IMG/VR virus record: IMGVR_UViG_3300045988_174992
Length of the DNA stretch: 64,000 nt
Reading direction: 5' to 3' (one strand)
From: a virus
Made by a program: the position numbers and the translations under genes. Shown here one piece after another: positions 1-64,000 of this stretch; the stretch's first letter is position 1, and the number at the start of each line of letters is the position of its first letter. A model generated the notes under the pieces. That model was given only the letters and a program-made list of their open reading frames with translations, did not search any database and had not been told where the DNA came from.

Positions 1-467
1 TCATTCTCAATCTGATGCATCCAATAACGGAAATAACCATTAGAAACAGATACAATGTAAGTATTGTCTTTCTTCTCACGTACTTCAAACATCAACTGGT
101 TATTATGAGTCATGAGATAGTTACGAATTGCATCAATGCAAGAATTGAAATTCTCCTTACAAATAAGCTCTTCCTTAACACCAGGAATAGTGAATGTCAA
201 AACATTCTTGTCAAACTCTTTAACTTCACCAAGATAAAGCTGACCAACTTCAATGTTGGTAACTGTATTCATTGCCTTGTCCTTCTTTGTATCTTCAGAC
301 AATTCAATACCATAAGTCTTTGCAAACGCTTTAGCAATAGACATTGTTGCAAATGCTCGTGAATTGAACTTAATTCGATCCTTGTCGTTTGTAAACATTG
401 AATTCAAAATGTCATTCTCATCTACTCTAGCACCAATGAGATTTTTTGTTTTTGTTTCTTTACTCAT
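1..467 (-). CDS. hypothetical protein, C-terminus cut by window edge (N-term MSKETKTKNLIGARVDENDILNSM...)
   Basis: Hand translation of the minus strand from ATG (465-467) is stop-free down to position 3. It is absent from the ORF track because it has no stop in the window. Preferred over the antisense + ORF 15..362. Confidence 0.6.
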   Translation of the reverse strand, partial: MSKETKTKNLIGARVDENDILNSMFTNDKDRIKFNSRAFATMSIAKAFAKTYGIELSEDTKKDKAMNTVTNIEVGQLYLGEVKEFDKNVLTFTIPGVKEELICKENFNSCIDAIRNYLMTHNNQLMFEVREKKDNTYIVSVSNGYFRYWMHQIEN

Positions 468-655
468 TAAAAAGATTTAAAATTTAAAGGGTTAATAAAT
501 AATTTAAGTACAGCATTAACTTTAGTTCTTGAATAGAACTGAAAGTGATATTCATTAATTACTTGTACATATTTAATATAGTATTTGATTATATGAAAGT
601 TCAGTAATATTATGTTAATGATTGTTAAATCAACTAAGACAAATTAAGAGACAAG

Positions 656-955
656 CTAATCTGTATTCTTCAACAAAGTTTCATCATCACCAGGTCGATA
701 TCCATTACCATATCTATCTTTACAAGTAATGCATTTACCAGTTTCATCCCATACCCATCCATCAACAGGTCCTTCTGAAAAGAATACTTTACCATGTAAT
801 TGGTTTGGAATTTCTTTATAATCTACTGAATCTATTTTTACTTCATACCCAGACTTTGTAATAACCGGTTTATCATTATTGATCCAGTCCATATCCAATT
901 TATCTGGATTAGACTGGATCATTTTTTCTTCTAATAATTTCGATAGTGTTTTCAT
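656..955 (-). CDS. hypothetical 99-aa protein with MKTLSKLLEE leader (CTS-like family)
   Basis: ORF track; ATG start; N-terminal 10-mer has L8 and E10, like four other proteins in the window. Confidence 0.6.
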   Translation of the reverse strand: MKTLSKLLEEKMIQSNPDKLDMDWINNDKPVITKSGYEVKIDSVDYKEIPNQLHGKVFFSEGPVDGWVWDETGKCITCKDRYGNGYRPGDDETLLKNTD

Positions 956-989
956 ATTTAAAAATTGGTTTAAACCAATTTAGACTACA

Positions 990-1748
990 TTATGAAATGG
1001 CTGCACGAAGACCTTCGATCTTATCACACTGAGCTTTCTTCTCTACCTTCTTACGATCCTTTTCATAACTATCCTGTCTCTCATATTCCTTACCCCATTT
1101 CTTATAGAAGAAATCATAAGCCTCAGGAATTTCATTCTTAAGCATATTAGTAGTAGTGATAGTAGAGAATGCACAAGAAATATCCTTCTTGAACTTCAAA
1201 TATTTCATTGCCTCAATAAAGTAATTCAAGAAAATTTCTTTGACTTCAGGATGATTAAGTGCATACTTTGATATTACATGTACACTATCACGACTATTGT
1301 CACTATTACAACCCTTGCTGATTTCAAGACCAATGAAGTCAAAATTAAATACATTGTATTTGCTAGTTCTATATCCAAAATAACTTGAACCAGAATACTT
1401 TACAAGATCAAGCTTGTTTAATAAATCATAAATATAGTTAGCAAACTCAACGGATTCTGGTGTATAATTCCTTTTCTTATTTTCAATTTTTGCTAAATAA
1501 CCTGGTTCTTTTGGATCATATTGTGAAGTATTTGCATCAACAAATCTTGCAATATCATAAATGTTTCGCTTCTTCAACTCAAAATAATCTGGATATTGCT
1601 TATATGCTTGCTTTACAATATCTGGCAAATTCTCAGCCATGAAATCAGAAATCTTCTTTTGAGCTTCTGCTTTCTTTTCCATCAAATGATTTTTCTCAAT
1701 ATATGTATTACACAAGAAAGTTCCGATTTCATCATACTGATACTTCAA
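990..1748 (-). CDS. hypothetical protein, paralog of 62649..63320
   Basis: ORF track (TTG start at 1746-1748). Shares ...SC(A/T)(F/L)S(T/S)ITT.N.LK.E.PEAY... and (Q/M)CD.IE.LRA with the 223-aa protein at the other end of the window. Confidence 0.65.
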   Translation of the reverse strand: MKYQYDEIGTFLCNTYIEKNHLMEKKAEAQKKISDFMAENLPDIVKQAYKQYPDYFELKKRNIYDIARFVDANTSQYDPKEPGYLAKIENKKRNYTPESVEFANYIYDLLNKLDLVKYSGSSYFGYRTSKYNVFNFDFIGLEISKGCNSDNSRDSVHVISKYALNHPEVKEIFLNYFIEAMKYLKFKKDISCAFSTITTTNMLKNEIPEAYDFFYKKWGKEYERQDSYEKDRKKVEKKAQCDKIEGLRAAIS

Positions 1749-1773
1749 AATAGTTCTACTTTCATAATTTATA

Positions 1774-2268
1774 TTAATTTTTAATGTTTGACTTTACAAT
1801 TCTAGCGATATCTGACTTACGTGCATTTGGGTGTCCAGCAACAACATGATTAATTACTGCCTTCATATCCTTTTGAGAAATTTCTCCATACTTAATTACC
1901 CAATCTGCTACACCTTCATTGATTTCATCATCTGATGCTGGTTTTGGAAGAAGCTCATTCACAATATTGAGCTGATTCTGTGATTCAGAAGCATTAGCAA
2001 TAGACTTTAGCGTGTTGATATTCAAATAAATTTCAACATCCTTCTTAAGCTCTTTCTGTACAGTTTCAAGCAACTTCTTCTCTGTTGCTAAATCATATAC
2101 AGGACGTGGCTGACCTTCTTTTACTTCTTGTGTCTTAAATTCCATGATTCGAGACATAATCTGACGAAATGTCATCAAAGCAAACTTGTCACCCTTTAGC
2201 ATTGCTTCCTTTACCATAGATGGAAAATCCAAGAAACCATCTTCTGTCTTCTTAATTTCTACAATCAT
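1774..2268 (-). CDS. YqeY / GatB C-terminal-like domain protein
   Basis: MVKEAMLKGDKFALMTFRQI..., VQKELKKDVE..., and ELLPKPASDDEINEGVADWVIKYGEISQKDMKAVINHV...ARKSDIARIVKSNI follow the remembered YqeY pattern (DMK.AMK..., LP..LSEEEL...G....DMGKVM...G.ADG..I..LV). Confidence 0.6.
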   Translation of the reverse strand: MIVEIKKTEDGFLDFPSMVKEAMLKGDKFALMTFRQIMSRIMEFKTQEVKEGQPRPVYDLATEKKLLETVQKELKKDVEIYLNINTLKSIANASESQNQLNIVNELLPKPASDDEINEGVADWVIKYGEISQKDMKAVINHVVAGHPNARKSDIARIVKSNIKN

Positions 2269-2279
2269 TTTAATAAATT

Positions 2280-3032
2280 TTAAACTTTTAAAAACTTCTT
2301 TAAATATTCTTTAGTTGACGGAACAAACTTACTAGTATCACCAATTGCCCATGCAATATAACCTTGGTCAAAACCAGCTACAAATTCTACTCCTAATCCT
2401 CTATACTTTCCTAATGTGAAGCAAGGTACAACTTTACCATTGAATTCTTGCATAGCTACTACATTATCAATAGTAAGAATTTCTTCTGGTTCATAAGGAT
2501 GTGCTTCTTGCTGCTTTACAAAGATAGCGGCAGTTGCTTTTACATCAGACAAAGCATCATGGGCATTCAAACCACATTCATCCATTGTCTTACCATAATA
2601 TCGTTTGAACGTATCTGACAATCTATTTCCATTGATACGCTTTTCTTCATAGAAGCAATCATAATTGTCACAAGTACGTACATCAAACAATATTCCACAT
2701 CTAGAAAATTCTTCTGTCAATATGGCATTATCAAATGAACATCCATTATATGTTACAATATCACATCCAGTAAAGAAATCAAAAATCTCACTTGCAACTT
2801 CTCTAAAATGAGGTTTGTCTTTTAAAAACTCTGCATTGATATGATGAACCATATAAGCACCAATAGGAATAGAATAACTACCTTCTGGTTGAATATAATA
2901 ATTCTTACTATCAATGATTTTCTTTATGTTCCAATCATACTTTACTAATGCAATCTGAATAATCTGATCTTTTGATTTGTCAAGACCTGTTGACTCAACA
3001 TCATAAATTACTAATGGTCTATCTCCTAGCAT
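2280..3032 (-). CDS. DEDDh 3'-5' exonuclease (DnaQ/epsilon-like)
   Basis: ExoI VIYDVESTGLD, ExoII YNGCSFDNAIL, ExoIII HDALSDVKAT. Confidence 0.85.
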   Translation of the reverse strand: MLGDRPLVIYDVESTGLDKSKDQIIQIALVKYDWNIKKIIDSKNYYIQPEGSYSIPIGAYMVHHINAEFLKDKPHFREVASEIFDFFTGCDIVTYNGCSFDNAILTEEFSRCGILFDVRTCDNYDCFYEEKRINGNRLSDTFKRYYGKTMDECGLNAHDALSDVKATAAIFVKQQEAHPYEPEEILTIDNVVAMQEFNGKVVPCFTLGKYRGLGVEFVAGFDQGYIAWAIGDTSKFVPSTKEYLKKFLKV

Positions 3033-3069
3033 ATTACTCTTTATTTTATTTGTTAATTAATACAAATAT

Positions 3070-3098
3070 AATATAGAACATTCGTAAATTATTTCAAA
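3070..3098 (-). promoter_or_regulatory. minus-strand promoter motif copy A (TTTGAAAT-N11-GTTCTATATT on minus strand)
   Basis: Plus strand reads AATATAGAAC-attcgtaaatt-ATTTCAAA. It lies 38 nt upstream of the exonuclease ATG. Confidence 0.65.
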
Positions 3099-3122
3099 TA
3101 TTTATTCTAATCTCTTAATATG

Positions 3123-3575
3123 TTAATTATACTTATTTAGTTTCATAAACAAGTGAAAAATATCAAAATCATTGTTCATTCTAATTATGTCTAATGGCTT
3201 CTTGAAATACTTATCAATTTTGTTATTGATAGCATTAATCAACTTGTTGTAAGTATGTAGTGCTTTTTTCTTATTCCTCATTAAGGCAATATGATATCCT
3301 GTATCTTCATTATATGTATCTTTATCTGATACCTTAGAAGAAGCTGTAGTGGTAAATGTAAATGAATCATAATGGTCATTACCAATATAATCAAGAGTTG
3401 GATCAATACTGATGAAATCTTCATTAGTAAATGCATAAGAAATAAAATCTAACAAAAATCTCATTTGAGGAAGTCTGCTAAAATCAATTGTCCATTTGAC
3501 ATCAACTTTAGTTATACCATTCTCTGGATCACTAACGGTTTTAATAATCTTACTTTTAATAAATCTTTTATGCAT
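3123..3575 (-). CDS. hypothetical protein (150 aa; start moved to MHKRFIKS)
   Basis: The track ORF 3123..3611 would overlap promoter copy B. The internal ATG at 3573-3575 sits about 25 nt downstream of that motif. Confidence 0.55.
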   Translation of the reverse strand: MHKRFIKSKIIKTVSDPENGITKVDVKWTIDFSRLPQMRFLLDFISYAFTNEDFISIDPTLDYIGNDHYDSFTFTTTASSKVSDKDTYNEDTGYHIALMRNKKKALHTYNKLINAINNKIDKYFKKPLDIIRMNNDFDIFHLFMKLNKYN

Positions 3576-3599
3576 ATTTAGTATTTTTTGTTCATATAT

Positions 3600-3628
3600 A
3601 AGATAGAACAATATTTAGAAATTTCAAT
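3600..3628 (-). promoter_or_regulatory. minus-strand promoter motif copy B
   Basis: Plus strand reads AAGATAGAAC-aatatttagaa-ATTTCAAT. Confidence 0.55.
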
Positions 3629-3682
3629 TTTTAATTTGAATAAATTCAAAAGCCTAAATTGCCTATAAGCAATTTTTATATA
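3627..3682 (+). promoter_or_regulatory. conserved bipartite palindromic element upstream of the plus-strand structural operon (copy 1)
   Basis: ATTTTTAATTTGAATAAATTCAAAAGCCTAAATTGCCTATAAGCAATTTTTATATA is near-identical to 36261..36313. It contains a TAATTTG (TAnnTTTG-like) box and two inverted repeats. Confidence 0.55.
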
Positions 3683-3707
3683 ACAGAAGTTGTATTTTTT
3701 AATTCAA

Positions 3708-5600
3708 ATGAAAAGAAAAACTAATCTATTTTATAAATCAGCAAGTCAAGATTCTAGTTTCTTAACTTTCTCTAACTATACAGAATCTTTGACAGCTAAT
3801 TTGATGTCTACTGATAACAAGATATATCCTTCTACTTTCTTATGTATCAGTATGCCAAAGCTTAATTCAAGGGATTTTGCAGTAGAATCTTACAATGAGT
3901 GGGAAGAAACTATATTAGATACAAAGAATGTATCTTATACACTTAAGACAAATGTATTTGAAAATTTTGTAATCGAAGATAGTACAAACATAAATAAGAT
4001 ATATGTTGATGATCTTGGAACTGAATATAAAGCTGGTACATTACTTAAAGAAAGTCAAGTTGAATTCTTAATGTCTACAACTATTTCTAAGACAATATTG
4101 ATAACATATAGAAATAATACTAAGCATACTAAGCTTTCTGAAAAGTCAAACAATATAAATTCTCCTTATTCTATTACTATAGAAAAAGTTTTGCTTGACT
4201 ATAAAGATGATCCAACATTTATCAACAAAAAAGATGAATTGAGTACATTCATTTGGAATAAGCAACAATTGATAAACAAGTTAGTAACTTACTATGAGAA
4301 TAAGCTAGCTTCTTTGAGAGATTTTTGTGTAGATAAAGACATGAATCAAGAATCTGTATTGCTTCCATTGAATTACTTATTAGAAACTTTACTGTCATTT
4401 GATCCATCTATTAAGATAAACTATGTAGGTGATATTACAGAGCAAGATTGGAATGGAACATTTTCTGACACTATTTGTGTAGTTGATACCAGATCATTCA
4501 AATCTGGTACTATAGTAAGTGACAATAACTATGCAATGTCTTTAGCACCAGTTGATGGTGATGATACTAAAGAAAATCCATTGAACAATTATGATAGTGA
4601 AAGATATTTGCATGGTTGGTTCACAACAAAATCTGAATATATAGAAGAATTAGATTTTGATAAAGATGAAAAGAATACAGTTTCTATAAATCCTGTTGCT
4701 ACTAACAATCTATATACTAATCTATATAGTAAGCTCAGTACAGAAGAACAGATAAAATTCAAAAGAACTCACAATATATCTACTAGTGATACCGATGATT
4801 ATAATACTTATATCATGATGGTACCAGAAGCAGATAAACAAATTCCAGAATACGTAAAGACTTTAGAAGATATAATAGAAGCATCTGAAATAAAAGAAGA
4901 ATATATAGGTCCACATTATGTAGAAGATTTGAAACCAGAATATGACAATTATGAAAATGGAACACATTATTATGAATTGACTTCACCTTTAAAAGAAATA
5001 TCTTTTACAACTCATAATGATGTAAAAGAATGGACCGAAGTATCATTCAACTTACTTATCCCATTGTTTGACTTAGTAGATATGAACTACAATACAAATT
5101 CTACTAATGTTGAATCTTCAGATCATTTGAATTTAACTAATGAAGATGAAGACAAAGAAATGTGTGTTAAGAATATGCCATTAGGCATTTGGTTCTCTGG
5201 TCCACAATTTGTAACATTAAAGTCTGATTTGTCAACTGGATTTTCTCCATCTTGGTCTTTATCATTATCTAGTCAGTTTAAGCCATTTCCTACTTCTGAC
5301 TACATGCCTAGTGAGATAACAAATGATGCTAAGAAAGAAGCTTATTGTACATTTGCACAGATACTTTCTAGACAAAATGAAGTATTGGATAAGTTTGTTG
5401 ATATGTCAAAGATAATGAATAAGCTAAGTGAAAGAGTAACTTCATTGGAATCAGCTGTTGGTTCTGTTTTGACAGCTTACAATCTTGATACATTCAGAAC
5501 TGATATAATGGATTTCAAAAACCAAATAACATATCAAGTATCTTATCTTGAAGCCTCTATTGAAGGTCTGCAGCTTCAGTGGATTCAACGTGAAGGTTAA
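3708..5600 (+). CDS. virion structural protein, function unknown (630 aa, C-terminal coiled coil)
   Basis: The track ORF starts at TTG 3690; the first ATG is 3708 (MKRKTNLFYKS). It is the first gene of a co-directional block that ends in fibre genes. Confidence 0.65.
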   Translation: MKRKTNLFYKSASQDSSFLTFSNYTESLTANLMSTDNKIYPSTFLCISMPKLNSRDFAVESYNEWEETILDTKNVSYTLKTNVFENFVIEDSTNINKIYVDDLGTEYKAGTLLKESQVEFLMSTTISKTILITYRNNTKHTKLSEKSNNINSPYSITIEKVLLDYKDDPTFINKKDELSTFIWNKQQLINKLVTYYENKLASLRDFCVDKDMNQESVLLPLNYLLETLLSFDPSIKINYVGDITEQDWNGTFSDTICVVDTRSFKSGTIVSDNNYAMSLAPVDGDDTKENPLNNYDSERYLHGWFTTKSEYIEELDFDKDEKNTVSINPVATNNLYTNLYSKLSTEEQIKFKRTHNISTSDTDDYNTYIMMVPEADKQIPEYVKTLEDIIEASEIKEEYIGPHYVEDLKPEYDNYENGTHYYELTSPLKEISFTTHNDVKEWTEVSFNLLIPLFDLVDMNYNTNSTNVESSDHLNLTNEDEDKEMCVKNMPLGIWFSGPQFVTLKSDLSTGFSPSWSLSLSSQFKPFPTSDYMPSEITNDAKKEAYCTFAQILSRQNEVLDKFVDMSKIMNKLSERVTSLESAVGSVLTAYNLDTFRTDIMDFKNQITYQVSYLEASIEGLQLQWIQREG

Positions 5601-5652
5601 GCAGATAAAAGTATTTTTAAGTATAAGGATATATTAAAGAAGAAATCAACTG

Positions 5653-8600
5653 ATGATAACTAACAATTCTATAAAAGAGTACTATACAAAACTCCATGGC
5701 ATGTACATTCAATGCTATGATATGATAAAAGCAATGACCCAGAGTTTGTCTACTAGAGATAGTCAAATATCTTTAGTAGTCACAAACCCTCAGGGTGAAA
5801 GGGAAACTTTAAGAATACCATCATTCTTATATCTTGACAATAAGATAGAGCAGTTGGATTCTTCATTATCTTCATTAATAGAACTTCCAAATTCTGGTGA
5901 AGCTTGGTTGGAGTCAACAAATGACTTGTATAAGATAAAGATGGTTAAGAATGGAATTTCTCCTTCAACACCTAAATTAGAATCTGCAAATCCTATTGCG
6001 CTATTCAAAGATAACAATTTCTTAAAAGACTTAGTTTCTCCTAAGACTTATTTGAAAGTAAATATTCCAAACATGTCAGATATCATATCTTCAATGATGA
6101 TGAAAAAGATAGTTATATATGATTATGATATGTATAATGCTTTATCTGGATACTCTTCTTATGAAGATATAAAGACTGCTTTATATGGATATGTAAAAGG
6201 AAATGATTATGAAGAATATGATAGTGAACTTGATATTCCTATTAAGCAAGAAAGATATAGAAGTGCATTCAGAATAGAATCTATTCCGACAAAAGAAGAA
6301 TTAGGAAATAATAATCCACATGCTGTTTCTGTTGGTTCAAAACTTTCTTATGTTTTAAACTTAGATACATTTGAATATTTCAATTCAGAAGATTCAACTA
6401 TTTCTTATCAGTTGAAAGCAGGTGATTTCTTATGCATGAAAGGACAATCTACTACATGGAAAGTAAAGAATGTAGATTATTCAAATATGCAGATAGAGAT
6501 AGAAGAAACTTCTGGGCATACTGCATTACAAACCACAGAAGAAAATGCTGATATGGTTTTCTCTATATACAACAACAATTATTCAGACTATCATTATGTT
6601 GAAGTACCATTAGAGGAAAACCAATATATCATAGTATTCTTATCAGCAATATCAAACAATACTAGATCTTCTTGGTCTACTCCATTGTTTTGTGATCTCA
6701 ATTCTATATATGTGAAAGATGCTGGTGGTAATTTTGTACAAGATGAATACGGCAACAACCTTTCTTATCTGAAATATTATAAGAAATATTGTACAAATAT
6801 TGGTGATTTGATTCTTGGTATAACAAATACTGCTTATCCCCAAATAAGCAACTTTACTATGTCACAATTGGAATCATTACAGGATTCTGATGATATGCAA
6901 ATAGCTGTATCTAATACATTTGATACAGAAAACATATTGCAAGTTGTACCAATCAATAAGCATTTAGTAGATGATACAAGTAATGAAGAGATAAAGAGCT
7001 TACATGCTTCTAAGAATGATTTCCAACAACAAATATCTGCTAAGCAATCTGAAATTAATGAAGTGACAAATAAGCTCATGACTACTGATTTCTCTAAAGA
7101 GATAACAGTAACTCAGAACTCTCTTAAAACCCAGCTTAATTCTCTATATACAGAAAAGACACATCTACAGTCACAGTTGAATTCTATAGTAGATGAAATA
7201 AACATAAAATCTACTGATTTAGATGTTACTGGAAATGAAGTAAAATATAGAGTAAGAGGAGTAACAGATGTAAAGTATCTTTCTCAACTTATTTCTTCAA
7301 TAGGTAATGGAATAGATGTAGAGATAATTGGATGTGATGTTGAGTATAAATACAAATCAACAAATAAAGAAAACAACCAACTCATATCTATAGATTCTTC
7401 TACTTTTACTGATTGGAATAGATTAAATAATATAGATAGACAAAGAAAGCTGGTATTTGACAATTCTGTTGGAGTTGAATTTGTTGATTATTCTACAACA
7501 GATAACATTATCAAGTGGAATCAAATTGATATCCCAATACAGCAAGGTGAAGATGTAATCATAAGATTGAGATATAAACTCAATATTGGACAACCATTTA
7601 TTTCTATCTATACCCCTTGGAGTGATGAAAAGACTGTAGTATTCCCATCACAGTATAAGTCTAATATAGATTTGACAACTATACTTACAGAAAATGATAA
7701 AGATACTGTTACTTCATCGTTCTCAAAAACTTTGATAGATGATGGATATACAGAGCATATACAAGATAAAGTAATAAGTTCAGATCAAACTTTCTTCCAT
7801 ACACCAGAAAACATATATTCTGGTTTCAACACAGCAGAAAATAAGATGATATCATTGAAGGATAAACTTAATGATATGAATAATAATGTTGAAAAATGGA
7901 AGACTTTGATAGATAATGAGTCAAATAGTAAATTTGAAGTATACTTGACTTATGATGATTATTCTATATTATTGTCACCTAATACAAAAAATTCAGTAAA
8001 TATATATAACATCAACCATATTTCTGATATATTCATTAAGAAAAATATGAATATAGTAATAAAGAATACTGGTGATGTTAGACTTAATCTCTATAGTATA
8101 TTCCCTGGCAATACAAATACCCCATTGATAAATTGTAATGTTGATTCTTATAATTCTAACTTAGCTAACTTTGAAAGAGTTCCAATGTTAGTAAACAATA
8201 AGATATCTGCACAGTATCTTGGCCAATGGATTTACTTTAGAGAGAATTCTGCTTGGAATGGATCTTCTATATATTTCTCAACCACTGAACAGAATGGTAA
8301 AGATGAAACAAATGTTTCAAATGGTAATAGATTGGAGTATCAAATAACTCCTTCTAACTATATTGGAATAAAAAACAGACAAGTATTGTTAGGATATCGA
8401 CCAAGACAAGGTTCATTACATTATTCTACAATAAGTACAAGTAGTGTAAAATGGAAAGGACTTGTTTTTGATAATATCAATTCTAAAGATGGGGTAGATT
8501 ATACAAAATTATTAGAATATACATCAAAATTAAATGAAATTTCTACTACAGAAAACAAGACTACGGATTCTATCTATGTAGATATAATAAAGTCTAATTC

Positions 8601-9090
8601 TTCTTGGTATAATTACGGGTTATCCAATGACAACAACTGGTTAATGCGATATGAAGATATAGTAAAAGTTTCTTCAAATAATGAAAATGCTAATTATGAA
8701 TATCTTACAAATAATACTACATTCAGATCATTTATAAGTAGTGGTGGAAGCATAAAGAATTTCTCATCACAAAACAGTTTTGTCGGTGGATTTGTTTACC
8801 CATCTTTGCTTTCATTAGATACTATACTTACTAGTGGAGAAGACAAAGCTTCTAAATATATTGAAGTTGGAGAAAGCTTGTCAATCCCAATAGAATTTGA
8901 ATATTATACTAATTCAAATAGTAATTCTATAGTGAAATCATTGTATTTTGATTTGAGAAATTCCTTAATAAGAGACCCTTATCATTATATGATTGAATTC
9001 ACAGGAAACTATGATATGTCATCAGAAAATATAGATACATCTTCTAATTCATATAATGCATTTACTGATGAAGTAATATCAATGAAGTAA
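5653..9090 (+). CDS. large virion/baseplate-module protein (1145 aa), function unknown
   Basis: Long uninterrupted ORF with a central coiled-coil segment (SLHASKNDFQQQISAKQSEINEVTNKL...). Tightly packed in the structural block. Confidence 0.65.
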   Translation: MITNNSIKEYYTKLHGMYIQCYDMIKAMTQSLSTRDSQISLVVTNPQGERETLRIPSFLYLDNKIEQLDSSLSSLIELPNSGEAWLESTNDLYKIKMVKNGISPSTPKLESANPIALFKDNNFLKDLVSPKTYLKVNIPNMSDIISSMMMKKIVIYDYDMYNALSGYSSYEDIKTALYGYVKGNDYEEYDSELDIPIKQERYRSAFRIESIPTKEELGNNNPHAVSVGSKLSYVLNLDTFEYFNSEDSTISYQLKAGDFLCMKGQSTTWKVKNVDYSNMQIEIEETSGHTALQTTEENADMVFSIYNNNYSDYHYVEVPLEENQYIIVFLSAISNNTRSSWSTPLFCDLNSIYVKDAGGNFVQDEYGNNLSYLKYYKKYCTNIGDLILGITNTAYPQISNFTMSQLESLQDSDDMQIAVSNTFDTENILQVVPINKHLVDDTSNEEIKSLHASKNDFQQQISAKQSEINEVTNKLMTTDFSKEITVTQNSLKTQLNSLYTEKTHLQSQLNSIVDEINIKSTDLDVTGNEVKYRVRGVTDVKYLSQLISSIGNGIDVEIIGCDVEYKYKSTNKENNQLISIDSSTFTDWNRLNNIDRQRKLVFDNSVGVEFVDYSTTDNIIKWNQIDIPIQQGEDVIIRLRYKLNIGQPFISIYTPWSDEKTVVFPSQYKSNIDLTTILTENDKDTVTSSFSKTLIDDGYTEHIQDKVISSDQTFFHTPENIYSGFNTAENKMISLKDKLNDMNNNVEKWKTLIDNESNSKFEVYLTYDDYSILLSPNTKNSVNIYNINHISDIFIKKNMNIVIKNTGDVRLNLYSIFPGNTNTPLINCNVDSYNSNLANFERVPMLVNNKISAQYLGQWIYFRENSAWNGSSIYFSTTEQNGKDETNVSNGNRLEYQITPSNYIGIKNRQVLLGYRPRQGSLHYSTISTSSVKWKGLVFDNINSKDGVDYTKLLEYTSKLNEISTTENKTTDSIYVDIIKSNSSWYNYGLSNDNNWLMRYEDIVKVSSNNENANYEYLTNNTTFRSFISSGGSIKNFSSQNSFVGGFVYPSLLSLDTILTSGEDKASKYIEVGESLSIPIEFEYYTNSNSNSIVKSLYFDLRNSLIRDPYHYMIEFTGNYDMSSENIDTSSNSYNAFTDEVISMK

Positions 9091-9113
9091 AATATAAGTA
9101 AATAATTGAATAA

Positions 9114-10871
9114 ATGGCAATTTCAGAATATAATAAAGTAAGTTTCATTACTTCATCATCAACCAAAATACCTAAGATGCTAAACAGAACTGGTTCACTC
9201 ATAGTTCTGTCTAGTATCTTATCTAACAATCATAAGAGAACTTCTCTTTGGTTGAGAGGTAACTTGATTGCTAGTGGATGGGGATTAGAAAAAGAAGAAA
9301 ATATGAATAATGCTGAATGGATTGCAATGTCATACAATCCAATATTCAGTCAAACATTTGGAATGTCTTACTTTTCACCTGAAGAAGACGTAGTAGAAAC
9401 TATAGATAATCCAAGATCTATAGAAATGTGGTTGAAACATAATCACAACTATACAGATACTTGTTACAATAATCTCTATACTTATGCATCTGATCAATTT
9501 ACTAAGATAAACAAAGATATAAATGGTATAAAAAATGATATTGGAAATATTGATATAAAACTCAATAAATACAAAGATGAAACTTATACTTATGTAGCAA
9601 CTGCTAAAGAAAATTGCTATACATATACAAAATATTGGGTAGACAGAATTATAGGAGGTGCACCAGATTTCTTAGATTCTTTAGATGAAATAAAGAATTT
9701 CTTGAAGAATGATAGAGAAAATCACATGGCAACTCTTGCTAAGATTCAGAATATTGATAAATATTCTGTTAAGAGAGAAGATGAAATAAGTTCTGATGGA
9801 AAGCTATATACTTACATATCCACAAAATCCACTTATGAATATGTTGACAAGAATATAACGTATGAAGGTACTTATGAATATATAACTTATGATAGTGATG
9901 GAAATCCAATAAAGAATACAGGTACTTATACTTATTATGGAACCTCTGTTTATGAAGGTGGACAGATATCTTTGAATTCTTTCCAAGTATGCACTGGAGA
10001 AAAATGGAAAAATACTCCGTTGGATAGGCTTTTGAATTTATTAGTAGAACCATATCCTTATAAGAAACCTGTATTGAATAATGTAGTTATAAATGATGTT
10101 TCATTAGAAAATTGGTCTAATGAAGTAATTGAATATAATTCAAAAGTGAATTTAGATACAATTAAACTAGATATATCATTAAATGATGCTTCTTCCACTA
10201 CATTAACATTTGAAAATTCCATATTGAAGAATACAGCTTCTTTAAGAAATGGATTAAACAATGTAACCGGATTGTTGAATTCAATATCTACTATATCAAA
10301 GAACCCTACCACTAAAGCAGAAGCATTAAATTTGATAAATAAGGAGTATACATTGAATGCTAACATGAAATATCAGTTCAACCATGGTAAAGCTAATGTA
10401 AACTTATATCCACAACTAAAATCTTTGAATATAGAAGATACAGATCATGCATTTGCTGAAGGTCTTACAGAGAAAACATATTTCCCAAAAATCAATAAGA
10501 AATTTTCATTTAAGGTTTTCTGGGGTATAACTGATCAAAGTGCTCCTACAACAGCAAATGGACTTAGTGGACAATCAAGCAAATTGATTGATTCAAAAGA
10601 ATCTACCGGACAACTTAAAATAACCAACTTATCAGGACAATATATAATTTGGATTGCTTTACCTGCCCCATTATTTGACAATTCTAAGGTAATAATGAAA
10701 TCATGGAATTCAGGAATTGAAAACGATATAACAGAGATAAATTCAGTAATGTTGAAAAAGCATATTTCTGATAAGTACGTCTATAATGGAACAGAATACA
10801 AAACATTCTATTTAGAAAATATTGAATACACAATGTTTGCAGATACCATGACTTTAGAAGTCAATTTTTAA
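9114..10871 (+). CDS. virion structural protein (585 aa), function unknown
   Basis: ORF track; synteny directly upstream of the fibre genes. Confidence 0.6.
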   Translation: MAISEYNKVSFITSSSTKIPKMLNRTGSLIVLSSILSNNHKRTSLWLRGNLIASGWGLEKEENMNNAEWIAMSYNPIFSQTFGMSYFSPEEDVVETIDNPRSIEMWLKHNHNYTDTCYNNLYTYASDQFTKINKDINGIKNDIGNIDIKLNKYKDETYTYVATAKENCYTYTKYWVDRIIGGAPDFLDSLDEIKNFLKNDRENHMATLAKIQNIDKYSVKREDEISSDGKLYTYISTKSTYEYVDKNITYEGTYEYITYDSDGNPIKNTGTYTYYGTSVYEGGQISLNSFQVCTGEKWKNTPLDRLLNLLVEPYPYKKPVLNNVVINDVSLENWSNEVIEYNSKVNLDTIKLDISLNDASSTTLTFENSILKNTASLRNGLNNVTGLLNSISTISKNPTTKAEALNLINKEYTLNANMKYQFNHGKANVNLYPQLKSLNIEDTDHAFAEGLTEKTYFPKINKKFSFKVFWGITDQSAPTTANGLSGQSSKLIDSKESTGQLKITNLSGQYIIWIALPAPLFDNSKVIMKSWNSGIENDITEINSVMLKKHISDKYVYNGTEYKTFYLENIEYTMFADTMTLEVNF

Positions 10872-10901
10872 CTAAATCGAATATATTAAATAGCCAACAA
10901 A

Positions 10902-13900
10902 ATGGGTAATAAAATTCCATCTAGAGTATATGATACAAAAGGAAGAGTTGTAGATGTTGCATTCTCAATGAGAAGAAACACCAAGCAACCATTGGATGAA
11001 TCTTCTCTTCCTTTAAGTTATGATTCTTTAAAAGAAGAGATGAGGACTGGTACTTCATCTATATATAAGGGTCAAATTGTTGTAACTCAAGGACCTGAAA
11101 CAATACCAGAAGGAGAAAACCAATCATATTATTATACTCCTTTCCTAATAAAGAATGAAGGTAATAGTGATGTTTCTTATTATGCTGATAGAATCATGAC
11201 TGCTACTTATACTAATACGTTCTTAAATGGAGAATTTGTAAAGAAAAAGCAGTTAGGTACTTCATATACTGGTGTTGGTAAATGGCCAGATGCAACAGAA
11301 GATAGAGGTTCATTAGCTTACAATGAAATATTCAATGACTATAGTACTTATAGGATTACAAATAACCTTAAAGGTGAAACACCAATAATGTCTCATGTTG
11401 AAGGTAAGTCGAATACTTTAGCAGGATCTTTTACCCATATAGAAGGATATAACAATACTGGTGGTAGTGATTTTAGTCATGTAGAAGGAGCAAACAATAA
11501 TTCTTCTAACAATGCTTCTTATTCACATGTAGAAGGTGAATCAAATTCTGCAATAAATTCAAGCTATTCACATGTTGAAGGTCATTCAAACCAGGCAATA
11601 TCTGCAGCGGCTTCCCATGCTGGTGGTAGTAATTCTAAAGCACTTGGAAACAATGCATTTGTACATGGTACTAACTCTGTTGCTTTTGAAAATGCTATAG
11701 CTATAGGAAAATCAACTTATGCTAAAGCAGGATTTGCTACTGGTATTAATACATCATCTTATGGTATTGGTGCATTTGCAACTGGCAATAAGACAATAGC
11801 TAATGCTAATTATTCTGTTGCTGAAGGTGAAGGTTCTATATCTAATGGCCAAGGTTCTCATGCTGAAGGTAAAGAATCTAAAGCTTATGGTAAATATTCG
11901 CATGCTGAAGGATTTTCTGTTACTGGTTCATCTACAAATACAGATTTAGGATCCTATTCTCATGCAGAAAATAAGTCAACAGTATTAGGTACATATTCTC
12001 ATGCAGAAAACAATGCACAAATAACAGAAACCGCTAACTATGCTCATGCCGAAGGTAGTGGTAAAGCAATTGGTTCATTCTCTCATGTAGAAGGAACAAA
12101 CACTGTTACAACAGGTACTGGTGGCCACGCTGAAGGTATTGAAACCAATGCTTATGAATATAGTCATGCTGAAGGCAATTTCTCTTATGCAAAAGGTACT
12201 TATGCTCATGCTGAAGGTAATAGAACAATGTCAGCTGGAACAAGTACACATGCAGAAGGTACTTATACATCAGCTTATTCAATAGCTTCACATGCTGAAG
12301 GTGGATATGGCATGGCTAATTCAAATTATAGTCATGTTGAAGGTTATAAAACTTATGTTACTTCAAATGCTATAGGTGGACATGCCGAAGGTAATGGATC
12401 ATATACAACAGCAGAATATGCTCATGCTGAAGGTGTTGGTACTTATGCTTCTGGATCCGGATCACATGCTGAAGGTATAAGTACTCAATCTATAGGTCAA
12501 TCATCACATGCTGAAGGTAACACCACTATAGCAGAATCTACTTCAGCACATGCAGAAGGTGAGCGTACTAAAGCTATAGGGCAATCATCCCATGCTGAAG
12601 GTGTTTCATCTAATGCTGGTGGAATTGGATCACATGCTGAAGGTAATGGTACTTATGCTAATGGAGTATCATCACATTCACAAGGTGTATCAACTTATGC
12701 CAATGGAGAAGGATCATTTGCTAGTGGAAATAAGACAACAGCGCAATCTAATTTCTCTTCTTCATTTGGTGTATCAACTTATGCAAACGGAATTGGCTCT
12801 GTATCAGAAGGAAACAATACATCATCTTATGGAGAATTCTCACATTCATCTGGTGTTGGTACTATAGCAAGGGGATCTTACTCTTCTACTGATGGTTTCT
12901 ATACAGTATCTAAGAATAAGACAGAAGTTGGACATGGTACATATAATAGATCATATTATTCTGCTAATGGTTTCTTAGTAGAAAACAATGATACTAATAA
13001 GATTCCTAATGAATTTGCTCGTGTAAATAACAAATACTTACCAGGTAGATATCCTAATGGAATAGATGGTACTAATAATACAACATCTGTTGGTTTTTAT
13101 GAATCCAGTTATGAAACTATTTTCAGTATTGGAAATGGTGGAACTAGTGATACAACAAAAGGCCCTAGTGCTTTATATAAAAAGAAAATAGGTGAAACTA
13201 CTGAAAAGGAACCTATTTATAGTTATGCTGGTAATTATGTAAAAGAAAATTCACGCCATAACATTATGGATATTAGAAAGAATGGTCAGATGTATTATGA
13301 TGGAGGTATGATAATAGGTGGTGAAGTTGTTGCTCCAACATCATATAGCTATGTAAATTCATTAGGTCCAACTGCATATCTGACTACGGTTATGAGAGCT
13401 TTACTTGTACAACCTAAATATTACAGACCTAGTTTACAATATGCTATTTGGTATACTGGAAATAGGATTGCGAACGCAGTTACTTCTAGTGATAGTGTTG
13501 GATGGTCATATTTCCAAAATAGCCAGAATTCTGATGGTATTTGTGAAGTAGGTGCTACAACTAGTTTTGATATACAGTTTAGAGCATTTAATGTAGGTGT
13601 TGATAAACCACAAAACATAGACCCTATATATGGTACTTCATTAGGAAACATGTTGGGTTATTCTACTGGTATAAGGGAAATAACTTATTTTAAATTACCA
13701 GATGGGTCTAATATATCAGCACAAAAATTTGATAAAGTAATACATGATAAAGAATTGCTTGCTGGTATGAAAAGTGATACAGCTTATTATTGGCCTAAGA
13801 GATTAGTGGCAAACAATGAAGATGTTACAGATCCTAATTATATATATTTGAATGATACTGGAGCAAAAGACCCTTACCATAAATTCAATTGGGCACCTCC

Positions 13901-14780
13901 TTATGATTATGCTAATTCATATAATTTAGCTTATTATAGTTCATACTGTAATGCTGTGGATAATAGAGGTGCTTTTGGTGAAACCGGTAAAACAAATTAT
14001 AACATAGGATTATATTCAACAAGAAGTACAATCTCTAGTTCTATCAAGCTTGATAGGGAAGGTAAATTTACTGTTTGGACAGCATATTCATATATATTTA
14101 ATCCGGCAACCCAAATGTATTTTCAACAACTTATGGAAAAAGCAACATATATACCTGATGATGGTGCCGCACCTTATGATAAATTTACTGAATTACCTTC
14201 ATATTCATCTGCATCTTTTACTTTGACGGCAAGATATAGAATATATTATGGTACTACAAATGATGTTCCTTATATAATGGAAAACGGTGTTCGTAAACCT
14301 AATCCATTATGGAAAAAATGGACACAAAATGAATTATTAGGTAAGAAGAATGCTGCTGTTGGAAGATCTAATGGTGATATAGACCATGGCCATTTATATG
14401 GTAATTTACAAGCAGCTTCTGGACAAACACAACAATCTAATGCATCAATAAGTAGATCTGTTAAAACTTGTTGGTTTGCATATCCAACCAATATATACAG
14501 TCTTTACAAACATAATAGTAGCGCTGTACCTAATGGATTCTATATGTATTACAAAAACCAGATGAATGTTGAATCTGCTCTTGATACTGGTGTTAGAACT
14601 CCAGCATCTGATAATGATAATGGGGATGCATTAAGCACAACAAATACTGGACGTGAAAAGTATGAGTTTACTACAGATAATCCAATTAATCCTAGTGGAT
14701 TGAGATATCACATAGTTGCAGTATGTGCACCAGGTGATATTACTAAAGGTACTTGGGGATTCGCATTTAAACGAAAATAA
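10902..14780 (+). CDS. tail fibre / adhesin 1 with YadA-head-like SH(A/V)EG repeats (1292 aa)
   Basis: About 30 degenerate 14-aa units of form (S/T)H(A/V)EGxxxxAxGxx between roughly 11392 and 12850. The N-terminal module (YYADRI...LGTSYTGVGKW) is shared with the next gene. Confidence 0.8.
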   Translation: MGNKIPSRVYDTKGRVVDVAFSMRRNTKQPLDESSLPLSYDSLKEEMRTGTSSIYKGQIVVTQGPETIPEGENQSYYYTPFLIKNEGNSDVSYYADRIMTATYTNTFLNGEFVKKKQLGTSYTGVGKWPDATEDRGSLAYNEIFNDYSTYRITNNLKGETPIMSHVEGKSNTLAGSFTHIEGYNNTGGSDFSHVEGANNNSSNNASYSHVEGESNSAINSSYSHVEGHSNQAISAAASHAGGSNSKALGNNAFVHGTNSVAFENAIAIGKSTYAKAGFATGINTSSYGIGAFATGNKTIANANYSVAEGEGSISNGQGSHAEGKESKAYGKYSHAEGFSVTGSSTNTDLGSYSHAENKSTVLGTYSHAENNAQITETANYAHAEGSGKAIGSFSHVEGTNTVTTGTGGHAEGIETNAYEYSHAEGNFSYAKGTYAHAEGNRTMSAGTSTHAEGTYTSAYSIASHAEGGYGMANSNYSHVEGYKTYVTSNAIGGHAEGNGSYTTAEYAHAEGVGTYASGSGSHAEGISTQSIGQSSHAEGNTTIAESTSAHAEGERTKAIGQSSHAEGVSSNAGGIGSHAEGNGTYANGVSSHSQGVSTYANGEGSFASGNKTTAQSNFSSSFGVSTYANGIGSVSEGNNTSSYGEFSHSSGVGTIARGSYSSTDGFYTVSKNKTEVGHGTYNRSYYSANGFLVENNDTNKIPNEFARVNNKYLPGRYPNGIDGTNNTTSVGFYESSYETIFSIGNGGTSDTTKGPSALYKKKIGETTEKEPIYSYAGNYVKENSRHNIMDIRKNGQMYYDGGMIIGGEVVAPTSYSYVNSLGPTAYLTTVMRALLVQPKYYRPSLQYAIWYTGNRIANAVTSSDSVGWSYFQNSQNSDGICEVGATTSFDIQFRAFNVGVDKPQNIDPIYGTSLGNMLGYSTGIREITYFKLPDGSNISAQKFDKVIHDKELLAGMKSDTAYYWPKRLVANNEDVTDPNYIYLNDTGAKDPYHKFNWAPPYDYANSYNLAYYSSYCNAVDNRGAFGETGKTNYNIGLYSTRSTISSSIKLDREGKFTVWTAYSYIFNPATQMYFQQLMEKATYIPDDGAAPYDKFTELPSYSSASFTLTARYRIYYGTTNDVPYIMENGVRKPNPLWKKWTQNELLGKKNAAVGRSNGDIDHGHLYGNLQAASGQTQQSNASISRSVKTCWFAYPTNIYSLYKHNSSAVPNGFYMYYKNQMNVESALDTGVRTPASDNDNGDALSTTNTGREKYEFTTDNPINPSGLRYHIVAVCAPGDITKGTWGFAFKRK

Positions 14781-14787
14781 ATATTGA

Positions 14788-14816
14788 AAGGAGGAACTTA
14801 AGTTCCTTCTTTTTTA
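14788..14816 (+). terminator. intrinsic terminator
   Basis: Hairpin GAGGAACTT/AAGTTCCTT followed by TTTTTT. Confidence 0.7.
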
Positions 14817-14866
14817 TTGATAATATTTTTATATAATACAAAAGAACATTTCTAATATAAGATATT

Positions 14867-17800
14867 ATGGCAGTAAAACCAATAGGAACAACCGCACTTA
14901 CATGGGGTAGCTTGCTAGGTAGAGGTAACCGAGAACCAATTGATGCAACTCAATTGAATTATTCTTATACTGATCTCCTCTGGGAATTGAATCAAAGAAC
15001 AGTATCATATCAAATTGGTACAAATAATGGTGGATCAGGTAACTATTATGTTGGATTAATTACAGCGGTACCTTATGTAAATGAAGATGATAAAAGAAAA
15101 GATAGTCATTATACAGTAGATGCTAATGGTAATAAGAAATTAGAAACTATAAATATGAAAGGTCCTTGGTATGTATCTTATAAAGGTACAGACAAAGGAA
15201 GAGGTACTGCGAAAAATAAATATGGTTTTGTTCCTGATGGTAATCCTAATACATATTATGCAGATAGAATAGTACTTAAGCAAGAGATGGACTATACTCT
15301 TGATAATGGTTTTGTTCGTAAAACACAGCTTGGTACTTATTATACAGGTGTTGGTCATTGGTATGACAGCTATACTAAATCAAAAACTTATGCAAATGGT
15401 TTAGAATGTCCTGATGGTGTTTATTTTCCTACTACTTCTTATGCTGAAATATTCAATAACTATACATATAATGTAGCTACTGGTATATTTTCTCATGCCG
15501 AAGGTGGAAGTACTACGGCAAGTGGACATTCTTCACATGCTGAAGGTGGGGGTACTACGGCAAGTGGACATTCTTCACATGCTGAAGGAAACAATACTAC
15601 ATCAAGTGGAGGTAGTTCTCATGCTGAAGGAAAAAATACTAAGGCAAGTGGAAATGAATCTCATGCTGAAGGAGAAAACACCACAGCAAGTGGAGGTGGT
15701 TCTCATGCTGAAGGTATAAGTACTCAATCTATAGGTCAATCATCACATGCTGAAGGTACTTTATCTTATGCTGGTGGAAATGAATCTCATGCTGAAGGTA
15801 ATAATACTAAAGCTAATGGAGATAGTTCCCATGCTGAAGGTGGAAGTACTACAGCAAGTGCACATTATTCACATGCAGAAGGTTATAGTACTACAGCAAG
15901 TGGAGATTTTTCTCATGCCGAAGGTGGAGATACTACGGCAAGCGGAGATCATTCACATGCAGAAGGTTACTATACTAAAGCAAGTGGAAGTTGTTCTCAT
16001 GCTGAAGGTACTGGTACTACGGCAAGCGGAGATTATTCACATGCTGAAGGTCACTATGCTAAAGCAAGCGGAGATTATTCACATGCTGAAGGTCACTATG
16101 CTGAAGCAAGCGAAGATTATTCACATGCTGAAGGTGGAAGTACTACGGCAAGTGGATATTATTCACATGCTGAAGGTATTGGTACTACAGCAAGTGGATA
16201 TTATTCACATGCTGAAGGTTCTGGTACTACAGCAAGTGGATATTATTCACATGCTGAAGGTGATAGTACCAAGGCTACTGGATTTAGATCTCATGCTGAA
16301 GGTACTGGTACTACGGCAAGCGGAGATCATTCACATGCAGAAGGTGCTCTTACTACAGCAAGTGCACATTATTCACATGCTGAAGGTTATTCTACTTATG
16401 TACATAGTACTGCTGAAAACTCTCATGCTGAAGGTTTTGGATCTTACACTAACGGATTAAATGCACATGCAGAAAACAGTTCTTATGCAAATGGAAAGAA
16501 TTCACATTCTGGAGGTGAAGCAACTGCTGATGGGGTCAATTCATTTGCTCATGGTGTAAAAGGAACATTAGCTTCTGGGGTGAATAGTATAGCTTTAGTT
16601 TCTGGAACTGCATCAGGATCTAATTCTATTGCTTTTACCGGTACTGCTTCTGGTAATAGTTCTATATCTTTAGATGGTACAGCTTCTGGATCTAATTCTG
16701 TTTCTATACAAGGTACAGCTAAATCAACAGATAGTGTTGCTATTGGACAAGGTGCTATAGCAGAAACAGGCCAAGGTGCTATGGCTTTAATAAAAGGACA
16801 TGCTACTGGACAACAATCATTAGCTACTAATACAAGTTCTGCTTCAGGAACAAATTCCGTAGCTATGAATGTAAGTTCTGCTTCTAATACCCAATCATTT
16901 GCTGTAAATAATAGTACTGCTTCAGGTATAAATTCTGCATCAACCAATAAAGGTAATGCTTCTGGTGAAAATTCTATTTCTACCAATATAAGTACTGCAA
17001 CTGGAGTTAATTCTGCTGCTTTAAATAATGGTAATGCTTCTGGTGAGGGATCTGTTGCTATGAACTATAGTCAAGCTACTGGTAAAGGTAGTGTTGCTAT
17101 TGGTTTAAATACTATTGCATCTGGTGAATATTCACTTTCTCATGGTCATGAAACAAGAATTTCAGGAAATTATAGTGTAGGTTTAGGACAAGGAATAAAA
17201 GTTTCATCAAACACAAATGTTAGCACTGGTAAGTTTAATAAAGATGAAGCAAGCTACTTTGCTGTTGGTATTGGTATTTCTGATACAAATAGAAAGAATG
17301 CATTTTGGATTAGCCAGGGTACAACAGCTGGTACTAATGGGGTAAGTTATTTCAGTAACAATACTTATGTATATGGCAATACTTATGATCCAAGTCAATA
17401 TCCAAATAATAAAGAAGATAAGTCATGGTCAGTTGCAGTAACATATAATATGTACAGAAATAGCTATACTTATTTGTATAATACAATAGATGATAAATTT
17501 GCCACTTTTGGTACCGGAACATATTTTACTCATTCAATTGATGGATTGACTTATACTCCTACTACTAATGTATTCCATTGGAAAACACAAATATTTGATA
17601 AAGATAATAATATCTGGCCTAAACAATCATATTCTTTTACATTTACCCAAGCAAACCATACCAATGCAGGTGTAATGTCTGCTGAAGATAAGAGAAGATT
17701 AGATAGTATAAAGGGATTTACTTATGATAATGGTAATACCCATGAATACAATTTTAATGAAAATCATACAAAGGGTGATAATTTACATAGTTTCCATATA

Positions 17801-18160
17801 AATACAGATGGTACTATTGGATATACAGGATGGACACAAGGATTTAAATATACAAATAATGAAAGTACTGTAACATTATCATATACACATTATACAGGAA
17901 ATGATAGCAGTATAAATATACCAGTATTGAATGATGGTAATACTATTAACCAAGGATCTGCTAATGCTTCTAAGGCTGGTATAGTTACAGCAGATCAATA
18001 TAATAAGATTGTTTCTAGATTGACTTACCTTGAAAAATGGTGTATGTGGCAATCTGGATTACCTAACAACAAGTCTACTTATATTTGGTCAGGTACATTA
18101 GCACAATTTAATTCATTGACATCCAAACCAGAAAATACAACATTTATCATATCAAATTAA
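14867..18160 (+). CDS. tail fibre / adhesin 2 with SHAEG 14-aa repeat array and Hep_Hag-like NSVA(I/M) repeats (1097 aa)
   Basis: 21 consecutive exact-length 14-aa units SHAEGxxTxASGxx are followed by (G/N)SxSxxxxASG repeats. The C-terminus carries the motif YIWSGTLAQFNSL...NTTFIISN. Confidence 0.8.
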   Translation: MAVKPIGTTALTWGSLLGRGNREPIDATQLNYSYTDLLWELNQRTVSYQIGTNNGGSGNYYVGLITAVPYVNEDDKRKDSHYTVDANGNKKLETINMKGPWYVSYKGTDKGRGTAKNKYGFVPDGNPNTYYADRIVLKQEMDYTLDNGFVRKTQLGTYYTGVGHWYDSYTKSKTYANGLECPDGVYFPTTSYAEIFNNYTYNVATGIFSHAEGGSTTASGHSSHAEGGGTTASGHSSHAEGNNTTSSGGSSHAEGKNTKASGNESHAEGENTTASGGGSHAEGISTQSIGQSSHAEGTLSYAGGNESHAEGNNTKANGDSSHAEGGSTTASAHYSHAEGYSTTASGDFSHAEGGDTTASGDHSHAEGYYTKASGSCSHAEGTGTTASGDYSHAEGHYAKASGDYSHAEGHYAEASEDYSHAEGGSTTASGYYSHAEGIGTTASGYYSHAEGSGTTASGYYSHAEGDSTKATGFRSHAEGTGTTASGDHSHAEGALTTASAHYSHAEGYSTYVHSTAENSHAEGFGSYTNGLNAHAENSSYANGKNSHSGGEATADGVNSFAHGVKGTLASGVNSIALVSGTASGSNSIAFTGTASGNSSISLDGTASGSNSVSIQGTAKSTDSVAIGQGAIAETGQGAMALIKGHATGQQSLATNTSSASGTNSVAMNVSSASNTQSFAVNNSTASGINSASTNKGNASGENSISTNISTATGVNSAALNNGNASGEGSVAMNYSQATGKGSVAIGLNTIASGEYSLSHGHETRISGNYSVGLGQGIKVSSNTNVSTGKFNKDEASYFAVGIGISDTNRKNAFWISQGTTAGTNGVSYFSNNTYVYGNTYDPSQYPNNKEDKSWSVAVTYNMYRNSYTYLYNTIDDKFATFGTGTYFTHSIDGLTYTPTTNVFHWKTQIFDKDNNIWPKQSYSFTFTQANHTNAGVMSAEDKRRLDSIKGFTYDNGNTHEYNFNENHTKGDNLHSFHINTDGTIGYTGWTQGFKYTNNESTVTLSYTHYTGNDSSINIPVLNDGNTINQGSANASKAGIVTADQYNKIVSRLTYLEKWCMWQSGLPNNKSTYIWSGTLAQFNSLTSKPENTTFIISN
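15491..16462 (+). repeat. in-frame 42-nt tandem repeat array (about 23 units) inside fibre gene 2
   Basis: The unit tc(a/t)catgc(t/c/a)gaaggt + 27 nt runs as 21 exact 42-nt units over 15491..16372. Some neighbouring units are nearly identical, e.g. three GYYSHAEG units at about 16150-16260. Confidence 0.9.
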
Positions 18161-18168
18161 TATACCAA

Positions 18169-18197
18169 AGAGGAATTCAACAGAATTCCTCTTTTTA
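18169..18197 (+). terminator. intrinsic terminator
   Basis: AGAGGAATTC-aaca-GAATTCCTCT followed by TTTTTATTTTT. Confidence 0.75.
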
Positions 18198-18228
18198 TTT
18201 TTGTATAAGGAGATATTGAATTTAACGC

Positions 18229-18708
18229 ATGCCACTTAATTACGGATTAATAACAAAGAAACCTGAATTGGAATATAAATTTTCTGATGGTACAACAGAA
18301 ACTGTAAAAGATTTGTTAGTAAAAACATTTGACAATACAGTTGATTTTTCAAATGCTTATACTATAGTTGAAGTAACAAAAGAGTATATTGCTAGACCAG
18401 ACTTAGTGTCATTTGTTCTTTATCACACAGATGAATATGCCGATATATTATGTAAGATAAATGGAATATCAAATCCTTTTGAATTAACAGAAGGAAACAT
18501 ATTGATATGCCCAAGAGAAGAATTCATAAACAGGTTTTCAAAAGCTGTAAGTGACAATATGGATGGGCTAGCTTCTACATCCTCATCTTTACTTACTAGA
18601 AAACAATCATTCAAAAAGAATAAGGATGAAAAACGATCACCAAATGAAGCAACAGTATTTGACCATAATTATGTACAAGTTGGTGATACAAATTTATTGA
18701 TTTATTAA
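18229..18708 (+). CDS. LysM-like domain baseplate protein (P2 gpX / T4 gp53 class)
   Basis: YTIVEVTKEYIARPDLVSFVLYHTDEYADILCKINGISNPFELTEGNILICP fits the LysM-like pattern (v..GdtL..ia....g......i...N.i.....l..G..l.iP). Confidence 0.55.
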   Translation: MPLNYGLITKKPELEYKFSDGTTETVKDLLVKTFDNTVDFSNAYTIVEVTKEYIARPDLVSFVLYHTDEYADILCKINGISNPFELTEGNILICPREEFINRFSKAVSDNMDGLASTSSSLLTRKQSFKKNKDEKRSPNEATVFDHNYVQVGDTNLLIY

Positions 18709-18712
18709 TTTT

Positions 18713-20317
18713 ATGGAAGATTTGAAAGAGCTATACCAGCCATTGAGTCCTAATGTAAATAAATTAGATCCAATAGTAAGGCATGATCCAACTGTTAAGA
18801 AAAATGGTATTGTAAAATTTAATGAATCACAAAAAATAAAAGCATCCGGTCTTGGAATAAACAATCAACCAATAAATGTTGTAAAATTAGAAGGTCCAAG
18901 AATACCTATTATAAGAATTGACAATAAAGTAATTCTTAGGAGTTCAATAAAATATGTACATATTGATTATGATAAGTTTATCCCTACTTGCAAAGTAATA
19001 TTATCTCAACAAGAAAAAAGTGAGGAGTTGATGGAAACTGCTTCTATGACTTCTAACATGACAATAGTAATGACAGATTCTGTAGATGGTGCTTATAAAC
19101 CTATTTCTATAGATTTCTATATTACTAAAGTAGAATATCAAGCAGACCAAATAACATATTACGGTGAATATCATTTATTGTCTTTACGACAACAAATGAC
19201 AAAGCAAATTACATTCAATCCTTATCCAACCACCGGATGTTCTGCTAAATATTGCCAGCTTGGCCCAAACAAATACCCTACTACTTATGAGTTTTTACAT
19301 TATGTGGCAGTTACAGAATGTGGATTAGGATTTGCTGCAACAGATAAAGTAAAAGAAATAAAAGATGATAAGACAAGAATAATAAGAAGTGAAACTTATA
19401 CAGAAGCTATTCAAAAACATGTTGCATTTGGTGGATTGGATGAAAATAGTGTATTTGATTGTTGGGTCGATCTATATCGTTATCTTGTAGTTGTTAATTT
19501 TTCCTGGGTAATGAATGAGAAAATAACTCCAAATGATTTAGGAATACATCCGGTTATTGGACTTGGTTTTACCGATGATAACATAAAGGAAGATATACAA
19601 CATGGGATGGCACATAGATTGCTTACTAATTATAAGAGAATGCCTGAACTAGGTAACTATCTTGTATCATCTTGGAAATGGAGAGTAAACAATAAAGATG
19701 TAATGGAACATGGAAATATAAATGAATATGTGATTGGCTCACCAACTTCTGGAACTGGAAATGATTCTCTCAATTCAACAAATATAAAATTCAATGGAAA
19801 TTCAGTAAATGATACTGTAAACAATTCATGTCAATTCAGAAATACTGTTTTTTCTGGATATGAATATGGTGATCCGGAAGACCATAATACACCTGTTCTT
19901 AAACAAAAAATGATTCATGATAATTATTTTAGGAAATATAGAGCTAAAACATTAGAGGTAAAACTTGCAAAACCAAATTTTGGTCTTCAACGAGGTACTC
20001 TCATAAATTTAATGATATTTGAATATTCAGAATTAGGTAAACGTCAGATGTGGCAAAACTGGTATAATATAAGTGGAGATAAGACAGAAATGCCTAATCC
20101 ATCTAGTGTTGAATTAGAACAGATGTTTTCAGATTCAACTCTTGGCTTCATAAATCTATCAGTATCAGGCATTTATTATATTGATGGTATGTCATTTGAA
20201 TATGATGTTAAAAATGAAGAACATGAACTTATTCAAAAAGTATACCTCATAAGAAGAGGCATTATACCTGGTTATATAAACAGTGATTCCTTTGCTAAAT
20301 CATATAACAATACTTAA
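18713..20317 (+). CDS. baseplate/tail structural protein (534 aa); hub-like role inferred only from position after the LysM-like gene
   Basis: ORF track; 4-nt gap to the preceding gene. Confidence 0.45.
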   Translation: MEDLKELYQPLSPNVNKLDPIVRHDPTVKKNGIVKFNESQKIKASGLGINNQPINVVKLEGPRIPIIRIDNKVILRSSIKYVHIDYDKFIPTCKVILSQQEKSEELMETASMTSNMTIVMTDSVDGAYKPISIDFYITKVEYQADQITYYGEYHLLSLRQQMTKQITFNPYPTTGCSAKYCQLGPNKYPTTYEFLHYVAVTECGLGFAATDKVKEIKDDKTRIIRSETYTEAIQKHVAFGGLDENSVFDCWVDLYRYLVVVNFSWVMNEKITPNDLGIHPVIGLGFTDDNIKEDIQHGMAHRLLTNYKRMPELGNYLVSSWKWRVNNKDVMEHGNINEYVIGSPTSGTGNDSLNSTNIKFNGNSVNDTVNNSCQFRNTVFSGYEYGDPEDHNTPVLKQKMIHDNYFRKYRAKTLEVKLAKPNFGLQRGTLINLMIFEYSELGKRQMWQNWYNISGDKTEMPNPSSVELEQMFSDSTLGFINLSVSGIYYIDGMSFEYDVKNEEHELIQKVYLIRRGIIPGYINSDSFAKSYNNT

Positions 20318-20318
20318 A

Positions 20319-20837
20319 ATGAAAACTATAAATAATTCTTCTGAAATATATAAGCAAATAGTAGTATCTGATGATACTTTACTTTCAACTTCTGATTACA
20401 TAAATGATAAGGTTAATGATGTTTACAATCAAATGTTGAGAAAAGCAATTTCTGATTTTTTATCCGATAATTGGGAATATTATGAATGTGATATTAAACC
20501 AATAAAAGATAAGAATTGGAAAACATCCCCACGTATTATGATTACTTCTAAGAAATATCCATTTGAAAAGAAAATAGTAAATATAAAAGAATATTGGGAT
20601 AAAGCAGTACAGTTTTCTAAGAAAAATTCAGAATCATACTCTGATTTGATGATAGATGAAGATACTTTAAAAGATGCTGAAATAGTAAGTATCAATTATG
20701 TATTAGGTATAGTTAAGATGAGATCAAAATTCACACAAGTTGAATTTGAAGTTCCATTCTCAAGGATAAATGGCAATACAAATATGTCATTAGATTGTAC
20801 ATTAGCTGGAACATTTACTTATCTTTCAAATCAATAA
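20319..20837 (+). CDS. hypothetical structural-module protein (172 aa)
   Basis: The track ORF starts at GTG 20283 inside the previous gene. ATG 20319 follows the previous TAA directly. Confidence 0.55.
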   Translation: MKTINNSSEIYKQIVVSDDTLLSTSDYINDKVNDVYNQMLRKAISDFLSDNWEYYECDIKPIKDKNWKTSPRIMITSKKYPFEKKIVNIKEYWDKAVQFSKKNSESYSDLMIDEDTLKDAEIVSINYVLGIVKMRSKFTQVEFEVPFSRINGNTNMSLDCTLAGTFTYLSNQ

Positions 20838-20858
20838 AAATAAATTAATAAATTAGTC

Positions 20859-22319
20859 ATGTCAATTCTATCAAAATTATTAGGAGGACTAGGTAAAGGT
20901 GTTTCATCTACTGGAAATGGTTCTGATGGTTATGATCCAAAAGAACAGCAAAATACTCTAGATTATAAAGGTCCATTAAAAGCAAACAAAGTTATTGGCG
21001 AACAAATAGAATATGATGGCTCTGGTATAATAGCATCTAGGGATGCCAATACAGATCAAACATTACTTGATGTTCCTGCTTGGGGTTATAAAGATTTTAT
21101 AAACGAACGAGTAAGTTTTCAGAAAGGATTAGATTCTATTGCAACCCAACCAGCTTGGCTATACTTCAAGTTATTTTTTAAATTTGATACATCTTATGGG
21201 TTATTAGGAGGTATTATGCAATCTTCTGATGGAAGTAAATTTGCGGCAAACAACACTGCTATACAATATCTTGATAGAAATTTTTATAAATATAATGATA
21301 ATATGATGGCTAGAAAAAAGTCTTTGATAAAGTTTGTACGATCATTAAGCTACATATCTTCTAATGCTCCTTGGTTCTTCAAGTCAGTAAAGGATGTAAA
21401 CAATGCTTTGAATATGAATTTAGATAATTTGACGGCAGAAAAATCTATAGAAATAGAATGTTCAGAAGAAGCAACTGATCTACGATTACTTACTTTAATG
21501 GATTTCTATAAATATGCCGCTTATGATGCAATAAATCAAAAAGAAATATTACCAGAAAACTTAAGAAAATTTGATTTAGATGTTGTTGTATTTCAATCAC
21601 CTATAAGATATCTGCAAACTTCAACTAGAGATTTGAAAGGAAGAACAACTGTATATAAGAATCTTAATAGTGCTAATATGACTGATAGAATGTCATTTAA
21701 ACTGTTTTCTTTTCAAGGTTGTGAAATAGATTATTCTACTTTAAATACAATGCTCCCACAAACATTTTCAAATCAAGCTCCATTTCAATCATCCCCAACG
21801 TTCAAAATAAAATATGATCGTGTGTATCAACATAATCAAAATGAGTTTGCAAAGGTATTGTTTGGTGATTCTGGATTCTTGTGGAGTCAAAATGGAATTA
21901 ATAGTTACGTGTTGAGTGGAAAGAAAGGTGACCCTGATATAAATAATCGTGAAAAACACCTTGATAAAGATCCTAATACAGTTAATTTGGATGATGTAAA
22001 TGTGAATGGAATTAAATCAGGTGGTACTACAAATCCTGAATCTGATGACCACGAAAACAAACGTCATAAGATGATGCAGTATGCAATAGATAATAAATAC
22101 TATTACAATCCTGCAAGTCAAACTTATAAGACGTTAGTTGATGCATCAGAATCTACTATATCTGCTGCCATGATGCTTATAGATGGTAGTGCTGGTCTTG
22201 GAAACCTTTATGGTAAAGCAGCTAGTATTGGTTCAACATTCAAAAGTGCTGGTAAGAACGCTAAGAAAGCTTACAAAGACCTTTGGAAAAATGGTGTTAA
22301 GAATTTCTTACAATTTTAA
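20859..22319 (+). CDS. hypothetical structural-module protein (486 aa)
   Basis: ORF track. Confidence 0.6.
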   Translation: MSILSKLLGGLGKGVSSTGNGSDGYDPKEQQNTLDYKGPLKANKVIGEQIEYDGSGIIASRDANTDQTLLDVPAWGYKDFINERVSFQKGLDSIATQPAWLYFKLFFKFDTSYGLLGGIMQSSDGSKFAANNTAIQYLDRNFYKYNDNMMARKKSLIKFVRSLSYISSNAPWFFKSVKDVNNALNMNLDNLTAEKSIEIECSEEATDLRLLTLMDFYKYAAYDAINQKEILPENLRKFDLDVVVFQSPIRYLQTSTRDLKGRTTVYKNLNSANMTDRMSFKLFSFQGCEIDYSTLNTMLPQTFSNQAPFQSSPTFKIKYDRVYQHNQNEFAKVLFGDSGFLWSQNGINSYVLSGKKGDPDINNREKHLDKDPNTVNLDDVNVNGIKSGGTTNPESDDHENKRHKMMQYAIDNKYYYNPASQTYKTLVDASESTISAAMMLIDGSAGLGNLYGKAASIGSTFKSAGKNAKKAYKDLWKNGVKNFLQF

Positions 22320-22721
22320 TTTGTCTGAAACCATCAATACACCATCTATCAAGAAATAGTCACTATCATAAGGTGTTGAATCAAGTAATTTCATATAGTC
22401 ATATTTTTCTAAATTATTCAGATCATAATCTAATTTTGATAATGAATTTATAAAATATGAAAAATCGTTTGATTCTGTTGCAACAAACACATAACCTTCA
22501 TATATAGAGAATGGTAAACTAGATCCATTATGTACAAAGATGAACCTTCCAAGATGCAAATCACTAATGAACTTTGCTAATGTTTTCTTTGTATATGATG
22601 GATCCTTTTCTTTTAGCTTATTTTCTATAGTCCATTTTGTAACATAAATTTCTTCTGGATCTTCATTAGAAAGATTTACTATATTTCGTATAGAATTCTT
22701 TATTTCTTCTTTTGTAAACAT
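22308..22721 (-). CDS. hypothetical protein (137 aa), lone antisense gene inside the structural block
   Basis: Track ORF 22308..22781 trimmed to MFTKEEIKN. Its 3' end overlaps the convergent gene by 12 nt. Confidence 0.5.
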   Translation of the reverse strand: MFTKEEIKNSIRNIVNLSNEDPEEIYVTKWTIENKLKEKDPSYTKKTLAKFISDLHLGRFIFVHNGSSLPFSIYEGYVFVATESNDFSYFINSLSKLDYDLNNLEKYDYMKLLDSTPYDSDYFLIDGVLMVSDKLKL

Positions 22722-22795
22722 TATGTTTATTCCATTATTTATGATAAATATAGAATATACATGAAATAAGTTCATAAACATTTCTATTTTTAAAT

Positions 22796-23575
22796 ATGCA
22801 GAATCTAGTTAACAAAACCACAGAAAAATGGAAACATCCTTGGAATGTTGAGAAATTTGACAATCTATTTGATAGAGATGAAAGATTTTTCTCAATATTA
22901 ATAAAGGGTGCTTTATCTTGGCTTACTAGAAATATAGTGTTATATGATAAACCTATCAATCATTTCATATTCAACACTGGTTCTTCATATATGTACATAG
23001 AAAGCAATGGGTATAGATATAGTTTGAATGAAGTATCAGGAGAAGATCAGATTTATATGAAAATGCCAAGATGTATTGTTGAAATGGATAATGTAAGCAT
23101 ACCATTAGAAGAACTTACTCAACCTTATGTTAGGGGTGTTTATGAAAGAATAGTAGGAAATGAAATAGTTGGTATGAATGCAGAAATGAGACGACTACCA
23201 TTGGATGTAACATTAAAGTTAAGGTATGTTCTATCTAATTTCAATGAATCAGTAGTACTGTTACAAGAAATAATTGATAAATTAGTATTTAGAAAATATT
23301 TTAATATAACATATCTAGGACAAACAATAAAATGTTCTTTAAATTGGCCAACAGAACAATCTGTGCAAATAAATAAAATAGATATGACTAGTTCAGAAAC
23401 TAATCAAAAAACAATAGAATTTTCTCTTAACCTATCAACATCATATCCACAGATTGATGAAAGAACTGAATCTAGAAATGATAGTATAATTGGAAATTTC
23501 AAACAAGATATTTATTTACATCCAAAATCATTAGATAACAAATCTTCTGATAAAGAATCAATCATAAAAGAATAA
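22796..23575 (+). CDS. hypothetical structural-module protein (259 aa)
   Basis: ORF track; the ATG abuts a CTATTTTTAAATA motif. Confidence 0.6.
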   Translation: MQNLVNKTTEKWKHPWNVEKFDNLFDRDERFFSILIKGALSWLTRNIVLYDKPINHFIFNTGSSYMYIESNGYRYSLNEVSGEDQIYMKMPRCIVEMDNVSIPLEELTQPYVRGVYERIVGNEIVGMNAEMRRLPLDVTLKLRYVLSNFNESVVLLQEIIDKLVFRKYFNITYLGQTIKCSLNWPTEQSVQINKIDMTSSETNQKTIEFSLNLSTSYPQIDERTESRNDSIIGNFKQDIYLHPKSLDNKSSDKESIIKE

Positions 23576-23581
23576 ATTAAG

Positions 23582-24697
23582 ATGGACAATAATTTAGTAT
23601 CTTCACATATAGGAAATTTAGCCCAAACTGGTAAGGATTTTAATGTAATAGTAACAAACGCTCCATTTAAGCTGTTATCATCATTAGATAAGATATATCG
23701 TACTGGAAGTTCAAATGATGGAGGAAATGGTACTACTACAGCTACAAATAATGGAATGGGTACTAAGATTGCAAACTCATTCATGATATGTGCTCCACAA
23801 ATACCCGATGAATATACAACTTACAACTATGTTGCCAACGTTGCTTATATAGATAGAGACAATGATGGTCAGTACACTTATGGAGATACACAATTGTATA
23901 ATGATGCCTACACATACGTGTATACTTCATCTAATGCATATAAAGATACTGGAGAATTTGATTTAGTAGCTACAGATGCTTATGGCATACCGGTTGCATT
24001 AACACCCCCATTCAATGATATTGATAAAGAATATTTTGATGTTAGTTCTGATATTCCATCAAGATATCGAGATTACTGTCATTCTAGATCACTCACTTTA
24101 TCTAAAAATTTCAGTACACAATTTAGTGACCTTGGTAAATATGTTGAAACAATAACTTATTCATATACTCCAATAACTATAGATCTTGATAAAACATTAT
24201 ACTTTATTAGAGCTAGTCAAATAAAAAATGATAGTCCTAATTCACACCCATTATATTTTGTAGGAAAAATGGATACTGTAAATCCAAATGGGGATCTTTC
24301 ATATAAAGTTAGTATAAATGGTACATATACATATTTAACAACTAAAATAAAATCAGATGGTAAATATAATTATGAATATATTCCTGTATCATTTGAATAC
24401 TTATTAAATGAAGTAAATAAAATAAAAGATTGGAAATCAACACAATTCCCTGATACTTCTTATATTTGGAATGAAGGAGAAGAACTTGAAGATTCTGCTT
24501 CAATACTAAAAAAGCTTTCTTATCTAATGAAAACCGTAAGTAAGTTGAATAACTTACCTTATGTATTGAATAGAACTGGTTCAACTTCTAGAGATATATC
24601 TTATCTTTGGAGTGGAAGTATGAGTGATTATGAAGGAATAACAAAGTCTGATAAAGACAATAAAACAACATTCATTATTGAAAATGATAATAAATAA
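23582..24697 (+). CDS. fibre-associated protein sharing the C-terminal YxWSG...TTFII motif with fibre 2 (371 aa)
   Basis: ISYLWSGSMSDYEGITKSDKDNKTTFIIEN compares with STYIWSGTLAQFNSLTSKPENTTFIISN. Confidence 0.6.
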   Translation: MDNNLVSSHIGNLAQTGKDFNVIVTNAPFKLLSSLDKIYRTGSSNDGGNGTTTATNNGMGTKIANSFMICAPQIPDEYTTYNYVANVAYIDRDNDGQYTYGDTQLYNDAYTYVYTSSNAYKDTGEFDLVATDAYGIPVALTPPFNDIDKEYFDVSSDIPSRYRDYCHSRSLTLSKNFSTQFSDLGKYVETITYSYTPITIDLDKTLYFIRASQIKNDSPNSHPLYFVGKMDTVNPNGDLSYKVSINGTYTYLTTKIKSDGKYNYEYIPVSFEYLLNEVNKIKDWKSTQFPDTSYIWNEGEELEDSASILKKLSYLMKTVSKLNNLPYVLNRTGSTSRDISYLWSGSMSDYEGITKSDKDNKTTFIIENDNK

Positions 24698-24704
24698 ATA
24701 CAAA

Positions 24705-24733
24705 TGGGAAGAACTTAAGTTCTTCCCATTTTT
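24705..24733. terminator. bidirectional terminator between convergent genes
   Basis: Perfect palindrome TGGGAAGAACTT/AAGTTCTTCCCA followed by TTTTT. Confidence 0.7.
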
Positions 24734-24751
24734 AATTTTAATATTCTTATT

Positions 24752-25123
24752 TTATTCTCCTTCTTCTGGATCTTCTTCATTTTCTTCATCTTCAGAATCA
24801 ATAAAATCTGATAATTTACCCAATTGGCCTGCTAATGACTTTACATCATCTTGGTTTGCTTTATCATCATCTTGCATTTTCTGAACATATTGTTGAAGTA
24901 CATCCTGAATAGAATCCAACTTATCTTTGTTAGAATCATTCACCTTAATCTTGATACCACCATCAATCTTTTCTGAATATACAGAATTCTTATTTGCAAG
25001 GTCTTCAATAGATTTGATAGTATCATCCGCATGTTCAAGATCACCAAATTCAAATCTAAGCATCTTTTCATTGCTTTCATTGATATTTAATGATTCATTC
25101 AATGTTTCTACTAAACTTTTCAT
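24752..25123 (-). CDS. acidic 123-aa protein with MKSLVETLNE leader (CTS-like family)
   Basis: ORF track; L8/E10 leader; D/E-rich C-terminus. Confidence 0.6.
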   Translation of the reverse strand: MKSLVETLNESLNINESNEKMLRFEFGDLEHADDTIKSIEDLANKNSVYSEKIDGGIKIKVNDSNKDKLDSIQDVLQQYVQKMQDDDKANQDDVKSLAGQLGKLSDFIDSEDEENEEDPEEGE

Positions 25124-25146
25124 ATATATTTTAATTAACGTTAATT

Positions 25147-26451
25147 TTAAAAATACGTTAAAAGGTAATTAGCAAAATCTTTACCATATACCTTTATCTT
25201 GTTTCTGTTCTTTACCGTTTCACATTTCTTTACCCATTCTAGAACTTTAATATAGTTCATGATTGTATTCTTAATGCAATCACTATCATCATAAGAACTA
25301 TCTAATGATGGACAATTGAAATTAGTTATGCTATTATGTTCTTTAGATGGGAAGTTGTTATACTTAATATACTCATTCAGAAATTCTATCAGCAAATCTA
25401 TCAAATCATAATTTGGATATTTAACATTATTTTCATTTACTGTCATCCAAGAATTGTAATATACTAAATCACCTAACATTATCTTCAACCATGAATCCAT
25501 GGCATCCTTATACTTTTCAAGACAACTCTTTTCACCTATATTAGATTTTCCATTCAATAGATTATATTGGTTAGTACAAGAATTACAAGTGGAAATAGTA
25601 GAAGGTAAATCAGTACCATCTGTACTGGTATTCATGATAGTCTGCAATAGTTTTGTTGCTTCATCGTTTTCATGATTAGCAAAATATTTCTGTACAGCAT
25701 CATATACATTATTAGGTACTGCTTGCTTGTTTTCTTCTGTTATAGCTGTATACTTCAATATTATTTTGAAGAAAGTTTGTGGAAAGAAATAGAAATCATC
25801 TTCTGTAAACTTTAGATCTGATATCTCATTCTTATTGAAGAAAAAATTCAAGTCAATACTTTTCTTTTCATCATCAGAAAGTTCTTCAAAATATGAAGTT
25901 ATATTTGGCTTATCATTTTCTCTATCGTAGAATAGATAATCAGGCAAGTATATGTCATCATCTTTTTCTGCTAATGACTGAATATCATTACCAGTATGGT
26001 CCTTTGTTCTAGTACACCATTTATATAAAGTTTCATTCAAATAATATTCTTTGCTTGGTCTGAAACCTTCTATACCTGTACCATAAACACTATTGTCTGT
26101 AAGTGCTTTAATCAAGAATTTTCCCAATTCTGAAGTACTATTAGATAGCAATTCTTTTGTAATTGGCACATATATTCTAGGCATGTCAAACTTGTTAGCG
26201 CCGCTATCCTCAAGCATCAGATACTTAGGACCTAAAACTTCACCTTCAACAAAGCCATCACCATATTCTAGTGTTATGTAATTTTCTTCAAACCATTTAA
26301 TACCCATTGCATTAATGCAAAGGAGATATTTTCCTCTGCAAGATTTAGGTATGCAAATATCATCTATGAACTTTACAACAAATGGTTGAAAATTATTTAA
26401 AAATGAATAATTCATGTTCGTATTTCTTTGGTTATTTAAAAATAGTTTCAT
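25147..26451 (-). CDS. hypothetical protein (434 aa; alternative start MNYSFLNNF at 26415)
   Basis: ORF track. Confidence 0.6.
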   Translation of the reverse strand: MKLFLNNQRNTNMNYSFLNNFQPFVVKFIDDICIPKSCRGKYLLCINAMGIKWFEENYITLEYGDGFVEGEVLGPKYLMLEDSGANKFDMPRIYVPITKELLSNSTSELGKFLIKALTDNSVYGTGIEGFRPSKEYYLNETLYKWCTRTKDHTGNDIQSLAEKDDDIYLPDYLFYDRENDKPNITSYFEELSDDEKKSIDLNFFFNKNEISDLKFTEDDFYFFPQTFFKIILKYTAITEENKQAVPNNVYDAVQKYFANHENDEATKLLQTIMNTSTDGTDLPSTISTCNSCTNQYNLLNGKSNIGEKSCLEKYKDAMDSWLKIMLGDLVYYNSWMTVNENNVKYPNYDLIDLLIEFLNEYIKYNNFPSKEHNSITNFNCPSLDSSYDDSDCIKNTIMNYIKVLEWVKKCETVKNRNKIKVYGKDFANYLLTYF

Positions 26452-26484
26452 AAGTTATAGTTCAATAGATGTTGAACAAAAATG

Positions 26485-26578
26485 TTCACACAGGGACGTT
26501 AAAATTATCTTAGCTGATAGAATATACTTCAGTATACTTTTACGCTCCCTGTGTGACCCAGGCACTTTATAGGGGAAC
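26485..26578. ncRNA. conserved 94-nt structured element, copy 1 (unknown class)
   Basis: 83/94 nt are identical to 57986..58079 while the flanks are unrelated. An 11-bp stem TCACACAGGGA/TCCCTGTGTGA closes a 49-nt interior, followed by a GC-rich tail ACCCAGGC...AGGGGAAC. Confidence 0.5.
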
Positions 26579-26585
26579 TTAATTA

Positions 26586-26972
26586 TTATCGTACAGAAAT
26601 AATCAATTTATCCTTCTTTGCAATTTCAAAAGCTTCTTTCATCCCCTTTTCAAATGTACCATTATTAACTGAACTACCAGAGCATAAATGTGAAATGATG
26701 ATATCTAGTTGAATGAGGGCTTCTGGAGATGGAATTACATACTTCCATTTTCCATCATACTTGATTACCATCTTAGTTGCATTTGATTTCTGAGCATCCT
26801 GAACAAATTTGAACATTGATACCCAGTATTCAGTATTTTCCTGAGATTCAAGATCCATGATAGGCATATTTTCTGTATCAATGTTCTTTACAAAATATGT
26901 AGGAGTGTTGGCAAATGACATAACAGATACTACACAGAAAATAAAAGTAACAAAAAACTTCTTCATAATCAT
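26586..26972 (-). CDS. secreted small protein (signal peptide MIMKKFFVTFIFCVVSVMSFA)
   Basis: ORF track; hydrophobic N-terminal h-region followed by an A-x-A-like site. Confidence 0.6.
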   Translation of the reverse strand: MIMKKFFVTFIFCVVSVMSFANTPTYFVKNIDTENMPIMDLESQENTEYWVSMFKFVQDAQKSNATKMVIKYDGKWKYVIPSPEALIQLDIIISHLCSGSSVNNGTFEKGMKEAFEIAKKDKLIISVR

Positions 26973-27032
26973 TATTAATATTTAAATTAAACTTCTTGTT
27001 TTGAATTATTTGTTATTTATTTGAACGAATCT

Positions 27033-27061
27033 AATATAGAACAAACATAAAAAATTTCAAA
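27033..27061 (-). promoter_or_regulatory. minus-strand promoter motif copy C
   Basis: Plus strand reads AATATAGAAC-aaacataaaaa-ATTTCAAA, upstream of 26972. Confidence 0.65.
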
Positions 27062-27104
27062 AACTTATTATTATTTATAAAGCTTATATAAATAAAAATC
27101 TATA

Positions 27105-27833
27105 ATGAAAAATTTAAGTCAGTATCTGAATGAAGCATTGATTATGGAACTTAGTTCTGAATTATTAGGTCGTGCTTCAAAGGCTGCTAGAGAGAAAGGC
27201 AGAAATGCACAAGCAAACAAATTTGCTGTTGCCGCTGGTAAAGCCCTTGAAAAGGAGCTTAAAGGTTGGAAACCTGGTCCTGATGCAAAAAACTGTGGTA
27301 AAGTAGTTGCTACTATTAAAGATATGACTTCTAGTAATAGTGCTGTCAAAGCTTTAGCTAAGGCAGATCCTGCATCTAGCACACATACAATCAAATTCCC
27401 TGTATTAAAACAAATTACAAGTGGTAGTGATGATGGGGCTTTTAAATTTATAAGATGGGAAGATGTCAAAGTTCCTAAGGCAAAATTCTACATCTATAAA
27501 GATGAATATCATCAGTGTTTGCATATTGGTACACTATCAGACTTGCTTGGTCTTTTAGGTTCTGCTTATTTTGACTACGAAGATTTTGATGCTAGCTATA
27601 TAGTTAAATCATTTGACAATATTAAAGATGCAGTAAAATATGCTAGAAAAAGCGGTGAGAAGTTCTATGATAGTGATGAATTCATGGATGGCGTAATGAA
27701 TGGTGAATATACAGATGATGATCTTTATTGGGATGGCCCAGGTAGTAGTATTATTGATATAATGCTTGATTGGACAGATATTTTAAACTTACCTGATGAT
27801 TGGCAAGCTAAAGAGGACTCTTCTTATGATTAA
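27105..27833 (+). CDS. hypothetical 242-aa protein with MKNLSQYLNE leader (CTS-like family)
   Basis: ORF track; L8/E10 leader. Confidence 0.6.
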   Translation: MKNLSQYLNEALIMELSSELLGRASKAAREKGRNAQANKFAVAAGKALEKELKGWKPGPDAKNCGKVVATIKDMTSSNSAVKALAKADPASSTHTIKFPVLKQITSGSDDGAFKFIRWEDVKVPKAKFYIYKDEYHQCLHIGTLSDLLGLLGSAYFDYEDFDASYIVKSFDNIKDAVKYARKSGEKFYDSDEFMDGVMNGEYTDDDLYWDGPGSSIIDIMLDWTDILNLPDDWQAKEDSSYD

Positions 27834-27841
27834 ATACAAAA

Positions 27842-27865
27842 AATGGAATCCTATAGGATTCCATT
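27842..27865. terminator. bidirectional terminator (24-nt perfect palindrome)
   Basis: AATGGAATCCTA/TAGGATTCCATT is flanked by an A-run and a T-run. It overlaps the stop of the minus-strand gene. Confidence 0.65.
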
Positions 27866-28747
27866 TTGCTTATCTAAATATTTGTTTATGTTTCTTTCTA
27901 ATTTATAAGGTTCTATCATCTTATAAATATCTTCTTTAGTCCAATATTCCATTTTGAAATCTCCAGAATCTATTATTTCTTTCCATCCTTTTCTATAACT
28001 ATTTATCATTAATCTAGCTTCTAGAATTTTTACTTCTTCTGGATATTTGTAATGTTCTGAATGAATTCCTTCCCATAAAGTTTCTGCAGAGTTGAAATGG
28101 CTTCTATCACCATCATCAAAAACCATATTTACTATTTCATCAACATTCGTTGTAATGAATTTGTTTGATATTACTTCAAATGTATCAACATTAAATATTG
28201 TCTGATATAATCCTGTTGGAACAAATCTGAATGAACCCATTTGATTCTTTGACAAATCCACTCCATTCAATCTCTCTTTTGTATGGTTCAATATAGTATT
28301 TGCCCACATAATCTTTACCCCAACTTTATACTTTGATTCATCTTTTCTATAATCAGGACAGTAATATCTAAATTCAGTGTATTCTTTATCTTTCATCATC
28401 ATGAAGTCAACTGCGGCAAACTTTAGCTTATCATCATCCAATGGGTCTTTATAAGGATACAATATAGATACAATGAAATAAGATTTGCTTGTAACACTTT
28501 CTGTATAAGAGAATACTTTGCTTATCATTGCTTCCAACTCTTCTATAGTATCAGTTTTTATAGCAATATCTATATCTCCATTGTATTCACCATCTTTCTT
28601 CTTACCTATTGATCCAATGCAACAATATTCCATATCGGGATAATTATCCAACAATTCTTTTATAACTAATTGTTGCAATAATGGGGCAACTTCTGATTTG
28701 ATTGGGGTTGCCCTATATTTTCCTTGTTGAAATAGATTTCCACTCAT
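27851..28747 (-). CDS. Pol-beta-superfamily nucleotidyltransferase (298 aa)
   Basis: IGSIGKKKDGEYNGDIDIAI matches G-S-x(11)-D-x-D. A downstream strand, AAVDFMMM, could supply the third carboxylate. Confidence 0.55.
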   Translation of the reverse strand: MSGNLFQQGKYRATPIKSEVAPLLQQLVIKELLDNYPDMEYCCIGSIGKKKDGEYNGDIDIAIKTDTIEELEAMISKVFSYTESVTSKSYFIVSILYPYKDPLDDDKLKFAAVDFMMMKDKEYTEFRYYCPDYRKDESKYKVGVKIMWANTILNHTKERLNGVDLSKNQMGSFRFVPTGLYQTIFNVDTFEVISNKFITTNVDEIVNMVFDDGDRSHFNSAETLWEGIHSEHYKYPEEVKILEARLMINSYRKGWKEIIDSGDFKMEYWTKEDIYKMIEPYKLERNINKYLDKQNGIL

Positions 28748-28842
28748 TTAATTAATTTTCTTTTATAAGAAAATAGAAAAACAAACAGTGGATTTAATTA
28801 TTAAAATTGTATTTTTAAATAAGCAATAGAAATGTAATATAC

Positions 28843-30627
28843 ATGATATTTGGTAACTTAAGTAACGTATTAGAAGGAAATAAGACTATATATGAACAAG
28901 CTAATGATATGATGCCTATACAACAAACCCAAATGCAGATAAAAGAACCTGGTCATCTTGCAAAAATTCTGTATAAGCTCAGTCATTATGGTATGAACTG
29001 GACTTCTGATGTTGTAAAGAACATGAAAGCAGTACCAGCAGACAAGTTGATGCAACCAAAGGATATTGGTGTAATGACTTCAAACTTGTATGCTGGTATA
29101 ATGGATAACTGGAAACAGAAACCAGAAGAAGACAAGCCATTTAGAGAAAAGACTCTTGAACAGAAGAGAGATGTTTTGAGAAAGATGGCTATGAATCCAG
29201 AAATCGAAGATATATTGGATATCATGGCTAATGAATGTATAGTTTATGATGATAATGATGTTTATATTGGAGAACCTTACATTGAACCAAGTGTACTGCA
29301 ACAGTTGAATGAGAATCATATAGAAGAGATAAAGAATTGTGTAGATACGAGTTTCTATAAGATATACATGCTTCTTGATTGGAAAAACAAAGCTTGGGAT
29401 CAATTCAAAAGATGGTTGATAGATGGAGTAATAGCTTATGAAATTGTATATGACAACATTGAGAATCCACATACAATCATTGGTATTATCCCTATAGATC
29501 CAGCTACTATTACTCGTGTTATTGATAATGGTATACAATACTGGGTACAGTTTAAAGATGTGATTGGACAAGAACGTATCATGCTTGATTCACAAGTAAT
29601 ATATATCAAATATGAAGATAGTGGAGTAATAGACAGACAATCATATCTTGAACGTCTGATTCGTCCATTCAACATATATAGAATCATAGAACAAGCACAA
29701 CTTATCTGGACTGTAACTCAAGCAAGCTTCAAGACAATGTTCACCATACCTGTAGCTGGGATGAACAGAGCAAAAGGTATGCAAACTCTGAACTCTGCTA
29801 TGGCCAGATATAAAGAAGATATAGACTTCAATACAGAAACTGGTGAACTTAAAGTAAATGGTAGAACTAATCTTCCATTCAATAAAGAATATTGGATGCC
29901 AGAAAATGAGAATGGAAAACCAGAGATAGAGACACTTGTTGACCAAGGCCCAAGCCTTAATGATAGTGAACAACTTAAGTACTATCTTTCTAAGCTATAT
30001 AAGATGTCTAAGATACCAGAAAGCAGATTTGATAAAGAAAATGCTGCTGCTTGGTTTGGAACTGATCCAACTCAAACCCTTCGTGATGAAATAAATTTTG
30101 GTAGATTTGTTGATAGACTTAGAAATGTATTTTCCATGGTAATCATCAAACCTATTCAAATACAAGTTGCTCTTTCAATTCCAGAAATGAAGAATGACAA
30201 GAGAGTATTGGATGCTATCATATTCAGATATAATTCATATAATCAGTTTACTGAGATGATGGATCTTGAAGTTACCAACAAACGTCTTGAAACAATTGGT
30301 ATGCTTAAAGATACATTTACTACAACTGATGCTGAAGGAAATGAAGACAGCTATTTCTCTATGAAATTCTTACTTGAAAGATATCTGAAGATGTCTGATG
30401 CTGATTTTGAATATAACCAAAAATGCAAATGGTTAGAGAAGCAAGAAAAGGGTGATGCTGAATCAGAAGAAGAGGAAAATGGTGAAGAAGAAATGGGTGG
30501 AATAGATTCTGGTTCGGAAGATGCAGGAATGGAAGATGATGGATCTGGGGATGCTGGAGGAGATTCAGAAATGATGGGTGATGTACAACCTGACAATTCA
30601 GCTGAAGGTGGATCAGGAGAAATGTAA
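28843..30627 (+). CDS. portal protein, T4 gp20-like, with acidic C-terminal tail
   Basis: Collinear matches to the remembered gp20 sequence: ANECIVYDDNDVY vs SDAIVYEDDTEVV; FKRWLIDGVIAYEIVYD vs FRRWYVDSRIFFHKIID; IPIDPATI vs LRRLDPRQV; EYWMPENENGKPEIETL...LKYYLSKLYKMSKIPESR vs DYWLQRRDGKAVTEVDTL...IRWFRQALYMALRVPLSR. Confidence 0.85.
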   Translation: MIFGNLSNVLEGNKTIYEQANDMMPIQQTQMQIKEPGHLAKILYKLSHYGMNWTSDVVKNMKAVPADKLMQPKDIGVMTSNLYAGIMDNWKQKPEEDKPFREKTLEQKRDVLRKMAMNPEIEDILDIMANECIVYDDNDVYIGEPYIEPSVLQQLNENHIEEIKNCVDTSFYKIYMLLDWKNKAWDQFKRWLIDGVIAYEIVYDNIENPHTIIGIIPIDPATITRVIDNGIQYWVQFKDVIGQERIMLDSQVIYIKYEDSGVIDRQSYLERLIRPFNIYRIIEQAQLIWTVTQASFKTMFTIPVAGMNRAKGMQTLNSAMARYKEDIDFNTETGELKVNGRTNLPFNKEYWMPENENGKPEIETLVDQGPSLNDSEQLKYYLSKLYKMSKIPESRFDKENAAAWFGTDPTQTLRDEINFGRFVDRLRNVFSMVIIKPIQIQVALSIPEMKNDKRVLDAIIFRYNSYNQFTEMMDLEVTNKRLETIGMLKDTFTTTDAEGNEDSYFSMKFLLERYLKMSDADFEYNQKCKWLEKQEKGDAESEEEENGEEEMGGIDSGSEDAGMEDDGSGDAGGDSEMMGDVQPDNSAEGGSGEM

Positions 30628-30645
30628 AATAAAATAGAATAAAAA

Positions 30646-30753
30646 ATGAAGTCATTATTAGAATTTATTACAGATAGAGAAAATATTCCTAAAAGAGATA
30701 AAGATATACCTAAAATAGATAAAGAAATAGATAATTTATCAGATGAAGCTTAG
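30646..30753 (+). CDS. 35-aa ORF MKSLLEFITDRENIPKRDKDIPKIDKEIDNLSDEA (prohead-core/CTS-like peptide candidate)
   Basis: Hand-found, below the track cutoff. It starts 19 nt after the portal stop and overlaps the next ATG by 11 nt. The leader resembles the T4 sequence MKTYQEFIAE. Confidence 0.4.
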   Translation: MKSLLEFITDRENIPKRDKDIPKIDKEIDNLSDEA

Positions 30754-31432
30754 TAATTGTGAAATAAGACCAGGAGTTGTAGTTACTGCTGATGATCCAA
30801 AGAAAATGGGTCGTATAAAAGCTGTAGTTCCTGGTTGGTTCAATAATGCCTCTATGCATGAAGAAGATATGTTTTGGATTGCTCCATTTACTAGTGGATC
30901 AGGATATCAACGTGTCTCTAAATGCATAGAGGGACAAAAAGTATGGATATTGCATGATTCCACAAATGAATATGAATATTATTATGTCACAATGTGGGAA
31001 ACAAACATCAATACTACTGCCGCTCAACAGGATTTTGATTATGATGTATTAGTGTCAAGATCTGGTAAAAGTGTTGGTGCTCAGATGTTCTATACTGGTA
31101 ATCAAGGATTTGTAACAAGAATAGGAGAACATGCTCAAACGCAGATAAATCAAGCTGGTGATATAGAAAACAAATCTAATGGTACTGAAATATCTATAAG
31201 AGGATCAAAAGCATTTGTTGGATTGTCAGAAAAATGTGAAGATCCAATAGTTAGAGGAAATAAATTATATAAGTTATTATCTGATTTGAAGGCTGGATTA
31301 GATGAATTGAATAATGCGGCTAATGGAAATCCTTATACAATAAATTTATGTCCAGCAATACTTAAATGTTCTAAAGCTATATCAGATACCATAGATGAAA
31401 TGAATTCAAAAACATCATTTGTAAGTGAATAA
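30743..31432 (+). CDS. baseplate central spike / hub OB-fold protein (T4 gp5 N-domain / P2 gpV-like)
   Basis: IRPGVVVTADDPKKMGRIKAVVPGW...MFWIAPFTSG...IEGQKVWILHD compares with gp5 FVGVVEDRMDPLKLGRVRVRVVGLH...LPWMSVIQP...EGTRVYGHFLD. Confidence 0.6.
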   Translation: MKLSNCEIRPGVVVTADDPKKMGRIKAVVPGWFNNASMHEEDMFWIAPFTSGSGYQRVSKCIEGQKVWILHDSTNEYEYYYVTMWETNINTTAAQQDFDYDVLVSRSGKSVGAQMFYTGNQGFVTRIGEHAQTQINQAGDIENKSNGTEISIRGSKAFVGLSEKCEDPIVRGNKLYKLLSDLKAGLDELNNAANGNPYTINLCPAILKCSKAISDTIDEMNSKTSFVSE

Positions 31433-31435
31433 TAT

Positions 31436-32380
31436 ATGGGTGCAATACCAGGACAAATGCAAGCAAAATGCATTGATTATGGACAGAATTTCTTAACAGG
31501 ACAAGCAACTTCAGTTATTGCTGCTACTGGTATTGATATAGAAGCTGGCAATTTGAAACAGTTGGCAGATGCTGTACAAGACAAGACTATGTCTATGGTT
31601 TCTGACTTGAAGAATACAGCTACTAAAGAAGTAACTAAAATTGGAAGTCAGATAGGTGGCATGGCTGGTAGCTTAGTTGGTGCTGGATTATCTGCTATGC
31701 AAGGAGCTTTTCAAACAGCAGATGTTGCTAAGCAAGCGGTTGGAGAACTTACAACGTATGGGGTTCAACTTACTGCTAAAATCGGTACTAATATAGCAAG
31801 TATGATTGCTGCATTTCCTGCACAAGTTACCAAGAAAGCTACTGCTATAGCTGCAGAACAATGTAAAGAAGAACTTCAACAACGATTGAAAGAAGTGATG
31901 GGTACACCAGCAGAAGAGCATGCACAAAAGGAAGCAGAAAAGGAAAAAGAAAACAAAACAAAGAAAGCAATAACTTGGTGTAAGAAAGCTGTAAAAGATG
32001 TCAATGAATTCAAAGATAAGACACTGTCATCTATTCAGAAAGATTGTGAAGATATATCTGCTTTGATGATACAAGGTCCAGGTTGGGTAAACAATCAGAT
32101 GAGTGGTGCTATTGATAGTGCTAAAACATATATGTCTGATTATGCCGATGGCAAAATGAAAGATATTCAGAATCATTATGATGAAGCTGTGAATAATTCT
32201 GCTTACGCCGCAGCTACAACAATGAAGAAAAAACTTATAGATCCAACATTAGAAAAAGCTAAAGAACAATTTAATGATCTTGGAACATCAACAAATAAGA
32301 CAAAGCAAAAAGCTAAGACAGCTGTTCAAAAACAGTTGTTCAAGCTTGCAGGAAAATTAGGAATATCACCAAATGGCTAA
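31436..32380 (+). CDS. Ala/Gly-rich alpha-helical protein (314 aa), function unknown (sits where a small terminase or internal protein could be)
   Basis: ORF track; overlaps the TerL start by 8 nt. Confidence 0.5.
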   Translation: MGAIPGQMQAKCIDYGQNFLTGQATSVIAATGIDIEAGNLKQLADAVQDKTMSMVSDLKNTATKEVTKIGSQIGGMAGSLVGAGLSAMQGAFQTADVAKQAVGELTTYGVQLTAKIGTNIASMIAAFPAQVTKKATAIAAEQCKEELQQRLKEVMGTPAEEHAQKEAEKEKENKTKKAITWCKKAVKDVNEFKDKTLSSIQKDCEDISALMIQGPGWVNNQMSGAIDSAKTYMSDYADGKMKDIQNHYDEAVNNSAYAAATTMKKKLIDPTLEKAKEQFNDLGTSTNKTKQKAKTAVQKQLFKLAGKLGISPNG

Positions 32381-35174
32381 AGAATTTGAATTTGACCCAG
32401 TAAAGAGAGATAAAGGAGGAAAAGAGGCAGAAGCGGTCATCTGGAGCTGCTCAGTACTTGAAAAGGCTGTAGATGCCATGAAGAAGGGTTTGCCATTGAA
32501 AGCAAACCCTTTTATTGGTAAGAATACTAAGTTATTGAAGCCAGATCTGGTCTTCAAGCGTACACAAGAAGAGATAGAAGACTATATGCATTGTATGGAA
32601 GATCCATTGTACTTTGCTACTAAATGCTATCTTATGACTCCAACTGGTTTGCAACCAGTAATACTTCGTGACTATCAGGAAGATTATATGAGGCATCTTC
32701 AGAAAAACAGATTCAGTTTGTTCTTGAGTTGCAGACAAAGTGGTAAAACATTTTTAGAAAATACAAATGTGAAATTTTTGTTTACTAATTCATTCATAAA
32801 CAATTATAGCATTAAGTTTGGTAAACAAAAATTTACATATCTCTTTAAGAATTTCAAATATGTAAAAAGTGGATCTGATTATTTGTTTGAATTGCCTTTT
32901 TATGAGTTTCAAAACTTGTTTGATGATACTGTTTACTGGAAACTGAAATACAATCTATATAAGAAAAAGAAATATCATGCAGTAGAAGTTGTCGACTGGT
33001 TAGAATACAATTTTTTATTCCACAAGAAACTTCTTGACAATTACAAAACAACTAAAGAAATAGATATTTCCAATTATGGAATAAAAGTATTGACAGATGT
33101 TGGATATCAACCAATATCATACATTTACAATACTAAACCATTTGCAATATATAAAGTAATCCTTGAAAATGGATATTCTATAGAATGTGCAGACAAGCAC
33201 ATGTTGTTTGATGATAATTTGAATATAGTATATGCTGATGAACTTGTTGAAAGTGTTTCTAAAATAATGACAGATAAAGGACCATCTGTAGTAAAGTCTG
33301 TTTCAATATCCAAAGTAAAAGTATCTATGTGTGATGTTTCTGTGGATCATCCTTATCACAGATATTATACTAATGGAATATTAAGTCACAACTCAACAAC
33401 AACAGCTATATTCTGCCTTTGGTCGGTATTGTTCAGAAATGATAGAAATGCGTTGATACTTTCTAAATCTGGTCCAGCTGGACAAGATTTGATAAAGAAG
33501 ATAAAAGATATGTACTTGTATCTTCCTTATCATTTGAAGCTTGGTACTTTGAAGTGGAATCAATCAGAAATAGCTTTTGACAACAACTCTACAATATCTA
33601 CTGAAGCTTTCTCTCCTACTGCCGGTCTTGGTAAGACAATAAACTTCTTGATACTTGATGAGTTTGCTTGGTGCCCACCTAATGATGTAGAATTATTCTA
33701 CAACAACATTCTTCCTACTGTTACTGCAGATACAAGCTCTAATATATGTATCATGTCAACACAGAACGGATTCAATTTGTTCTATAAGCTATGGCATGCC
33801 GCAGAAACAGGAAAGTCTATGTATGCTCCATTTAAAGTAGATTGGTGGCAAGTTCCTCAATGGGATCCAGAAAATCATATTTGGAAGAAGAGAGATAATG
33901 CTTGGAAAACTATGATGGTTGGTGTCTTAGGTTCTGAAGAAGCTTTCTACTACCAATACGGTACTCAATTCTCTGCATCAGATAAATGTCTTGTATCAAG
34001 AGAATGCTTAGGTAAGATAAGAGATTTGACTTATCTGTTTGAGACACCTACAGATGATAGTTGGTATTTCAGCTTACATAAGACAGAACTTAAGTTCAAG
34101 AAAGATTATGACTTGCATTGGTTGAAGATAGGATGGTTCATCATATTGGTTGACTTAGCAGAAGGTGGTGGCAATGACTTTACAACGTTCAATATAATAG
34201 AAGTAATAGGAAAAGACAAGTTTGAACAAGTAGGATATTGGCATTGCAACACCATAGATTTGGAACAAGCTAGCTTAGAGTTTTGGGTATTGTATGGACA
34301 GCTATTCAATCCTAATAAGACTATAGTGTCAGTAGAATGGAATACTTATGGGGCTTTATTCTACAACTATCTTAAGAATTTGAATGAACCTGAATATATG
34401 CCAGAAGCAAGTTGGAGATGGCAAGTAAACCCATTAGGAGAATTTGACTTGGCTAACTTGATAAGATATAAGAAAGGCAGTCAAGAAGACAATATTGCTA
34501 ACTTGAATGGATTCAAAAACAGCAAGACAATTCCTGGAATCAGATTAAGCCATGCTACTAAGATATCTGCATGTGCATTGCTTAAGATGATGTTAGAGAA
34601 GTTTGATGTCATAATAACAGATTTGCTTACCGTTTCAGAGCTTGAGAATTTTGAAGATAAGAATGGAAATGGCAGCTATGCCGCGGCATACGGACATGAT
34701 GATTTGATAATGACTTTTGTACAACTTCCACTTCTTAAGAACACTACAAAATATAAAGATTTCATAGAAGAATGGGAGATAGAAATGAAAGCTACAGGTC
34801 AATGGGAACAAATAGAAAAAGAAGAGTCAGAAATGAAGAAACTAGATATGCTTAAGAAGATAGCAGATATGATGGCCAATGTATTGCAGAAAAGAAAAGA
34901 AGAGAAACAAGTAACTGTATCATTGAACAACAGAAATCTACCTACTGCTACTGCTGTAAATTCTTCTGATATATATAGAGAAGCACAAAGTAATGCAAGT
35001 ACCAGTATACCTAACATGTATACAATGTACAATACAAGTATGCAACAAGGATTACCATCTATGAATGACTTTTATGGGTCACCTAATGGATATGGAAATG
35101 AACCAAGCATATATGATATGCCAGGACAATACAACCAAGATCCATTGAGAGCTAGATTCAGACAATTCAACTAA
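32373..35174 (+). CDS. terL: large terminase subunit, T4 gp17-like, interrupted by a Hint/intein-like insertion
   Basis: ILRDYQEDY; Walker A SCRQSGKT, then after the insertion STTTAIFCLW (gp17: SRQLGKTTVVAIFLAHF); Walker B FLILDEFAW; MSTQNGFNLFYKLW (gp17 TTTPNGLNHFYDIW); nuclease-domain motifs VDLAEGGGNDF and YGHDDLIMTF. Confidence 0.9.
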   Translation: MAKEFEFDPVKRDKGGKEAEAVIWSCSVLEKAVDAMKKGLPLKANPFIGKNTKLLKPDLVFKRTQEEIEDYMHCMEDPLYFATKCYLMTPTGLQPVILRDYQEDYMRHLQKNRFSLFLSCRQSGKTFLENTNVKFLFTNSFINNYSIKFGKQKFTYLFKNFKYVKSGSDYLFELPFYEFQNLFDDTVYWKLKYNLYKKKKYHAVEVVDWLEYNFLFHKKLLDNYKTTKEIDISNYGIKVLTDVGYQPISYIYNTKPFAIYKVILENGYSIECADKHMLFDDNLNIVYADELVESVSKIMTDKGPSVVKSVSISKVKVSMCDVSVDHPYHRYYTNGILSHNSTTTAIFCLWSVLFRNDRNALILSKSGPAGQDLIKKIKDMYLYLPYHLKLGTLKWNQSEIAFDNNSTISTEAFSPTAGLGKTINFLILDEFAWCPPNDVELFYNNILPTVTADTSSNICIMSTQNGFNLFYKLWHAAETGKSMYAPFKVDWWQVPQWDPENHIWKKRDNAWKTMMVGVLGSEEAFYYQYGTQFSASDKCLVSRECLGKIRDLTYLFETPTDDSWYFSLHKTELKFKKDYDLHWLKIGWFIILVDLAEGGGNDFTTFNIIEVIGKDKFEQVGYWHCNTIDLEQASLEFWVLYGQLFNPNKTIVSVEWNTYGALFYNYLKNLNEPEYMPEASWRWQVNPLGEFDLANLIRYKKGSQEDNIANLNGFKNSKTIPGIRLSHATKISACALLKMMLEKFDVIITDLLTVSELENFEDKNGNGSYAAAYGHDDLIMTFVQLPLLKNTTKYKDFIEEWEIEMKATGQWEQIEKEESEMKKLDMLKKIADMMANVLQKRKEEKQVTVSLNNRNLPTATAVNSSDIYREAQSNASTSIPNMYTMYNTSMQQGLPSMNDFYGSPNGYGNEPSIYDMPGQYNQDPLRARFRQFN
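32751..33392 (+). mobile_element. Hint/intein-like insertion (214 aa) in the TerL P-loop
   Basis: In-frame insert after GKT. Block-B-like ENGYSIECADKHMLF; block F/G-like VSMCDVSVDHPYHRYYTNGILSHN followed by +1 Ser. There is no Cys/Ser at the N-junction. Confidence 0.6.
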
Positions 35175-35183
35175 TTAAAACAT

Positions 35184-35274
35184 TCACCAGGATGGCGGAT
35201 AATTCAATCACCTGATAAATTATACTTATTAGCAATTATCCGCTCCCTGCGCATCCCAGCCGCCATCCTGGTGA
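35184..35274. terminator. GC-rich nested inverted repeat at the TerL / membrane-protein convergence
   Basis: A 15-bp arm TCACCAGGATGGCGG (35184-35198) pairs with CCGCCATCCTGGTGA (35260-35274). An inner pair GCGGATAATT/AATTATCCGC lies at 35195-35204 and 35234-35243. Confidence 0.5.
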
Positions 35275-35672
35275 TTGCTTTGCTTATTCATTACATCTAA
35301 TATCTTATTGTATTCTTCATCTGTAACATTTATGATAATATCATCATTTGTTCCAAATTTTCCATCAGAACCAGGAAGTTTATGTTCATATTTTTCTGAC
35401 CACACTTTTGTCAAACCAACAGAAGTGAAAACAGCTGCTACTGCTGTTATATAAGCTGCCATTGCTGTCAAATCCGTAGTTATGGTATGATTATACCAAG
35501 CTTCTATAGTAAGAGAGAATATTGGTACAGCAAGCAGTAAAGTACCAATGAATGTAACAACAACTAAAAAGAAACTTTTGCTGCTATATCCTGAATTTTG
35601 CTGAACAAGCTTACTGAAGAAATTTCCTTTTACTATTTTCTTTATATATACGGTCATTTTAGAAAAGTCCAT
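35229..35672 (-). CDS. membrane protein with two predicted TM helices (holin-like by topology only)
   Basis: FFLVVVTFIGTLLLAVPIFSLTI and AMAAYITAVAAVFTSVGLT. Confidence 0.5.
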   Translation of the reverse strand: MDFSKMTVYIKKIVKGNFFSKLVQQNSGYSSKSFFLVVVTFIGTLLLAVPIFSLTIEAWYNHTITTDLTAMAAYITAVAAVFTSVGLTKVWSEKYEHKLPGSDGKFGTNDDIIINVTDEEYNKILDVMNKQSNHQDGGWDAQGADNC

Positions 35673-35714
35673 AGTTTAAGTTAAAATATCTATCTGTATA
35701 AAAATCTTCAGAAT

Positions 35715-35747
35715 ATACAAAAAATGACAGAACTTAATGTCCTGTCA
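35715..35747 (-). terminator. minus-strand intrinsic terminator
   Basis: TGACAG-11 nt-CTGTCA is followed on the minus strand by TTTTTTGT. A second 9-bp hairpin, CCAAAGGAG/CTCCTTTGG, lies at 35755-35777. Confidence 0.55.
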
Positions 35748-35804
35748 GCATCAACCAAAGGAGCAATTCTCCTTTGGCATTTTGGATCTTAAATGTCTAA
35801 TAAT

Positions 35805-35915
35805 TTACTTTGTTGCCCACAAAGGTATAGATCCAGTGCAGTTCATCAAACCAAGTTCTGCAGATACCTTCATGTTTCTCTTGATGGCATTTAGAATTTT
35901 CTTCATGGTTTTCAT
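35805..35915 (-). CDS. micro-ORF 3 of tandem trio: MKTMKKILNAIKRNMKVSAELGLMNCTGSIPLWATK (36 aa)
   Basis: Hand-found; its 5' context is shared with the neighbouring micro-ORF. Confidence 0.35.
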   Translation of the reverse strand: MKTMKKILNAIKRNMKVSAELGLMNCTGSIPLWATK

Positions 35916-35928
35916 TTCCTTTAATTGA

Positions 35929-36027
35929 TTAAATTGATCTTGACATAGTCATTGCTTCACCATACATAGCCATAGCTTCCTTGTATGAATCCCAAAATTT
36001 CTTAATTAACTTCTTCATAGTTTTCAT
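35929..36027 (-). CDS. micro-ORF 2: MKTMKKLIKKFWDSYKEAMAMYGEAMTMSRSI (32 aa)
   Basis: Hand-found. TTAAAAGAAATGAAAACTATGAAGAAG compares with TTAAAGGAAATGAAAACCATGAAGAAA at micro-ORF 3. Confidence 0.35.
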   Translation of the reverse strand: MKTMKKLIKKFWDSYKEAMAMYGEAMTMSRSI

Positions 36028-36032
36028 TTCTT

Positions 36033-36131
36033 TTAAGTTTTGTTTTTATAATTCATCTCATTTGATGGATAGCATATTGATAATGCAATTACCCTCAAAT
36101 AGATTTCTCTTATTTTCTTTAATATCTTCAT
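36033..36131 (-). CDS. micro-ORF 1: MKILKKIREIYLRVIALSICYPSNEMNYKNKT (32 aa)
   Basis: Hand-found; 5-nt spacer to micro-ORF 2. Confidence 0.3.
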   Translation of the reverse strand: MKILKKIREIYLRVIALSICYPSNEMNYKNKT

Positions 36132-36260
36132 GACTAATATATTATATATTTATCATTCAAATTAAATATAGATTTGGGTTTAAAAAACAGTTATAAAAAT
36201 AAAGGAAATTTTTGAAAAAGTCATAATTAATTGATGTAGGTCAATTGCAATGATAAATTT

Positions 36261-36313
36261 ATTTTTAATTTGATTGAAATCAAAAGTCTAAATTGTCTAG
36301 CAATTTTTAAATA
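36261..36313 (+). promoter_or_regulatory. conserved bipartite palindromic element (copy 2) upstream of 36330
   Basis: ATTTTTAATTTGATTGAAATCAAAAGTCTAAATTGTCTAGCAATTTTTAAATA. The first palindrome keeps its symmetry relative to copy 1 through paired substitutions. Confidence 0.55.
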
Positions 36314-36329
36314 GAATATAAAATACCCT

Positions 36330-37181
36330 ATGAGAAATTTTGTATCATTACGTTATGTTCATGACAATGCTCCATCTATATGGAAATATATGACAGAGCA
36401 TAATTGCATACTGAAAAAATTTGGATCCACTATATATGAAGGAATATTAGATGAAGGAAAGTACTTGAAATATTTGTCAGATGATGATAGTCCTTCTATT
36501 ACAGTGGAATGTTATGTGAATCCAGATTCTACAATACTGCTTACTGTAGATAATAATGATTATATAGATAGAGTGAAAAGTCTTTCTAGTAAAGTAGAAG
36601 ATATAATTGCAAATCCTAAATTATATTGTGAAGCTATAAATATGATAACAATGATTCCTATGGTTGAAGGAAATACTTGGAAAGATAAGATAAAGTATGT
36701 ATTAGAAGAAGGAGAGGAAGAAGGTCAAGGTATGGATGATGCAGCTTCAGAAGAAACATCAGATACAGGAGATGATGGAAATACTGAAAACAATAGTCCT
36801 GCATTAGGTCAAGATGGAGCTAAAGATGATGCTAAAGCTAAGCAACGTTCTGAAATTAAATTTAAGATATTTACTGCGCCAGATAAGCAAGTAACGGATT
36901 TGAAGGAAGGTGAGAAATATCTAAAGATAGAATATGTATATAGAGACAAGAAAGCTGGAATAGAAATAGATTTCTTAATAGGTAAAAAGAAAGAAAATGG
37001 AAATTGGCAACTTTATATTGGCAAACCAGGTTCAGCTAGTTATGATGATGACCCATATAAATCATTAGAGACAAAAGAATTGTCAAAAGCAATAAATAAA
37101 GCTGTTGATGAAGCCATGGACTTGATAGAAGAAGTTAAGAAAGATAAAGATAAATGGGTACAATTCTATACATATAAATAA
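36330..37181 (+). CDS. hypothetical protein with central acidic linker (283 aa)
   Basis: ORF track. Confidence 0.6.
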   Translation: MRNFVSLRYVHDNAPSIWKYMTEHNCILKKFGSTIYEGILDEGKYLKYLSDDDSPSITVECYVNPDSTILLTVDNNDYIDRVKSLSSKVEDIIANPKLYCEAINMITMIPMVEGNTWKDKIKYVLEEGEEEGQGMDDAASEETSDTGDDGNTENNSPALGQDGAKDDAKAKQRSEIKFKIFTAPDKQVTDLKEGEKYLKIEYVYRDKKAGIEIDFLIGKKKENGNWQLYIGKPGSASYDDDPYKSLETKELSKAINKAVDEAMDLIEEVKKDKDKWVQFYTYK

Positions 37182-37191
37182 ATATAAACAA

Positions 37192-37220
37192 AGAGCATTC
37201 TAGAATGCTCTTTTCTTTTT
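37192..37220 (+). terminator. intrinsic terminator
   Basis: AGAGCATTC-ta-GAATGCTCT followed by TTTTCTTTTT. Confidence 0.7.
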
Positions 37221-37222
37221 AG

Positions 37223-37295
37223 AGCCATTAACCGGGTATGATCCGATAACCTTCTGTTTACAAAACAGATGCTCTACCAATTGAGCTATAATGGC
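37223..37295 (-). tRNA. tRNA-Thr(UGU)
   Basis: Acceptor GCCATTA/TAATGGC, D-arm GCTC-AATTGGT-AGAGC, anticodon stem TCTGT/ACAGA with loop TTTGTAA. T-loop ATCATAC is non-canonical. Confidence 0.8.
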
Positions 37296-37437
37296 ATATA
37301 AAATCAAATATGGCATCAGATGTGCAAACTATCATGACCATATTCTAGTAATACATTGAGCTATCAGGAGTACCCGTAGATTGCACTGACACCTCTAACA
37401 ACTGCCTAGTTAAATGCTAGGTCCTCTCTATTACTTG

Positions 37438-37511
37438 TGGAGATGATGGAGTATGATTCCATATAATCTGTCTTGCAAGGACAGTGCTCTATCCATTTAA
37501 GCTACATCCCC
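37438..37511 (-). tRNA. tRNA-Ala(UGC)
   Basis: Acceptor GGGGATG/CATCTCC with G3:U70, loop CTTGCAA, T-loop ATCATAC. Confidence 0.85.
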
Positions 37512-37706
37512 ATTTCTAGTACTTATTCATTGTACTAAAATATATTCTGTAGCGAATTATATGCAGAATAATATTTTATATATGTACAATGAAGTAAGGT
37601 TGGCAGGTACTAGAACCTTCAAGTGATTAGCTTGACCATATCCATTTTGAGTAGCGTTCAAAATCAAAGATTTATCACGCCGCCTCTAAATAATCGTTGC
37701 CGTTTG

Positions 37707-37779
37707 CTGGCACCCTGGGACTCGAACCCAGGACCTTGAACTTAACGGGTTCCTGCTCTACCAACTGAGCTAAGCACCA
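37707..37779 (-). tRNA. tRNA-Asn(GUU), atypical
   Basis: D-arm GCTC-AGTTGGTA-GAGC, T-arm CTGGG-TTCGAGT-CCCAG, loop CCGTTAA (C at position 33). The acceptor stem needs three G:U pairs. Confidence 0.6.
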
Positions 37780-37810
37780 ATCAATTCTTCACAGTGAATT
37801 ACTCTGTTAG

Positions 37811-37892
37811 TGATGGGTGTGGGAGTCGAACCCACTATTGTACGGCTTATGAGACCGACGTGATTTATAAATATCCGTTTCACTCACCCACG
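37811..37892 (-). tRNA. tRNA(CAU), Met/initiator-like, with 16-nt D-loop
   Basis: T-arm GTGGG-TTCGACT-CCCAC, loop CTCATAA, D-stem GTGA/TCAC enclosing AACGGATATTTATAAA, and a C1xC72 mismatch. Confidence 0.5.
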
Positions 37893-37908
37893 ATATATAG
37901 TTAACTAT

Positions 37909-38934
37909 TTAAATAATAGTATTTTCTTTTAAATATTTCAAGAATTCATTAAATTTTTCTTTAACAAAATTTTTATTTGCCTTCCCCATATCTTTTATAA
38001 TATAAGGTGTCCAACCACATTCTTCAATTTCTTTTATCTTTATTTTATCCCTATTTTGTGTTTGTTTAACAGAATGTGATTTTGTAATTTGTTTATAATG
38101 CCATGGGCCATTCCATAATACCGCAAATTTTATATCTTCTATTATTATATCTGCATCCCATCCATTAAATATACATTCATTATGTTTAATATTATTAAAA
38201 TATTCTTCACATAATTTACAGAATTCAATTTCATTTTTACTACGTCTTAAATCACCTTGATGTTGTATTCCTTTGCAACCACCATTATGTAAACCTAACC
38301 AACTTTCTTTAGAAAATAATTTACCATTGATATAATGATATCCCTTTAATTTTAATTTTTCAATTTCTTTATTTCGTTTATCTTCTAATTCTTTTAATTG
38401 GGATAAATTCAATAATTCCCTTTTAATTATTTCTATTTTCTTTGTTAGTTTTTTATATTCATAATATTCATCATCTATTTTATTAGAATTATGTACCTTA
38501 TTTATGTGTTTTGGTTTACATTCATCACACATACAAGTTTTTATTGATGCTCTTGATGATATTGTTATTTCTTTACCACATTCAATGCATTTCGCTTGTT
38601 TAGTATTTCCTGTAGATAATTTTCCTACATAAGAATGTGAACATTCAAGACTACAAAAATATTTTTTATTTATGTCAAATTTATTTTGTCTTTCCTTAAT
38701 TTTAAATTCTTTTCCACAATTAAAACATTTTACATTATATTCTAATAGTGGATTTTTTCTTTGATATGCAATTTGTAATGCTATGCCAGAATTTTTTGAA
38801 CATTTAGCAACACGTTCATCAGTTTCATTTGTAAGGCCTGAATTCCACATTAATTTATGGTTTGGATTCATTTTACAATATTTTTCATGTTGCTTTACAT
38901 TTTTATATTCTTTATTGCAATATCTACATTCCAT
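37909..38934 (-). CDS. free-standing homing-endonuclease candidate: N-terminal Cys-rich zinc-ribbon repeats plus C-terminal Vsr/DUF559-like PD-(D/E)xK domain
   Basis: CRYCNKEY...HEKYC, CFNCGKEF...CSLECSH and CIECGKE...CMCDEC clusters. C-terminus GWDADIIIEDIKFAVLWNGPWHYK...QNRDKIKIKEIEECGWTPYIIKD. Embedded in the tRNA island. Confidence 0.55.
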   Translation of the reverse strand: MECRYCNKEYKNVKQHEKYCKMNPNHKLMWNSGLTNETDERVAKCSKNSGIALQIAYQRKNPLLEYNVKCFNCGKEFKIKERQNKFDINKKYFCSLECSHSYVGKLSTGNTKQAKCIECGKEITISSRASIKTCMCDECKPKHINKVHNSNKIDDEYYEYKKLTKKIEIIKRELLNLSQLKELEDKRNKEIEKLKLKGYHYINGKLFSKESWLGLHNGGCKGIQHQGDLRRSKNEIEFCKLCEEYFNNIKHNECIFNGWDADIIIEDIKFAVLWNGPWHYKQITKSHSVKQTQNRDKIKIKEIEECGWTPYIIKDMGKANKNFVKEKFNEFLKYLKENTII

Positions 38935-38944
38935 AATTTTAATG

Positions 38945-38973
38945 ATTGTCAGACTACTTGGCAGTCTGACAAT
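38945..38973 (-). promoter_or_regulatory. 11-bp stem hairpin 11 nt upstream of the endonuclease start codon
   Basis: ATTGTCAGACT-acttggc-AGTCTGACAAT. Confidence 0.4.
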
Positions 38974-39149
38974 TTGTATGTTATTTCAAAGAATTTTCGG
39001 GGCCGAGGCATGTCCTTAAGTACCATCGTATGGGACATTTTATCAGTTTCTCCTAATCTTCAACGTGCTATATTATGAGGTAGCGCTACTTCTCTTTTCA
39101 ACGTTCCATGAACTAGTATACTCCCTGGTACGGACTCGATGTTTAATTG

Positions 39150-39223
39150 TACTCCAGGAGGGACTTGAACCCCCGACCACTTGGGTATAAGCCGAGCACT
39201 CTAACCAACTGAGTTACTGGAGT
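39150..39223 (-). tRNA. tRNA-Ile(UAU)
   Basis: Acceptor ACTCCAG/CTGGAGT, T-arm GGGGG-TTCAAGT-CCCTC region, loop CTTATAC. One C:A mismatch in the anticodon stem. Confidence 0.75.
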
Positions 39224-39237
39224 ATTTATTTATATTA

Positions 39238-39268
39238 AATATAGAACAACTATATCCAAAATTTCAAA
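39238..39268 (-). promoter_or_regulatory. minus-strand promoter motif copy D (internal to the tRNA island, spacer 13)
   Basis: Plus strand reads AATATAGAAC-aactatatccaaa-ATTTCAAA. Confidence 0.55.
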
Positions 39269-39276
39269 GAATTTTG

Positions 39277-39350
39277 TAGGTGGTATAGGACTTGAATCTA
39301 TGACCTCTTGCTTATCAGGCAAGCTATCTAACCAACTGATATAACCACCT
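39277..39350 (-). tRNA. tRNA-Ile(GAU)
   Basis: Acceptor AGGTGGT/ACCACCT, loop CTGATAA, T-arm ATAGA-TTCAAGT-CCTAT. Confidence 0.85.
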
Positions 39351-39356
39351 AAATTG

Positions 39357-39428
39357 TTGGACCACGGAGGTTCGAACTCCGAATGACAGAACCAAAATCT
39401 GTAGTGTTTCCAATTACACCATAGTCCA
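39357..39428 (-). tRNA. tRNA-Gln(UUG)
   Basis: Acceptor TGGACTA/TGGTCCA, loop TTTTGGT, T-arm CGGAG-TTCGAAC-CTCCG. Confidence 0.85.
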
Positions 39429-39437
39429 ATTTATTTG

Positions 39438-39514
39438 CGGAGCATAAGGGACTCGAACCCTTAGTTTTACTAGAGTGACAGTCTAGTTCCCTTACCAACA
39501 GGGCTTAATACTCC
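39438..39514 (-). tRNA. tRNA-Asp(GUC)
   Basis: Acceptor GGAGTAT/ATGCTCC, anticodon arm CTAGA-CTGTCAC-TCTAG, T-arm AAGGG-TTCGAGT-CCCTT. The D-arm and variable region are slightly irregular. Confidence 0.7.
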
Positions 39515-39663
39515 CAATACTGATTAAAGTCTCAGTTAGCTGCACATCAATCTCCTATGTGGCTTTTGCAATAACTTTAGTTGCAAGCAACATAAAGCGT
39601 TGATTATATCTAAATTGCTCACACATCACTTTGTCATGATTTTCATTTGTTCTTTTGACCCAG

Positions 39664-39746
39664 TGGGCAGAGAGAGATTCGAACTCCCGAAGGCCGAAGC
39701 CATTTGATTTACAGTCAAACCATTTTAACCACTTATCTATCTACCC
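39664..39746 (-). tRNA. tRNA-Tyr(GUA), long variable arm
   Basis: Acceptor GGGTAGA/TCTGCCC, loop CTGTAAA, variable arm TGGCTTCGGCCTTC, T-arm GGGAG-TTCGAAT-CTCTC. Confidence 0.85.
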
Positions 39747-39757
39747 AATTTTATTAG

Positions 39758-39829
39758 TAGCCGCAGCGAGAATCGAACTCGCCTTGACAGATCGAAAATC
39801 TGTAGTACTAACCACTATACGATACGGCC
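39758..39829 (-). tRNA. tRNA-Glu(UUC)
   Basis: Acceptor GGCCGTA/TGCGGCT, arm ACAGA-TTTTCGA-TCTGT, T-arm GCGAG-TTCGATT-CTCGC. Confidence 0.85.
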
Positions 39830-39951
39830 ATTTAGTACACCCTTATTCCATTCTGCAGCAATGGGAATGTACAAGGTCAGTAGGTTGACCAGCCTCCATA
39901 TTGGTTTATTTAAGAGAACCAACGTTAAACTGTTTTGATTAAACTCTTTCG

Positions 39952-40022
39952 TGCCAGAAGTGAGAATCGAACTCGCCTTGACAGATCGAAATCTGTAGTA
40001 CTAACCACTATACGATACTGGC
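39952..40022 (-). tRNA. tRNA-Glu paralog with 6-nt anticodon loop (anticodon-less tRNA-like RNA or pseudogene)
   Basis: The body is identical to tRNA-Glu except for a 1-nt deletion in the anticodon loop (ACAGAT-TTCG-ATCTGT), one T-stem change and a remodelled acceptor stem GCCAGTA/TTCTGGC. Confidence 0.6.
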
Positions 40023-40032
40023 ATTCAAATTA

Positions 40033-40224
40033 TTATTTTTGACATAATTGCTTGATCTTATTCTTAATTCTTTCTAGTGTTACACTAGATTCCTCATTAA
40101 ATTGATCAGTATCAATAACTGCATCTATTACCATAAGCAATTGCATGAATCTCATATCTGGAAACATCCAGGCAAATTGCTTTGTAATATCCAATATCTT
40201 AATGTTTGCTTCTAATCTTGTCAT
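40033..40224 (-). CDS. hypothetical 63-aa protein
   Basis: ORF track; preceded by promoter copy E. Confidence 0.5.
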   Translation of the reverse strand: MTRLEANIKILDITKQFAWMFPDMRFMQLLMVIDAVIDTDQFNEESSVTLERIKNKIKQLCQK

Positions 40225-40261
40225 AATAATTATGTTTTAATGTTTTATAACTTACATATAT

Positions 40262-40291
40262 AATATAGATTTGATTTATCAGTATTTCAAA
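40262..40291 (-). promoter_or_regulatory. minus-strand promoter motif copy E (spacer 12)
   Basis: Plus strand reads AATATAGATT-tgatttatcagt-ATTTCAAA. Confidence 0.55.
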
Positions 40292-40552
40292 GATCTTTCA
40301 AAAAATTTTCATTTTTTTTTTTGTTTATCAACTTTTTTAAATCAACAAAGAGCAACACATTTCTGCATTGCTCTTGTCTTGATTGTATTGTTGAATGTTT
40401 AAACAGTGGAGGCATTGTTTAAATTATACACATACAAGACTTGATATGTATAATTATATGTTCTCATTTGTTTAATATTTCTATGTTCATTAATTAATTA
40501 TAATCTATAAATAGATAAATGGTCTATAAATTTTGGTTAAATATTGTTAAAA

Positions 40553-41176
40553 TTACTTTTTTACATTCTTTAATGAATCATCAGAGAATACATATAAGAA
40601 TTTTGAACCTTTACTTAAATACAAATTAGTACGGAATTGTATACCAGTAATAAGCTTATCATCAACAATACACATAACTGGATATACATTAACAACTGCT
40701 GTACCTTCTCCTGTCTTTACATACATATCCTTTTCAAGAGTAATAATTTCTTGATTGAATATGGCATCCATCTTTTTAAGTTCTCTATCCATTTCATCAG
40801 TCAAACCCAACCTTTTAAGTTCTTTATTTGCATATAATACATTCTTAATGGTAAGTTTCTTATTTTCAATAGATGCATCTTGATCTTTAAGATATTTATT
40901 AATATTGATTAGGTCAACAAATCCACGTTGGCCAACACTATAAAGATCTGCTTTATTCTGGATGTCATCGTAAGCTTGTCTTGCATTATCATCATTTACT
41001 GCATAATAAGGACCATCACCAATAACCTTCTTACAAGCAGCCTCAAGTTCTTTATGCCGTTTCTTAGAAAAACCTACTTTTGTAAACAAATCCTTCAAAG
41101 TATCAAATTCTTCTGCATTCTTGATAATATAAGATGAATCAAGTGATTCATAAATAGATTGTACTAATGATTTCAT
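40553..41176 (-). CDS. hypothetical 207-aa protein with MKSLVQSIYE leader (CTS-like family)
   Basis: ORF track; I8/E10 leader; an A13 tract lies just upstream of the ATG on the minus strand. Confidence 0.6.
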   Translation of the reverse strand: MKSLVQSIYESLDSSYIIKNAEEFDTLKDLFTKVGFSKKRHKELEAACKKVIGDGPYYAVNDDNARQAYDDIQNKADLYSVGQRGFVDLININKYLKDQDASIENKKLTIKNVLYANKELKRLGLTDEMDRELKKMDAIFNQEIITLEKDMYVKTGEGTAVVNVYPVMCIVDDKLITGIQFRTNLYLSKGSKFLYVFSDDSLKNVKK

Positions 41177-41462
41177 TTTATTTCTTTTTATTTTTTTTTT
41201 TTTATTTCTTTTTAATGATGATTAAAAATAATATATAGATATCACATATTTTGAGATAGGTGTGTCCATCAATTCCACTATGGAAGTAATAAAATAAATT
41301 GATAGCAAGTACGTACTTCTTGCATCAGACCTTCGTGTAGAGTTTACATGGTGTTTTTAGTTATTTATCCTTAGTATGCACCGTATTTACCCACAGCTTT
41401 AAGCATACTTACCTTCATAACTCGTCTTTCTTCCTTCTCTATTCAAGATTGCTATCAATTTG

Positions 41463-41548
41463 TACTCCGAACGGGGATCGAACCCGTACAACCATTCCTG
41501 GTCAAGGGATTTTAAGTCCCTCGTGTATACCAATTTCACCATCGGAGC
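41463..41548 (-). tRNA. tRNA-Leu(UAA), long variable arm
   Basis: Acceptor GCTCCGA/TCGGAGT, arm AGGGA-CTTAAAA-TCCCT, T-arm ACGGG-TTCGATC-CCCGT. Confidence 0.85.
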
Positions 41549-41818
41549 ATTTAGGAATTACAAAAGGTGACGCTACCGGTGTCTGCACCTAAAACTTCAT
41601 TCCTGTCCATACATATAGTTATCCAGATAGTATATTATGGTGGTTTCATCTAACTTACTGACTTCTTTAGAATTCGTTAGAAGTTCTGAAGCGATCTGTT
41701 TAAGCAGATCCATAACTCGTTTACTAATCATACTTTATTCTCTTTAGGATAACATAGAGAGCCATTAGACTTCCATACTAATGTTAGACTTTCATAAATT
41801 ACATTATTTCAACGATTG

Positions 41819-41901
41819 TGGGAATAGTGGGACTCGAACCCACACGCTATTGAAGCACCAGATCCTAAGTCTGGCCTGGCTACCAATTACAGCATATTCC
41901 C
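41819..41901 (-). tRNA. tRNA-Leu(UAG), long variable arm
   Basis: Acceptor GGGAATA/TATTCCC, arm CCAGA-CTTAGGA-TCTGG, T-arm GTGGG-TTCGAGT-CCCAC. Confidence 0.85.
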
Positions 41902-41908
41902 AAATTAG

Positions 41909-41982
41909 TGGCGTAAGATGGGCTCAAGCCAACGACCTCATCAGCATGAATGATGCGCTCTAATCAACTGAGCTATTACGCC
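41909..41982 (-). tRNA. tRNA-Met(CAU), atypical T-loop
   Basis: Acceptor GGCGTAA/TTACGCC, D-arm GCTC-AGTTGATT-AGAGC, arm CATCA-TTCATGC-TGATG, T-arm GTTGG-CTTGAGC-CCATC. Confidence 0.7.
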
Positions 41983-42364
41983 ATTGTGGGCATACCCTAT
42001 TTTATAGAATTACTTCCCACATAATTCAACCATCTTAAGCAGGTGTACGAATCTCATGACAATTCGCTTGGGCGATATATTCTCTTATAATCAGAATGTT
42101 TTACGATGCTTTAAACTACTGAGCCATACAGGCCCTGACTGCATAGTGAACTTAAATGAATCAATTAGTTTAACAAGCGTTACCAAACCTTATACTTGTT
42201 ATTTCATTGACATTTAAAATACAAATGTAGGGAGGCGGCCATAGGTTTGGCTTCCTTCATCCGCGCTTTGTATATGTTTCATGCAATTACTGTGCACATA
42301 ATTGCACTACTCTTCTCAGCTACATTGTTTTTATTCAATCACCAGTATATTCTGATCACGTTTG

Positions 42365-42436
42365 GGGTTCCTTAGAGAATCGAACTCTAATAAGGAGAAC
42401 CACAATCTCCTGTCCTACCATTGAACGAAAGAACCC
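42365..42436 (-). tRNA. tRNA-His(GUG) with encoded G-1:C73
   Basis: G-1 + GGTTCTT/AGGAACC + C73, arm GGAGA-TTGTGGT-TCTCC, T-arm TAGAG-TTCGATT-CTCTA. Confidence 0.85.
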
Positions 42437-42453
42437 ATATATATTAGCAATGT

Positions 42454-42858
42454 TTATGCTACATTATTAATATAGAAATTATCTTCTAAAGTTTCATCGT
42501 AAATATCATCATATTCTTGAATTCCTTCATTGATAAGTTTCTTGTTGTTGACACGTTGCAACTTGATTTTTCGCTTAGCATCAATTTTGTCTGATACATA
42601 AGTACGATATCCAGAGCCATTCTTCAAAAACCTAGCCCACGGATCACATTTCTTCATTTCTCTCCATGAAGTTGGTCTTCTCAAATTAGGAATCATTATT
42701 GTACGTCTGATTTTCTTACCATTGGCATCATTCATGTTGAATGAATATTCTTTCTTACCATCAGTAAAAATACTATCAAACATGAACTTCTTACAACGAG
42801 AATTCCACTTTGATTCAGTCTTCTTTCTTCTCCAAGCTCTATTTCTAATGTTACTCAT
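42454..42858 (-). CDS. basic 134-aa protein inside the tRNA island, function unknown
   Basis: ORF track; K/R-rich N-terminus (MSNIRNRAWRRKKTESKW). Confidence 0.55.
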   Translation of the reverse strand: MSNIRNRAWRRKKTESKWNSRCKKFMFDSIFTDGKKEYSFNMNDANGKKIRRTIMIPNLRRPTSWREMKKCDPWARFLKNGSGYRTYVSDKIDAKRKIKLQRVNNKKLINEGIQEYDDIYDETLEDNFYINNVA

Positions 42859-42889
42859 ATATTAACAACATTTTAAAATTAAAAACTTG

Positions 42890-42961
42890 CACACCGGACT
42901 GGAATCGAACCAATACCTGCAGTTTTGGAGACTGCTAGCCTAACCATTAACCGACCGGTGC
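42890..42961 (-). tRNA. tRNA-Trp(CCA)
   Basis: Acceptor GCACCGG/CCGGTGT, arm GCAGT-CTCCAAA-ACTGC, T-arm ATTGG-TTCGATT-CCAGT. Confidence 0.85.
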
Positions 42962-42973
42962 GTATGAAATTTG

Positions 42974-43046
42974 TAGGGTAGACCGGACTTGAACCGACGA
43001 CCACTGCATCCCAAATGCAGCATTCTACCAACTGAACTACTACCCT
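42974..43046 (-). tRNA. tRNA-Pro(UGG)
   Basis: Acceptor AGGGTAG/CTACCCT, arm CTGCA-TTTGGGA-TGCAG, T-loop TTCAAGT. Confidence 0.85.
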
Positions 43047-43061
43047 TTATAAAGATATTAG

Positions 43062-43139
43062 AGCATCAGACGAGATTCGAACTCGCGAAAGCCTTCTGGT
43101 TGGAAGCCAGATGTGCACCACCAACTACACCACTGATGC
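43062..43139 (-). tRNA. tRNA-Gly(UCC)
   Basis: Acceptor GCATCAG/CTGATGC, arm TCTGG-CTTCCAA-CCAGA, T-arm GCGAG-TTCGAAT-CTCGT. Enlarged D and variable loops. Confidence 0.75.
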
Positions 43140-43146
43140 ATGTTTG

Positions 43147-43219
43147 AGCAGATGATGAGGATCGAACTCACAACTTCTTCCTTGGCAAGGAAGCACTCTA
43201 ACCATTGAGCTACATCTGC
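43147..43219 (-). tRNA. tRNA-Gly(GCC)
   Basis: Acceptor GCAGATG/CATCTGC, arm CTTCC-TTGCCAA-GGAAG, T-arm GTGAG-TTCGATC-CTCAT. Confidence 0.85.
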
Positions 43220-43292
43220 TTATACTATAACCGGGTTGACTTTGCAATAGGATCTTATTCTCTCGGCATTGCTAGTTCTCCGGTTTATTATG

Positions 43293-43367
43293 TGGTTCAA
43301 CAAAGATTCGAACTTTGGACCCTCTGCTTGTAAAGCAGATGCTCTAAACCAACTGAGCTATTGAACC
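43293..43367 (-). tRNA. tRNA-Val(UAC)
   Basis: Acceptor GGTTCAA/TTGAACC, arm TCTGC-TTTACAA-GCAGA, T-arm CAAAG-TTCGAAT-CTTTG. Confidence 0.9.
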
Positions 43368-43580
43368 AAAATACAAGAACGAGAGTTTCTATAGTCCTTT
43401 TAGCCATCGGTATCTATAGACAACATAGAAAACTTATACTAGATATATTTACTGCAGCATATATCCACTTAATATTTCTATTTGAGGAGAGCAACATTAT
43501 ATCGCGAATATGGTGTCCACTCGACGTATCAATCTCTTTCAATGAACTTCAATGTCATTATTGGTTCTTGTATGTAAATG

Positions 43581-43651
43581 ACTGCCATATTGGATTCGAA
43601 CCAATGTTGCAGGTTTTGCAGACCTGCACCTAACCACTCGGACAATGGCAG
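43581..43651 (-). tRNA. tRNA-Cys(GCA)
   Basis: Acceptor CTGCCAT/ATGGCAG, arm CAGGT-CTGCAAA-ACCTG, T-arm ATTGG-TTCGAAT-CCAAT. Weak D-stem. Confidence 0.75.
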
Positions 43652-43663
43652 TTATATATTTTG

Positions 43664-43749
43664 CGGAAGCTGTAGGATTCGAACCTACGGAACCTTTCGG
43701 TTCTCTGGTTTTCAAGACCAGTGCAATCGGCCAACTCTGCCAAACTTCC
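43664..43749 (-). tRNA. tRNA-Ser(UGA), long variable arm
   Basis: Acceptor GGAAGTT/AGCTTCC, arm CTGGT-CTTGAAA-ACCAG, variable arm GAACCGAAAGGTTC, T-arm GTAGG-TTCGAAT-CCTAC. Confidence 0.85.
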
Positions 43750-43772
43750 AATTACATATTTATATATTCTTG

Positions 43773-43857
43773 CGGAAGCAGAAGGATTCGAACCTACGGA
43801 ACCTTTCGGTTCGGCACGTTAGCAGTGTGCTGGTTTAAACCACTCACCCATACTTCC
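43773..43857 (-). tRNA. tRNA-Ser(GCU), long variable arm
   Basis: Acceptor GGAAGTA/TGCTTCC, loop CTGCTAA. Same variable arm and T-loop as tRNA-Ser(UGA). One mismatch each in the anticodon and T stems. Confidence 0.75.
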
Positions 43858-44188
43858 ATACAAGGGATTTGATATTTCAATTGCTGTTCCCTTCTTCAAT
43901 TGATTTGCAACTTCAATTGATATGATTCAACAATAACAACCTGTTACCAAACAAATTAGGACGATTTGTTTAAATAACTTTGTTAGCCATCATTAATTAT
44001 CTCTTGAACTTTTTTCGGCTGTCGCCCATACAAAGTAATCTGTGTAATTATTGGTCTAGTCCAATTAAATTCAACCTTCTTACACACGATCAACAAAGAC
44101 ATTCACATGGATTTGTTGATTATCCAGATGTTAATGATGTTGAGCTTCTCATTCTTTTACATTATCAGCAGAGATCTCTTGACTACCA

Positions 44189-44277
44189 TGGTGTTCCATA
44201 CGGGACTCGAACCCGTGACCCTCCGATTAAAAGTCGGATGCTCTCTAGCCTTGCGGAACCAACTGAGCTAATGGAAC
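44189..44277 (-). tRNA. tRNA-Lys(UUU) with about 12-nt D-loop insertion and encoded 3' CCA
   Basis: Acceptor GTTCCAT/ATGGAAC + ACCA, arm TCCGA-CTTTTAA-TCGGA, T-arm ACGGG-TTCGAGT-CCCGT, D-loop AGTTGGTTCCGCAAGGCTAGA. Confidence 0.75.
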
Positions 44278-44307
44278 TTAAATAAATATTTCAAAGAACT
44301 TAATTAG

Positions 44308-44382
44308 TGGTTCTGACGAGACTCCAACTCGTGACCCGGAATTTAGAAGATTCCTGCTCTAATGCAACTGAGCTACAGAACC
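44308..44382 (-). tRNA. tRNA-Arg(UCU)
   Basis: Acceptor GGTTCTG/CAGAACC, arm GGAAT-CTTCTAA-ATTCC, T-arm ACGAG-TTGGAGT-CTCGT. Confidence 0.85.
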
Positions 44383-44393
44383 AATTAATTTTG

Positions 44394-44466
44394 TGGGTAA
44401 AGATGGATTCGAACCAACAACACCTAGATCTTCAATCTAGTGCTCTACCATTGGAGCTATTTACCC
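44394..44466 (-). tRNA. tRNA-Phe(GAA)
   Basis: Acceptor GGGTAAA/TTTACCC, arm CTAGA-TTGAAGA-TCTAG, T-arm GTTGG-TTCGAAT-CCATC. Confidence 0.85.
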
Positions 44467-44624
44467 AATCAATAAACAAATTACGGATCTCTAGAAAATC
44501 CTGTTAGCATGGATTGCTTTATATCCTTAAGCTATTGGTCTGGCATCCAACTCAGAAGTATTAAGTTCTGGATCTTATTCCATGTATTGTAATTTGTTCA
44601 TATCAATATTTGATTGACATATAT

Positions 44625-44653
44625 AATATAGAACTTATATAGGATATTTCAAA
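44625..44653 (-). promoter_or_regulatory. minus-strand promoter motif copy F (head of the tRNA island)
   Basis: Plus strand reads AATATAGAAC-ttatataggat-ATTTCAAA, about 160 nt upstream of tRNA-Phe. Confidence 0.65.
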
Positions 44654-45027
44654 CTTTTATATGCAAAAAATGAGAAAAAATTCCTAATTGTTTACGGAAC
44701 TTCTTCTCAATCAATATTCATCTAATAAAATAAGAATTATTCCGTTCACTAATTCGTGATCAGATACAATTCATCTATCACGAACTTTACTATGAATGTC
44801 TAAACCCACAAGGCATACTACCACACCAAGGTAAGAAGCAACCAAAAGATTGTTTCACTGATGAGACGCTATGTAATTTGAGTGACTTCATTTAAAGTTC
44901 AATTTTAATTTTCTTATATTAAAATAAATACAAAAGCATATACCAGACATAGTTTAAATGTTAAATAATATTAATAAAATGTATTGTCAATTTTTAAATA
45001 TCAGAAAAACAAATATTGTCTACTTTA

Positions 45028-48000
45028 ATGATAAAGCCATTGATCAGAGTCATTCCTACATATAGTGGAAATGTCAAAATAGTTTGTACAACATCGGATT
45101 ATATCAAATCAACAGATAAAGAATATGATGTATATGATTGCTTTGTAAGAGGCGCCGTACTGTCTCCATTGTCTCATACAATATATGATAAGAAAATAGA
45201 AGCTAATCTTCTGTCTTCAAACTACTCTTATGATCTGAAAGAATACTATAAATATTACAACAATGTTTTCTTCAGTAATGGAATGTCTTTTGATGAAAGT
45301 AATGTTCAGGTTTTTGACAAGTTAAATCCAATTTATGATAGAAACATAGATTTGGAAATGGGTTGCAGTAGAGTATTGAATGTAAAGAATAACCATAAAT
45401 TTGAATTTTTTGCTCCTATATATGTAGATGATCCAAATGACTTACCAGATGCATTCATTATAGATATGATATTCACTAATAAAGACAGAAAACTGTATAA
45501 GAGAATGAAAGTCAATATAATGGATTATCCAAGAGATAAGAGAAATTATCTATTCCATTATCTTGATTCTTATAAATCTTGTATTGATTCTAAAGTAGCA
45601 AATATTTCTGTTGTAAATAAAAACGCAACATATAGTGGTATAGATTTGAATCATGGTGGCATAGCTACAGCTATATCTAATGAAATAGGTAATATGCTAT
45701 CATCTATGTCAACTATAAATCTTTTTGACCTTTCTTTAGGATTGCAATTCAAAAGAAAGAATATTGCAATGAAGCAAGTATTGCCATTATGCTTCAGTAT
45801 TGATTTAGATAAAGTACTTGACCAATCAGAAAAAACATTATATAAAGGAGCACAAGTTGAAGTATCCGGTTATTACATATCAAATGGAAACATAATATCT
45901 TGGTATGATTGGAGTTGTGACTATGATACACTAAATCAGAACATCCTTAGAATGGACAAGAATACAGGATTGATGAACTACATACCTGGAAATGTTCCTA
46001 ACATAATGGATAACAAATATCCTAGCTTACATGAAGCAAGAATGCAAAAATATTCTTTGTCTAATAAGATAAGCAAGATGTATTCTAGATGGAAGCTGCA
46101 GGCATCACCAGATGAAAATCCATATATCATAAATCTTGCCTTTGCATTTTCTGACAACCAATATTCTAATCTCTTATATAGGGAATTTCCTACTCCATCT
46201 TATACCATTTCAGGAATATGTGAAACAATATCATCAGCTAAATCATCTGTAACAGAAGATTATTCACTAATATTTCCTTTAGGAAAAGATATTGATAAGT
46301 ATAATGACAGATATCCAAACATAACAACTAATTATGAAAACATAATGAATAAGTATGGATATAATTGGTTTAGCTTATGTAATATATCAGAAAATGACAG
46401 TTCTTGGGTAGATAATGTATCTTGGGGTACTGTATCAAATGATGAATGCTACTATAATGGTATTTTACACAACCTTACTAACATATATAATACACTTACT
46501 AAAGATAATGAAAAAATAGATAAGTTTGGAGTATTTGTAAATCCAAGATTCTCGGTAAAGACTTCAGTGGCTAATGATGTAATGAAACATGCTAATTATA
46601 CTATATCTACTAGCATGGCTAATCAATTTGAAACAAATTGTAAGTATAATACTACAATCATGTCTTCAATGCTATATAGCGATGCTATTACTAAAGCTGC
46701 TTGTGAAGCATTTACCTCTACAAATCCAGCAGATAGCGAAAAAAATGCAGTGATGTCATTGAATGATACATTCATAAAGATAGATCCTGTCAATTCATAT
46801 TCATATTCAAAATGGTATGTCAATATCAATGATTATGGATTTACAATGGATGATATAAATACTTGGTACAATTATGATGATACAATTGTGGCATTAGAAA
46901 ATGTATTCTCTTATGAATTAAGCTATGTATATTTCTCATATAGTCATGAAGTACAGAATACAACATTCAATGATGCATTCAACTTATTCAAGAGTGAAAA
47001 CCTATATAAATTAGCAACTTCAGATTCAGTAGAAGATATTATCAATACATATAAGTCTAATTCTTATGAAATGTTACCTATACATACATTAAAAATGATG
47101 GTAGATGACACTTCATCATATTTGTCTTACATTAAGATTGGTGGTCCACTCAGCTATGTTTCTTACAAATATGGTATAAAAGTACACAATGGAAATCCAC
47201 CTATAGATCCATATAATGATAGTTTTGTAAATGCAAAAAACTATAAATCTTATGTTTTTGCTCCAGGATATGATACATCATCTTATGATTTGATAAATGA
47301 TCCAGATAAGAAATTCTTATCATATACATTAGAGAACTACATTACTGGAAGTACTTCTACTTATTCTATAGAAAAAGAAAATCCTTACAGTTACTACTGG
47401 TATCAGTATACAGATTTTGATATCTGGCAAGATCCAATGGTAAGACAGATTTGCATATCTTCTAAGAATGACAAGAAAATAAGAAATAAGGTTGGTTTCA
47501 CATATTATATTCCTGAAGAAAACATAGAATCTGGTAGAAGAGAAGGTTTCAGCTATTCATACATATTGTTACAACCATCATCTCTAATAAATACCCAATA
47601 TGGTTTCAATTTATATAGAGAAGGTGAATTCTTTAATGAAAAATGGATTAAGATGTTGAGTGCTACTGATACTGACCAGATAGCTTATTACTATCTTACT
47701 GGATTAAAGAGCAATGGTAGTACAGACAATTATGATTTAACATATTTTAATGTTGTTGGGAAACCTGCTTACAACTTCAGAATGACATTGAAGAACATAT
47801 ACAAAGATACTAGCTACTATCTTACTAAACGTTTATCTTCTAAATCTAGATATACATTCATGCCAGTAGTATATGGAGATAATGAAATATGTGCAACAAA
47901 TGTATTCATAAAGAAAGATCCAGAATTAGAATTTCATGGTGACAATATGAATGATGAAGATAAGGATAAAGATCTTGATGTAATATGGTGTGATGTGTAT

Positions 48001-49905
48001 AATTTCAGAAGAGTATTGTTGAAGAGTGGAATATCAGAAGATAAGGTACAAGAAAGATTGGATTATGTAAGAAAGATGAAAGCTAAGTTCTTGAATAAAG
48101 AACATCTTTATTGGTGGTATAATGAATTGTGTAAAGACTATAACTATGACTACCCAGTTGATATAATAGAAAATTGGTATGACTACTTGTATGTAAAGCA
48201 AAGAATAATGTCAAATGACAAAGATGGAAAGATACAGATAGTAGATGCATATACCAAATTGAAGGATATTCATGGTATGGAAGAACAGATAACTGTTTCT
48301 GATAAGAAGGTAGATAACCCTTATAGAATATTCAATTACTTCTATGACAGAATAGAATACAAAGGAAATGGAATATGGAAGTTCCGACATAGTGATGAAG
48401 ATGATTTTGATGTGAATTCATACGAAATAGTGTTTAATATAAATGTTACAAGGCTTGATGATACTATCTATGATAAAGTAATGAAAATAGAAAAGGATGA
48501 TAGTTCTGAATACAGAGATATATATCTTTATAGATTAGAAAAGTCTGATGAATGGGAAAGAAACATGTTGTCTTCAGAATATAAGATATCCTATGATGTT
48601 CAAACTAAGATAGAAGAGTATGATCCGGTAGGTCATGTACTTATTCCACTATTTAACGACATACATGCCCAAGAAAAAGAAGATACAATAATATATGCAC
48701 ATTATTTGTTAAATGATTTGATGAAGACCAAAGTAAACAAAAAAGGAGATACTTGGTACATGTACAGATATAATGCAAATAATGTAAATTGGATGATAGA
48801 GATAAATGAGCAAACTGTAAATAATTTGAAAAAACTCTATAAAGATCCAATAATATATTCTAATTATGACAGTGTGAATATTCAGTTAGATAATTTTGGT
48901 TATGATGATTTAGGATACAAAATAGATAATTTTGGTACAATAAAGAAAGATGGAACAAATTATGGTTTTTGGATAATAAATATAGATGCTGACAATACAA
49001 CAAGTACATTCAATGTGATAGCCCAGTATAACATATCAAACGTTCCTGATATTCCAATATATACTTATGACAATAAGATAAAGCTTATAAAATATATAAA
49101 TGGCGTTGATATATATATAAGAAAGGATTATGTATTTAAAGTATTCAAACAAATGCTTCCATTCTTTAAAATACAACCATCTGTTATATTTGACAGATTG
49201 ATTACTATAACTAAGCCATCGAATTTCAGATTCATAATGAGATATAAAGAATCTAAATGTACTGTTGATGACCCTAATGTAGAAGTATCAGAAACTAATG
49301 TAACTATAGATAAATCAAATACATATCTGCAATATAACAGATACTTTGGAAATATAGTACCATTGATAAATAGAGTGACTTCTGTATCTGACCAATGGTT
49401 GTTGAAATTCAAAGATACCATAGAGAATACCAATAGAATGGTAGATACTGGAAAGTACCCATCTATAGGTGATAGTGTCATATATAAGACTTCTTTACAG
49501 TTAGATATGAGAAATTCAACCCCAATATATGTGCCATCAAAAAACAATACAATAAAAGATTACAACAATAGAAAGAAAGATAAAAATGGACAAGAAATAA
49601 GAGTAAAACTATTAGAGCAAAAACATTTTAATGATTCTGTAATTGTATATTGTGATGATACATTAGAGTGGTCTACTAATAAATTATATTCTTATGATGA
49701 AGTGGTAAACAGATCAACAAAAGAACAAGCTTATGCAATATTCTTAATGTTGAACAGGGGTACATTGGTTGATGATATGAATGAAGATCAAAAATTATTT
49801 TTATTCAACAGGTATGATTACAAAGTGACATCAACTCCAATGAAGTTGAATTCACTTAATTCTAACAAGCTATATAAAATTCATTACAAATTTGTTTTGA
49901 AATAA
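45028..49905 (+). CDS. giant protein 1 (about 1625 aa), N/Y/D/K-rich, function unknown (virion or ejected protein suspected)
   Basis: Track ORF from TTG 45016; the first ATG is 45028 (MIKPLIRV). The 4.9-kb uninterrupted ORF in an AT-rich sequence argues for real coding. Confidence 0.7.
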   Translation: MIKPLIRVIPTYSGNVKIVCTTSDYIKSTDKEYDVYDCFVRGAVLSPLSHTIYDKKIEANLLSSNYSYDLKEYYKYYNNVFFSNGMSFDESNVQVFDKLNPIYDRNIDLEMGCSRVLNVKNNHKFEFFAPIYVDDPNDLPDAFIIDMIFTNKDRKLYKRMKVNIMDYPRDKRNYLFHYLDSYKSCIDSKVANISVVNKNATYSGIDLNHGGIATAISNEIGNMLSSMSTINLFDLSLGLQFKRKNIAMKQVLPLCFSIDLDKVLDQSEKTLYKGAQVEVSGYYISNGNIISWYDWSCDYDTLNQNILRMDKNTGLMNYIPGNVPNIMDNKYPSLHEARMQKYSLSNKISKMYSRWKLQASPDENPYIINLAFAFSDNQYSNLLYREFPTPSYTISGICETISSAKSSVTEDYSLIFPLGKDIDKYNDRYPNITTNYENIMNKYGYNWFSLCNISENDSSWVDNVSWGTVSNDECYYNGILHNLTNIYNTLTKDNEKIDKFGVFVNPRFSVKTSVANDVMKHANYTISTSMANQFETNCKYNTTIMSSMLYSDAITKAACEAFTSTNPADSEKNAVMSLNDTFIKIDPVNSYSYSKWYVNINDYGFTMDDINTWYNYDDTIVALENVFSYELSYVYFSYSHEVQNTTFNDAFNLFKSENLYKLATSDSVEDIINTYKSNSYEMLPIHTLKMMVDDTSSYLSYIKIGGPLSYVSYKYGIKVHNGNPPIDPYNDSFVNAKNYKSYVFAPGYDTSSYDLINDPDKKFLSYTLENYITGSTSTYSIEKENPYSYYWYQYTDFDIWQDPMVRQICISSKNDKKIRNKVGFTYYIPEENIESGRREGFSYSYILLQPSSLINTQYGFNLYREGEFFNEKWIKMLSATDTDQIAYYYLTGLKSNGSTDNYDLTYFNVVGKPAYNFRMTLKNIYKDTSYYLTKRLSSKSRYTFMPVVYGDNEICATNVFIKKDPELEFHGDNMNDEDKDKDLDVIWCDVYNFRRVLLKSGISEDKVQERLDYVRKMKAKFLNKEHLYWWYNELCKDYNYDYPVDIIENWYDYLYVKQRIMSNDKDGKIQIVDAYTKLKDIHGMEEQITVSDKKVDNPYRIFNYFYDRIEYKGNGIWKFRHSDEDDFDVNSYEIVFNINVTRLDDTIYDKVMKIEKDDSSEYRDIYLYRLEKSDEWERNMLSSEYKISYDVQTKIEEYDPVGHVLIPLFNDIHAQEKEDTIIYAHYLLNDLMKTKVNKKGDTWYMYRYNANNVNWMIEINEQTVNNLKKLYKDPIIYSNYDSVNIQLDNFGYDDLGYKIDNFGTIKKDGTNYGFWIINIDADNTTSTFNVIAQYNISNVPDIPIYTYDNKIKLIKYINGVDIYIRKDYVFKVFKQMLPFFKIQPSVIFDRLITITKPSNFRFIMRYKESKCTVDDPNVEVSETNVTIDKSNTYLQYNRYFGNIVPLINRVTSVSDQWLLKFKDTIENTNRMVDTGKYPSIGDSVIYKTSLQLDMRNSTPIYVPSKNNTIKDYNNRKKDKNGQEIRVKLLEQKHFNDSVIVYCDDTLEWSTNKLYSYDEVVNRSTKEQAYAIFLMLNRGTLVDDMNEDQKLFLFNRYDYKVTSTPMKLNSLNSNKLYKIHYKFVLK

Positions 49906-49951
49906 AAATGCTTAATCCTGATTGAAAGTTTAGAATATCAAACAAATATCT

Positions 49952-52900
49952 ATGTCAATAATCAATATAAACTCATTTGAGTCACGAGTAAGCAATGCTA
50001 ATTACTTAAGCAACTATACTGATCCTTATTTGAAACAGTCTTTGGCTAACCTTGGCCAAAGACTTTCAACTAAAGGTGATTCTATAAAGAATGACAGTTT
50101 CATCATCTCTGATTTGTTTCCTAATTATTTAGGAGATTTCAATCAGTCAAATATAGCAGCTGAATTTACTTGGACTAAGTCATCAAACAGCATAGTTGGT
50201 AAGATAGTTGAAGTAGATGCTGAGGAAAATAGTGACAAATCAGGAACCAGAGTTCCTGTAGGATATGATGAGACAAATTCAAATATAAATGGTAATGCTA
50301 ATTCACAGTTTACTATAGAATCATCAAACAACATTCTTAAGAACATTACTAAAGATCAGTATGGTTCTGAGATTTATCTTAATGATTCAACTGGTATAAA
50401 TGGTTCATCATATTGGCATAGAAATTCTGCTATAATTGCCCGTACACATGATAAGAATATTGGTAAAGATGTTCTTATCTATAAAGTTGTAGGGCATCAT
50501 GATTCTGGTAAGTATGGCCCTTATGATAATGAGTATATATGTGAAGAGATAACAGTAGATGGTGAATTTGTAGATGGATTCAGAGTGTTCATGTCTAATG
50601 AATCCAATCTGATGTTACCAGAAGATGCTACTTTATCAAATGATCCTTCAACAGAAATAAATCCTAACGAGTATGAAAAGTTAGTATTGATCAGACTTAA
50701 GAAGAATCCAAACTATTATATTACTAACACTAATAATGAGCATAAATGGCTGTTAGAAGCATATAAGTGTAATTCCACAAAGATTGATTTAGGTGACTTT
50801 ACAAGAGTAGACTCTGTAAATTATGATTATGAAGATGACTTGTGGAAGAAGATATCTGACACTTATGATGCAAATGGTAGCTTAACACCATCGGAATTGA
50901 TTGATTCATTATGCAATCTGATGACAGAGAATACTTATGTATTTACTGATGATGGATCTCCTCTATTCACAAAGAAGTACACCTTACAAGTAGATGAGAA
51001 TACTGAAACCAATGTTGGATGGTCAGTAGCAAGTTTTTCTCCTATATCAAATAATGAAATTTGCAATAGCGTAGGTGTAGGTGAATGGTACATGGATGAT
51101 CAGGACGATCAAACCATGATAGAAGAAAAGCTTGAATATTTTGTAAATGATGCTTCACAGCTTTTTCCTATGGTACTTTCTGTATATGATGATATCATGT
51201 ACAGAGATTCAACCAACATTAAGATAAAGAGACAGATAATTGCTCAGTTATTGTTGTCTGCTAAAGAAGAAGCAAGTACACAATATGGTGCAAAATCTGT
51301 AGAAGTTGAAGATTCTTATAGCATTATCATGCCATTAGATTTTGTGGTAAACTTTACTTACAACTCTAATGATTCTTCTATAATATATAATTCACTTTCT
51401 TCTTTACAAGTAAATTTCATACAACTTGGAACAGATAAGAAACCTGGTAAAGGAATATTCAAGTACTTGCAGAAAATCTGCAATTATACTGATGCAGATA
51501 ATGAACAAGTAATATTAGCTCATGGTACTGAGCAGAAGACTATATTATATGATTTCATAATCAGTTATGTAAATGACAATATCATATCTTCTATTGATTG
51601 GTATCAGTCATTTATAGTACCTTATATTGGTACAGATGGATATTGGATCATAAATGGAGTAAAGACAGACCAGTATGCAAGAGCTATTAGTTCAAATGGC
51701 AGTGGAATCATAATAAAACAAGATACATATCCAAACAATTTTGATCCAAACTCTTCCATCATATATGGTCCGGAAACAGTAAAGAACTGGGATAAATCAA
51801 ATTGGGAATTGAAAGAATTTGCTGCAAATTACATGGATAGCAATTCCAATGTTGGTGGAGATTCTGTTGTTTCTGTATATGCTTGGGTACCATCTAGTGA
51901 ATGGTTGAATACCATATCTACTACTGATGATTATTCATATATAAGCAATTCTCTGCTTGTATGTTCTTCTTATATAGATACAATGGAGAAGGATTCAACA
52001 GAAAATAAGTATATATGCAAATATGATACTTATTCTGATACATGGAATACTTACTTAACTACTTATTCTTTTGAAGGTACTAACTATAGATTCTTTAAGA
52101 ATGAAGATATACTCAACAACTCTTATATATACAGAATAGATAAGAAAGCAACTTCATTATCTTATCTTTTAGGTAAGGACACTCTTGTTACTTCTTTCTG
52201 GACTTGTTATGAATATGAAGATAATGGTGTAAAGAAGCATGAAATGACTTATCTCAAGAGACCTGGTGGCATTGCCGCTTTAGATCTCTCTTATATGATG
52301 AGTTTAGAGAACATGATTGCCCATTATGCTAATGCCCAATATAGTCCTGACAACTATCAACATAGATGGGTAGTATTCTCTAAAGTAAACAATGACTTAA
52401 AGAATAACAGTCATGATTCTTCTAATGCCGTATATCCAGTAATAAGAAATCATAATTCTGACTACTTTACTGCTATTACTGGTTCTTATTCTAGATCTTT
52501 AGGAAATTCTGTAGAAAAAGATGTAGAACAATATAAGAATAATCTAAATTTCTCTATAGAATTTACTGATAGCATACAAGGAAAGATTGAAGGAACTGAA
52601 AATACTTATGACAATAGACACTTTGATATAAATGATGAAGTTGTAGTTACTAGAACTCCAATATCTTACATCTCTATAGATAGTGTTGGCAATAAAGTAG
52701 TAAAAGTAGATTCAGAAGCAACATATAAGAGATATGGTACTATTCCAAAGTCAATACCTTATACAAAGTATCCTAAAGAATATATTCCTAACTCTATCTA
52801 TAATGCTAATGATGATGTTTCTTCTACTGATAGCTACCAATACCCAATATTTGACTTAGGTGAAGTATTGGCAAAGAATCTCACCACTCTAAATAGATAC

Positions 52901-55900
52901 AACATCATGGGTATTGGTAGAGAGTCATTCAATGGTACAGATACTTCTACAATACTTTGGAATGCTTATTTTGGAGTTGCTCATGATACCGATGACAAAT
53001 CAAGACTTAAGATAGGTAGTGGTAATGTCAATCCAAACCTTGGTACTACAACAATGGTACATAATCCATCTCAAGGTAAGCTTACACCAATGGATACATT
53101 TGATATTGACATGTCATATACTAATATCAATGGTGATGTGAATGTCAAAGGTCATTTGTTTACAAACAATGCATCTTGGGAAGCTCATTATGTGAATGGA
53201 GACAATAAGAAGTTATGTGCATACAGTACTATTGTAACACCTATAGGTAATCACAGATCAGCTAGGGTCAGTATGAGTGATTTTGATACTACTGGAGATA
53301 ACAGTTTGTTCAAATCTTATTCAAATGAGAATATAAGTGCAGAAAATTACTTGTTCCATACTTTAACTGTAACAGGTGACGGAAAGAATAATAGATATAA
53401 TACAAGATATTATCATGAATACCCTCATAATTATAATGTTTCTTACTTGAATCTTACAAAGTTGTTGGAAGAAAATCATGTGATTACTGATTTTGGAAGC
53501 ATATTCTTAGGAGATGCTTCTAGAATATCTAAACGTTATAAGAAGAATGATGATATTGAAAATGTAATTGATTTAATAAAGATACAAAATGGATCTCATG
53601 GTGTATTCTGTACTTTGTATGATTTAGTGATATTGAATCAAGGAAACATATCAAGTGGCGCAGGAAATCCAAATGAAGAATGGTACAACTGGTTGCTTGA
53701 CAATTATGGTGATGAAAATAAATTAGGTAAACTTCAAAACTTGCTAAATGATTATAAAAAATATATAAAGATTAATCCTTATGGTAACAAGTATAAGTTG
53801 ATTGGCAATGAAGAATGTGTACTTTGTGTGAAAAACAGAACATCTGCCGATGAACCAGTAGAAGAAAAATGGATGAAGATACCAGAAGCAGGTTGGTCAA
53901 AGAAGATAACTGATGAACCTTATATATCTACAGAAGGATTGCCATTATATGAATCAGCTAACTATCTTGAACTAAGTACATATTTATCAGATACAGAAAA
54001 CAGTATTGGAAAAGATCTTTTTGTTGGAAATCCAGTAGCAATTTCTTATGTTGATGTTCCAGGATCTTATACTGGTACTTTTGATGTAGCTTCAGTAAAG
54101 AGAATATATACTTATGCTTATGTTGGTGATGGTAAGCATATTGGTGATAGTAAGTATTGTGGAGAAAAAGATCCAAATTATAAGTATGAGTTGAAATATG
54201 AGAATGGCAAATATATCTTACCAGATGATTTTGATAAATATTCTTATAATGAAATATGGACATGTGATGGATGTGAGAAATGCTCACAATATTCATGTAA
54301 TATGATAGAAACATGTACAAAATCTAAGGTACAAGGATCTTATTTATTGAGTTATGGTAGTTTTATTTGTACTAATAATGAAAATCCAGTGGCTTACATG
54401 AATGAGAAAACTCCGGTATATCGTAGACGGGTAGAAAGATATAATACAGATGAATCTGGTAATTCTTACAAGTATGTTACTTATTCATATTATCCATCTT
54501 ATGAATCTATTCCAGTATCTGAAATATCAGTAGATGGTAAAACAACATTACTTGATATTCTTACCATAGGAGAAGAAAATGGAATCAAATATGTTCTTGA
54601 TAAAAACCAACATGTGGTAAAATATGACAATAATGATGATATATTAGCATCTTATGTATACGTAGGAAGAAACATATTATGCCCTACTCAAGAGGAATAC
54701 ATACATGAATATTCACCTAAGTTGCCACAAGGATATTCAATGTCATATTCTATTGGATCCCAACAAGTAATAGTAAATCCAAATGATGGAAATGAAACAT
54801 ATTTCATCGGCATAAAAGAAGCAAACACATATTGGAAAGTACCTAACAGATATAATATAGAAGGTAAAGGAAAATATAGTGGTTGGAAGATGATGACAGA
54901 ATTACCTGATGAATATGACAAATCAAGTAAGTTCTCATATTATAATGAAGTAATAGTAAAGCAAGAATATAGCTTATCTTATCGTTATATCAATGTAAGA
55001 GAATTGTTGTCTAACAACACAATACCTCAGTTCTATGATAATTATGAAAAAGATTACAATAAGTTTGCAAGCATAAACATTCAACCAGATAAGCCAATTC
55101 CATCAGAACCAGATAAATCTTTAACAGATATATATCACAAAGAACAACCTGATGAAAATAAGAATAAACCATCTGGTAAGCTACGTGTAAGAGTTTGCGA
55201 ATTATATAATACATATAATGGTGGATCGTATAATGATGCACAAATAAAAGATTTATTGAATAAAGAACATCAATTATATAAAGTAAACTGGTCTAATACA
55301 ACAGGTAATACATACGAGGGTAATTATGAAGGTTTAGAATATGAAGGATTAGAAGATATATATGTACATTGTTATGATAAGATTTATGATAAAGTGTATA
55401 AGATAGATGGTAATGAATGGGTATATGATGAGGAAGCAACAATAGCTGAAGATAAAACATATCAAGTAGAACCTTGTCAACCAAAGATATCAGTTGATAA
55501 ATATTCTGATTTATCGAAGTATACATTTACATTAACAGAAACTGATGATAATTCTAATGTTTATAAGTTGGGATGGAATGTTACAGAAGATATGTTGAAA
55601 ACTTTCAAAGAATCTGTATCAGGAAATATAGTCATATCCAATGAGGATCAACAAAAGATAACTATTAAGTTGAAAGGTACATATACTCCTAAAGAATCTG
55701 TAAGATATACATTTACAGTTTGGTCAACCAGAGATGATGGTAATGTTTCCGTATATGCAGATGGATCTATGTATGGAGATGTAATTAGATTCGTATATGA
55801 AGAGGATGATGATTCTGAAAGATTCTATAATGTAACTTCATATTATGAAAATCTTGTCGATTGGCAAAATACATCTGGTCTTAAATATTGGGTAGGATGT

Positions 55901-56146
55901 ACAGCGTTGAAATATGATGAAGATCATCCTGATGGACAACGTTCTACATATTTTGAATCTATACTTGAAAATATTTCTGACAATAATACAACAAAGAGAT
56001 ATAGAGTACATCAAACCACTGAAGCTAAGAAAGTTACTTCTAAAATAACGGAGTCTTGGGGGATAACTCCTAATAAGCAACCAGATGGAGAAAATAGATG
56101 TGCAGTTATAATTTTTTTAAGAAAAGGAGTAGAGATACCTGCATAG
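49952..56146 (+). CDS. giant protein 2 (2064 aa), function unknown
   Basis: 6.2-kb uninterrupted ORF, 46 nt after giant protein 1. Contains a Cys cluster, WTCDGCEKCSQYSCNMIETC. Confidence 0.7.
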   Translation: MSIININSFESRVSNANYLSNYTDPYLKQSLANLGQRLSTKGDSIKNDSFIISDLFPNYLGDFNQSNIAAEFTWTKSSNSIVGKIVEVDAEENSDKSGTRVPVGYDETNSNINGNANSQFTIESSNNILKNITKDQYGSEIYLNDSTGINGSSYWHRNSAIIARTHDKNIGKDVLIYKVVGHHDSGKYGPYDNEYICEEITVDGEFVDGFRVFMSNESNLMLPEDATLSNDPSTEINPNEYEKLVLIRLKKNPNYYITNTNNEHKWLLEAYKCNSTKIDLGDFTRVDSVNYDYEDDLWKKISDTYDANGSLTPSELIDSLCNLMTENTYVFTDDGSPLFTKKYTLQVDENTETNVGWSVASFSPISNNEICNSVGVGEWYMDDQDDQTMIEEKLEYFVNDASQLFPMVLSVYDDIMYRDSTNIKIKRQIIAQLLLSAKEEASTQYGAKSVEVEDSYSIIMPLDFVVNFTYNSNDSSIIYNSLSSLQVNFIQLGTDKKPGKGIFKYLQKICNYTDADNEQVILAHGTEQKTILYDFIISYVNDNIISSIDWYQSFIVPYIGTDGYWIINGVKTDQYARAISSNGSGIIIKQDTYPNNFDPNSSIIYGPETVKNWDKSNWELKEFAANYMDSNSNVGGDSVVSVYAWVPSSEWLNTISTTDDYSYISNSLLVCSSYIDTMEKDSTENKYICKYDTYSDTWNTYLTTYSFEGTNYRFFKNEDILNNSYIYRIDKKATSLSYLLGKDTLVTSFWTCYEYEDNGVKKHEMTYLKRPGGIAALDLSYMMSLENMIAHYANAQYSPDNYQHRWVVFSKVNNDLKNNSHDSSNAVYPVIRNHNSDYFTAITGSYSRSLGNSVEKDVEQYKNNLNFSIEFTDSIQGKIEGTENTYDNRHFDINDEVVVTRTPISYISIDSVGNKVVKVDSEATYKRYGTIPKSIPYTKYPKEYIPNSIYNANDDVSSTDSYQYPIFDLGEVLAKNLTTLNRYNIMGIGRESFNGTDTSTILWNAYFGVAHDTDDKSRLKIGSGNVNPNLGTTTMVHNPSQGKLTPMDTFDIDMSYTNINGDVNVKGHLFTNNASWEAHYVNGDNKKLCAYSTIVTPIGNHRSARVSMSDFDTTGDNSLFKSYSNENISAENYLFHTLTVTGDGKNNRYNTRYYHEYPHNYNVSYLNLTKLLEENHVITDFGSIFLGDASRISKRYKKNDDIENVIDLIKIQNGSHGVFCTLYDLVILNQGNISSGAGNPNEEWYNWLLDNYGDENKLGKLQNLLNDYKKYIKINPYGNKYKLIGNEECVLCVKNRTSADEPVEEKWMKIPEAGWSKKITDEPYISTEGLPLYESANYLELSTYLSDTENSIGKDLFVGNPVAISYVDVPGSYTGTFDVASVKRIYTYAYVGDGKHIGDSKYCGEKDPNYKYELKYENGKYILPDDFDKYSYNEIWTCDGCEKCSQYSCNMIETCTKSKVQGSYLLSYGSFICTNNENPVAYMNEKTPVYRRRVERYNTDESGNSYKYVTYSYYPSYESIPVSEISVDGKTTLLDILTIGEENGIKYVLDKNQHVVKYDNNDDILASYVYVGRNILCPTQEEYIHEYSPKLPQGYSMSYSIGSQQVIVNPNDGNETYFIGIKEANTYWKVPNRYNIEGKGKYSGWKMMTELPDEYDKSSKFSYYNEVIVKQEYSLSYRYINVRELLSNNTIPQFYDNYEKDYNKFASINIQPDKPIPSEPDKSLTDIYHKEQPDENKNKPSGKLRVRVCELYNTYNGGSYNDAQIKDLLNKEHQLYKVNWSNTTGNTYEGNYEGLEYEGLEDIYVHCYDKIYDKVYKIDGNEWVYDEEATIAEDKTYQVEPCQPKISVDKYSDLSKYTFTLTETDDNSNVYKLGWNVTEDMLKTFKESVSGNIVISNEDQQKITIKLKGTYTPKESVRYTFTVWSTRDDGNVSVYADGSMYGDVIRFVYEEDDDSERFYNVTSYYENLVDWQNTSGLKYWVGCTALKYDEDHPDGQRSTYFESILENISDNNTTKRYRVHQTTEAKKVTSKITESWGITPNKQPDGENRCAVIIFLRKGVEIPA

Positions 56147-56167
56147 AAAGTTAACTTATATATATAA

Positions 56168-56704
56168 ATGAATAATCAAGATAAGATAATTGTTGTAACT
56201 TATGACAATCAGAAGAAAGTAGATGTTCTGGCTACTTTGAACACTTTGAATGAAGAAATCAAGGTGGCCAGAACTTTCAGTACTGATATCCTAAAAAAGG
56301 ATTCGGATATAAAGGAATGGAAATACTATATGGATAATGATGATTTGTATTTAGCATTCAAGAATAATGCATTGTTATGTGTACATACTGATGATAACCA
56401 AATATCAGAAGGTATAACAAAAGAAGAAATGGCAAATTCAAATATAATTCCAACGACTTTTGATATGTTCAATACAATATCAAGCAGATATATTAAAGGA
56501 ATTACTATTTGTTGGATAGATTCTTCTATCATAAAAGATAAGAGAATGATGCATGAAGTGAATGACTTTATGAAGTCTTCCAAACAATATAATATGCTTT
56601 ATTTTGGAAAAGAAGATGATTATACTACTATAGCAAATTGTATTTCTAAATATCTTAAATCTGATTTAGAAGGTAGAAAAGAACTATTAAGAGAATACAA
56701 TTAA
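56168..56704 (+). CDS. hypothetical protein (178 aa)
   Basis: ORF track. Confidence 0.55.
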   Translation: MNNQDKIIVVTYDNQKKVDVLATLNTLNEEIKVARTFSTDILKKDSDIKEWKYYMDNDDLYLAFKNNALLCVHTDDNQISEGITKEEMANSNIIPTTFDMFNTISSRYIKGITICWIDSSIIKDKRMMHEVNDFMKSSKQYNMLYFGKEDDYTTIANCISKYLKSDLEGRKELLREYN

Positions 56705-56800
56705 TTTAACTTTAATTAACATTATTTAAGTTAAATAATTTGTAATGAATAATAATGAATTTCTATATTTTATTGTAAAAATACATGTATTTATAAATAA

Positions 56801-57646
56801 ATGAATAATATGCCAAATAACTATTCACCTATTGGTGGTGGAGGTTTTTGTATGGACATGCCAGGTGGTCCTGGTGCACCAGAAATAAAAGGTACTTGGA
56901 TATCTAAGAAGACTGGTGCTGAAGTACAAGTAAGAGATTGCATTATTGCAGAAAATGGAATGTCAGTAATGCTTTCTGATGGTCGTATGATTGACATGAA
57001 CGAATTCAGTACAGAATTCTATCAGATTTCCGATGATATCTATGATTCAAATGGAAATATCATTGGTAAGGCTGATGGAAATAATCCAGTTCCTGTACCT
57101 CCTTACAATCCAGGTCCTGGTGATTGTCAACCACCACACCATTATCATCCATTGCCACCACCTCCACCTGATTGTGGATGTCATGATGATTGTAGATGTC
57201 ATGATAAGCCAATGCCACCACTTCCACCACTTCCACCTCATCACCATCATCCGGTACCACCATGTCCACCTAAGCCACGTCCTGAATGTCATGTAGATGT
57301 TGAGAAAAGACACATGAATATGGTAACTGATGTATTCAGTAAAGTAAATCCAGCACCTGAAATAACTTGTGGTACAACATTAGTTATGAAAAATGCTCCA
57401 TTAAGTCAGTTGCAGATGCTTATTGATATTTTTGGTGTTCATATTGAAGATATAGCTATCTATTTATATCAGAATTATTATACACCAGAAAAGGTAATTT
57501 CTTATCTTAAGAAAGTATTGACTGAAACATACAAGCTAAAAGAACCTGTTATTCAAGAGCCAACTAACCCTGATACTGATGGTACAACTGATGGTACAAC
57601 TGATGGTACAACTGATGGTACATCTGGGAAAGGTTATGGAATATAA
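56801..57646 (+). CDS. Pro/His/Cys-rich protein with C-terminal (TDGT)4 repeat (281 aa)
   Basis: PVPVPPYNPGPGDCQPPHHYHPLPPPPPDCGCHDDCRCHDKPMPPLPPLPPHHHHPVPPCPPKPRPECH. Confidence 0.6.
   Translation: MNNMPNNYSPIGGGGFCMDMPGGPGAPEIKGTWISKKTGAEVQVRDCIIAENGMSVMLSDGRMIDMNEFSTEFYQISDDIYDSNGNIIGKADGNNPVPVPPYNPGPGDCQPPHHYHPLPPPPPDCGCHDDCRCHDKPMPPLPPLPPHHHHPVPPCPPKPRPECHVDVEKRHMNMVTDVFSKVNPAPEITCGTTLVMKNAPLSQLQMLIDIFGVHIEDIAIYLYQNYYTPEKVISYLKKVLTETYKLKEPVIQEPTNPDTDGTTDGTTDGTTDGTSGKGYGI
57575..57622 (+). repeat. perfect 12-nt x4 tandem repeat (actgatggtaca) encoding TDGT x4
   Basis: Read directly from the sequence. Confidence 0.9.
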
Positions 57647-57666
57647 ATTAATGTTTAATTTTTAAA

Positions 57667-57933
57667 ATGGAATTTAACAATGATAAAATATTTGAAACTA
57701 AAGAATGTAAAGACTTCGTAAAGAGAGTAGTAAACTATGATTCTAGTATAATTAAAACAAGTTCTTTCTTAAAAGAGAATTTTAATGTTGATCTTGAACT
57801 TACAGAAAATGGTGATATTACATTAAAAGCAGGAGATGGCTGTGTAAATGAATCACAATCTCTTTTGGATGCAAAGGAATATGTCAAGAACAACTTGGAT
57901 CCAGATTATTACAATGAAGTACTGTTTATTTAA
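57667..57933 (+). CDS. hypothetical 88-aa protein
   Basis: ORF track; followed by a strong terminator. Confidence 0.55.
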   Translation: MEFNNDKIFETKECKDFVKRVVNYDSSIIKTSSFLKENFNVDLELTENGDITLKAGDGCVNESQSLLDAKEYVKNNLDPDYYNEVLFI

Positions 57934-57941
57934 AACAATAT

Positions 57942-57970
57942 GAGCTCTGATTTAAATCAGAGCTCTTTTT
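57942..57970 (+). terminator. intrinsic terminator at the convergence point
   Basis: GAGCTCTGATTT/AAATCAGAGCTC followed by TTTTT. Confidence 0.8.
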
Positions 57971-57985
57971 GTAAATATAAAAATA

Positions 57986-58079
57986 TTCACACAGGAACGT
58001 TTAAATTGTCTTAGCTGATAGAACATACTGAAGTATATTTTTACGCTACCTGTGTGACCCAGGCGCTTAACAGGGGAAC
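57986..58079. ncRNA. conserved 94-nt structured element, copy 2
   Basis: 88 percent identical to 26485..26578. It starts 28 nt 3' of the stop of minus-strand gene 58107..58778. Confidence 0.5.
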
Positions 58080-58106
58080 CTAGGGAATTTAACTTAAGTT
58101 CTTGAA

Positions 58107-58778
58107 CTAATCACCAAGCCATTTCCAATATTTGAAAAAGAGATTCATTCCTTCTTCATAATCTTCATGGTCTTTTAATATTTTTTCTAATTCATCTGGT
58201 TTGTCATCTCCATGCAACAAATTTATTGTTCTTAAATCTTCAATGCAATCATTGTCGCAATTGATATACAAACGGAATGCCTTACAAATCTTTTCAAGAA
58301 TCTCTTTCCACTCATATTCATTCTTTAAGAAACCAGGATACCCAGCGAAAGTTTTCTTCAATCTTTCAATACGTGGAAGAACGAACTTTGCAATAGTAAG
58401 GTCAAGATTCCACACTTCAGAATCATCAAATCCACATTCCAATCTCTGTTTTGTAAACTTATCCCATTTTGGATGATCTGGACTAATTAATGAAAAGTTT
58501 ACATTATTGATACCATAAGGATCCTTAGATTCAAGCTTTGGAAGATTACCAGTATATTTGAACCAACCATTTTCATCATCAAATTTGAAGTGCATGATAC
58601 CAATACGTGCATCACCACCTTTTACGGTATTGATATAATCAGATGTCCAATTAGGAGCACTAGTACTTTTCTTCCATTCAACAATATTCTTAATTTCAAA
58701 ATTGAAACTACCTACTGTTACAATACCACCGTAATTGAAAAATTCATCAGGGTATAATTCATCGTATATTACTTTCAT
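58107..58778 (-). CDS. hypothetical protein (223 aa)
   Basis: ORF track. Confidence 0.6.
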   Translation of the reverse strand: MKVIYDELYPDEFFNYGGIVTVGSFNFEIKNIVEWKKSTSAPNWTSDYINTVKGGDARIGIMHFKFDDENGWFKYTGNLPKLESKDPYGINNVNFSLISPDHPKWDKFTKQRLECGFDDSEVWNLDLTIAKFVLPRIERLKKTFAGYPGFLKNEYEWKEILEKICKAFRLYINCDNDCIEDLRTINLLHGDDKPDELEKILKDHEDYEEGMNLFFKYWKWLGD

Positions 58779-58784
58779 ATTCTT

Positions 58785-59009
58785 TTAATCTGATATTTTA
58801 ATTACTTGTTCTGGTAATCTCTGAACAACCTTATCATTCATATAACGATAACTCTTAGGAGCATCGAAAATAATGCATTTCATTCTTTTAAATGTAATAC
58901 CAATTACTTTGGCATGAAAAAGATTATTGCTATCTGTATGGCCAACTAATACTATATCACCAATTCTTACTTCTTTACCAGCAATATCTGTTGTAACCAA
59001 TGTTTCCAT
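58785..59009 (-). CDS. small beta-barrel-like protein (74 aa), paralog of the N-terminal part of 59020..59412
   Basis: IGDIVLVGH...LFHAKVIGITFKRMKCIIF compares with IYDLVLISH...LLRCMVVKIMAKTVKVVVL. Confidence 0.5.
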   Translation of the reverse strand: METLVTTDIAGKEVRIGDIVLVGHTDSNNLFHAKVIGITFKRMKCIIFDAPKSYRYMNDKVVQRLPEQVIKISD

Positions 59010-59019
59010 GTTTTTAAAA

Positions 59020-59412
59020 TTAATGATAATTCAAATTCTTTCTGTTAACCCAAAGATTAGGATCACCAACTTTAACATCTGTAAGTTCTACAGCTACTGC
59101 TTCTTCTGTTTCAGATAAATCACAAGGAACTTCAGTATGTCCAATCTTTACTATTTCTTCTGGCTTTCTGTTGAAACCAATTTTTGACTTATACACATTT
59201 CCATGCCATTTACCATCACCTACATCAGCCATGGTTTTCTGACAATATTGAGCTGTTTCGTTCTCTAATTCAGATTCAGGAAGTACAACAACTTTTACTG
59301 TCTTAGCCATAATCTTTACAACCATACATCTGAGCAATACAGAAGTCTTAGGATGAGAAATCAATACTAAGTCATAAATATTTAAAGGTTGATTTAATCT
59401 ATCTGTCATCAT
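59020..59412 (-). CDS. hypothetical protein (130 aa) with the same small beta-barrel-like N-domain
   Basis: ORF track; paralogy as above. Confidence 0.55.
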   Translation of the reverse strand: MMTDRLNQPLNIYDLVLISHPKTSVLLRCMVVKIMAKTVKVVVLPESELENETAQYCQKTMADVGDGKWHGNVYKSKIGFNRKPEEIVKIGHTEVPCDLSETEEAVAVELTDVKVGDPNLWVNRKNLNYH

Positions 59413-59428
59413 AATTATAAAATTTTAA

Positions 59429-59803
59429 TTAGTCACACATATTCCATTTATCTAACATTTCAGCTTTCTTATTGATGTAATCATTAGTTTCATCAATAAA
59501 CTTCTGATTTAATTCATCATCATCAAAAACTGGCCACCAAGTATTGAAATCTTCAAGCTTAAACCCAATAAGATGATCCTGATATTTTTCTGGTACTCTA
59601 TTAATGAAATGCTCAATAACAAATTCATCATAAGGATCTTCCAACCAAGTTAATGGATAAAGAGAACAAACATCATTACATTCAAACTTAATCTTAAGCA
59701 TGATTGAAGAAACATCACTAAGATGATTTTCTTTTGTTAGTTCAACATTAATCATGTTGATAATTGAACTCTTTATTTTTTCCAAATTATTCATATTTAT
59801 CAT
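59429..59803 (-). CDS. hypothetical protein (124 aa)
   Basis: ORF track; promoter copy G lies upstream. Confidence 0.55.
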   Translation of the reverse strand: MINMNNLEKIKSSIINMINVELTKENHLSDVSSIMLKIKFECNDVCSLYPLTWLEDPYDEFVIEHFINRVPEKYQDHLIGFKLEDFNTWWPVFDDDELNQKFIDETNDYINKKAEMLDKWNMCD

Positions 59804-59844
59804 TATAAATTAAATTGGTTCTACATTAATTATTTAACATAACT

Positions 59845-59873
59845 AATATAGAACCAATCCTTAAAATTTCAAA
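59845..59873 (-). promoter_or_regulatory. minus-strand promoter motif copy G
   Basis: Plus strand reads AATATAGAAC-caatccttaaa-ATTTCAAA. Confidence 0.65.
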
Positions 59874-59890
59874 ATTTATTTAAATTTTTC

Positions 59891-60961
59891 TTAAATTTCT
59901 TCAAGAACATCATAAACATCATTCTTTTCAGCTTGGATCTTCTGTTCTGCTAAACTCAAATCCTTATTGATTACAGGAATAGGATATTTTGCCATTTTCT
60001 CAAGAATTTCATCAGGATACTGACTTGGATCCAACCATACCAATTTTTCATTGTAAAAGAAATGCTCAATAATTTCATCTAATGTTGACATGGCTTTATC
60101 TTTCCATGTTTTCTTATTCAACAAATCTTCAAAATAAGCATTCACTTCATCAAGTCTTGTGATATCAAGAGACAAATCTAATTCCTTCTGACTTACTCTG
60201 AACATCTTATCAGAACTTGGATTCTTAGCTTTCTTATATACAACAGGTAAAATATTATCTCCTAAATCTCCTCTAATAGTCTTATCTATTACAATATCCA
60301 TAGGATGAATTTCTTCAACCTTCTTTGCTTTCATACAAAGGGTTTCTAATAATTTCTGATTCTCATTTGAATCATAACTATTGAAGAAGAAATCCATTTC
60401 ATTATCAGATGTATGGTCAATAGATTCAATTACAATAGAATCTTTTTTCCAACAAGCAGTAAAGCATTTAGATTTTGAATCAATTTTAACTAATTGTGTC
60501 AAATCTCTATCAGCAGACCAAATAAGACAATTAGTATTTTTACTGTTCAACAACTTACTCCAATAAGCACACCAATCATCTCCTTCTACACCTTTCTCTC
60601 TTGAAACACATACTCCTGTATCTTTCAATACATCAATAAATTCATCGTATCCTTTGAATATTTTGTCCCAATCAAGATCTTTATCTTTTTCTCTATTACC
60701 TTTATATGTAATATGTTCTTTCTTCAGAAATTCTGGAATACTTATCTTATTTCTCCATGATCCACCATCTGCAACAAAAATCACATTGTCAATCTGTGGA
60801 ATATCTCGAAGCAATTTGTTTATTGACTTAATCATCATCAACTTTACTTCCTTAACTAAAGTATCTTCATCTTTAATTCTCATTCTAAGAATTGAAAGAC
60901 GGCTCATTAACAACCAGTTACCATCAATAACGATGGTCATAATAGATTTCTTATTCGACAT
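59891..60961 (-). CDS. 5'-3' exonuclease / flap endonuclease (FEN, T4 RNase H-like)
   Basis: VIDGNWLLMSR; FVADGGSWRN...YKGNRE; VEGDDWCAYW; IWSADRDLTQLV; RGDLGDNILPV (the GD.sDNIpGV helix-hairpin motif). Confidence 0.85.
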   Translation of the reverse strand: MSNKKSIMTIVIDGNWLLMSRLSILRMRIKDEDTLVKEVKLMMIKSINKLLRDIPQIDNVIFVADGGSWRNKISIPEFLKKEHITYKGNREKDKDLDWDKIFKGYDEFIDVLKDTGVCVSREKGVEGDDWCAYWSKLLNSKNTNCLIWSADRDLTQLVKIDSKSKCFTACWKKDSIVIESIDHTSDNEMDFFFNSYDSNENQKLLETLCMKAKKVEEIHPMDIVIDKTIRGDLGDNILPVVYKKAKNPSSDKMFRVSQKELDLSLDITRLDEVNAYFEDLLNKKTWKDKAMSTLDEIIEHFFYNEKLVWLDPSQYPDEILEKMAKYPIPVINKDLSLAEQKIQAEKNDVYDVLEEI

Positions 60962-60998
60962 AGTCTACTACATTTAATTTATTTGTTTGTACTTTATA

Positions 60999-61027
60999 AA
61001 TATAGTAAACTTTATATAAATTTCAAA
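60999..61027 (-). promoter_or_regulatory. minus-strand promoter motif copy H
   Basis: Plus strand reads AATATAGTAA-actttatataa-ATTTCAAA, immediately downstream (minus sense) of a terminator. Confidence 0.6.
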
Positions 61028-61058
61028 CAAAAAATGCAGGATCTTTTGAATCCTGCAT
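61027..61058 (-). terminator. minus-strand intrinsic terminator
   Basis: ATGCAGGAT-7 nt-ATCCTGCAT is followed on the minus strand by TTTTTGT. Confidence 0.7.
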
Positions 61059-61088
61059 CTGTGTTTAATAAAATTAGTTAAACTAATT

Positions 61089-61250
61089 CTACTTTGCTAC
61101 AACGGCTGAGTCAACTGTTACAGAATCGGCAACAGTGTCAACAACTACTGTATCTGAGTCATTTACAGATGCAGTTGACTTAGTTGAATTGCCACAAGAA
61201 GCAAAACTAATTGCCACAATAGCGGCAAATACTACCAAAATCTTTTTCAT
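61089..61250 (-). CDS. 53-aa lipoprotein candidate MKKILVVFAAIVAISFASCGNSTKS...
   Basis: Hand-found, below the track cutoff. Signal peptide plus lipobox-like SFASC; TAG stop. Confidence 0.5.
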   Translation of the reverse strand: MKKILVVFAAIVAISFASCGNSTKSTASVNDSDTVVVDTVADSVTVDSAVVAK

Positions 61251-61344
61251 TTTCTTTTAAATTTATATTGTTATTAATTATGTTATTGTGAAACGAATGT
61301 TATATCGTTTCAAGATTAATAATAGAATATTTCTATTAAAAAGT

Positions 61345-61719
61345 TCATCTCCTGCCACCAAAATTTTTATTCTTTGGATAAATAGGTCGGCTATCAACTC
61401 TACCAGGTACTCTTATATCTTTTCTTATATTTCCAAATCCATTATGTTTTGGTCTATATGATGGATGTTGAATCCAAACCGGATGATATGGGTCTCTTGG
61501 TGGTGGACAAACATAAACCGGTCTCCTTGGTGGAGGTGGCAAATGCCTTCTATGATATCCATACCAATAATCAGTATACCCATAAACTACATTGGTTGTA
61601 TGAGTACTTACAACTGGTACGTCAGGAGTAATACATGATGTATAAATGAAACAAGTAAATATTGCTAAACAAATGTCAAGCAATATGCCTTTAATCAAAA
61701 TTTTATTTTTCATATTCAA
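61345..61719 (-). CDS. membrane-anchored/lipoprotein-like Pro-rich protein (124 aa)
   Basis: Hydrophobic N-terminus ending in YTSC, then HLPPPPRRPVYVCPPPRDPYHP. Confidence 0.55.
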   Translation of the reverse strand: MNMKNKILIKGILLDICLAIFTCFIYTSCITPDVPVVSTHTTNVVYGYTDYWYGYHRRHLPPPPRRPVYVCPPPRDPYHPVWIQHPSYRPKHNGFGNIRKDIRVPGRVDSRPIYPKNKNFGGRR

Positions 61720-61721
61720 TT

Positions 61722-61955
61722 TTATTTTCTTCCTGCTGCTAAAGCATCACATAGCATATATGCATACTTTACACATCTTTTAGCAATAACTTTTGCTTTA
61801 GCATCTTGTACAGGTTTTAAATTACCGTTATTGTCAATATCATTTAATTGAGCAGAAGCCATTAATTGTATTGCTGTATCTTGTACAAATGCAAAAGCAC
61901 TTTTACCTTCTATTGTTATTTCACTATTTGTTGTATATGTAGATTGTTCTGGCAT
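61722..61955 (-). CDS. hypothetical 77-aa protein
   Basis: ORF track. Confidence 0.5.
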   Translation of the reverse strand: MPEQSTYTTNSEITIEGKSAFAFVQDTAIQLMASAQLNDIDNNGNLKPVQDAKAKVIAKRCVKYAYMLCDALAAGRK

Positions 61956-62019
61956 GCTATTATTTTCTTAAATATTTATATATTGAAAAATAGCAATATC
62001 ATACAGAAATAATTAATAT

Positions 62020-62637
62020 TTACATTTCAATGAATTTCTTATTATTACGATAAACTAACTTATCAACAAAGATTTTAGGAAGATCAGCATATTCCTTACG
62101 ACACCAATCATTGACACTAAGATGGCCAGTCAACCAGTTAGTATAATTAGACTTATCCAAACCAACAATCTTTCCTCTTGACTCATAATGTGCCATACTG
62201 AAGTTGTCCTTTCGCATCATTGCATTCAATGCTTTATTGATATGGCTAATCAAATCATTCAAATCATCATAAATGAAATATGTATGCTTTGACTTTCCTG
62301 TTTTAGTATTGTATAAAACATATCCCCAGTTGCTAATTCTCTTGTTGTTGCTATGGTACAAGAAAAGCTTATCATAGTAGTCAATTCCTTTAGTAAGGTG
62401 AATATCAAACACCATACAATTTGACTTTCTTCTGTTAAATACCATCAAATCTTCTACAATTGGTTTCCAATGCTTGTCATCATTAAGATCAAACGTCATT
62501 TCACCATAATTAGCAAATGATATATCCTTTACATGTCTAGTTTGTGAAAGAATCCAAATAATCTTGTTAGCTTCCTTCTCTTTGATTGGATCAACATTGA
62601 TATTCCAAAATTCAAACTCTAAATTATATTTCTTCAT
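62020..62637 (-). CDS. hypothetical protein (205 aa)
   Basis: ORF track. Confidence 0.55.
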   Translation of the reverse strand: MKKYNLEFEFWNINVDPIKEKEANKIIWILSQTRHVKDISFANYGEMTFDLNDDKHWKPIVEDLMVFNRRKSNCMVFDIHLTKGIDYYDKLFLYHSNNKRISNWGYVLYNTKTGKSKHTYFIYDDLNDLISHINKALNAMMRKDNFSMAHYESRGKIVGLDKSNYTNWLTGHLSVNDWCRKEYADLPKIFVDKLVYRNNKKFIEM

Positions 62638-62648
62638 AGTACCTCTAT

Positions 62649-63320
62649 TTACTTTTTATCTACTACCTTGTTATCTACTACCTTGTTATATTCCGCTCGC
62701 AACTTCTCGATATTGTCACACATAGAAGTCTCGTTACCTTTATTATCTTTTACTTTTTTGCAAGGTGAACCTGGTTCACCATACAACTTTACATAAATAG
62801 TATATGCTTCAGGAAACTCTTCCTTCAACTTGTTGATAGTTGTGATAGAACTTAATGTACAAGAAAGCTTATCAGACCAATCTTGCAAATCCAATCTCTT
62901 TATAGTAATGGTTTTGATTTTCTCTGCAATCTCTGGTGCATTCTTCTTAATGTATTCTACTAGTGTATCATCAAAATGAAAACCATGAATACTAACATCA
63001 TCAATCATCTTATTATAGATATTTTTTACATGAAAGCAAGGATAAGTATGATTCCATCTACTCCAAACGTCATATCTTTCTTTATCTTCCTTTGTCAAGA
63101 AATCATATCCATAAAATGTCACATCACCCTTATCAATAAGATGAGGATACTTCTTTTCAAACTCAAATACCTCATTTGGAATATCTTTCATAAATAATGC
63201 AGTAAGTTCACTTTCTACATTTGACATTATTGGTTTGTATTCTTTCTCAACAACATTTTTAGTCATTACACGAACCACACCTTCTCTTTCTGCTTTTGAA
63301 AACTTCTTATAAGCTACCAT
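62649..63320 (-). CDS. hypothetical protein, paralog of 990..1748
   Basis: Shared C-terminal motifs; see 990..1748. Confidence 0.65.
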   Translation of the reverse strand: MVAYKKFSKAEREGVVRVMTKNVVEKEYKPIMSNVESELTALFMKDIPNEVFEFEKKYPHLIDKGDVTFYGYDFLTKEDKERYDVWSRWNHTYPCFHVKNIYNKMIDDVSIHGFHFDDTLVEYIKKNAPEIAEKIKTITIKRLDLQDWSDKLSCTLSSITTINKLKEEFPEAYTIYVKLYGEPGSPCKKVKDNKGNETSMCDNIEKLRAEYNKVVDNKVVDKK

Positions 63321-63324
63321 AATT

Positions 63325-63921
63325 TTACTTTTCTAAAATGTTTCTTAAATAATCTATTACATATTCAATATTCTCTTCTGTAAAGTCATATACTTCACGT
63401 TTCTGCAACTTGCTATTTACAGCTTGAATAAATGTAGACTTATCAAGTTTGTTTCCAAACTTGTTCTGTACTTTCTCATATACACCATATATCTGTTGCA
63501 AGTCATCATGCAAGTCACCAGAATACTCCATTGGAAACTCTTCATCTGGAAAACTTGCTGTCCAAATATAGTTCAAACCATTTCTAAGAATATTCCAAAC
63601 ATACATATCATGAACTATAATATCATCATATTGCAATTTAGACAATGGATAAGCTTCTTGCAATGTTATTGATGCACTATCTGTCTTTACTTCACCATTA
63701 TCATCTATATAGAACCAAGATAAATAAAATGCAGTTTTGCAATAGCTTAATACATCTCTGAATATTCTCTGTTTCTTAAGATATTCATAGAATTCTTTTG
63801 TATTCAATGCTTGAAACTGGTCCGGATTATCCTCATCTCTAATATAGAGCACTGGACAACCTTTGTTTGGACCAACAAGCACACCATCATTTACAATTGA
63901 TATAGCTGTTGTTAAATTCAT
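63325..63921 (-). CDS. hypothetical protein (198 aa)
   Basis: ORF track. Confidence 0.55.
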   Translation of the reverse strand: MNLTTAISIVNDGVLVGPNKGCPVLYIRDEDNPDQFQALNTKEFYEYLKKQRIFRDVLSYCKTAFYLSWFYIDDNGEVKTDSASITLQEAYPLSKLQYDDIIVHDMYVWNILRNGLNYIWTASFPDEEFPMEYSGDLHDDLQQIYGVYEKVQNKFGNKLDKSTFIQAVNSKLQKREVYDFTEENIEYVIDYLRNILEK

Positions 63922-63956
63922 TTTTCTAAATTAAGCAAAATTAAATTATATATTGA

Positions 63957-64000
63957 CTAATCCCAATATCTTGTACTATAACCATCCCCAAGTTCACCAA
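63957..64000 (-). CDS. 3' end of a minus-strand gene cut by the window edge (...GELGDGYSTRYWD-stop)
   Basis: Hand translation; TAG stop at 63957-63959; only 14 codons are visible. Confidence 0.3.
   Translation of the reverse strand, partial: GELGDGYSTRYWD

Follow-up and report, generated by a model that had tools for sequence, protein, structure and literature searches.

Several proteins of the T4 head carry short N-terminal peptides which are removed during head maturation. In the internal proteins IPI, IPII and IPIII, about the first 10 residues form such a tag, which is attached to unrelated, fast-evolving bodies encoded in variable loci. IPII and IPIII are basic proteins, and IPI* and Alt are known injected counter-defence factors. 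Alt is packaged and injected together with the DNA, and its short N-terminal propeptide is removed by gp21. The proteins gp67 and gp68 are small, are encoded directly after the portal gene and are cut by gp21 at (L/I)xE; gp67 also has an acidic C-terminal tail. In the T4 tag, residues 4 and 7 control targeting and residues 8 and 10 control processing, and an Asp at position 10 blocks processing while targeting is kept (PMC9026906). [quoted passage not shown] Propeptides of the phiKZ/SPN3US type mostly exceed 100 residues. Their cleavage site is (S/A/G)-x-E.

A leader resembling the T4 tag is found in the window analyzed here, i.e., the whole stretch of 64,000 nucleotides of viral DNA. According to the preliminary description, five otherwise unrelated proteins share a start of the pattern MK(S/T/N)L...(L/I).(E/D). 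The ORF check recovered all five at the same coordinates, and in each of them no start codon precedes the leader Met after the upstream stop. The leader thus lies at the extreme N-terminus, as in T4-type targeting peptides, which have 10-19 residues. After trimming of residues 1-12, the five ORFs fall into five separate BLAST families, as expected for unrelated bodies.

Features of the window and of the overlapping contig (window-equivalent positions beyond 64,000)
Feature	Position	Strand	Length (aa)	N-terminus	Leader codons	PSSM score	Remarks
Leader gene, weak variant	656-955	-	99	MKTLSKLLEE, then K	926-955	0.9	
Leader gene	24752-25123	-	123	MKSLVETLNE, then S	25094-25123	15.6	
Leader gene	27105-27833	+	242	MKNLSQYLNE, then A	27105-27134	22.0	
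T4-type portal gene	28843-30627	+	594				phrog_213 3e-75; T4 gp20 phmmer 3e-25; PF07230 Portal_T4
Remnant ORF	30646-30753	+	35	MKSLLEFITD		17.5	
Conserved gene	30743-31432	+	229	MKLSNCEIRPGV...			right border of portal-adjacent cargo slot
Leader gene	40553-41176	-	207	MKSLVQSIYE, then S	41147-41176	17.7	
Last three window genes	62020-63921	-					link window to contig segment with protease and major capsid gene
Peptidase_S77 protease-scaffold fusion	70171-71748 (window-equivalent)	+	525				PF03420
Gp23-family major capsid gene	71835-73655 (window-equivalent)	+					Gp23 Pfam 103.5 bits

Position 4 of the leader is Leu in all five ORFs. At position 7, two of them have Y or F, and the remaining three have T, S or L. 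An (L/I)-x-E site, with L/I at position 8 and Glu10, is present in all but the 35-aa remnant, which carries Asp10. The mature proteins are acidic to neutral, with pI values of 4.2-7.6. A Sec or lipoprotein signal peptide, which has a hydrophobic core of at least 10 residues behind a basic N-terminus, was rejected, since the leaders contain no hydrophobic run and are charged or polar at positions 2, 6 and 10. A hydrophobic run of the signal-peptide kind is present in 26586-26972, unlike in the leaders.

For analysis of the specificity of the leader, we applied a PSSM for which 31 leader families from relatives served as the input, with the window and near-identical strains excluded. Four of the window ORFs score between 15.6 and 22.0, the 99-aa protein scores 0.9, and the gene next in rank reaches only -0.7. 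The same PSSM applied to 2132 control genes gives a 99.9th percentile of 12.3. Among all 3133 ATGs of the window on both strands, a score above 6 was found at only 4 sites, all of them first codons of leader ORFs.

The preliminary description had suggested an alignment of orthologs from related phages, and in such phages the leader is indeed present on many unrelated bodies. Across 85 related loci, 72 of 2009 unique proteins (3.6%) carry the motif at the N-terminus, and these belong to 36 body families without BLAST similarity to one another. The internal rate of the motif is 0.03% per position, which corresponds to a 118-fold N-terminal enrichment. In 1000 rounds of column shuffling, 2.5 ± 1.6 matches were expected by chance, and no round gave more than 10. 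An iterated profile, which may have drifted and whose threshold is passed by 2 of 1996 control proteins, extended the set to 156 proteins in 78 families and to up to 7.8% of the proteins near head genes. The clade consensus is MK[STN]L.[EQ][YF]I.E[SA]. Positions 6 and 7 were left free by the search pattern and still agree with T4, with E or Q at position 6 in 54% of the families and Y or F at position 7 in 59-73%. Position 10 is Glu in 82-89%. The conservation which is common to different families stops at about residue 11-12, and folded domains start by about residue 12-20, e.g., the P-loop in locus L012. These limits do not fit a long propeptide of the phiKZ/SPN3US type; the leader is of 10 residues and has the (L/I)-x-E site of T4.

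In the 115 control loci of other T4-like phages, only 4 matches were found in 2132 genes. No leader was found within 20 kb on either side of the portal in LR756500, Lak-B5 and PTm1, although these regions have a GC content of 25-30%. A search for a cultured relative in the phage collection found none, the best portal match being 37% identical.

A shared start of this kind might also arise from a composition or translation effect in an AT-rich genome with A/T-rich early codons and without Shine-Dalgarno sites, from a repeated DNA cassette or by chance. The GC content of the window is 31%, a Shine-Dalgarno-like site lies upstream of only 4 of the 47 window genes and Lys2 is encoded by AAA in 27 of the 36 leader families, all of which would suit such an origin. 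It is, however, very improbable in view of the codons. Ser3 is encoded by AGT alongside TCA and TCT, Leu4 by TTA, CTA, CTT and TTG, and position 8 by ten different codons; the DNA upstream of the leader genes contains no conserved motif and is merely A/T-rich. Since the conserved positions are encoded by synonymous codons, in some cases by sets with no codon in common, the signal is one of the protein and not a DNA repeat. The excess over column shuffling, the low count in other T4-like phages and the lack of matches in phage regions of still lower GC content likewise argue against composition or chance.

The leader is nearly identical to the T4 tag. IPII and IPIII start with MKTYQEFIAE followed by A, which matches the clade consensus, and one relative reads MKHLVEYIAEA. 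The preliminary description had ascribed this start to all three internal proteins, which holds for IPII and IPIII but not for IPI, which starts with MKTFKEFTSTTTPVSTITE (T4 sequence NC_000866). When a profile made from the clade only was applied to 116 T4 gene calls, IPIII ranked first, IPII second, gp24 fourth and IPI fifth; among 2135 control proteins, only 2 reached the score of T4 IPIII. The positions conserved in the clade, 4, 7, 8 and 10, are also those which T4 genetics assigns to targeting and processing. Because the leader is absent from the sampled regions of intermediate relatives, the two tags may, however, have arisen by convergence instead of by descent from a common ancestor.

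A gp21-type prohead protease, which had been proposed to be sought in the rest of the genome, is encoded on an overlapping contig. The human gut contig k127_125124 (ENA ERZ919512; 276,731 bp) overlaps the window by 10,676 bases with 0 mismatches. On it, a Peptidase_S77 gene lies directly upstream of the Gp23-family capsid gene, 6.2 kb beyond the right end of the window. The Peptidase_S77 domain reaches 42.5 bits against a cutoff of 27, scored on a 98%-identical copy. The residues aligned with His85 and Ser140 of T4 gp21, which we take to be the catalytic residues, are invariant. The scaffold tail of the fusion contains WIVE(Q/N)Y repeats and 4.3 (L/I)xE sites per 100 aa, compared to 0.98 in the window proteins. 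At one corresponding position of the N-terminal region, the capsid protein and its homologs share an (M/I/L)-x-E triplet with A, G or S as the next residue.

The genes next to the portal gene show a strong turnover between strains. With the portal gene as the anchor of the head module, a cargo slot extends from this gene on the left to the conserved 229-aa gene on the right. A domain search with the latter gave only Phage_base_V OB at 19.4 bits, which is below the cutoff. Depending on the lineage, 0-3 leader genes are located between these two genes (loci L001-L039). Among strains with 98-99% identical portals, both the portal-adjacent leader genes and those of the 242-aa family vary in presence and copy number. 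The 35-aa ORF, which had been counted among the five proteins, is better described as a deletion remnant than as an intact protein, as seen by comparison with L001, L003, L004, L005 and L006. Its 5' part consists of the leader and the KRDKD-repeat start of a 68-102-aa gene, and its 3' part of the last residues (IDNLSDEA*) of a 244-aa leader gene; both parent genes are intact in sister strains. The remnant marks the variable slot directly downstream of the portal gene.

In the relative L010, the portal gene is immediately followed by a gene for a protein of 193 aa which starts with MKTLKDYILE and then K, and which matches the ADP-ribosyltransferase family PF03496 with 47.8 bits. T4 Alt, a member of this Pfam family with 124 bits, has 682 aa, and its propeptide MELITELFDE is of another sequence class. 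The window itself contains no gene for an Alt-type ADP-ribosyltransferase. Further tagged domains in relatives are NUDIX hydrolases, an AAA_33 P-loop kinase, DUF285 and a HAD-like hydrolase, and weak matches of tagged bodies point to RNA ligase and sigma factor. The tag is thus found on unrelated bodies in variable loci, as judged from the 36 families, their differing domains and the strain turnover. Since a member of the Alt family of ADP-ribosyltransferases is tagged and the leader genes are strain-variable, the idea of a cargo is supported, although indirectly.

The 123-aa protein belongs to a family which is found throughout the clade and in which M1, K2, L4 and E10 are invariant in the alignment. 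Its overall identity to the orthologs of L011-L017 is 26-30%, and the leader reaches a mean pairwise identity of 0.63 in the family, compared to 0.42 in the body. A second site, I-N-E, can be read from the sequence at residues 14-16. The mature protein has a pI of 4.2 and an acidic C-terminal tail, as in T4 gp67. Sequence homology to gp67 or gp68 is undetectable and, unlike theirs, its gene lies on the opposite strand to the portal gene and 3.7 kb upstream of it. Because of its conservation and the acidic tail, the protein is probably a component of the prohead core comparable to gp67 and not a part of the variable cargo.

The 242-aa protein shows the highest PSSM score in both scans (22.0 and 21.5) and has a second site, I-M-E, at residues 13-15. 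N9 and E10 are invariant in its 91 homolog clusters. Sister strains contain one or two tandem copies of this gene, some of which start with MQSL. The AF2 model has a mean pLDDT of 65, and no fold match was found in a comparison of this model with the PDB. The 207-aa protein is encoded within the tRNA gene block and is a paralog of the 244-aa leader protein which adjoins the portal in sister strains. It shares 26-40% identity with aligned family members; within the family, the leaders have a mean pairwise identity of 0.70 and the bodies one of 0.36. A domain search gave only a match to HhH-GPD below the threshold, and the AF2 model is unusable (pLDDT 55). In the models of both proteins, the first residues (1-13 in the 242-aa protein, 1-12/13 in the two together) have pLDDT values below 50.

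The 99-aa protein taken alone is a marginal match to the motif, with 0.9 in the ORF scoring and 4.5 in the ATG scan, and it is credible only together with its homologs. Those homologs for which the N-terminus is available keep M1, K2, L4, (L/I/V)8 and E10, e.g., MKSLARYILE and MKELSQYISE. In this family, a hypervariable linker follows the leader, and the conserved body starts with LDMDWINNDKPV. The relation seen in the 123-aa and 207-aa families is reversed here, as the leader (0.42) is less conserved than the body (0.71).

These gene families raise the question of whether the leaders might be gp21-type propeptides on proteins which serve only in core assembly and which are degraded or expelled at maturation, like gp67, gp68 and gp22. 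The clade-wide conservation, the gp67-like tail and the second site of the 123-aa protein would suit such a role, as would the many homolog clusters of the 242-aa protein and the acidic character of the mature proteins, which differs from the expectation for DNA-associated internal proteins. Variation in presence and copy number between strains, as in the portal-side genes and the 242-aa family, would be unusual for essential assembly parts, and tagged ADP-ribosyltransferase and NUDIX domains in relatives make sense only as delivered activities. We regard such a role for the tagged proteins of the window as improbable. More probably, the 242-aa, 207-aa and 99-aa proteins together with the strain-variable portal-side genes represent packaged cargo.

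Several observations count against packaging, namely the variation at position 7, the weak match of the 99-aa gene, the acidic to neutral pI of the mature proteins and the presence of the tag in relatives on enzyme types, e.g., a P-loop kinase, which in T4 are cytoplasmic and stay outside the head. The leader could instead be a true N-terminal module, probably a short amphipathic helix, with a role outside of packaging, and its likeness to T4 would then be convergent. Binding to a phage chaperone, another intracellular targeting or a stability or degradation tag are possibilities for this role. The tagged AAA_33 kinase, NUDIX and HAD-like proteins and the weak sigma-factor and RNA-ligase matches are of types which are cytoplasmic in T4, the share of tagged proteins near head genes in the iterated profile seems large for a capsid cargo, and the leader is missing in those regions of intermediate relatives that were sampled. 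On the other hand, a role of this kind would not be expected to conserve the very positions of T4 targeting and gp21 processing, or to yield a profile which retrieves the tagged proteins of T4 itself. The same genome encodes an S77 protease with a scaffold tail rich in (L/I)xE, an Alt-family ADP-ribosyltransferase is among the tagged proteins and the hot spot follows directly after the portal gene, which is the position of the gp21 substrates gp67 and gp68 in T4. A role outside of packaging is therefore unlikely, but it is less remote than that of assembly parts.

It can be assumed with good, though not full, confidence that the ten residues common to these proteins represent a T4-type propeptide for capsid targeting. 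We infer docking, cleavage, packaging and ejection in the following way. The N-terminal peptide would dock the protein onto the scaffolding core during head assembly, with the hydrophobic position 4 and the aromatic position 7 as docking residues. For the core, the phage would use the C-terminal scaffold part of its Peptidase_S77 fusion. After closure of the shell, the protease would cut after Glu10 of (L/I)-x-E, and the mature protein would remain in the head and exit with the DNA at infection. Slightly better than even, in our estimate, is the wider reading that an uncultivated clade of phages of about 277 kb from the human gut has kept the T4 tag almost unchanged and has attached it to dozens of unrelated families in strain-variable hot spots. 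In the sampled loci, the clade has at least 36 tagged families, perhaps about 78, and BspA-like repeat proteins are among them. The host of the clade is probably a member of the Bacteroidota.

Injected proteins act ahead of any phage gene expression and are nearly invisible to genome annotation. The presence of the tag on many unrelated proteins would allow probable injected proteins to be listed from their N-termini. If this holds true, the tag is a readable address label for a large and fast-changing set of proteins co-injected with the DNA, and the packaged effectors of phages which cannot be grown could be catalogued from metagenomes. If the tag works as in T4, many domains of unknown function become candidates for early-acting effectors. 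A near-identical tag in T4 and in a very distant jumbo phage would mean either an ancient conserved docking site on the scaffold or two origins, and either case is informative about the loading of cargo into phage heads. A further implication is that the T4 tag, which is used for protein delivery and vaccine work, may be transferable to other phage platforms.

Compared to T4, several differences are found. Position 4 is Leu or Ile instead of Tyr, the protease is fused to the scaffold and the mature tagged proteins of the window are acidic to neutral. The phage has a genome of 277 kb, comes from the human gut, lacks Shine-Dalgarno sites and is distant in host and lineage. The sampled loci contain at least 36 tagged body families, compared to a handful in T-even phages. 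Like T4, this phage has the tag at the extreme N-terminus of unrelated bodies in variable loci, an S77 protease gene beside the capsid gene and a tagged gene in or beside a tRNA cluster. Motif specificity, spread, the match to T4 and the protease gene thus give good in silico support to the packaging-and-cleavage tag of the preliminary description, and the locus appears to represent a new and much expanded member of the T4 capsid-targeting system.

The five ORFs sharing the N-terminal leader MK(S/T/N)L...(L/I).(E/D) are all present in the window as previously described, each beginning with the first start codon of its frame (Table). Their bodies had been called otherwise unrelated, and with residues 1-12 cut off they indeed fall into five distinct BLAST families. 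From residue 11 on, leader proteins of the window read SLNINESNEK..., ALIMELSSELLGR... and SLDSSYIIK.... The leader-encoding DNA is not a repeat, as Ser3 is encoded by AGT in some leaders and by TCA or TCT in others, with four kinds of codon at Leu4 and ten at position 8. A/T richness is the only feature common to the regions upstream of the leader genes, and the T4 late-promoter motif TATAAATA is not enriched (25 observed vs 18 expected).

A position-specific profile was built from 31 leader families of related phages only; neither the window nor the seven strains nearly identical to it contributed. Four of the ORFs reach scores of 22.0, 17.7, 17.5 and 15.6, against a 99.9th percentile of 12.3 among 2132 control genes, and the next-best gene scores -0.7. 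When the 3133 ATGs on the two strands of the window are all scored, values above 6 occur only at the starts of these four ORFs. The 99-aa ORF is a weak match by itself (0.9). A sixth candidate, a doubtful 33-aa ORF adjoining the tRNA block, scored 1.3 and was rejected.

Relatives were sampled from IMG/VR at 42 portal loci, with identities from 99% to 37%, and at 79 capsid loci, and the census of the clade comprised 85 loci with 2174 gene calls and 2009 unique proteins. The leader pattern occurs at the N-terminus of 72 of these proteins (3.6%) vs 0.03% per internal position, a 118-fold enrichment, and shuffling of the N-terminal columns predicts 2.5 +/- 1.6 matches. By body, the 72 proteins sort into 36 families, between which BLAST detects no similarity. 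At positions left free by the search pattern, E or Q is found at position 6 in 54% and Y or F at position 7 in 59% of the families. An iterated profile, with a threshold passed by 2 of 1996 control proteins, collects 156 proteins in 78 families, a count to be taken cautiously, since drift of the profile is possible. Other T4-like phages (115 loci) gave four pattern matches in 2132 genes, and none came from the regions around the portal in LR756500, Lak-B5 and PTm1, despite their GC content of 25-30%. Codon usage, column shuffling and the controls of low GC content contradict an origin of the leader from composition, translation or chance, which has hardly any probability.

Conservation of residues 1-10 along with divergence of the bodies was expected from the preliminary description. 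Mean pairwise identities of residues 1-10 and body bear this out for the families of the 123-aa (0.63 and 0.42), 207-aa (0.70 and 0.36) and 242-aa ORFs (0.69 and 0.54), the last of which is found singly or as a tandem pair, some copies starting with MQSL. The expectation fails for the 99-aa family (0.42 and 0.71), in which conservation of the leader is confined to the pattern positions. Homologs of the 99-aa ORF from public metagenomes start with MKKLRELLEE, MKKLSQILNE, MKRLTDIIRE, MKELSQYISE or MKSLARYILE; M1, K2, L4, (L/I/V)8 and E10 are retained, followed by a linker variable in sequence and length and then by the well-conserved body.

The window corresponds to ENA contig ERZ919512 k127_125124 from a human gut metagenome (276,731 bp), with 0 mismatches over the 10,676-base overlap checked. 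No near-identical DNA was found in the phage collection, and there is no close relative among deposited phages. The portal is T4-like, as proposed before; its best matches are 31-37% identical and come from Sphingomonas phage PAU, huge uncultured phages, Tenacibaculum PTm1 and Lak phages. The GC content of the window is 31%. In only 4 of 47 genes of at least 80 aa do the 20 bases upstream contain a Shine-Dalgarno-like 4-mer, which would fit a Bacteroidota-type host; the regions before start codons are merely A-rich. The large terminase owes its length to about 214 inserted residues (127-340). The insertion point corresponds precisely to residue 167 of T4 gp17, within the P-loop region of the ATPase; the inserted segment ends intein-like with ...GILSHN, and its match to Pfam Intein_splicing is weak. 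Two giant adjacent ORFs have zero PHROG or Pfam matches.

No protease was detected in the window or within 10 kb on either side of the portal in relatives (phmmer/hmmsearch with the T4, PTm1, L040 and L042 proteases), and Pfam searches of the capsid-gene neighbours in loci L034 and L036 were negative. A scan of viral contigs with a protease profile gave, among the matches listed, other T4-like phages only. The gene was located by a capsid-gene scan, which gave loci on IMG/VR contigs of sister strains of the window, and by looking up the last gene of the window. Locus L160 overlaps the last three genes of the window and extends to a 525-aa protein encoded directly upstream of the capsid gene. 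The gp21-type prohead protease implied by the preliminary description is present in the same genome, as a Peptidase_S77 gene on the contig of the window itself. The residues aligned with T4 gp21 His85 and Ser140, which we take to be the catalytic ones, are invariant. The C-terminal two-thirds of the protein look like a fused scaffold; the PDB sequence search with the fusion gave no match. This tail contains 4.3 (L/I)xE triplets per 100 residues vs 0.98 in the proteins of the window, as might be expected from a gp21-like protease digesting its own scaffold. Many triplets lie in about seven tandem SPEVQKWIVE(Q/N)Y repeats, each with one I-V-E, which possibly represent self-cleavage sites or docking sites of the leader.

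Features of the window, of its contig and of loci from related phages (L numbers)
Feature	Source	Position	Strand	Length	Leader or match
Leader ORF	window	656-955	-	99 aa	MKTLSKLLEE
Leader ORF	window	24752-25123	-	123 aa	MKSLVETLNE
ORF between two leader genes	window	26586-26972	-	128 aa	
Leader ORF	window	27105-27833	+	242 aa	MKNLSQYLNE
T4-type portal	window	28843-30627	+		phrog_213, 3e-75
Leader ORF	window	30646-30753	+	35 aa	MKSLLEFITD
Conserved gene	window	30743-31432	+	229 aa	
Conserved gene	window	31436-32380	+	314 aa	
Large terminase	window	32373-35174	+	933 aa	
tRNA block	window	37222-44466	-	25 genes	
Odd tRNA call	window	39951-40022			two-base 'anticodon'
Leader ORF	window	40553-41176	-	207 aa	MKSLVQSIYE
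Rejected candidate	window	44790-44891		33 aa	MKSLKLHSVS
Giant ORF	window	45016-49905	+	1629 aa	
Giant ORF	window	49952-56146	+	2064 aa	
Protease gene	contig, beyond window	70171-71748 (window-equivalent)		525 aa	Pfam Peptidase_S77, 42.5 bits for the 98%-identical copy (cutoff 27)
Protease gene	L160	8337-9914			
Protease gene	L205	2174-3751			
Capsid gene	contig, beyond window	71835-73655 (window-equivalent)			Pfam Gp23, 103.5 bits (cutoff 24.4)
Tagged ADP-ribosyltransferase, directly after portal gene	L010	11810-12391			PF03496, 47.8 bits
Tagged NUDIX hydrolase	L009	4614-5090			56.8 bits
Tagged NUDIX hydrolase	L021	11822-12271			68.1 bits
Tagged P-loop kinase	L012	9432-9923			AAA_33, 68.2 bits
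Tagged repeat protein	L171				DUF285, 128.6 bits
Tagged repeat proteins, two genes	L025	5039-6189			DUF285, 208.6 and 179.5 bits

The leader probably serves as a packaging tag: it would dock the protein onto the scaffold core, the S77 protease would cut it off after Glu10, and the mature protein would stay in the head and presumably be ejected from there. PHROGs, Pfam (sub-threshold matches only) and AF2/PDB searches yielded no reliable family or fold assignment for the tagged bodies of the window. The AF2 model of the 242-aa protein (pLDDT 65) found no PDB fold below E = 1, and that of the 207-aa protein has a pLDDT of 55. A 128-aa protein encoded between two leader genes has a hydrophobic, signal-peptide-like start (MIMKKFFVTFIFCVVSVMSFA) and no family match. 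Tagged proteins of relatives carry recognizable domains (Table), and several of the genes tabulated occupy the slot directly after the portal. Domains of the HAD hydrolase, RNA ligase and sigma-factor types were matched more weakly. The ADP-ribosyltransferase shares its family with T4 Alt (PF03496, 124 bits). Cytoplasmic-type enzymes among the tagged bodies and the large fraction of genes tagged would also be in line with a genuine N-terminal module serving another role, to which we give a small chance.

The slot between the portal and the 229-aa gene holds 0 to 3 leader genes depending on the lineage. Among strains with 98-99% identical portals, it contains a repeat protein and a 244-aa protein (L001, L003, L006), the 244-aa protein only (L004, L005) or, in L007, no leader gene that is intact. 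The 244-aa and 207-aa proteins are paralogs. In the window, only the 35-aa ORF is left, a fusion of the start of the first gene and the end of the second. The 123-aa protein is conserved throughout the clade and has an acidic C-terminal tail resembling that of T4 gp67, and we read it as a candidate core component. That the tagged proteins are assembly parts only, and no cargo, is plausible for this ORF but fits poorly with the strain-level turnover and the tagged enzymes, and is very unlikely.

The packaging-tag mechanism itself is textbook knowledge for T4. The start MKTYQEFIAE, ascribed to IPI, IPII and IPIII in the preliminary description, was found for IPII and IPIII (MKTYQEFIAEA) in the T4 genes of NC_000866; IPI starts with MKTFKEFTSTTTPVSTITEA, and the ascription is therefore wrong for this protein. 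Leaders of the clade include MKSLVEFITEA, MKHLVEYIAEA and MKTLVEYIKEA. Applied to 116 gene calls from 63 kb of T4, the clade-only profile places IPIII and IPII at ranks 1 and 2; rank 4 goes to gp24, whose propeptide has 10 residues, and rank 5 to IPI. The IPIII score is reached by only 2 of 2135 control proteins. Amber-suppressor genetics of the IPIII tag showed targeting to depend on residues 4 and 7 and processing on residues 8 and 10, Asp10 stopping processing while targeting is unaffected (PMC9026906, review). These four positions are the ones conserved in the clade leader, position 7 being aromatic, however, in two of the five window leaders and T, S or L in the rest. The 207-aa leader gene lies inside the tRNA block, in which all genes are on the minus strand, and T4 ipI is likewise found beside the tRNA cluster of T4. 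The portal-terminase interval, which houses the protease, scaffold and capsid genes in T4 and PTm1, is taken up in the clade by the conserved 229-aa and 314-aa genes; the head module of the clade is therefore rearranged. The 229-aa protein shows a sub-threshold match to the gp5/VgrG OB domain.

In the literature searched, with subscription journals mostly outside the search, the tag is described for T4 and T-even phages only; related ideas exist on SPN3US and P1, and gut jumbo phages yielded no such report. Propeptides of SPN3US-type phages are longer than the T4-type tag. New are the lineage (a clade of uncultivated jumbo phages from the human gut), the almost verbatim conservation of the tag over the evolutionary distance between T4 and this clade, and the extent of the tagged repertoire and of its turnover. 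The tag offers a practical, testable handle on the injected proteins of phages that cannot be grown. T-even internal-protein loci are polymorphic and encode diverse defence proteins with only the targeting sequence in common (PMC3012670, review), and the turnover of leader genes in the clade resembles these loci.

What the first reader, a model, noticed from the sequence alone, without database searches (positions are those of the whole stretch)
26485..26578. Conserved 94-nt structured element present twice (copy 1), candidate novel ncRNA or 3'-UTR module
26485..26578 and 57986..58079 are 83/94 nt identical with no indels, while their flanks and neighbouring genes are unrelated. An 11-bp stem, TCACACAGGGA / TCCCTGTGTGA, encloses a 49-nt interior. 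The interior contains the invariant CTTAGCTGATAGAA and a small hairpin, ATACT-nn-AGTAT, whose loop differs between copies (tc versus ga). A GC-rich tail follows: ACCCAGGC(A/G)CTT(T/A)A(T/C)AGGGGAAC.

Both copies sit directly 3' of minus-strand genes, 8 and 28 nt after the stop codons at 26586 and 58107. The GC content is far above the local background. I could not match the element to any RNA class I know; hammerhead and twister were considered and do not fit.
Basis: seen in the sequence. Interest (0 to 1): 0.7.

Follow-up and report, generated by a model that had tools for sequence, protein, structure and literature searches.

The report
Repeated terminator-like hairpin cassette in gut phage
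The 94-base element is one copy of a dispersed family (three in this window, about a dozen per genome) of hairpin modules placed right after genes in a large uncultivated human-gut T4-like phage; it most likely stops transcription and marks points of gene reshuffling, and is not a free-standing RNA gene.

Summary
Copies 26485-26578 and 57986-58079 are 83/94 identical with unrelated flanks. A third, diverged copy lies at 35183-35276.

The element belongs to a family of at least 11-13 copies per ~293-kb genome. It occurs only in one human-gut jumbo T4-like phage lineage.

Read on the window's minus strand, each copy starts 0-7 nt (sometimes up to ~60) after a stop codon. It has a short variable "tail", often a CCAGG-N6-CCTGG hairpin. 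A near-invariant G+C-rich core follows and forms the 5' arm of a long hairpin. A T-run comes next, and often an early or late promoter.

A sister lineage has the same architecture at seven or more orthologous sites, with completely different but still complementary stems. At two orthologous junctions the element alternates with an ordinary hairpin-plus-T-run terminator.

The orientation bias (17 of 21 loci) and the excess of G·U pairs point to a minus-strand RNA.

Best reading: a sequence-conserved composite terminator and 3'-end cassette, like T4-type PeSLs and mycobacterial TRIT, homogenised by recombination and sitting at synteny breakpoints.

Two things are unexplained. The core is more conserved than pairing requires, and the loop carries a conserved TATA-like motif. 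A lineage-specific binding factor remains possible.

The parts
26485..26578 (-). Copy 1 of the element (locus class A). It lies between the 128-aa gene (26972-26586) and the 434-aa gene.
   Evidence: covariance model 103 bits over 26475-26578 on the minus strand.
26557..26578 (-). Copy 1 'tail' (minus-sense GTTCCCCTATAAAGTGCCTGGG). This is the type-2 tail, without the CCAGG/CCTGG hairpin. It begins 7 nt after the stop codon.
26543..26556 (-). Copy 1 conserved core, the 5' arm of the long hairpin P1 in gene sense (TCACACAGGGAGCG).
   Evidence: Near-invariant in more than 70 distinct copies.
26499..26542 (-). Copy 1 interior loop, A+T-rich, with the conserved AGTATAWW motif (plus strand AATATACT, about 26521-26528).
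   Evidence: the motif is shared with family B.
26485..26498 (-). Copy 1 3' arm of P1 in gene sense (CGTCCCTGTGTGAA).
26475..26484 (-). T-run after P1 (minus-sense CATTTTTGTT).
   Evidence: At least 4 T in the 8 nt after P1 in 74 of 83 distinct family rows, against a background of 0.29.
26433..26445 (-). Late-promoter-like motif CTATTTTTAAATA ahead of the probable true start (ATG at 26417-26415) of the 434-aa gene.
   Evidence: The relative's protein aligns only from residue 16.
57986..58079 (-). Copy 2 (locus class B). It lies 3' of the 223-aa minus gene and is convergent with the 88-aa plus gene.
   Evidence: 101.4 bits.
57942..57965 (.). Ordinary bidirectional hairpin terminator GAGCTCTGATTTAAATCAGAGCTC, 20 nt from copy 2.
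58088..58107 (.). TTAACTTAAGTTCTTGAAC motif between the stop codon and copy 2. It is related, in inverted orientation, to the 39-nt unit that follows the element at other loci.
35183..35276 (-). Copy 3, diverged. The 3' arm pairs with the tail (CACCAGGATGGCGG/CCGCCATCCTGGTG) instead of the core. The first 48 nt are read as the C-terminus of the 147-aa ORF 35672-35229. It is convergent with the 933-aa terminase-like gene.
   Evidence: (I18). The position is orthologous to family-B locus L396.
27033..27060 (-). Early sigma-70-like promoter TTGAAAT-N14-GTTCTATATT driving the 128-aa gene that ends at copy 1. Other members are at 3070-3097, 3600-3627, 44625-44652 and 59845-59872.
   Evidence: (D8/D11).

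Best explanation
The element is a sequence-conserved, composite transcription-terminator and mRNA 3'-end cassette of a jumbo T4-like gut phage. Its functional strand is the window's minus strand.

Mechanism:
1. RNA polymerase leaving a gene transcribes, 0-7 nt (in some loci up to ~60 nt) after the stop codon, a short tail. In many copies the tail is a 5-bp CCAGG-N6-CCUGG hairpin.
2. It then transcribes a G+C-rich core that pairs with a downstream arm across a ~30-49-nt A+U-rich interior. This gives a 13-20-bp interrupted hairpin (-24 to -47 kcal/mol with flanks).
3. A U-run follows directly. The hairpin plus U-run releases the transcript, insulates the next unit and leaves a stable 3' hairpin.
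4. In co-directional loci the next gene's own early (TTGAAAT-N14-GTTCTATATT) or late-type (ATTTTTAAATA) promoter follows. The unit 'stem-loop + promoter + gene' therefore resembles the PeSL cassettes of T4-type phages.
5. The ~12 copies share 25-90 nt of near-identical sequence, so they exchange segments by homologous recombination. This gives concerted evolution, and the copies act as linkers at which gene modules are swapped.

Shown: copy number, placement, orientation bias, hairpin plus T-run, replacement of the stems in the sister lineage, mosaic exchange, synteny breaks, and alternation with plain terminators.

Inferred: that termination actually happens, and that recombination at the element caused the rearrangements.
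For: 1. Family and distribution.
- There are 158 hits and 112 distinct sequences, only in one phage lineage from human gut, with at least 11 exact-core copies per ~293-kb contig.
- Exactly three copies lie in the window, all on the minus strand.

2. Placement.
- In about 45 of 55 copies the tail side abuts the end of a co-directional gene.
- No copy lies between divergent genes.
- 10 of 12 family-A locus classes and 7 of 9 family-B loci are in gene sense.

3. Hairpin plus T-run.
- At least 4 T in the 8 nt after P1 in 74 of 83 rows, against 0.29 background.
- Folding z-scores range from about -1 in degenerate-arm copies to -8 in the best hairpins.

4. Sister family B.
- It has the same geometry: CCAGG..CTGGG hairpin, a stem at the same place, GAAA, a TATAAATTATA loop, ATTTT, a 3' arm and an A/T run.
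- Its stems are unrelated in sequence: CGCTGGCGGCC/GGCCGCCAGCG.
- It sits at seven or more orthologous junctions.

5. The hairpin is kept by other means when P1 is lost.
- Class K has a new 13-bp upper stem.
- Copy 3 pairs the tail with the 3' arm.
- In classes B and C, with degenerate arms, a canonical bidirectional terminator lies 14-25 nt away.

6. Slot equivalence.
- At junction L340 (equivalent to window 18160-18229), lineage A has a plain terminator where lineage B has the element.
- After the topoisomerase gene, lineages A and B have the element and a more distant relative has a plain terminator.

7. Strand. There are 75 G·U cells in gene sense, against 26 that would be G·U in antisense.

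8. Promoters follow the element in classes F, G, H, I, A and in B loci.

9. Recombination.
- Interior and tail variants are shared between different loci of different genomes.
- The A-versus-B synteny break lies exactly at the element.
Against: - There are no expression data, so termination is inferred.
- The interior of 30-49 nt is far larger than the 3-8-nt loops of canonical intrinsic terminators. The phage does use canonical terminators elsewhere.
- The core is more conserved than its pairing partner, which a plain hairpin does not require.
- The loop carries a conserved TATA-like motif of unknown role.
- About 4 of 21 loci carry the element in antisense orientation, where no U-run follows the hairpin.
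- Some family-B copies are followed by AAATTT rather than a clean T-run.
- Within-family covariation is no better than shuffles on the pair-type measures.
Confidence: 0.55

Rival explanations
1. The element is a factor-dependent regulatory RNA site, not a passive terminator. A lineage-specific phage protein recognises the conserved tail-hairpin plus core in the nascent RNA. It then switches termination off (as at lambda N/nut, or as BglG/SacY proteins do at RAT sites overlapping a terminator arm), or processes or stabilises the mRNA there (as at the repeated RNase III sites of T7).
For: - The core is near-invariant while its partner arm varies, so conservation exceeds the need for pairing.
- All copies of a lineage share one core and the sister lineage has another at orthologous sites, as expected for co-evolution with a trans factor.
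- The wobble bias favours a gene-sense RNA.
- In type-2 tails and in family B, the tail can pair with the core: CCCUGU:ACAGGG and CGCCAG:CUGGCG. This overlaps the terminator arm.
- The authors of TRIT drew the same inference for a sequence-conserved terminator (PMC3152330).
Against: - No candidate protein was found. The flanking genes have no informative families.
- The tail:core alternative pairing is not maintained across tail variants.
- About 40% of family-A copies lack the small hairpin.
- Recombinational homogenisation could explain part of the uniformity.
Confidence: 0.17
2. The element is a DNA-level site, with the hairpin potential secondary. The core would be a recognition sequence for a recombinase, HUH-type nuclease or other DNA-binding protein. 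The elements would then act as cassette boundaries or REP/attC-like recombination sites, or as cruciforms. This would parallel Neisseria uptake sequences, which double as terminators when inverted.
For: - Sequence-specific conservation of one arm.
- Three copies of a related ~17-nt unit in mixed orientations: the tail is TTCACCAGGATGGCG-like and the core is GTCACACAGGGAGCGG. Tails occur in both orientations.
- Both orientations occur relative to genes.
- Synteny breaks and mosaic exchange occur at the element.
- A 39-nt unit is inserted 1-4 times exactly at the element's end in three different loci.
- The pattern of lineage-specific sequence with conserved structure, right after stop codons, recalls chromosomal integron attC (VCR) and REP/RAYT (own knowledge).
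Against: - The 17:4 orientation bias toward gene sense and the 75:26 wobble asymmetry are not expected for a purely DNA-level site.
- There are no target-site duplications.
- There are no empty sites within the lineage.
- Positions are stable between lineages whose flanking proteins are 52-86% identical.
- No recombinase or HUH gene was seen next to any copy.
Confidence: 0.15
3. The element carries a promoter inside the hairpin loop. The loop motif TATAWWTTATA...CCGAACAAA resembles the -10 and initial region of the phage's early promoters. A GCGGAAA/GCGAAAT box lies 11-12 nt upstream, the spacing of a T4 MotA-type middle promoter. Transcripts starting in the loop would lack the 5' arm and read through, while upstream transcripts terminate.
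For: - The loop motif is conserved in families A and B and is similar to the early-promoter consensus.
- The geometry from the core to the motif is fixed at 30 nt in both families.
- PmSL cassettes with middle promoters are known in T4-like phages (PMC4122927).
Against: - About 10 of 21 loci are convergent and have no co-directional downstream gene.
- Loci with a downstream gene have their own separate promoter.
- The 11-12-nt spacing is wrong for sigma-70, and there is no TG extension.
- The A+T-rich loop makes TATA-like strings cheap. TATAAATW is not enriched in the window.
Confidence: 0.06
4. The element is a free-standing small non-coding RNA gene or ribozyme.
For: It has a stable fold, is multi-copy and has no Rfam match.
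Against: - There is no dedicated sense promoter.
- Copies start at stop codons.
- The interior is variable and mosaic.
- Some copies have degenerate stems.
- Copy 3 overlaps a coding end.
- The core has no exact match in 185,579 bacterial and archaeal species genomes apart from two bins that carry this phage. It is therefore not identical to any host CRISPR repeat there.
Confidence: 0.04

Closest known systems
PeSL / PmSL cassettes of T4-type phages (Arbiol et al. 2010, PMC2839356; Comeau et al. 2014, PMC4122927)
   Same: - Occur in the T4 superfamily.
- Repeated, conserved intergenic stem-loops lie between a stop codon and the next gene's promoter.
- Thought or shown to terminate upstream transcription.
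- Located at indel and exchange points.
- Their authors also wondered whether the conserved stem is a protein target.
   Different: - PeSL stems are short, simple G(n)-loop-C(n) or A3-4G3-loop-C3T3-4 hairpins fused to a sigma-70 promoter in one unit.
- Here the stem-loop is a ~95-nt composite with a 25-nt invariant core, a 30-49-nt interior with a conserved motif, and a modular tail.
- The promoter is a separate module, present in only part of the loci.
- Copies also flank core genes such as topoisomerase and a terminase-like gene.
TRIT, the sequence-conserved terminator motif of Mycobacterium (Gardner et al. 2011, PMC3152330)
   Same: - Many dispersed copies with both sequence and structure conserved.
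- A narrow position relative to the stop codon.
- Restricted to one lineage.
- Its conservation suggested an extra binding factor.
   Different: - TRIT is bacterial, largely palindromic and bidirectional.
- It overlaps the stop codon at about -8 and lacks a large interior.
- No sequence similarity to this element.
REP/BIME elements and their RAYT transposases; chromosomal integron attC (VCR) sites (own knowledge)
   Same: - Species-specific imperfect palindromes at gene 3' ends.
- Mosaic arrangement of units in alternating orientation.
- Concerted evolution within a genome.
   Different: - No RAYT or integrase gene was seen.
- The orientation and wobble bias indicate an RNA-level constraint.
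- Positions are stable over long divergence.
Lambda nut sites and RAT/terminator pairs of BglG/SacY antiterminators (own knowledge)
   Same: - A small conserved hairpin immediately upstream of, or overlapping, a terminator arm.
- Sequence-specific conservation on the 5' side only.
   Different: - Those occur in 5' leaders, once or twice per genome, and have known protein partners.
- Here there are about 12 sites at 3' ends and no known partner.
RNase III processing sites of phage T7 (own knowledge)
   Same: - About ten similar interrupted hairpins in intergenic regions.
- They leave protective 3' hairpins on the mRNAs.
   Different: - T7 sites are not followed by U-runs.
- They show much lower sequence identity to one another.
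- Cleavage was not testable here.

Membership tests
PeSL (promoter-early stem-loop) cassette | Host genome is a T4-type myovirus. | tested here: met
   The portal matches phrog_213 (E=3e-75). The best relatives are Sphingomonas phage PAU, Tenacibaculum PTm1, huge phages and Lak phages at 29-37% identity. There is a weak T4-type terminase hit. The relationship to T4 is distant.
PeSL (promoter-early stem-loop) cassette | Intergenic stable stem-loop just upstream of the cassette's own promoter, downstream of the previous stop codon. | tested here: met
PeSL (promoter-early stem-loop) cassette | A sigma-70-like early promoter is an integral, adjacent part of every element. | tested here: not met
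   TTGAAAT-N14-GTTCTATATT follows only in classes F, G, H and I and in some B loci. Class A has a late-type motif. Convergent loci (B, C, K, copy 3) have none.
PeSL (promoter-early stem-loop) cassette | Short simple stem (poly-G/poly-C type) with a small loop. | tested here: not met
   The hairpin is 13-20 bp and interrupted, with a 30-49-nt interior, plus a tail module.
PeSL (promoter-early stem-loop) cassette | Sits at insertion, deletion or exchange points between related genomes. | tested here: met
   The synteny break between lineages A and B lies at the element. Mosaic exchange occurs among copies. That recombination caused these changes is inferred.
Intrinsic (factor-independent) terminator | G+C-rich hairpin immediately followed by a U-run on the transcribed strand. 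| tested here: met
   This holds in gene-sense copies. It is not met for the roughly 4 of 21 loci in antisense orientation.
Intrinsic (factor-independent) terminator | Compact hairpin with a loop of a few nucleotides. | tested here: not met
   The tool's terminator scan, which allows loops of 3-8 nt, does not call the element. The interior is 30-49 nt.
Intrinsic (factor-independent) terminator | Transcripts end there. | not testable with these tools
   No transcriptome data were available.
MITE-like mobile repeat | Target-site duplications and presence/absence polymorphism among close relatives. | tested here: not met
   Flank repeats are no more frequent than in shuffled flank pairs. There are no empty sites in 1.2 Mb of related loci. 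Positions are conserved between lineages.
Any Rfam family (including hammerhead, twister, HDV-like ribozymes and riboswitches) | A covariance-model match. | tested here: not met
   Nothing at the gathering threshold over the whole window. Nothing relevant at E up to 10 in 26400-26650.
CRISPR-repeat mimic (RNA anti-CRISPR / solitary repeat unit) | Near-identity to a CRISPR repeat of a cellular genome. | tested here: inconclusive
   The 22-nt degenerate core has exact matches only in two MAG bins that carry this phage's contigs. Only exact matches were searched.
REP/RAYT or integron attC | An associated HUH transposase or integron integrase gene. | not tested
   Only flanking genes were screened, and none had such domains. 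The whole genome was not available.

The most novel reading that the evidence does not exclude
The elements are addresses for an unidentified, lineage-specific trans-acting factor. The near-invariant core and small hairpin would be bound as nascent RNA (or as DNA), so that about a dozen terminators across the genome are switched together. This would be a genome-wide, nut/RAT-like antitermination or processing regulon at gene 3' ends. The core sequence would co-evolve with the factor, which would explain why orthologous sites in two lineages carry entirely different but internally uniform stems.
Probability: 0.2. Interest if true: 0.75.

Novelty: new variant of a known kind. Interest (0 to 1): 0.45.

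Why it matters
The element would extend the idea of conserved terminator/promoter cassettes as insulators and recombination linkers. That idea is known from a few cultured T4-type phages. Here it would apply to an uncultivated ~293-kb human-gut phage lineage, in a much more elaborate form.

The form has a 25-nt invariant core, a modular tail, and a conserved loop motif. It shows concerted evolution at orthologous sites.

Practical uses:
- It gives a signature for recognising this phage lineage. It also flags phage contigs that appear to be mis-binned into 'Romboutsia' MAGs.
- It gives landmarks for transcription-unit boundaries.
- It gives a concrete RNA or DNA bait for finding a possible new termination or antitermination factor.

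Tried and rejected
- **Rfam.** Both the gathering and the permissive scans found nothing at the element.
- **Cultured phages.** blastn against the cultured-phage collection found no match.
- **Loose 14-mer scan.** CTTAGCTGATAGAA in viral contigs returned mostly chance hits.
- **Architecture pattern.** CCAGG..TGGG..TATAWWTTATA found only families A and B.
- **Protein-guided search from the 434-aa gene.** It found only the two lineages.
- **The search for homologous proteins.** The call timed out.
- **crAss-like phage.** Rejected; the portal is T4-type.
- **Diversity-generating retroelement repeat pair.** Rejected; differences between the copies are not adenine-specific.
- **Coding for a peptide.** Rejected; reading frames through the element are not conserved between copies. 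In family B the ATG-led frames end at different places. In family A the frame is closed by TAA in typical copies.
- **T4-type late promoter TATAAATA in the loop.** Rejected; this phage's late genes carry CAATTTTTAAATA instead, and TATAAATW is not enriched.
- **Conserved tail:core alternative pairing.** It is not maintained across variants.
- **Resemblance of CAGCTAAGA(T)AA / CCTAAGAAAA to the type I-F CRISPR repeat handle.** Judged to be chance: there is no matching stem, it rests on own knowledge, and the hosts are unlikely.

Full report
**1. Observation**

Window 26485-26578 and 57986-58079 align without gaps at 83/94 identity. Similarity ends within a few bases on both sides.

Copy 1 has the 11-bp stem TCACACAGGGA/TCCCTGTGTGA around 49 nt. 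Copy 2 has an A·A mismatch in that stem.

The copies have G+C of 0.40 and 0.42, against about 0.30 around them. Both fold better than shuffles on either strand, with z-scores of -2.8 to -4.2.

The shared 16-mer is expected 0.02 times per window.

Both copies lie 7 and 27 nt beyond the stop codons of minus-strand ORFs.

No Rfam family matches.

**2. It is a family**

A scan of IMG/VR for the 16-mer returned about 55 true copies. They lie in eight related contigs of 167-294 kb from one dataset.

A 22-nt degenerate core found further copies in two places:
- human-gut metagenome contigs, including OBAD01000001.1 (294,491 bp, the same length as IMG/VR contig 171958 and probably the same sequence) and a 292,457-bp contig, each with at least 11 hits;
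- two MAG bins labelled Romboutsia, which evidently contain this phage's contigs.

A profile built from the copies finds 158 hits and 112 distinct sequences in 1.2 Mb of fetched loci. It also finds a third, diverged copy in the window at 35183-35276.

A covariance model run with filters off finds exactly these three copies, all on the minus strand.

Parts of the element never occur alone.

The phage is a distant T4-like jumbo phage. Its portal matches phrog_213, and the nearest cultured relatives are about 33% identical. The window also holds 25 tRNA genes.

**3. Anatomy (gene sense, which is the window's minus strand)**

From 5' to 3':

(a) A variable tail.
- Type 1 is ATTCnCCAGG-N6-CCTGGG, a 5-bp hairpin.
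- Type 2 is GTTCCCCTGTTAAGCGCCTGGG, without that hairpin.
- Other variants exist, including inverted ones.

(b) A near-invariant core, GCGCCTGGGTCACACAGGGAGCGGAA.

(c) An A+T-rich interior of about 30 nt, or 49 nt counting weak pairs. It is mosaic but centred on AGTATAWW(TTATA).

(d) A 3' arm complementary to the core.

(e) A T-run.

These features are documented.

The tail resembles the core, so the element is built from three copies of a ~17-nt unit.

**4. Placement**

The copies fall into about 12 orthologous intergenic loci per genome.
- In about 45 of 55 copies the tail abuts the end of a co-directional gene, usually 0-7 nt away.
- The other side is either the next co-directional gene or a convergent gene.
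- No copy lies between divergent genes.
- Two locus classes (D and J) carry the element inverted.

After the T-run many loci show the phage's early promoter TTGAAAT-N14-GTTCTATATT. This is the same motif as window repeats D8/D11. Class A, which includes copy 1, shows a late-type motif ATTTTTAAATA instead.

At least 4 T occur in the 8 nt after the hairpin in 74 of 83 distinct rows, against a background of 0.29.

**5. Sister family**

A relative whose 421-aa protein is 55% identical to the window's 434-aa protein has a different-sequence element with the same layout at the orthologous spot:

AGATGMCGCCAGGRGTCG-CTGGGCGCCGCTGGCGGCCGCGAAAT-..CTCAGACTATAAATTATAT..-ATTTTAAGGCCGCCAGCGTC-AAATTT

At least 12 copies occur in four contigs of that lineage.

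Features shared with family A:
- the CCAGG..CTGGG hairpin;
- 30 nt from that hairpin to the loop motif;
- GAAA and ATTTT at the base of the loop;
- the TATAAATTATA-like motif;
- an A/T-run after the 3' arm.

The long stem is entirely different, yet complementary.

Seven of nine family-B loci are in gene sense.

Flanking-protein comparison shows seven or more junctions that carry an element in both lineages. One of them corresponds to window copy 3. The elements are therefore old residents whose sequence has changed in concert within each lineage.

**6. RNA or DNA, and which strand**

Within family A the core is too invariant for strong covariation. Percent paired (81%) beats the shuffled and slid controls, but the pair-type measures do not.

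Single-sided changes are informative. There are 75 G·U cells in gene sense, against 26 that would be G·U on the other strand. These include 22 CCAGG-to-CUAGG changes in the small hairpin.

Together with the 17:4 orientation bias, this favours a minus-sense RNA. The cells are not phylogenetically independent, so this evidence is moderate.

**7. What it most likely does**

Three lines point to termination or 3'-end formation.

(i) The geometry is stop codon, then hairpin, then T-run.

(ii) A strong hairpin is preserved by different means when the canonical pairing is lost.
- Class K gains a 13-bp upper stem.
- Copy 3 pairs the tail with the 3' arm.
- The classes with degenerate arms (B and C) sit 14-25 nt from an ordinary bidirectional terminator.

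(iii) The element and plain terminators occupy the same slot.
- At the junction equivalent to window 18160-18229, lineage A has GAGGAATTC-N4-GAATTCCTC plus a T-run where lineage B has its element.
- After the topoisomerase gene, lineages A and B have elements and a ~53%-identical relative has a plain terminator.

**8. Recombination**

Two observations match the role proposed for PeSL cassettes in T4-type phages (PMC2839356 and PMC4122927).
- Interior and tail variants are shared among different loci in different genomes.
- The synteny break between the lineages lies exactly at the element. The 615-aa and 421-aa genes are adjacent across one element in lineage B. In lineage A they are separated, and each keeps an element.

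There are no target-site duplications and no empty sites within the lineage. A MITE-like history is therefore not supported.

**9. What remains unexplained**

- The core is conserved beyond what pairing needs. It stays invariant even where it is unpaired (class K).
- The loop motif is conserved across both families. It resembles the -10 and initial region of the phage's early promoters.
- However, the upstream GAAA box is only 11-12 nt away, and about half of the loci have no gene downstream. A promoter role is therefore unlikely.
- The interior is much larger than a normal terminator loop.

These points keep two alternatives open: a lineage-specific RNA- or DNA-binding factor, as was suggested for the sequence-conserved TRIT terminators of mycobacteria (PMC3152330), and a DNA-level recognition role.

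**10. Comparison and verdict**

The element works like a PeSL stem-loop or a TRIT. It is not a member of either. It fails the PeSL criteria of an integral sigma-70 promoter and a short simple stem, and it shares no sequence with TRIT.

It is best filed as a new, elaborate variant of the known kind 'conserved, dispersed terminator/insulator cassette'.

Confidence in the terminator-cassette reading is 0.55, and interest is 0.45. The more novel reading, a factor-addressed regulon of switchable terminators, has a probability of about 0.2.

Noticed in passing
window 37222-44466, minus strand: An array of 25 tRNA genes covers most amino acids. One (39951-40022) has an irregular anticodon loop that ARAGORN cannot assign. 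The Lys-type tRNA at about 44189-44277 carries a 14-nt insertion in the D-loop region of the Rfam alignment.
   Followed up: no
window 3070-3097, 3600-3627, 27033-27060, 44625-44652, 59845-59872 (all minus strand); possibly 60999-61026: A family of sigma-70-like early promoters, TTGAAAT-N14-GTTCTATATT(ATAT..GAACAAAA), lies upstream of minus-strand gene clusters. The repeat finder detects it as repeats D8/D11.
   Followed up: partly
window 3670, 36301, 44988 (+); 967, 26445 (-): A late-promoter-like motif (CTAAATTG-N6-8-)CAATTTTTAAATA lies 20-40 nt upstream of structural (plus-strand) genes and of the 434-aa gene. It replaces the T4 consensus TATAAATA.
   Followed up: partly
L056, L006, L047, L027, L009 (after the element); related motif at window 58088-58107: A 39-nt unit, TAACTTTAGTTCTTGAACAGAACTGAAAGAGATGTTCAT, is inserted in 1-4 tandem copies exactly at the hairpin end of the element in three different loci. 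It contains a 6-bp hairpin AGTTCT/AGAACT. Copy number differs between closely related genomes.
   Followed up: partly
window 11500-12700 and 15400-16460: Long arrays with 42-nt (14-aa) periodicity, '..SHAEG..', lie inside the 1292-aa and 1097-aa plus-strand ORFs. These are probably fibre or tail-spike-like repeat proteins.
   Followed up: no
window 35229-35276: The 147-aa minus-strand ORF reads 48 nt into element copy 3, giving the C-terminus ..NHQDGGWDAQGADNC*. In the sister lineage the orthologous gene stops 3 nt before the element.
   Followed up: partly
L288-L301 (CALFLM01 and CALESE01 'uncultured Romboutsia sp.' MAGs): Two CONCOCT bins labelled Romboutsia contain many contigs (5-99 kb) that carry the element with this phage's flanks. 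This is either mis-binning of a low-G+C phage or a host hint. Weak Shine-Dalgarno usage in the window argues against a Firmicutes host.
   Followed up: partly
window 24702-24731, 27840-27867, 57942-57965, about 18176-18210: Perfect palindromic hairpins with T-runs on both sides act as ordinary bidirectional terminators. They show that the phage also uses canonical terminators.
   Followed up: partly
window 56801-57646: A 281-aa ORF has a Pro/His/Cys-rich centre (PPHHYHPLPPPPPDCGCHDDCRCHD..) and a C-terminal TDGT x4 repeat. It has no family match.
   Followed up: no

Follow-up and report, generated by a model that had tools for sequence, protein, structure and literature searches.

The window, that is, the whole 64,000-nucleotide stretch of viral DNA analysed here, contains an uninterrupted open reading frame (ORF) on the plus strand (positions 32373..35174; 933 aa plus stop) that encodes the precursor of a large terminase subunit (TerL), composed of an N-extein, an intein and a C-extein. 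The product of these 933 codons is a T4-type large terminase, which matched several terminase large-subunit PHROGs (E 4e-31 and 9e-24); the Pfam matches to Terminase_6N and Terminase_6C were both only below the cut-offs. The N-extein (32373..32747, plus strand; aa 1-125) ends with ...LSCRQSGK, which is the Walker A motif up to its Lys, and the intein extends from Thr126 to Asn340 (32748..33392, plus strand). It is followed by the +1 residue Ser341 (33393..33395, plus strand), the C-extein nucleophile, which after ligation would also be the Walker A Ser (GKS). The C-extein (33393..35171, plus strand; aa 341-933) includes the remaining ATPase domain, the nuclease domain and a C-terminal tail. 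The junctions were fixed with intein-free orthologues (P0066-P0073, P0076, P0078, P0089, P0092, P0094 and P0118; 74-83% identity over the aligned extein region), which read RQSGK/STTTAIF or RQAGK/SVTTAIF across the site (the slash marks the insertion point). Thus, the intein interrupts Walker A after its Lys and before its Ser (GK/S), and Thr126 is an intein residue and not part of Walker A, whose Ser/Thr comes from Ser341. An original prediction made from the DNA alone had given the insert as 32751-33392 (214 aa); its end was correct, whereas the start lies one codon earlier, at 32748, and the length is 215 aa. The strings that it quoted (RQSGKT, TFLENTNVKF, GIKVLTDVGYQPISYIY, ENGYSIECADKHMLF and VSMCDVSVDHPYHRYYTNGILSHN, then STTTAIF) are all present in the ORF.

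The AlphaFold2 model of the insert has a Hint fold (pLDDT 90.7, pTM 0.85). The top Foldseek match of this model was VidaL (6vgv), an engineered ultra-short split intein (E 1e-8, probability 1.00). A total of 55 PDB chains were found at E <= 1e-3, and among the matches listed 50 out of 50 were inteins or intein-like (BIL) Hint domains; the gp41-1, DnaB, RecA, GyrA and RadA inteins also reached a probability of 1.00. When PDB was searched with phmmer, VidaL was again the best match (E 7e-6), together with gp41-1 (E 7e-5), and the motif HP.HRYY..GI.SH was aligned; VidaL is therefore the closest solved relative in both sequence and fold. The Pfam comparison suggested in the original prediction yielded a match of the insert to Intein_splicing (E 1e-4, below the curated cut-off), aligned only from aa 223 onward. 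The idea of a Hint/intein insertion in the TerL P-loop was thus borne out by Pfam, phmmer, the AlphaFold2 model and the intein-free orthologues, and the insert is a genuine intein that belongs to a large family of phage TerL P-loop inteins inserted at RQxGK/[ST]. A profile search identified 2202 cluster representatives of this family at E <= 1e-3, mostly C-fragments fused to TerL, and in IMG/VR a relative is encoded at 460 loci. Most of the 80 loci inspected among these 460 have a separate upstream ORF ending with R-Q-x-G-K-C plus 37-80 residues, and the majority of family members in public collections are naturally split close to the N-terminus. The window intein is a contiguous mini-intein of 215 aa without an endonuclease domain.

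From the N- to the C-terminus, the following parts could be distinguished, all on the plus strand. Residue 1, Thr126 (codon ACA; 32748..32750), is the proposed N-terminal nucleophile. It opens block A (N1; TFLENTNVKFLF; 32748..32783), which contributes the initial beta-strands of the Hint fold (residues 3-8 and 12-18 of the model). The true block A is TFLENTNVKF, located directly at the N-junction; GIKVLTDVGY, which had been proposed as block A, is a strand that comes later in the fold, pairing with VidaL from residue 31 on. A clade-specific insertion of two helices comes next (32787..32852; aa 139-160; model residues 19-29 and 32-40, pLDDT > 90), which is missing from the shorter relatives P0055, P0057, P0058 and P0063. 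The alignment and the model then give a conserved hairpin, YLFELPFYEF, a helix QNLF and a helix WKLKYNLYK (32859..32963; aa 163-197); these elements close the portion equivalent to the N-fragment of split relatives, which stops just after the ...LYK helix. At 32963..33029 lies the site at which split relatives have an insertion (1.26 kb with a free-standing 392-aa nuclease-like ORF, corresponding to L001 4817-6075); no such gene is present at 32963-33029 in the window. The helix YHAVEVVDWLEYNFL (32973..33017; aa 201-215; model residues 81-95) corresponds by homology to the segment with which the C-fragment begins in split relatives (M..YILYKLISLLDFIDY). Block B (N3; YSIECADKHMLF; 33174..33209) contains the invariant His276 (33198-33200) and an invariant Asp at B:8, and the usual Thr at B:7 is replaced by an invariant Ala, as it is in VidaL. 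In block F (C2; VKVSMCDVSVDHPYHRYY; 33315..33368), Asp321 (F:4) and His329-Arg330 are invariant and Cys320 (F:3) is not conserved. Block G (C1; TNGILSHN; 33369..33392) provides the penultimate His339 and the terminal Asn340.

Three split relatives (L001, L002 and L010) have exteins that are 92-94% identical to those of the window. In L001 and L002, a single locus encodes TerL-N plus IntN (225 aa, Thr1), the 392-aa ORF, and IntC plus TerL-C (737 aa), so that TerL could be obtained only by trans-splicing. The 392-aa ORF overlaps both neighbouring ORFs in the split loci, contains the motif EFNGDYWH and shows a weak, sub-threshold match to a restriction-endonuclease fold (PF18741, E 4e-4); its product is putatively nuclease-like. 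The N-fragments of split members range from 37 to 100 residues; in L001, IntN (Thr1) has 100 residues and IntC, followed by Ser+1, about 146. In the model, the F/N/K/Y-rich region of about 75 residues is a folded helical/hairpin subdomain placed after the first strands and, to judge from the aligned loci, this subdomain marks the place where the candidate free-standing nuclease gene of related phages splits the intein into two trans-splicing halves.

Residue 1 of the insert is neither Cys, Ser nor Ala, as had been predicted; it is Thr, encoded by ACA. A canonical Cys/Ser start that had merely been mis-placed, as the prediction had also considered, was not found in the window, but close relatives do have Cys or Ser at the same position. 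In 96 contiguous relatives, residue 1 was Thr in 54, Cys in 39 and Ser in 3, and it was never Ala; outside the clade, all contiguous family members (26/26) had Cys1. The codon is TGC in Cys1 relatives, TCT in Ser1 relatives, and ACT or ACA in Thr1 relatives. A sequencing or assembly error at the Thr codon could be ruled out, as ACA differs from TGC at three nucleotides and recurs at residue 1 in independent assemblies (L001, L002, L005-L007 and L010). The Ser1 and Thr1 codons would be consistent with a stepwise path, TGT > TCT > ACT > ACA. P0030 (Thr1) and P0034 (Cys1), the most similar pair with different residues 1 of these two kinds, are distinguished by 7 of 221 positions, all of them non-catalytic, and an examination of residues co-varying with Thr1 versus Cys1 revealed nothing beyond phylogenetic signal. 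By parsimony on a crude NJ tree, the state of residue 1 changed at least 15 times; it should be noted that the inteins of this clade are mosaic between lineages and, therefore, these changes are not read as independent mutations.

Apart from Thr1, the splicing set appears, from its residues, to be that of a normal class 1 intein: block A at the junction, His276, Asp321 together with His329, His339-Asn340, and Ser341. The A-D-x-H of block B, the M-x-D and H-R of block F, S-H-N and Ser+1 are kept in 100% of the 96 contiguous relatives, and Asp321, His329, His339, Asn340 and Ser341 are each invariant in 96/96. The original prediction described the insert as lacking an N-terminal nucleophile. This description proved too strict: Thr1 has a hydroxyl, class 1 as defined by Perler's group comprises Ser1, Thr1 and Cys1 (PMC5222942), and an S1T mutant intein has been reported to splice (PMC2807308). 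In searchable papers, only Cys or Ser is found at position 1 of natural class 1 inteins. On the basis of sequence conservation, the predicted fold and population data, the likeliest mechanism would be ordinary class 1 splicing with Thr1 as the initiating residue, and the absence of the class 3 signature (see below) leads to the same view. First, an N-O acyl shift, in which the hydroxyl of Thr126 attacks the carbonyl of Lys125, would produce a linear ester. Second, the N-extein would pass to Ser341 by transesterification. Third, cyclisation of Asn340 would release the intein. Finally, an O-N shift would restore the peptide bond and generate RQSGK-STTTAIF, an intact P-loop. Some points weigh against this reading: secondary alcohols are weaker nucleophiles than thiols, Cys1 has been described as resistant to substitution by an alcohol (PMC10189870), no motif NX [K/R]-His was evident about 40 residues upstream of His276 when the alignment was read by eye at the sequence level, and B:7 is Ala instead of Thr. 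Taken together, a contiguous Thr1 class 1 TerL intein, belonging to a split-prone family and probably initiating splicing with Thr1, is the best explanation of the locus, and we assign it a probability of roughly three in four, the mechanistic part being drawn from conservation, the predicted fold and population data.

Several other explanations have to be weighed. One of them is that the clade represents a new mechanistic variant, with either a Thr-specific activation of the secondary alcohol on a scaffold that functions equally well with Cys and has neither a motif-NX His nor a B:7 Thr, or a bypass of the side chain of residue 1. We regard such a variant as unlikely. If it were true, selection would lie behind the recurrent switching between Cys and Thr, favoring, for example, a redox-insensitive or a deliberately slow, timed activation of the packaging ATPase.

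It is also conceivable, if decidedly unlikely, that the Thr1 allele is dead or crippled for splicing, in which case TerL would fail to function, be rescued by another terminase gene or by Cys1 phages in the same cell, or work with the insert kept as a permanent domain. Such a view could draw on the described resistance of Cys1 to exchange for an alcohol (PMC10189870), on the uniform Cys1 of the 26 contiguous representatives outside the clade, and on the fact that the window covers 64 kb of a genome of roughly 290 kb. However, Thr1 occurs in 54 of 96 distinct contiguous sequences, and Thr1 inteins share 36-99% pairwise identity, fall into several deep lineages and make up the whole of one subclade (P0102-P0111); all of them, down to 36% pairwise identity, keep every catalytic residue. 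Thr1 inteins are found on contigs of 244-286 kb, and Thr1 protein clusters contain up to 908 member sequences. When the window was compared with the Cys1 allele L003 (dS about 0.3), the intein had a dN/dS of 0.21 and the exteins one of 0.04-0.05, which also argues against a dead intein. In addition, neither a second terL nor a second intein copy was present within the 64-kb window, and the split Thr1 allele L001 could not give a full-length TerL without trans-splicing. In Walker A ATPases, a segment kept between the P-loop Lys and Ser, which is where this insert lies, should destroy ATP binding; the sequence of the site thus supports the original argument that the insert would have to be removed for a working ATPase.

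A further explanation, which we consider very doubtful, is that the side chain of residue 1 is not used at all, and that splicing follows either a class-3-like route through an internal Cys, for example Cys320, or a class-2-like route in which Ser341 acts on the Lys125-Thr126 bond. In its favor, residue 1 of the window is not Cys or Ser, the block F Cys adjoins the catalytic Asp, nearly all family members have exactly one Cys at F:1 or F:3, and the Ser at +1 is shared with the majority of class 3 inteins (PMC2807308). Nevertheless, none of the three class 3 signature residues is present, with Leu278 in place of Trp at B:12, the invariant Asp321 in place of Cys at F:4 and Ser338 in place of Thr at G:5. 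The F:1/F:3 Cys pattern is identical in Cys1 alleles and, as this Cys should, by the alternation of a beta-strand, point away from F:4, a role in core packing rather than in catalysis is suggested. The position of Cys320 is occupied by Gly, Val, Phe or Met in relatives, some of them Thr1, and three Thr1 inteins, P0059 (SMVD), P0063 (GMVD) and P0100 (SMGD), have no Cys at either F:1 or F:3. Thus, the block B, F and G residues, together with the Thr1 members lacking a block F Cys, led us to reject a class 3 or internal-Cys mechanism, including the class-3-like route mentioned in the original prediction. The only known class 2 inteins are those of KlbA, which have Ala1 and in which the +1 residue attacks the junction directly (PMC2807308); here, residue 1 is never Ala and the +1 residue is Ser. 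The restriction of residue 1 to Cys, Ser or Thr in 96/96 sequences would be expected only if its side chain were used.

Finally, the notion that the first 95 or so codons of the insert are a separate in-frame insertion at the DNA level (an intron or another mobile element) outside the intein deserves almost no credence, although the stretch is AT-rich and biased in amino-acid composition, and the Pfam intein model begins to align only downstream of it. When terL was scanned with Rfam, no family, group I and II introns included, reached its gathering score. The encoded protein segment shows purifying selection (dN/dS 0.23) and is packed onto the Hint core with pLDDT above 90 in the model. Its motifs LP.FEL.N and WK.KY.LYK persist in relatives as distant as 36% identity and are also present in N-fragments of the split members, and Foldseek aligned VidaL over the whole model (221 columns), N-terminal strand included. 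The F/N/K/Y-rich segment, which had been seen as a stretch preceding block A, is instead a conserved and confidently folded subdomain.

The Thr1 class 1 intein of the window, as we prefer to read it, can be compared with several known systems. VidaL (6vgv/6vgw), the N-fragment of which is 16 aa long, has a nearly identical C-terminal HP.HRYY..GI.SH and shares the C-A-x-x-H of block B with Ala at B:7. The consensus intein CatC/Cat-TerL (6dsl) was also matched (E 5e-4). Other 'atypically split' inteins with short N-fragments include AceL-TerL (25 aa) and GOS-TerL (37 aa), the latter having an N-fragment of the same length as one group among the family members (PMC11766414). VidaL, AceL-TerL and GOS-TerL are split, whereas the window intein is contiguous (cis) in one ORF and, compared with atypically split inteins, has about 75 extra residues, which form two helices and a helix pair flanking the split point. 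According to a review table, AceL-TerL is Cys1/Cys+1 and GOS-TerL is Ser1/Cys+1; the window has Thr1/Ser+1, so both of its junction nucleophiles are hydroxyls and both intermediates would be oxyesters. Hydroxyls at both junctions are likewise found in the Ser1 cysteine-independent inteins PolB16 OarG and Aes123 PolB1/CL (Ser/Thr +1; PMC10189870), and PolB16 is also split near the N-terminus and also comes from a gut metagenome. However, these inteins have Ser as residue 1, in contrast with the secondary alcohol of Thr, and they form a specialised subgroup with a motif NX [K/R]-His signature (PMC10189870) that is not evident in the window intein, the scaffold of which also occurs with Cys1. The L001, L002 and L010 loci resemble the arrangement of split inteins and free-standing nucleases described in a 2009 paper, in which phage terminase is among the listed hosts and the nucleases have a restriction-enzyme (Vsr-like) fold (PMC2677866). 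The window differs in being not fractured and having no nuclease gene, and its site would be either empty or sealed again. Class 3 inteins (MP-Be DnaB and MchDnaB1) are likewise phage-borne, with a residue 1 other than Cys or Ser and with Ser/Thr +1, and the class 3 structures 6rix and 6bs8 were among the top fold matches, as expected for any Hint domain; however, the WCT triplet is absent in the window (Leu B:12, Asp F:4 and Ser G:5), and family-wide residue 1 is confined to nucleophiles.

The P-loop of terminases is a common target of inteins and homing nucleases, and for phage biology an intein at this place is ordinary. What is less ordinary is its position 1, the intein residue whose chemistry defines the mechanistic classes. 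In a literature search that covered a minority of subscription journals, we found no report of a natural Thr1 intein, only a remark from 2009 that no such intein was known, together with definitions under which Thr1 is permitted. To judge from the sequences, the intein described here would be such a natural Thr1 intein, with no earlier report found and with very close Cys1 relatives on an almost identical scaffold. In its clade, natural Thr1 inteins have evidently been successful within a phage gene that is essential, and Cys1, Ser1 and Thr1 are found on nearly one scaffold, in both contiguous and split forms. Split inteins that do not depend on cysteine and work at ordinary temperatures are sought-after tools for protein engineering. 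Only two of them were counted in a recent study (Pasch et al. 2023, PMC10189870). Thus, the split Thr1/Ser+1 relatives from AT-rich phages of about 290 kb are new candidates for such tools, and the clade as a whole may serve as a comparative system for understanding how a hydroxyl, here a secondary alcohol, is activated for the N-O acyl shift and why Cys1 is usually hard to replace.

The uninterrupted 933-codon ORF at 32373..35174 (plus strand) encodes a T4-type large terminase (TerL). It was matched by several terminase large-subunit PHROGs (E 4e-31 and 9e-24) and, below the curated cut-offs, by Pfam Terminase_6N at residues 341-481 and Terminase_6C at residues 592-672; terminase matches were found by tblastn in 2571 phage records, and the genes 5' of terL are common to relatives whose T4-type portal gene lies several genes farther upstream. 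No second terL was found within the 64-kb window. The start codon of terL overlaps the 3' end of the preceding 314-residue Ala/Lys-rich ORF (31436..32380; overlap 32373..32380), and conservation of this overlap at two related loci, L001 and L003, suggests translational coupling. About 2 kb downstream of terL lies an array of 25 tRNA genes (37222..44466, minus strand) that includes tRNA-Cys(GCA) and tRNA-Thr(UGU), the latter reading ACA, the codon of intein residue 1; another member (39951..40022) was reported by ARAGORN as 'tRNA-???' with a two-base anticodon, yet the Rfam tRNA model gave it 43.6 bits.

A search of a 5.8-billion-protein collection gave 120 close and intermediate relatives, 14 of which lack the insert in the Walker A loop (P0066-68, P0071-73, P0075, P0076, P0078, P0089, P0092, P0094 and P0118 among them). 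Because these sequences run straight through the site, as RQSGK/STTTAIFCLW... or RQAGK/SVTTAIF..., the insert comprises T126 to N340 (215 residues, 32748..33392). All strings quoted in the original prediction were found in the sequence; judged against the insert-free relatives, its insert start was one codon too late. The Thr that gives the appearance of 'GKT' is the first residue of the intein (Thr1), and the mature Walker A motif is GK-S, with its Ser (Ser341, position +1) contributed by the C-extein.

The insert is an intein. Pfam Intein_splicing matched the isolated segment (E 1e-4, below the curated cut-off), and phmmer against all PDB sequences retrieved the split intein VidaL (6vgv; E 7e-6), gp41-1 (E 7e-5) and the consensus TerL intein CatC (E 5e-4). 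In the VidaL alignment, the motif HP.HRYY..GI.SH at the C-terminus is nearly the same. The predicted structure (pLDDT 90.7, pTM 0.85; 179 of 225 residues at 90 or above) had VidaL as its top Foldseek match in the PDB (E 1e-8, 221 aligned columns including the N-terminal strand), followed by about 50 more intein or intein-like Hint structures at probability 1.00.

Block A (TFLENTNVKFLF) lies directly at the junction, with strands predicted at model residues 3-8 and 12-18. A displaced block A had been proposed at GIKVLTDVGYQPISYIY; this was rejected, as the segment aligns to VidaL residues 31 onward and is instead a strand after the N-terminal part. Between the two, the model contains a confidently folded subdomain made of two helices (residues 139-160, which the shorter P0055, P0057, P0058 and P0063 lack), a hairpin with a short helix (YLFELPFYEFQNLF; consensus LP.FEL.NLF), and the helices WKLKYNLYK and YHAVEVVDWLEYNFL. 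Block B (YSIECADKHMLF) has an invariant A-D-x-H, with His276 at B:10; block F (VKVSMCDVSVDHPYHRYY) has invariant Met319, Asp321 (F:4) and His329-Arg330; block G, TNGILSHN, directly precedes Ser341. The window intein has no endonuclease domain.

Of 96 distinct contiguous relatives, 54 have Thr at residue 1, 39 have Cys and 3 have Ser, with no others. The possibility that the Thr codon is an error was rejected: the window has ACA, whereas the Cys1 alleles at L003, L004, L008 and L009 (93-96% identical) have TGC, three nucleotides away, and ACA was found again in independent assemblies (L001, L002, L005-L007 and L010). The codon is TCT in Ser1 alleles and ACT or ACA in Thr1 alleles, so a stepwise path TGT > TCT > ACT > ACA is available. 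Thr1 is a derived speciality of AT-rich (31% GC) phages of ~290 kb and their relatives, because Cys1 is found in all contiguous representatives beyond the clade (26 of 26) and in all fetched IMG/VR N-fragments beyond the window's closest group. On a crude NJ tree the residue-1 state changed at least 15 times; intein alleles are mosaic among otherwise near-identical terL genes, which argues that some of these changes were recombination and not repeated mutation.

Twelve of the 120 relatives start within the intein (M..YILYKLISLLDFIDY...LLDNYKTT). One of them, P0053, is 94% identical to the window protein over its C-terminal 79%, and its locus contains three ORFs: TerL-N with IntN, a 392-residue ORF overlapping its neighbors on both sides, and a C-fragment fused to TerL-C. 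The N-fragment has 100 residues, starts with Thr at intein residue 1 and terminates just past WKLKYNLYK. This layout is the one that Dassa et al. (2009) called a 'fractured gene', with phage terminase among the hosts (PMC2677866), and the 392-residue ORF is presumably a homing nuclease fracturing terL. The ORF lies between the intein halves (L001 4826..6004; L002 2983..4161), starting inside the IntN ORF and overlapping the IntC start with its stop (ATGA); its N-terminal half is built of 'EYY.KKYP....EEC.K' repeats, and EFNGDYWH and a weak match to PF18741 (restriction-endonuclease fold; E 4e-4) lie in its C-terminal part. The window intein is the contiguous state of the site split in L001: the DNA is 91-93% identical on either flank, with 1.26 kb in L001 versus 67 nt in the window (32963-33029). 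Despite this extein identity, the intein N-part of L001 (4598..4816; window 32748..32962) is a different allele, TNFFTIKCSFIF…, like that of P0054 and P0059, so intein segments are exchanged between phages that are near-identical otherwise. In addition, P0095, a contiguous Thr1 relative with a 258-residue intein, retains in frame, exactly at the split point, a remnant (…EESKKIKEYYQKYFPSLTEEECEKIKKEK…) of the nuclease N-terminal repeat, which suggests that a once-fractured allele decayed or was re-sealed.

Indirect evidence is consistent with a functional Thr1 form. Catalytic positions are invariant in all 54 Thr1 sequences despite divergence to 36% identity, and one subclade (P0102-P0111) is Thr1 throughout. 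Comparison of the window with a Cys1 allele gave a dN/dS of 0.21 for the intein (0.23 for its N-part) and 0.04-0.05 for the exteins at equal dS. Thr1 alleles occur on 244-286-kb contigs and in clusters reaching 908 member sequences, and split Thr1 alleles would yield no TerL at all unless trans-splicing occurs. P0030 and P0034, the most similar Thr1/Cys1 pair, are told apart by only 7 of 221 positions, all non-catalytic, and no columns co-varied with residue-1 state beyond phylogeny.

An alignment of 32 family members, each with five extein residues per side, was used as a profile against 1.84 billion cluster representatives; 2202 proteins matched at E <= 1e-3 and 172 at E <= 1e-30, mostly C-fragments fused N-terminally to a TerL C-part. 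IMG/VR encodes a relative at 460 loci, and most of the 80 fetched have a separate upstream ORF ending in R-Q-x-G-K-C plus 37-80 residues. The family is the one containing naturally split inteins of the AceL-TerL and GOS-TerL type, whose N-fragments have only 25 and 37 residues (PMC11766414).

Splicing is read most simply as following the standard class 1 pathway of four steps, in which the N-O acyl shift would be carried out by the Thr126 hydroxyl and the transesterification by Ser341; class 1 is defined as Ser1/Thr1/Cys1 (PMC5222942). As to activation of the hydroxyl, the [K/R]-His motif-NX reported for Ser1 inteins (PMC10189870) is not evident in the window intein, and B:7 is Ala, as in VidaL. 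The residues at the class 3 signature positions, Leu at B:12, Asp (invariant) at F:4 and Ser at G:5, rule out that class, and class 2 (Ala1, KlbA) is not a fit either. Relatives can have Gly, Val, Phe or Met in place of Cys320 (F:3) and then usually carry a Cys at F:1; Cys1 alleles have the same pattern, and three Thr1 inteins have Cys at neither position. F:1 and F:3 (33324..33332, Ser318-Met319-Cys320) co-vary as S..C or C..G/F/M, and nearly every family member has exactly one Cys on this strand face. We assume that this Cys serves core packing, because side-chain alternation along the strand should turn F:1 and F:3 away from F:4.

For position 1, reviews from 2021 and 2025 give no residues other than Cys and Ser (PMC8529194, PMC11766414), and no natural Thr1 intein was described in the full-text literature searched, which leaves most subscription journals outside, so a prior report may exist. 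Apart from Thr at residue 1, the window intein belongs to a known intein family and occupies a site of a known kind. It should be moderately interesting to intein biochemists and tool builders and would hardly surprise phage biologists.
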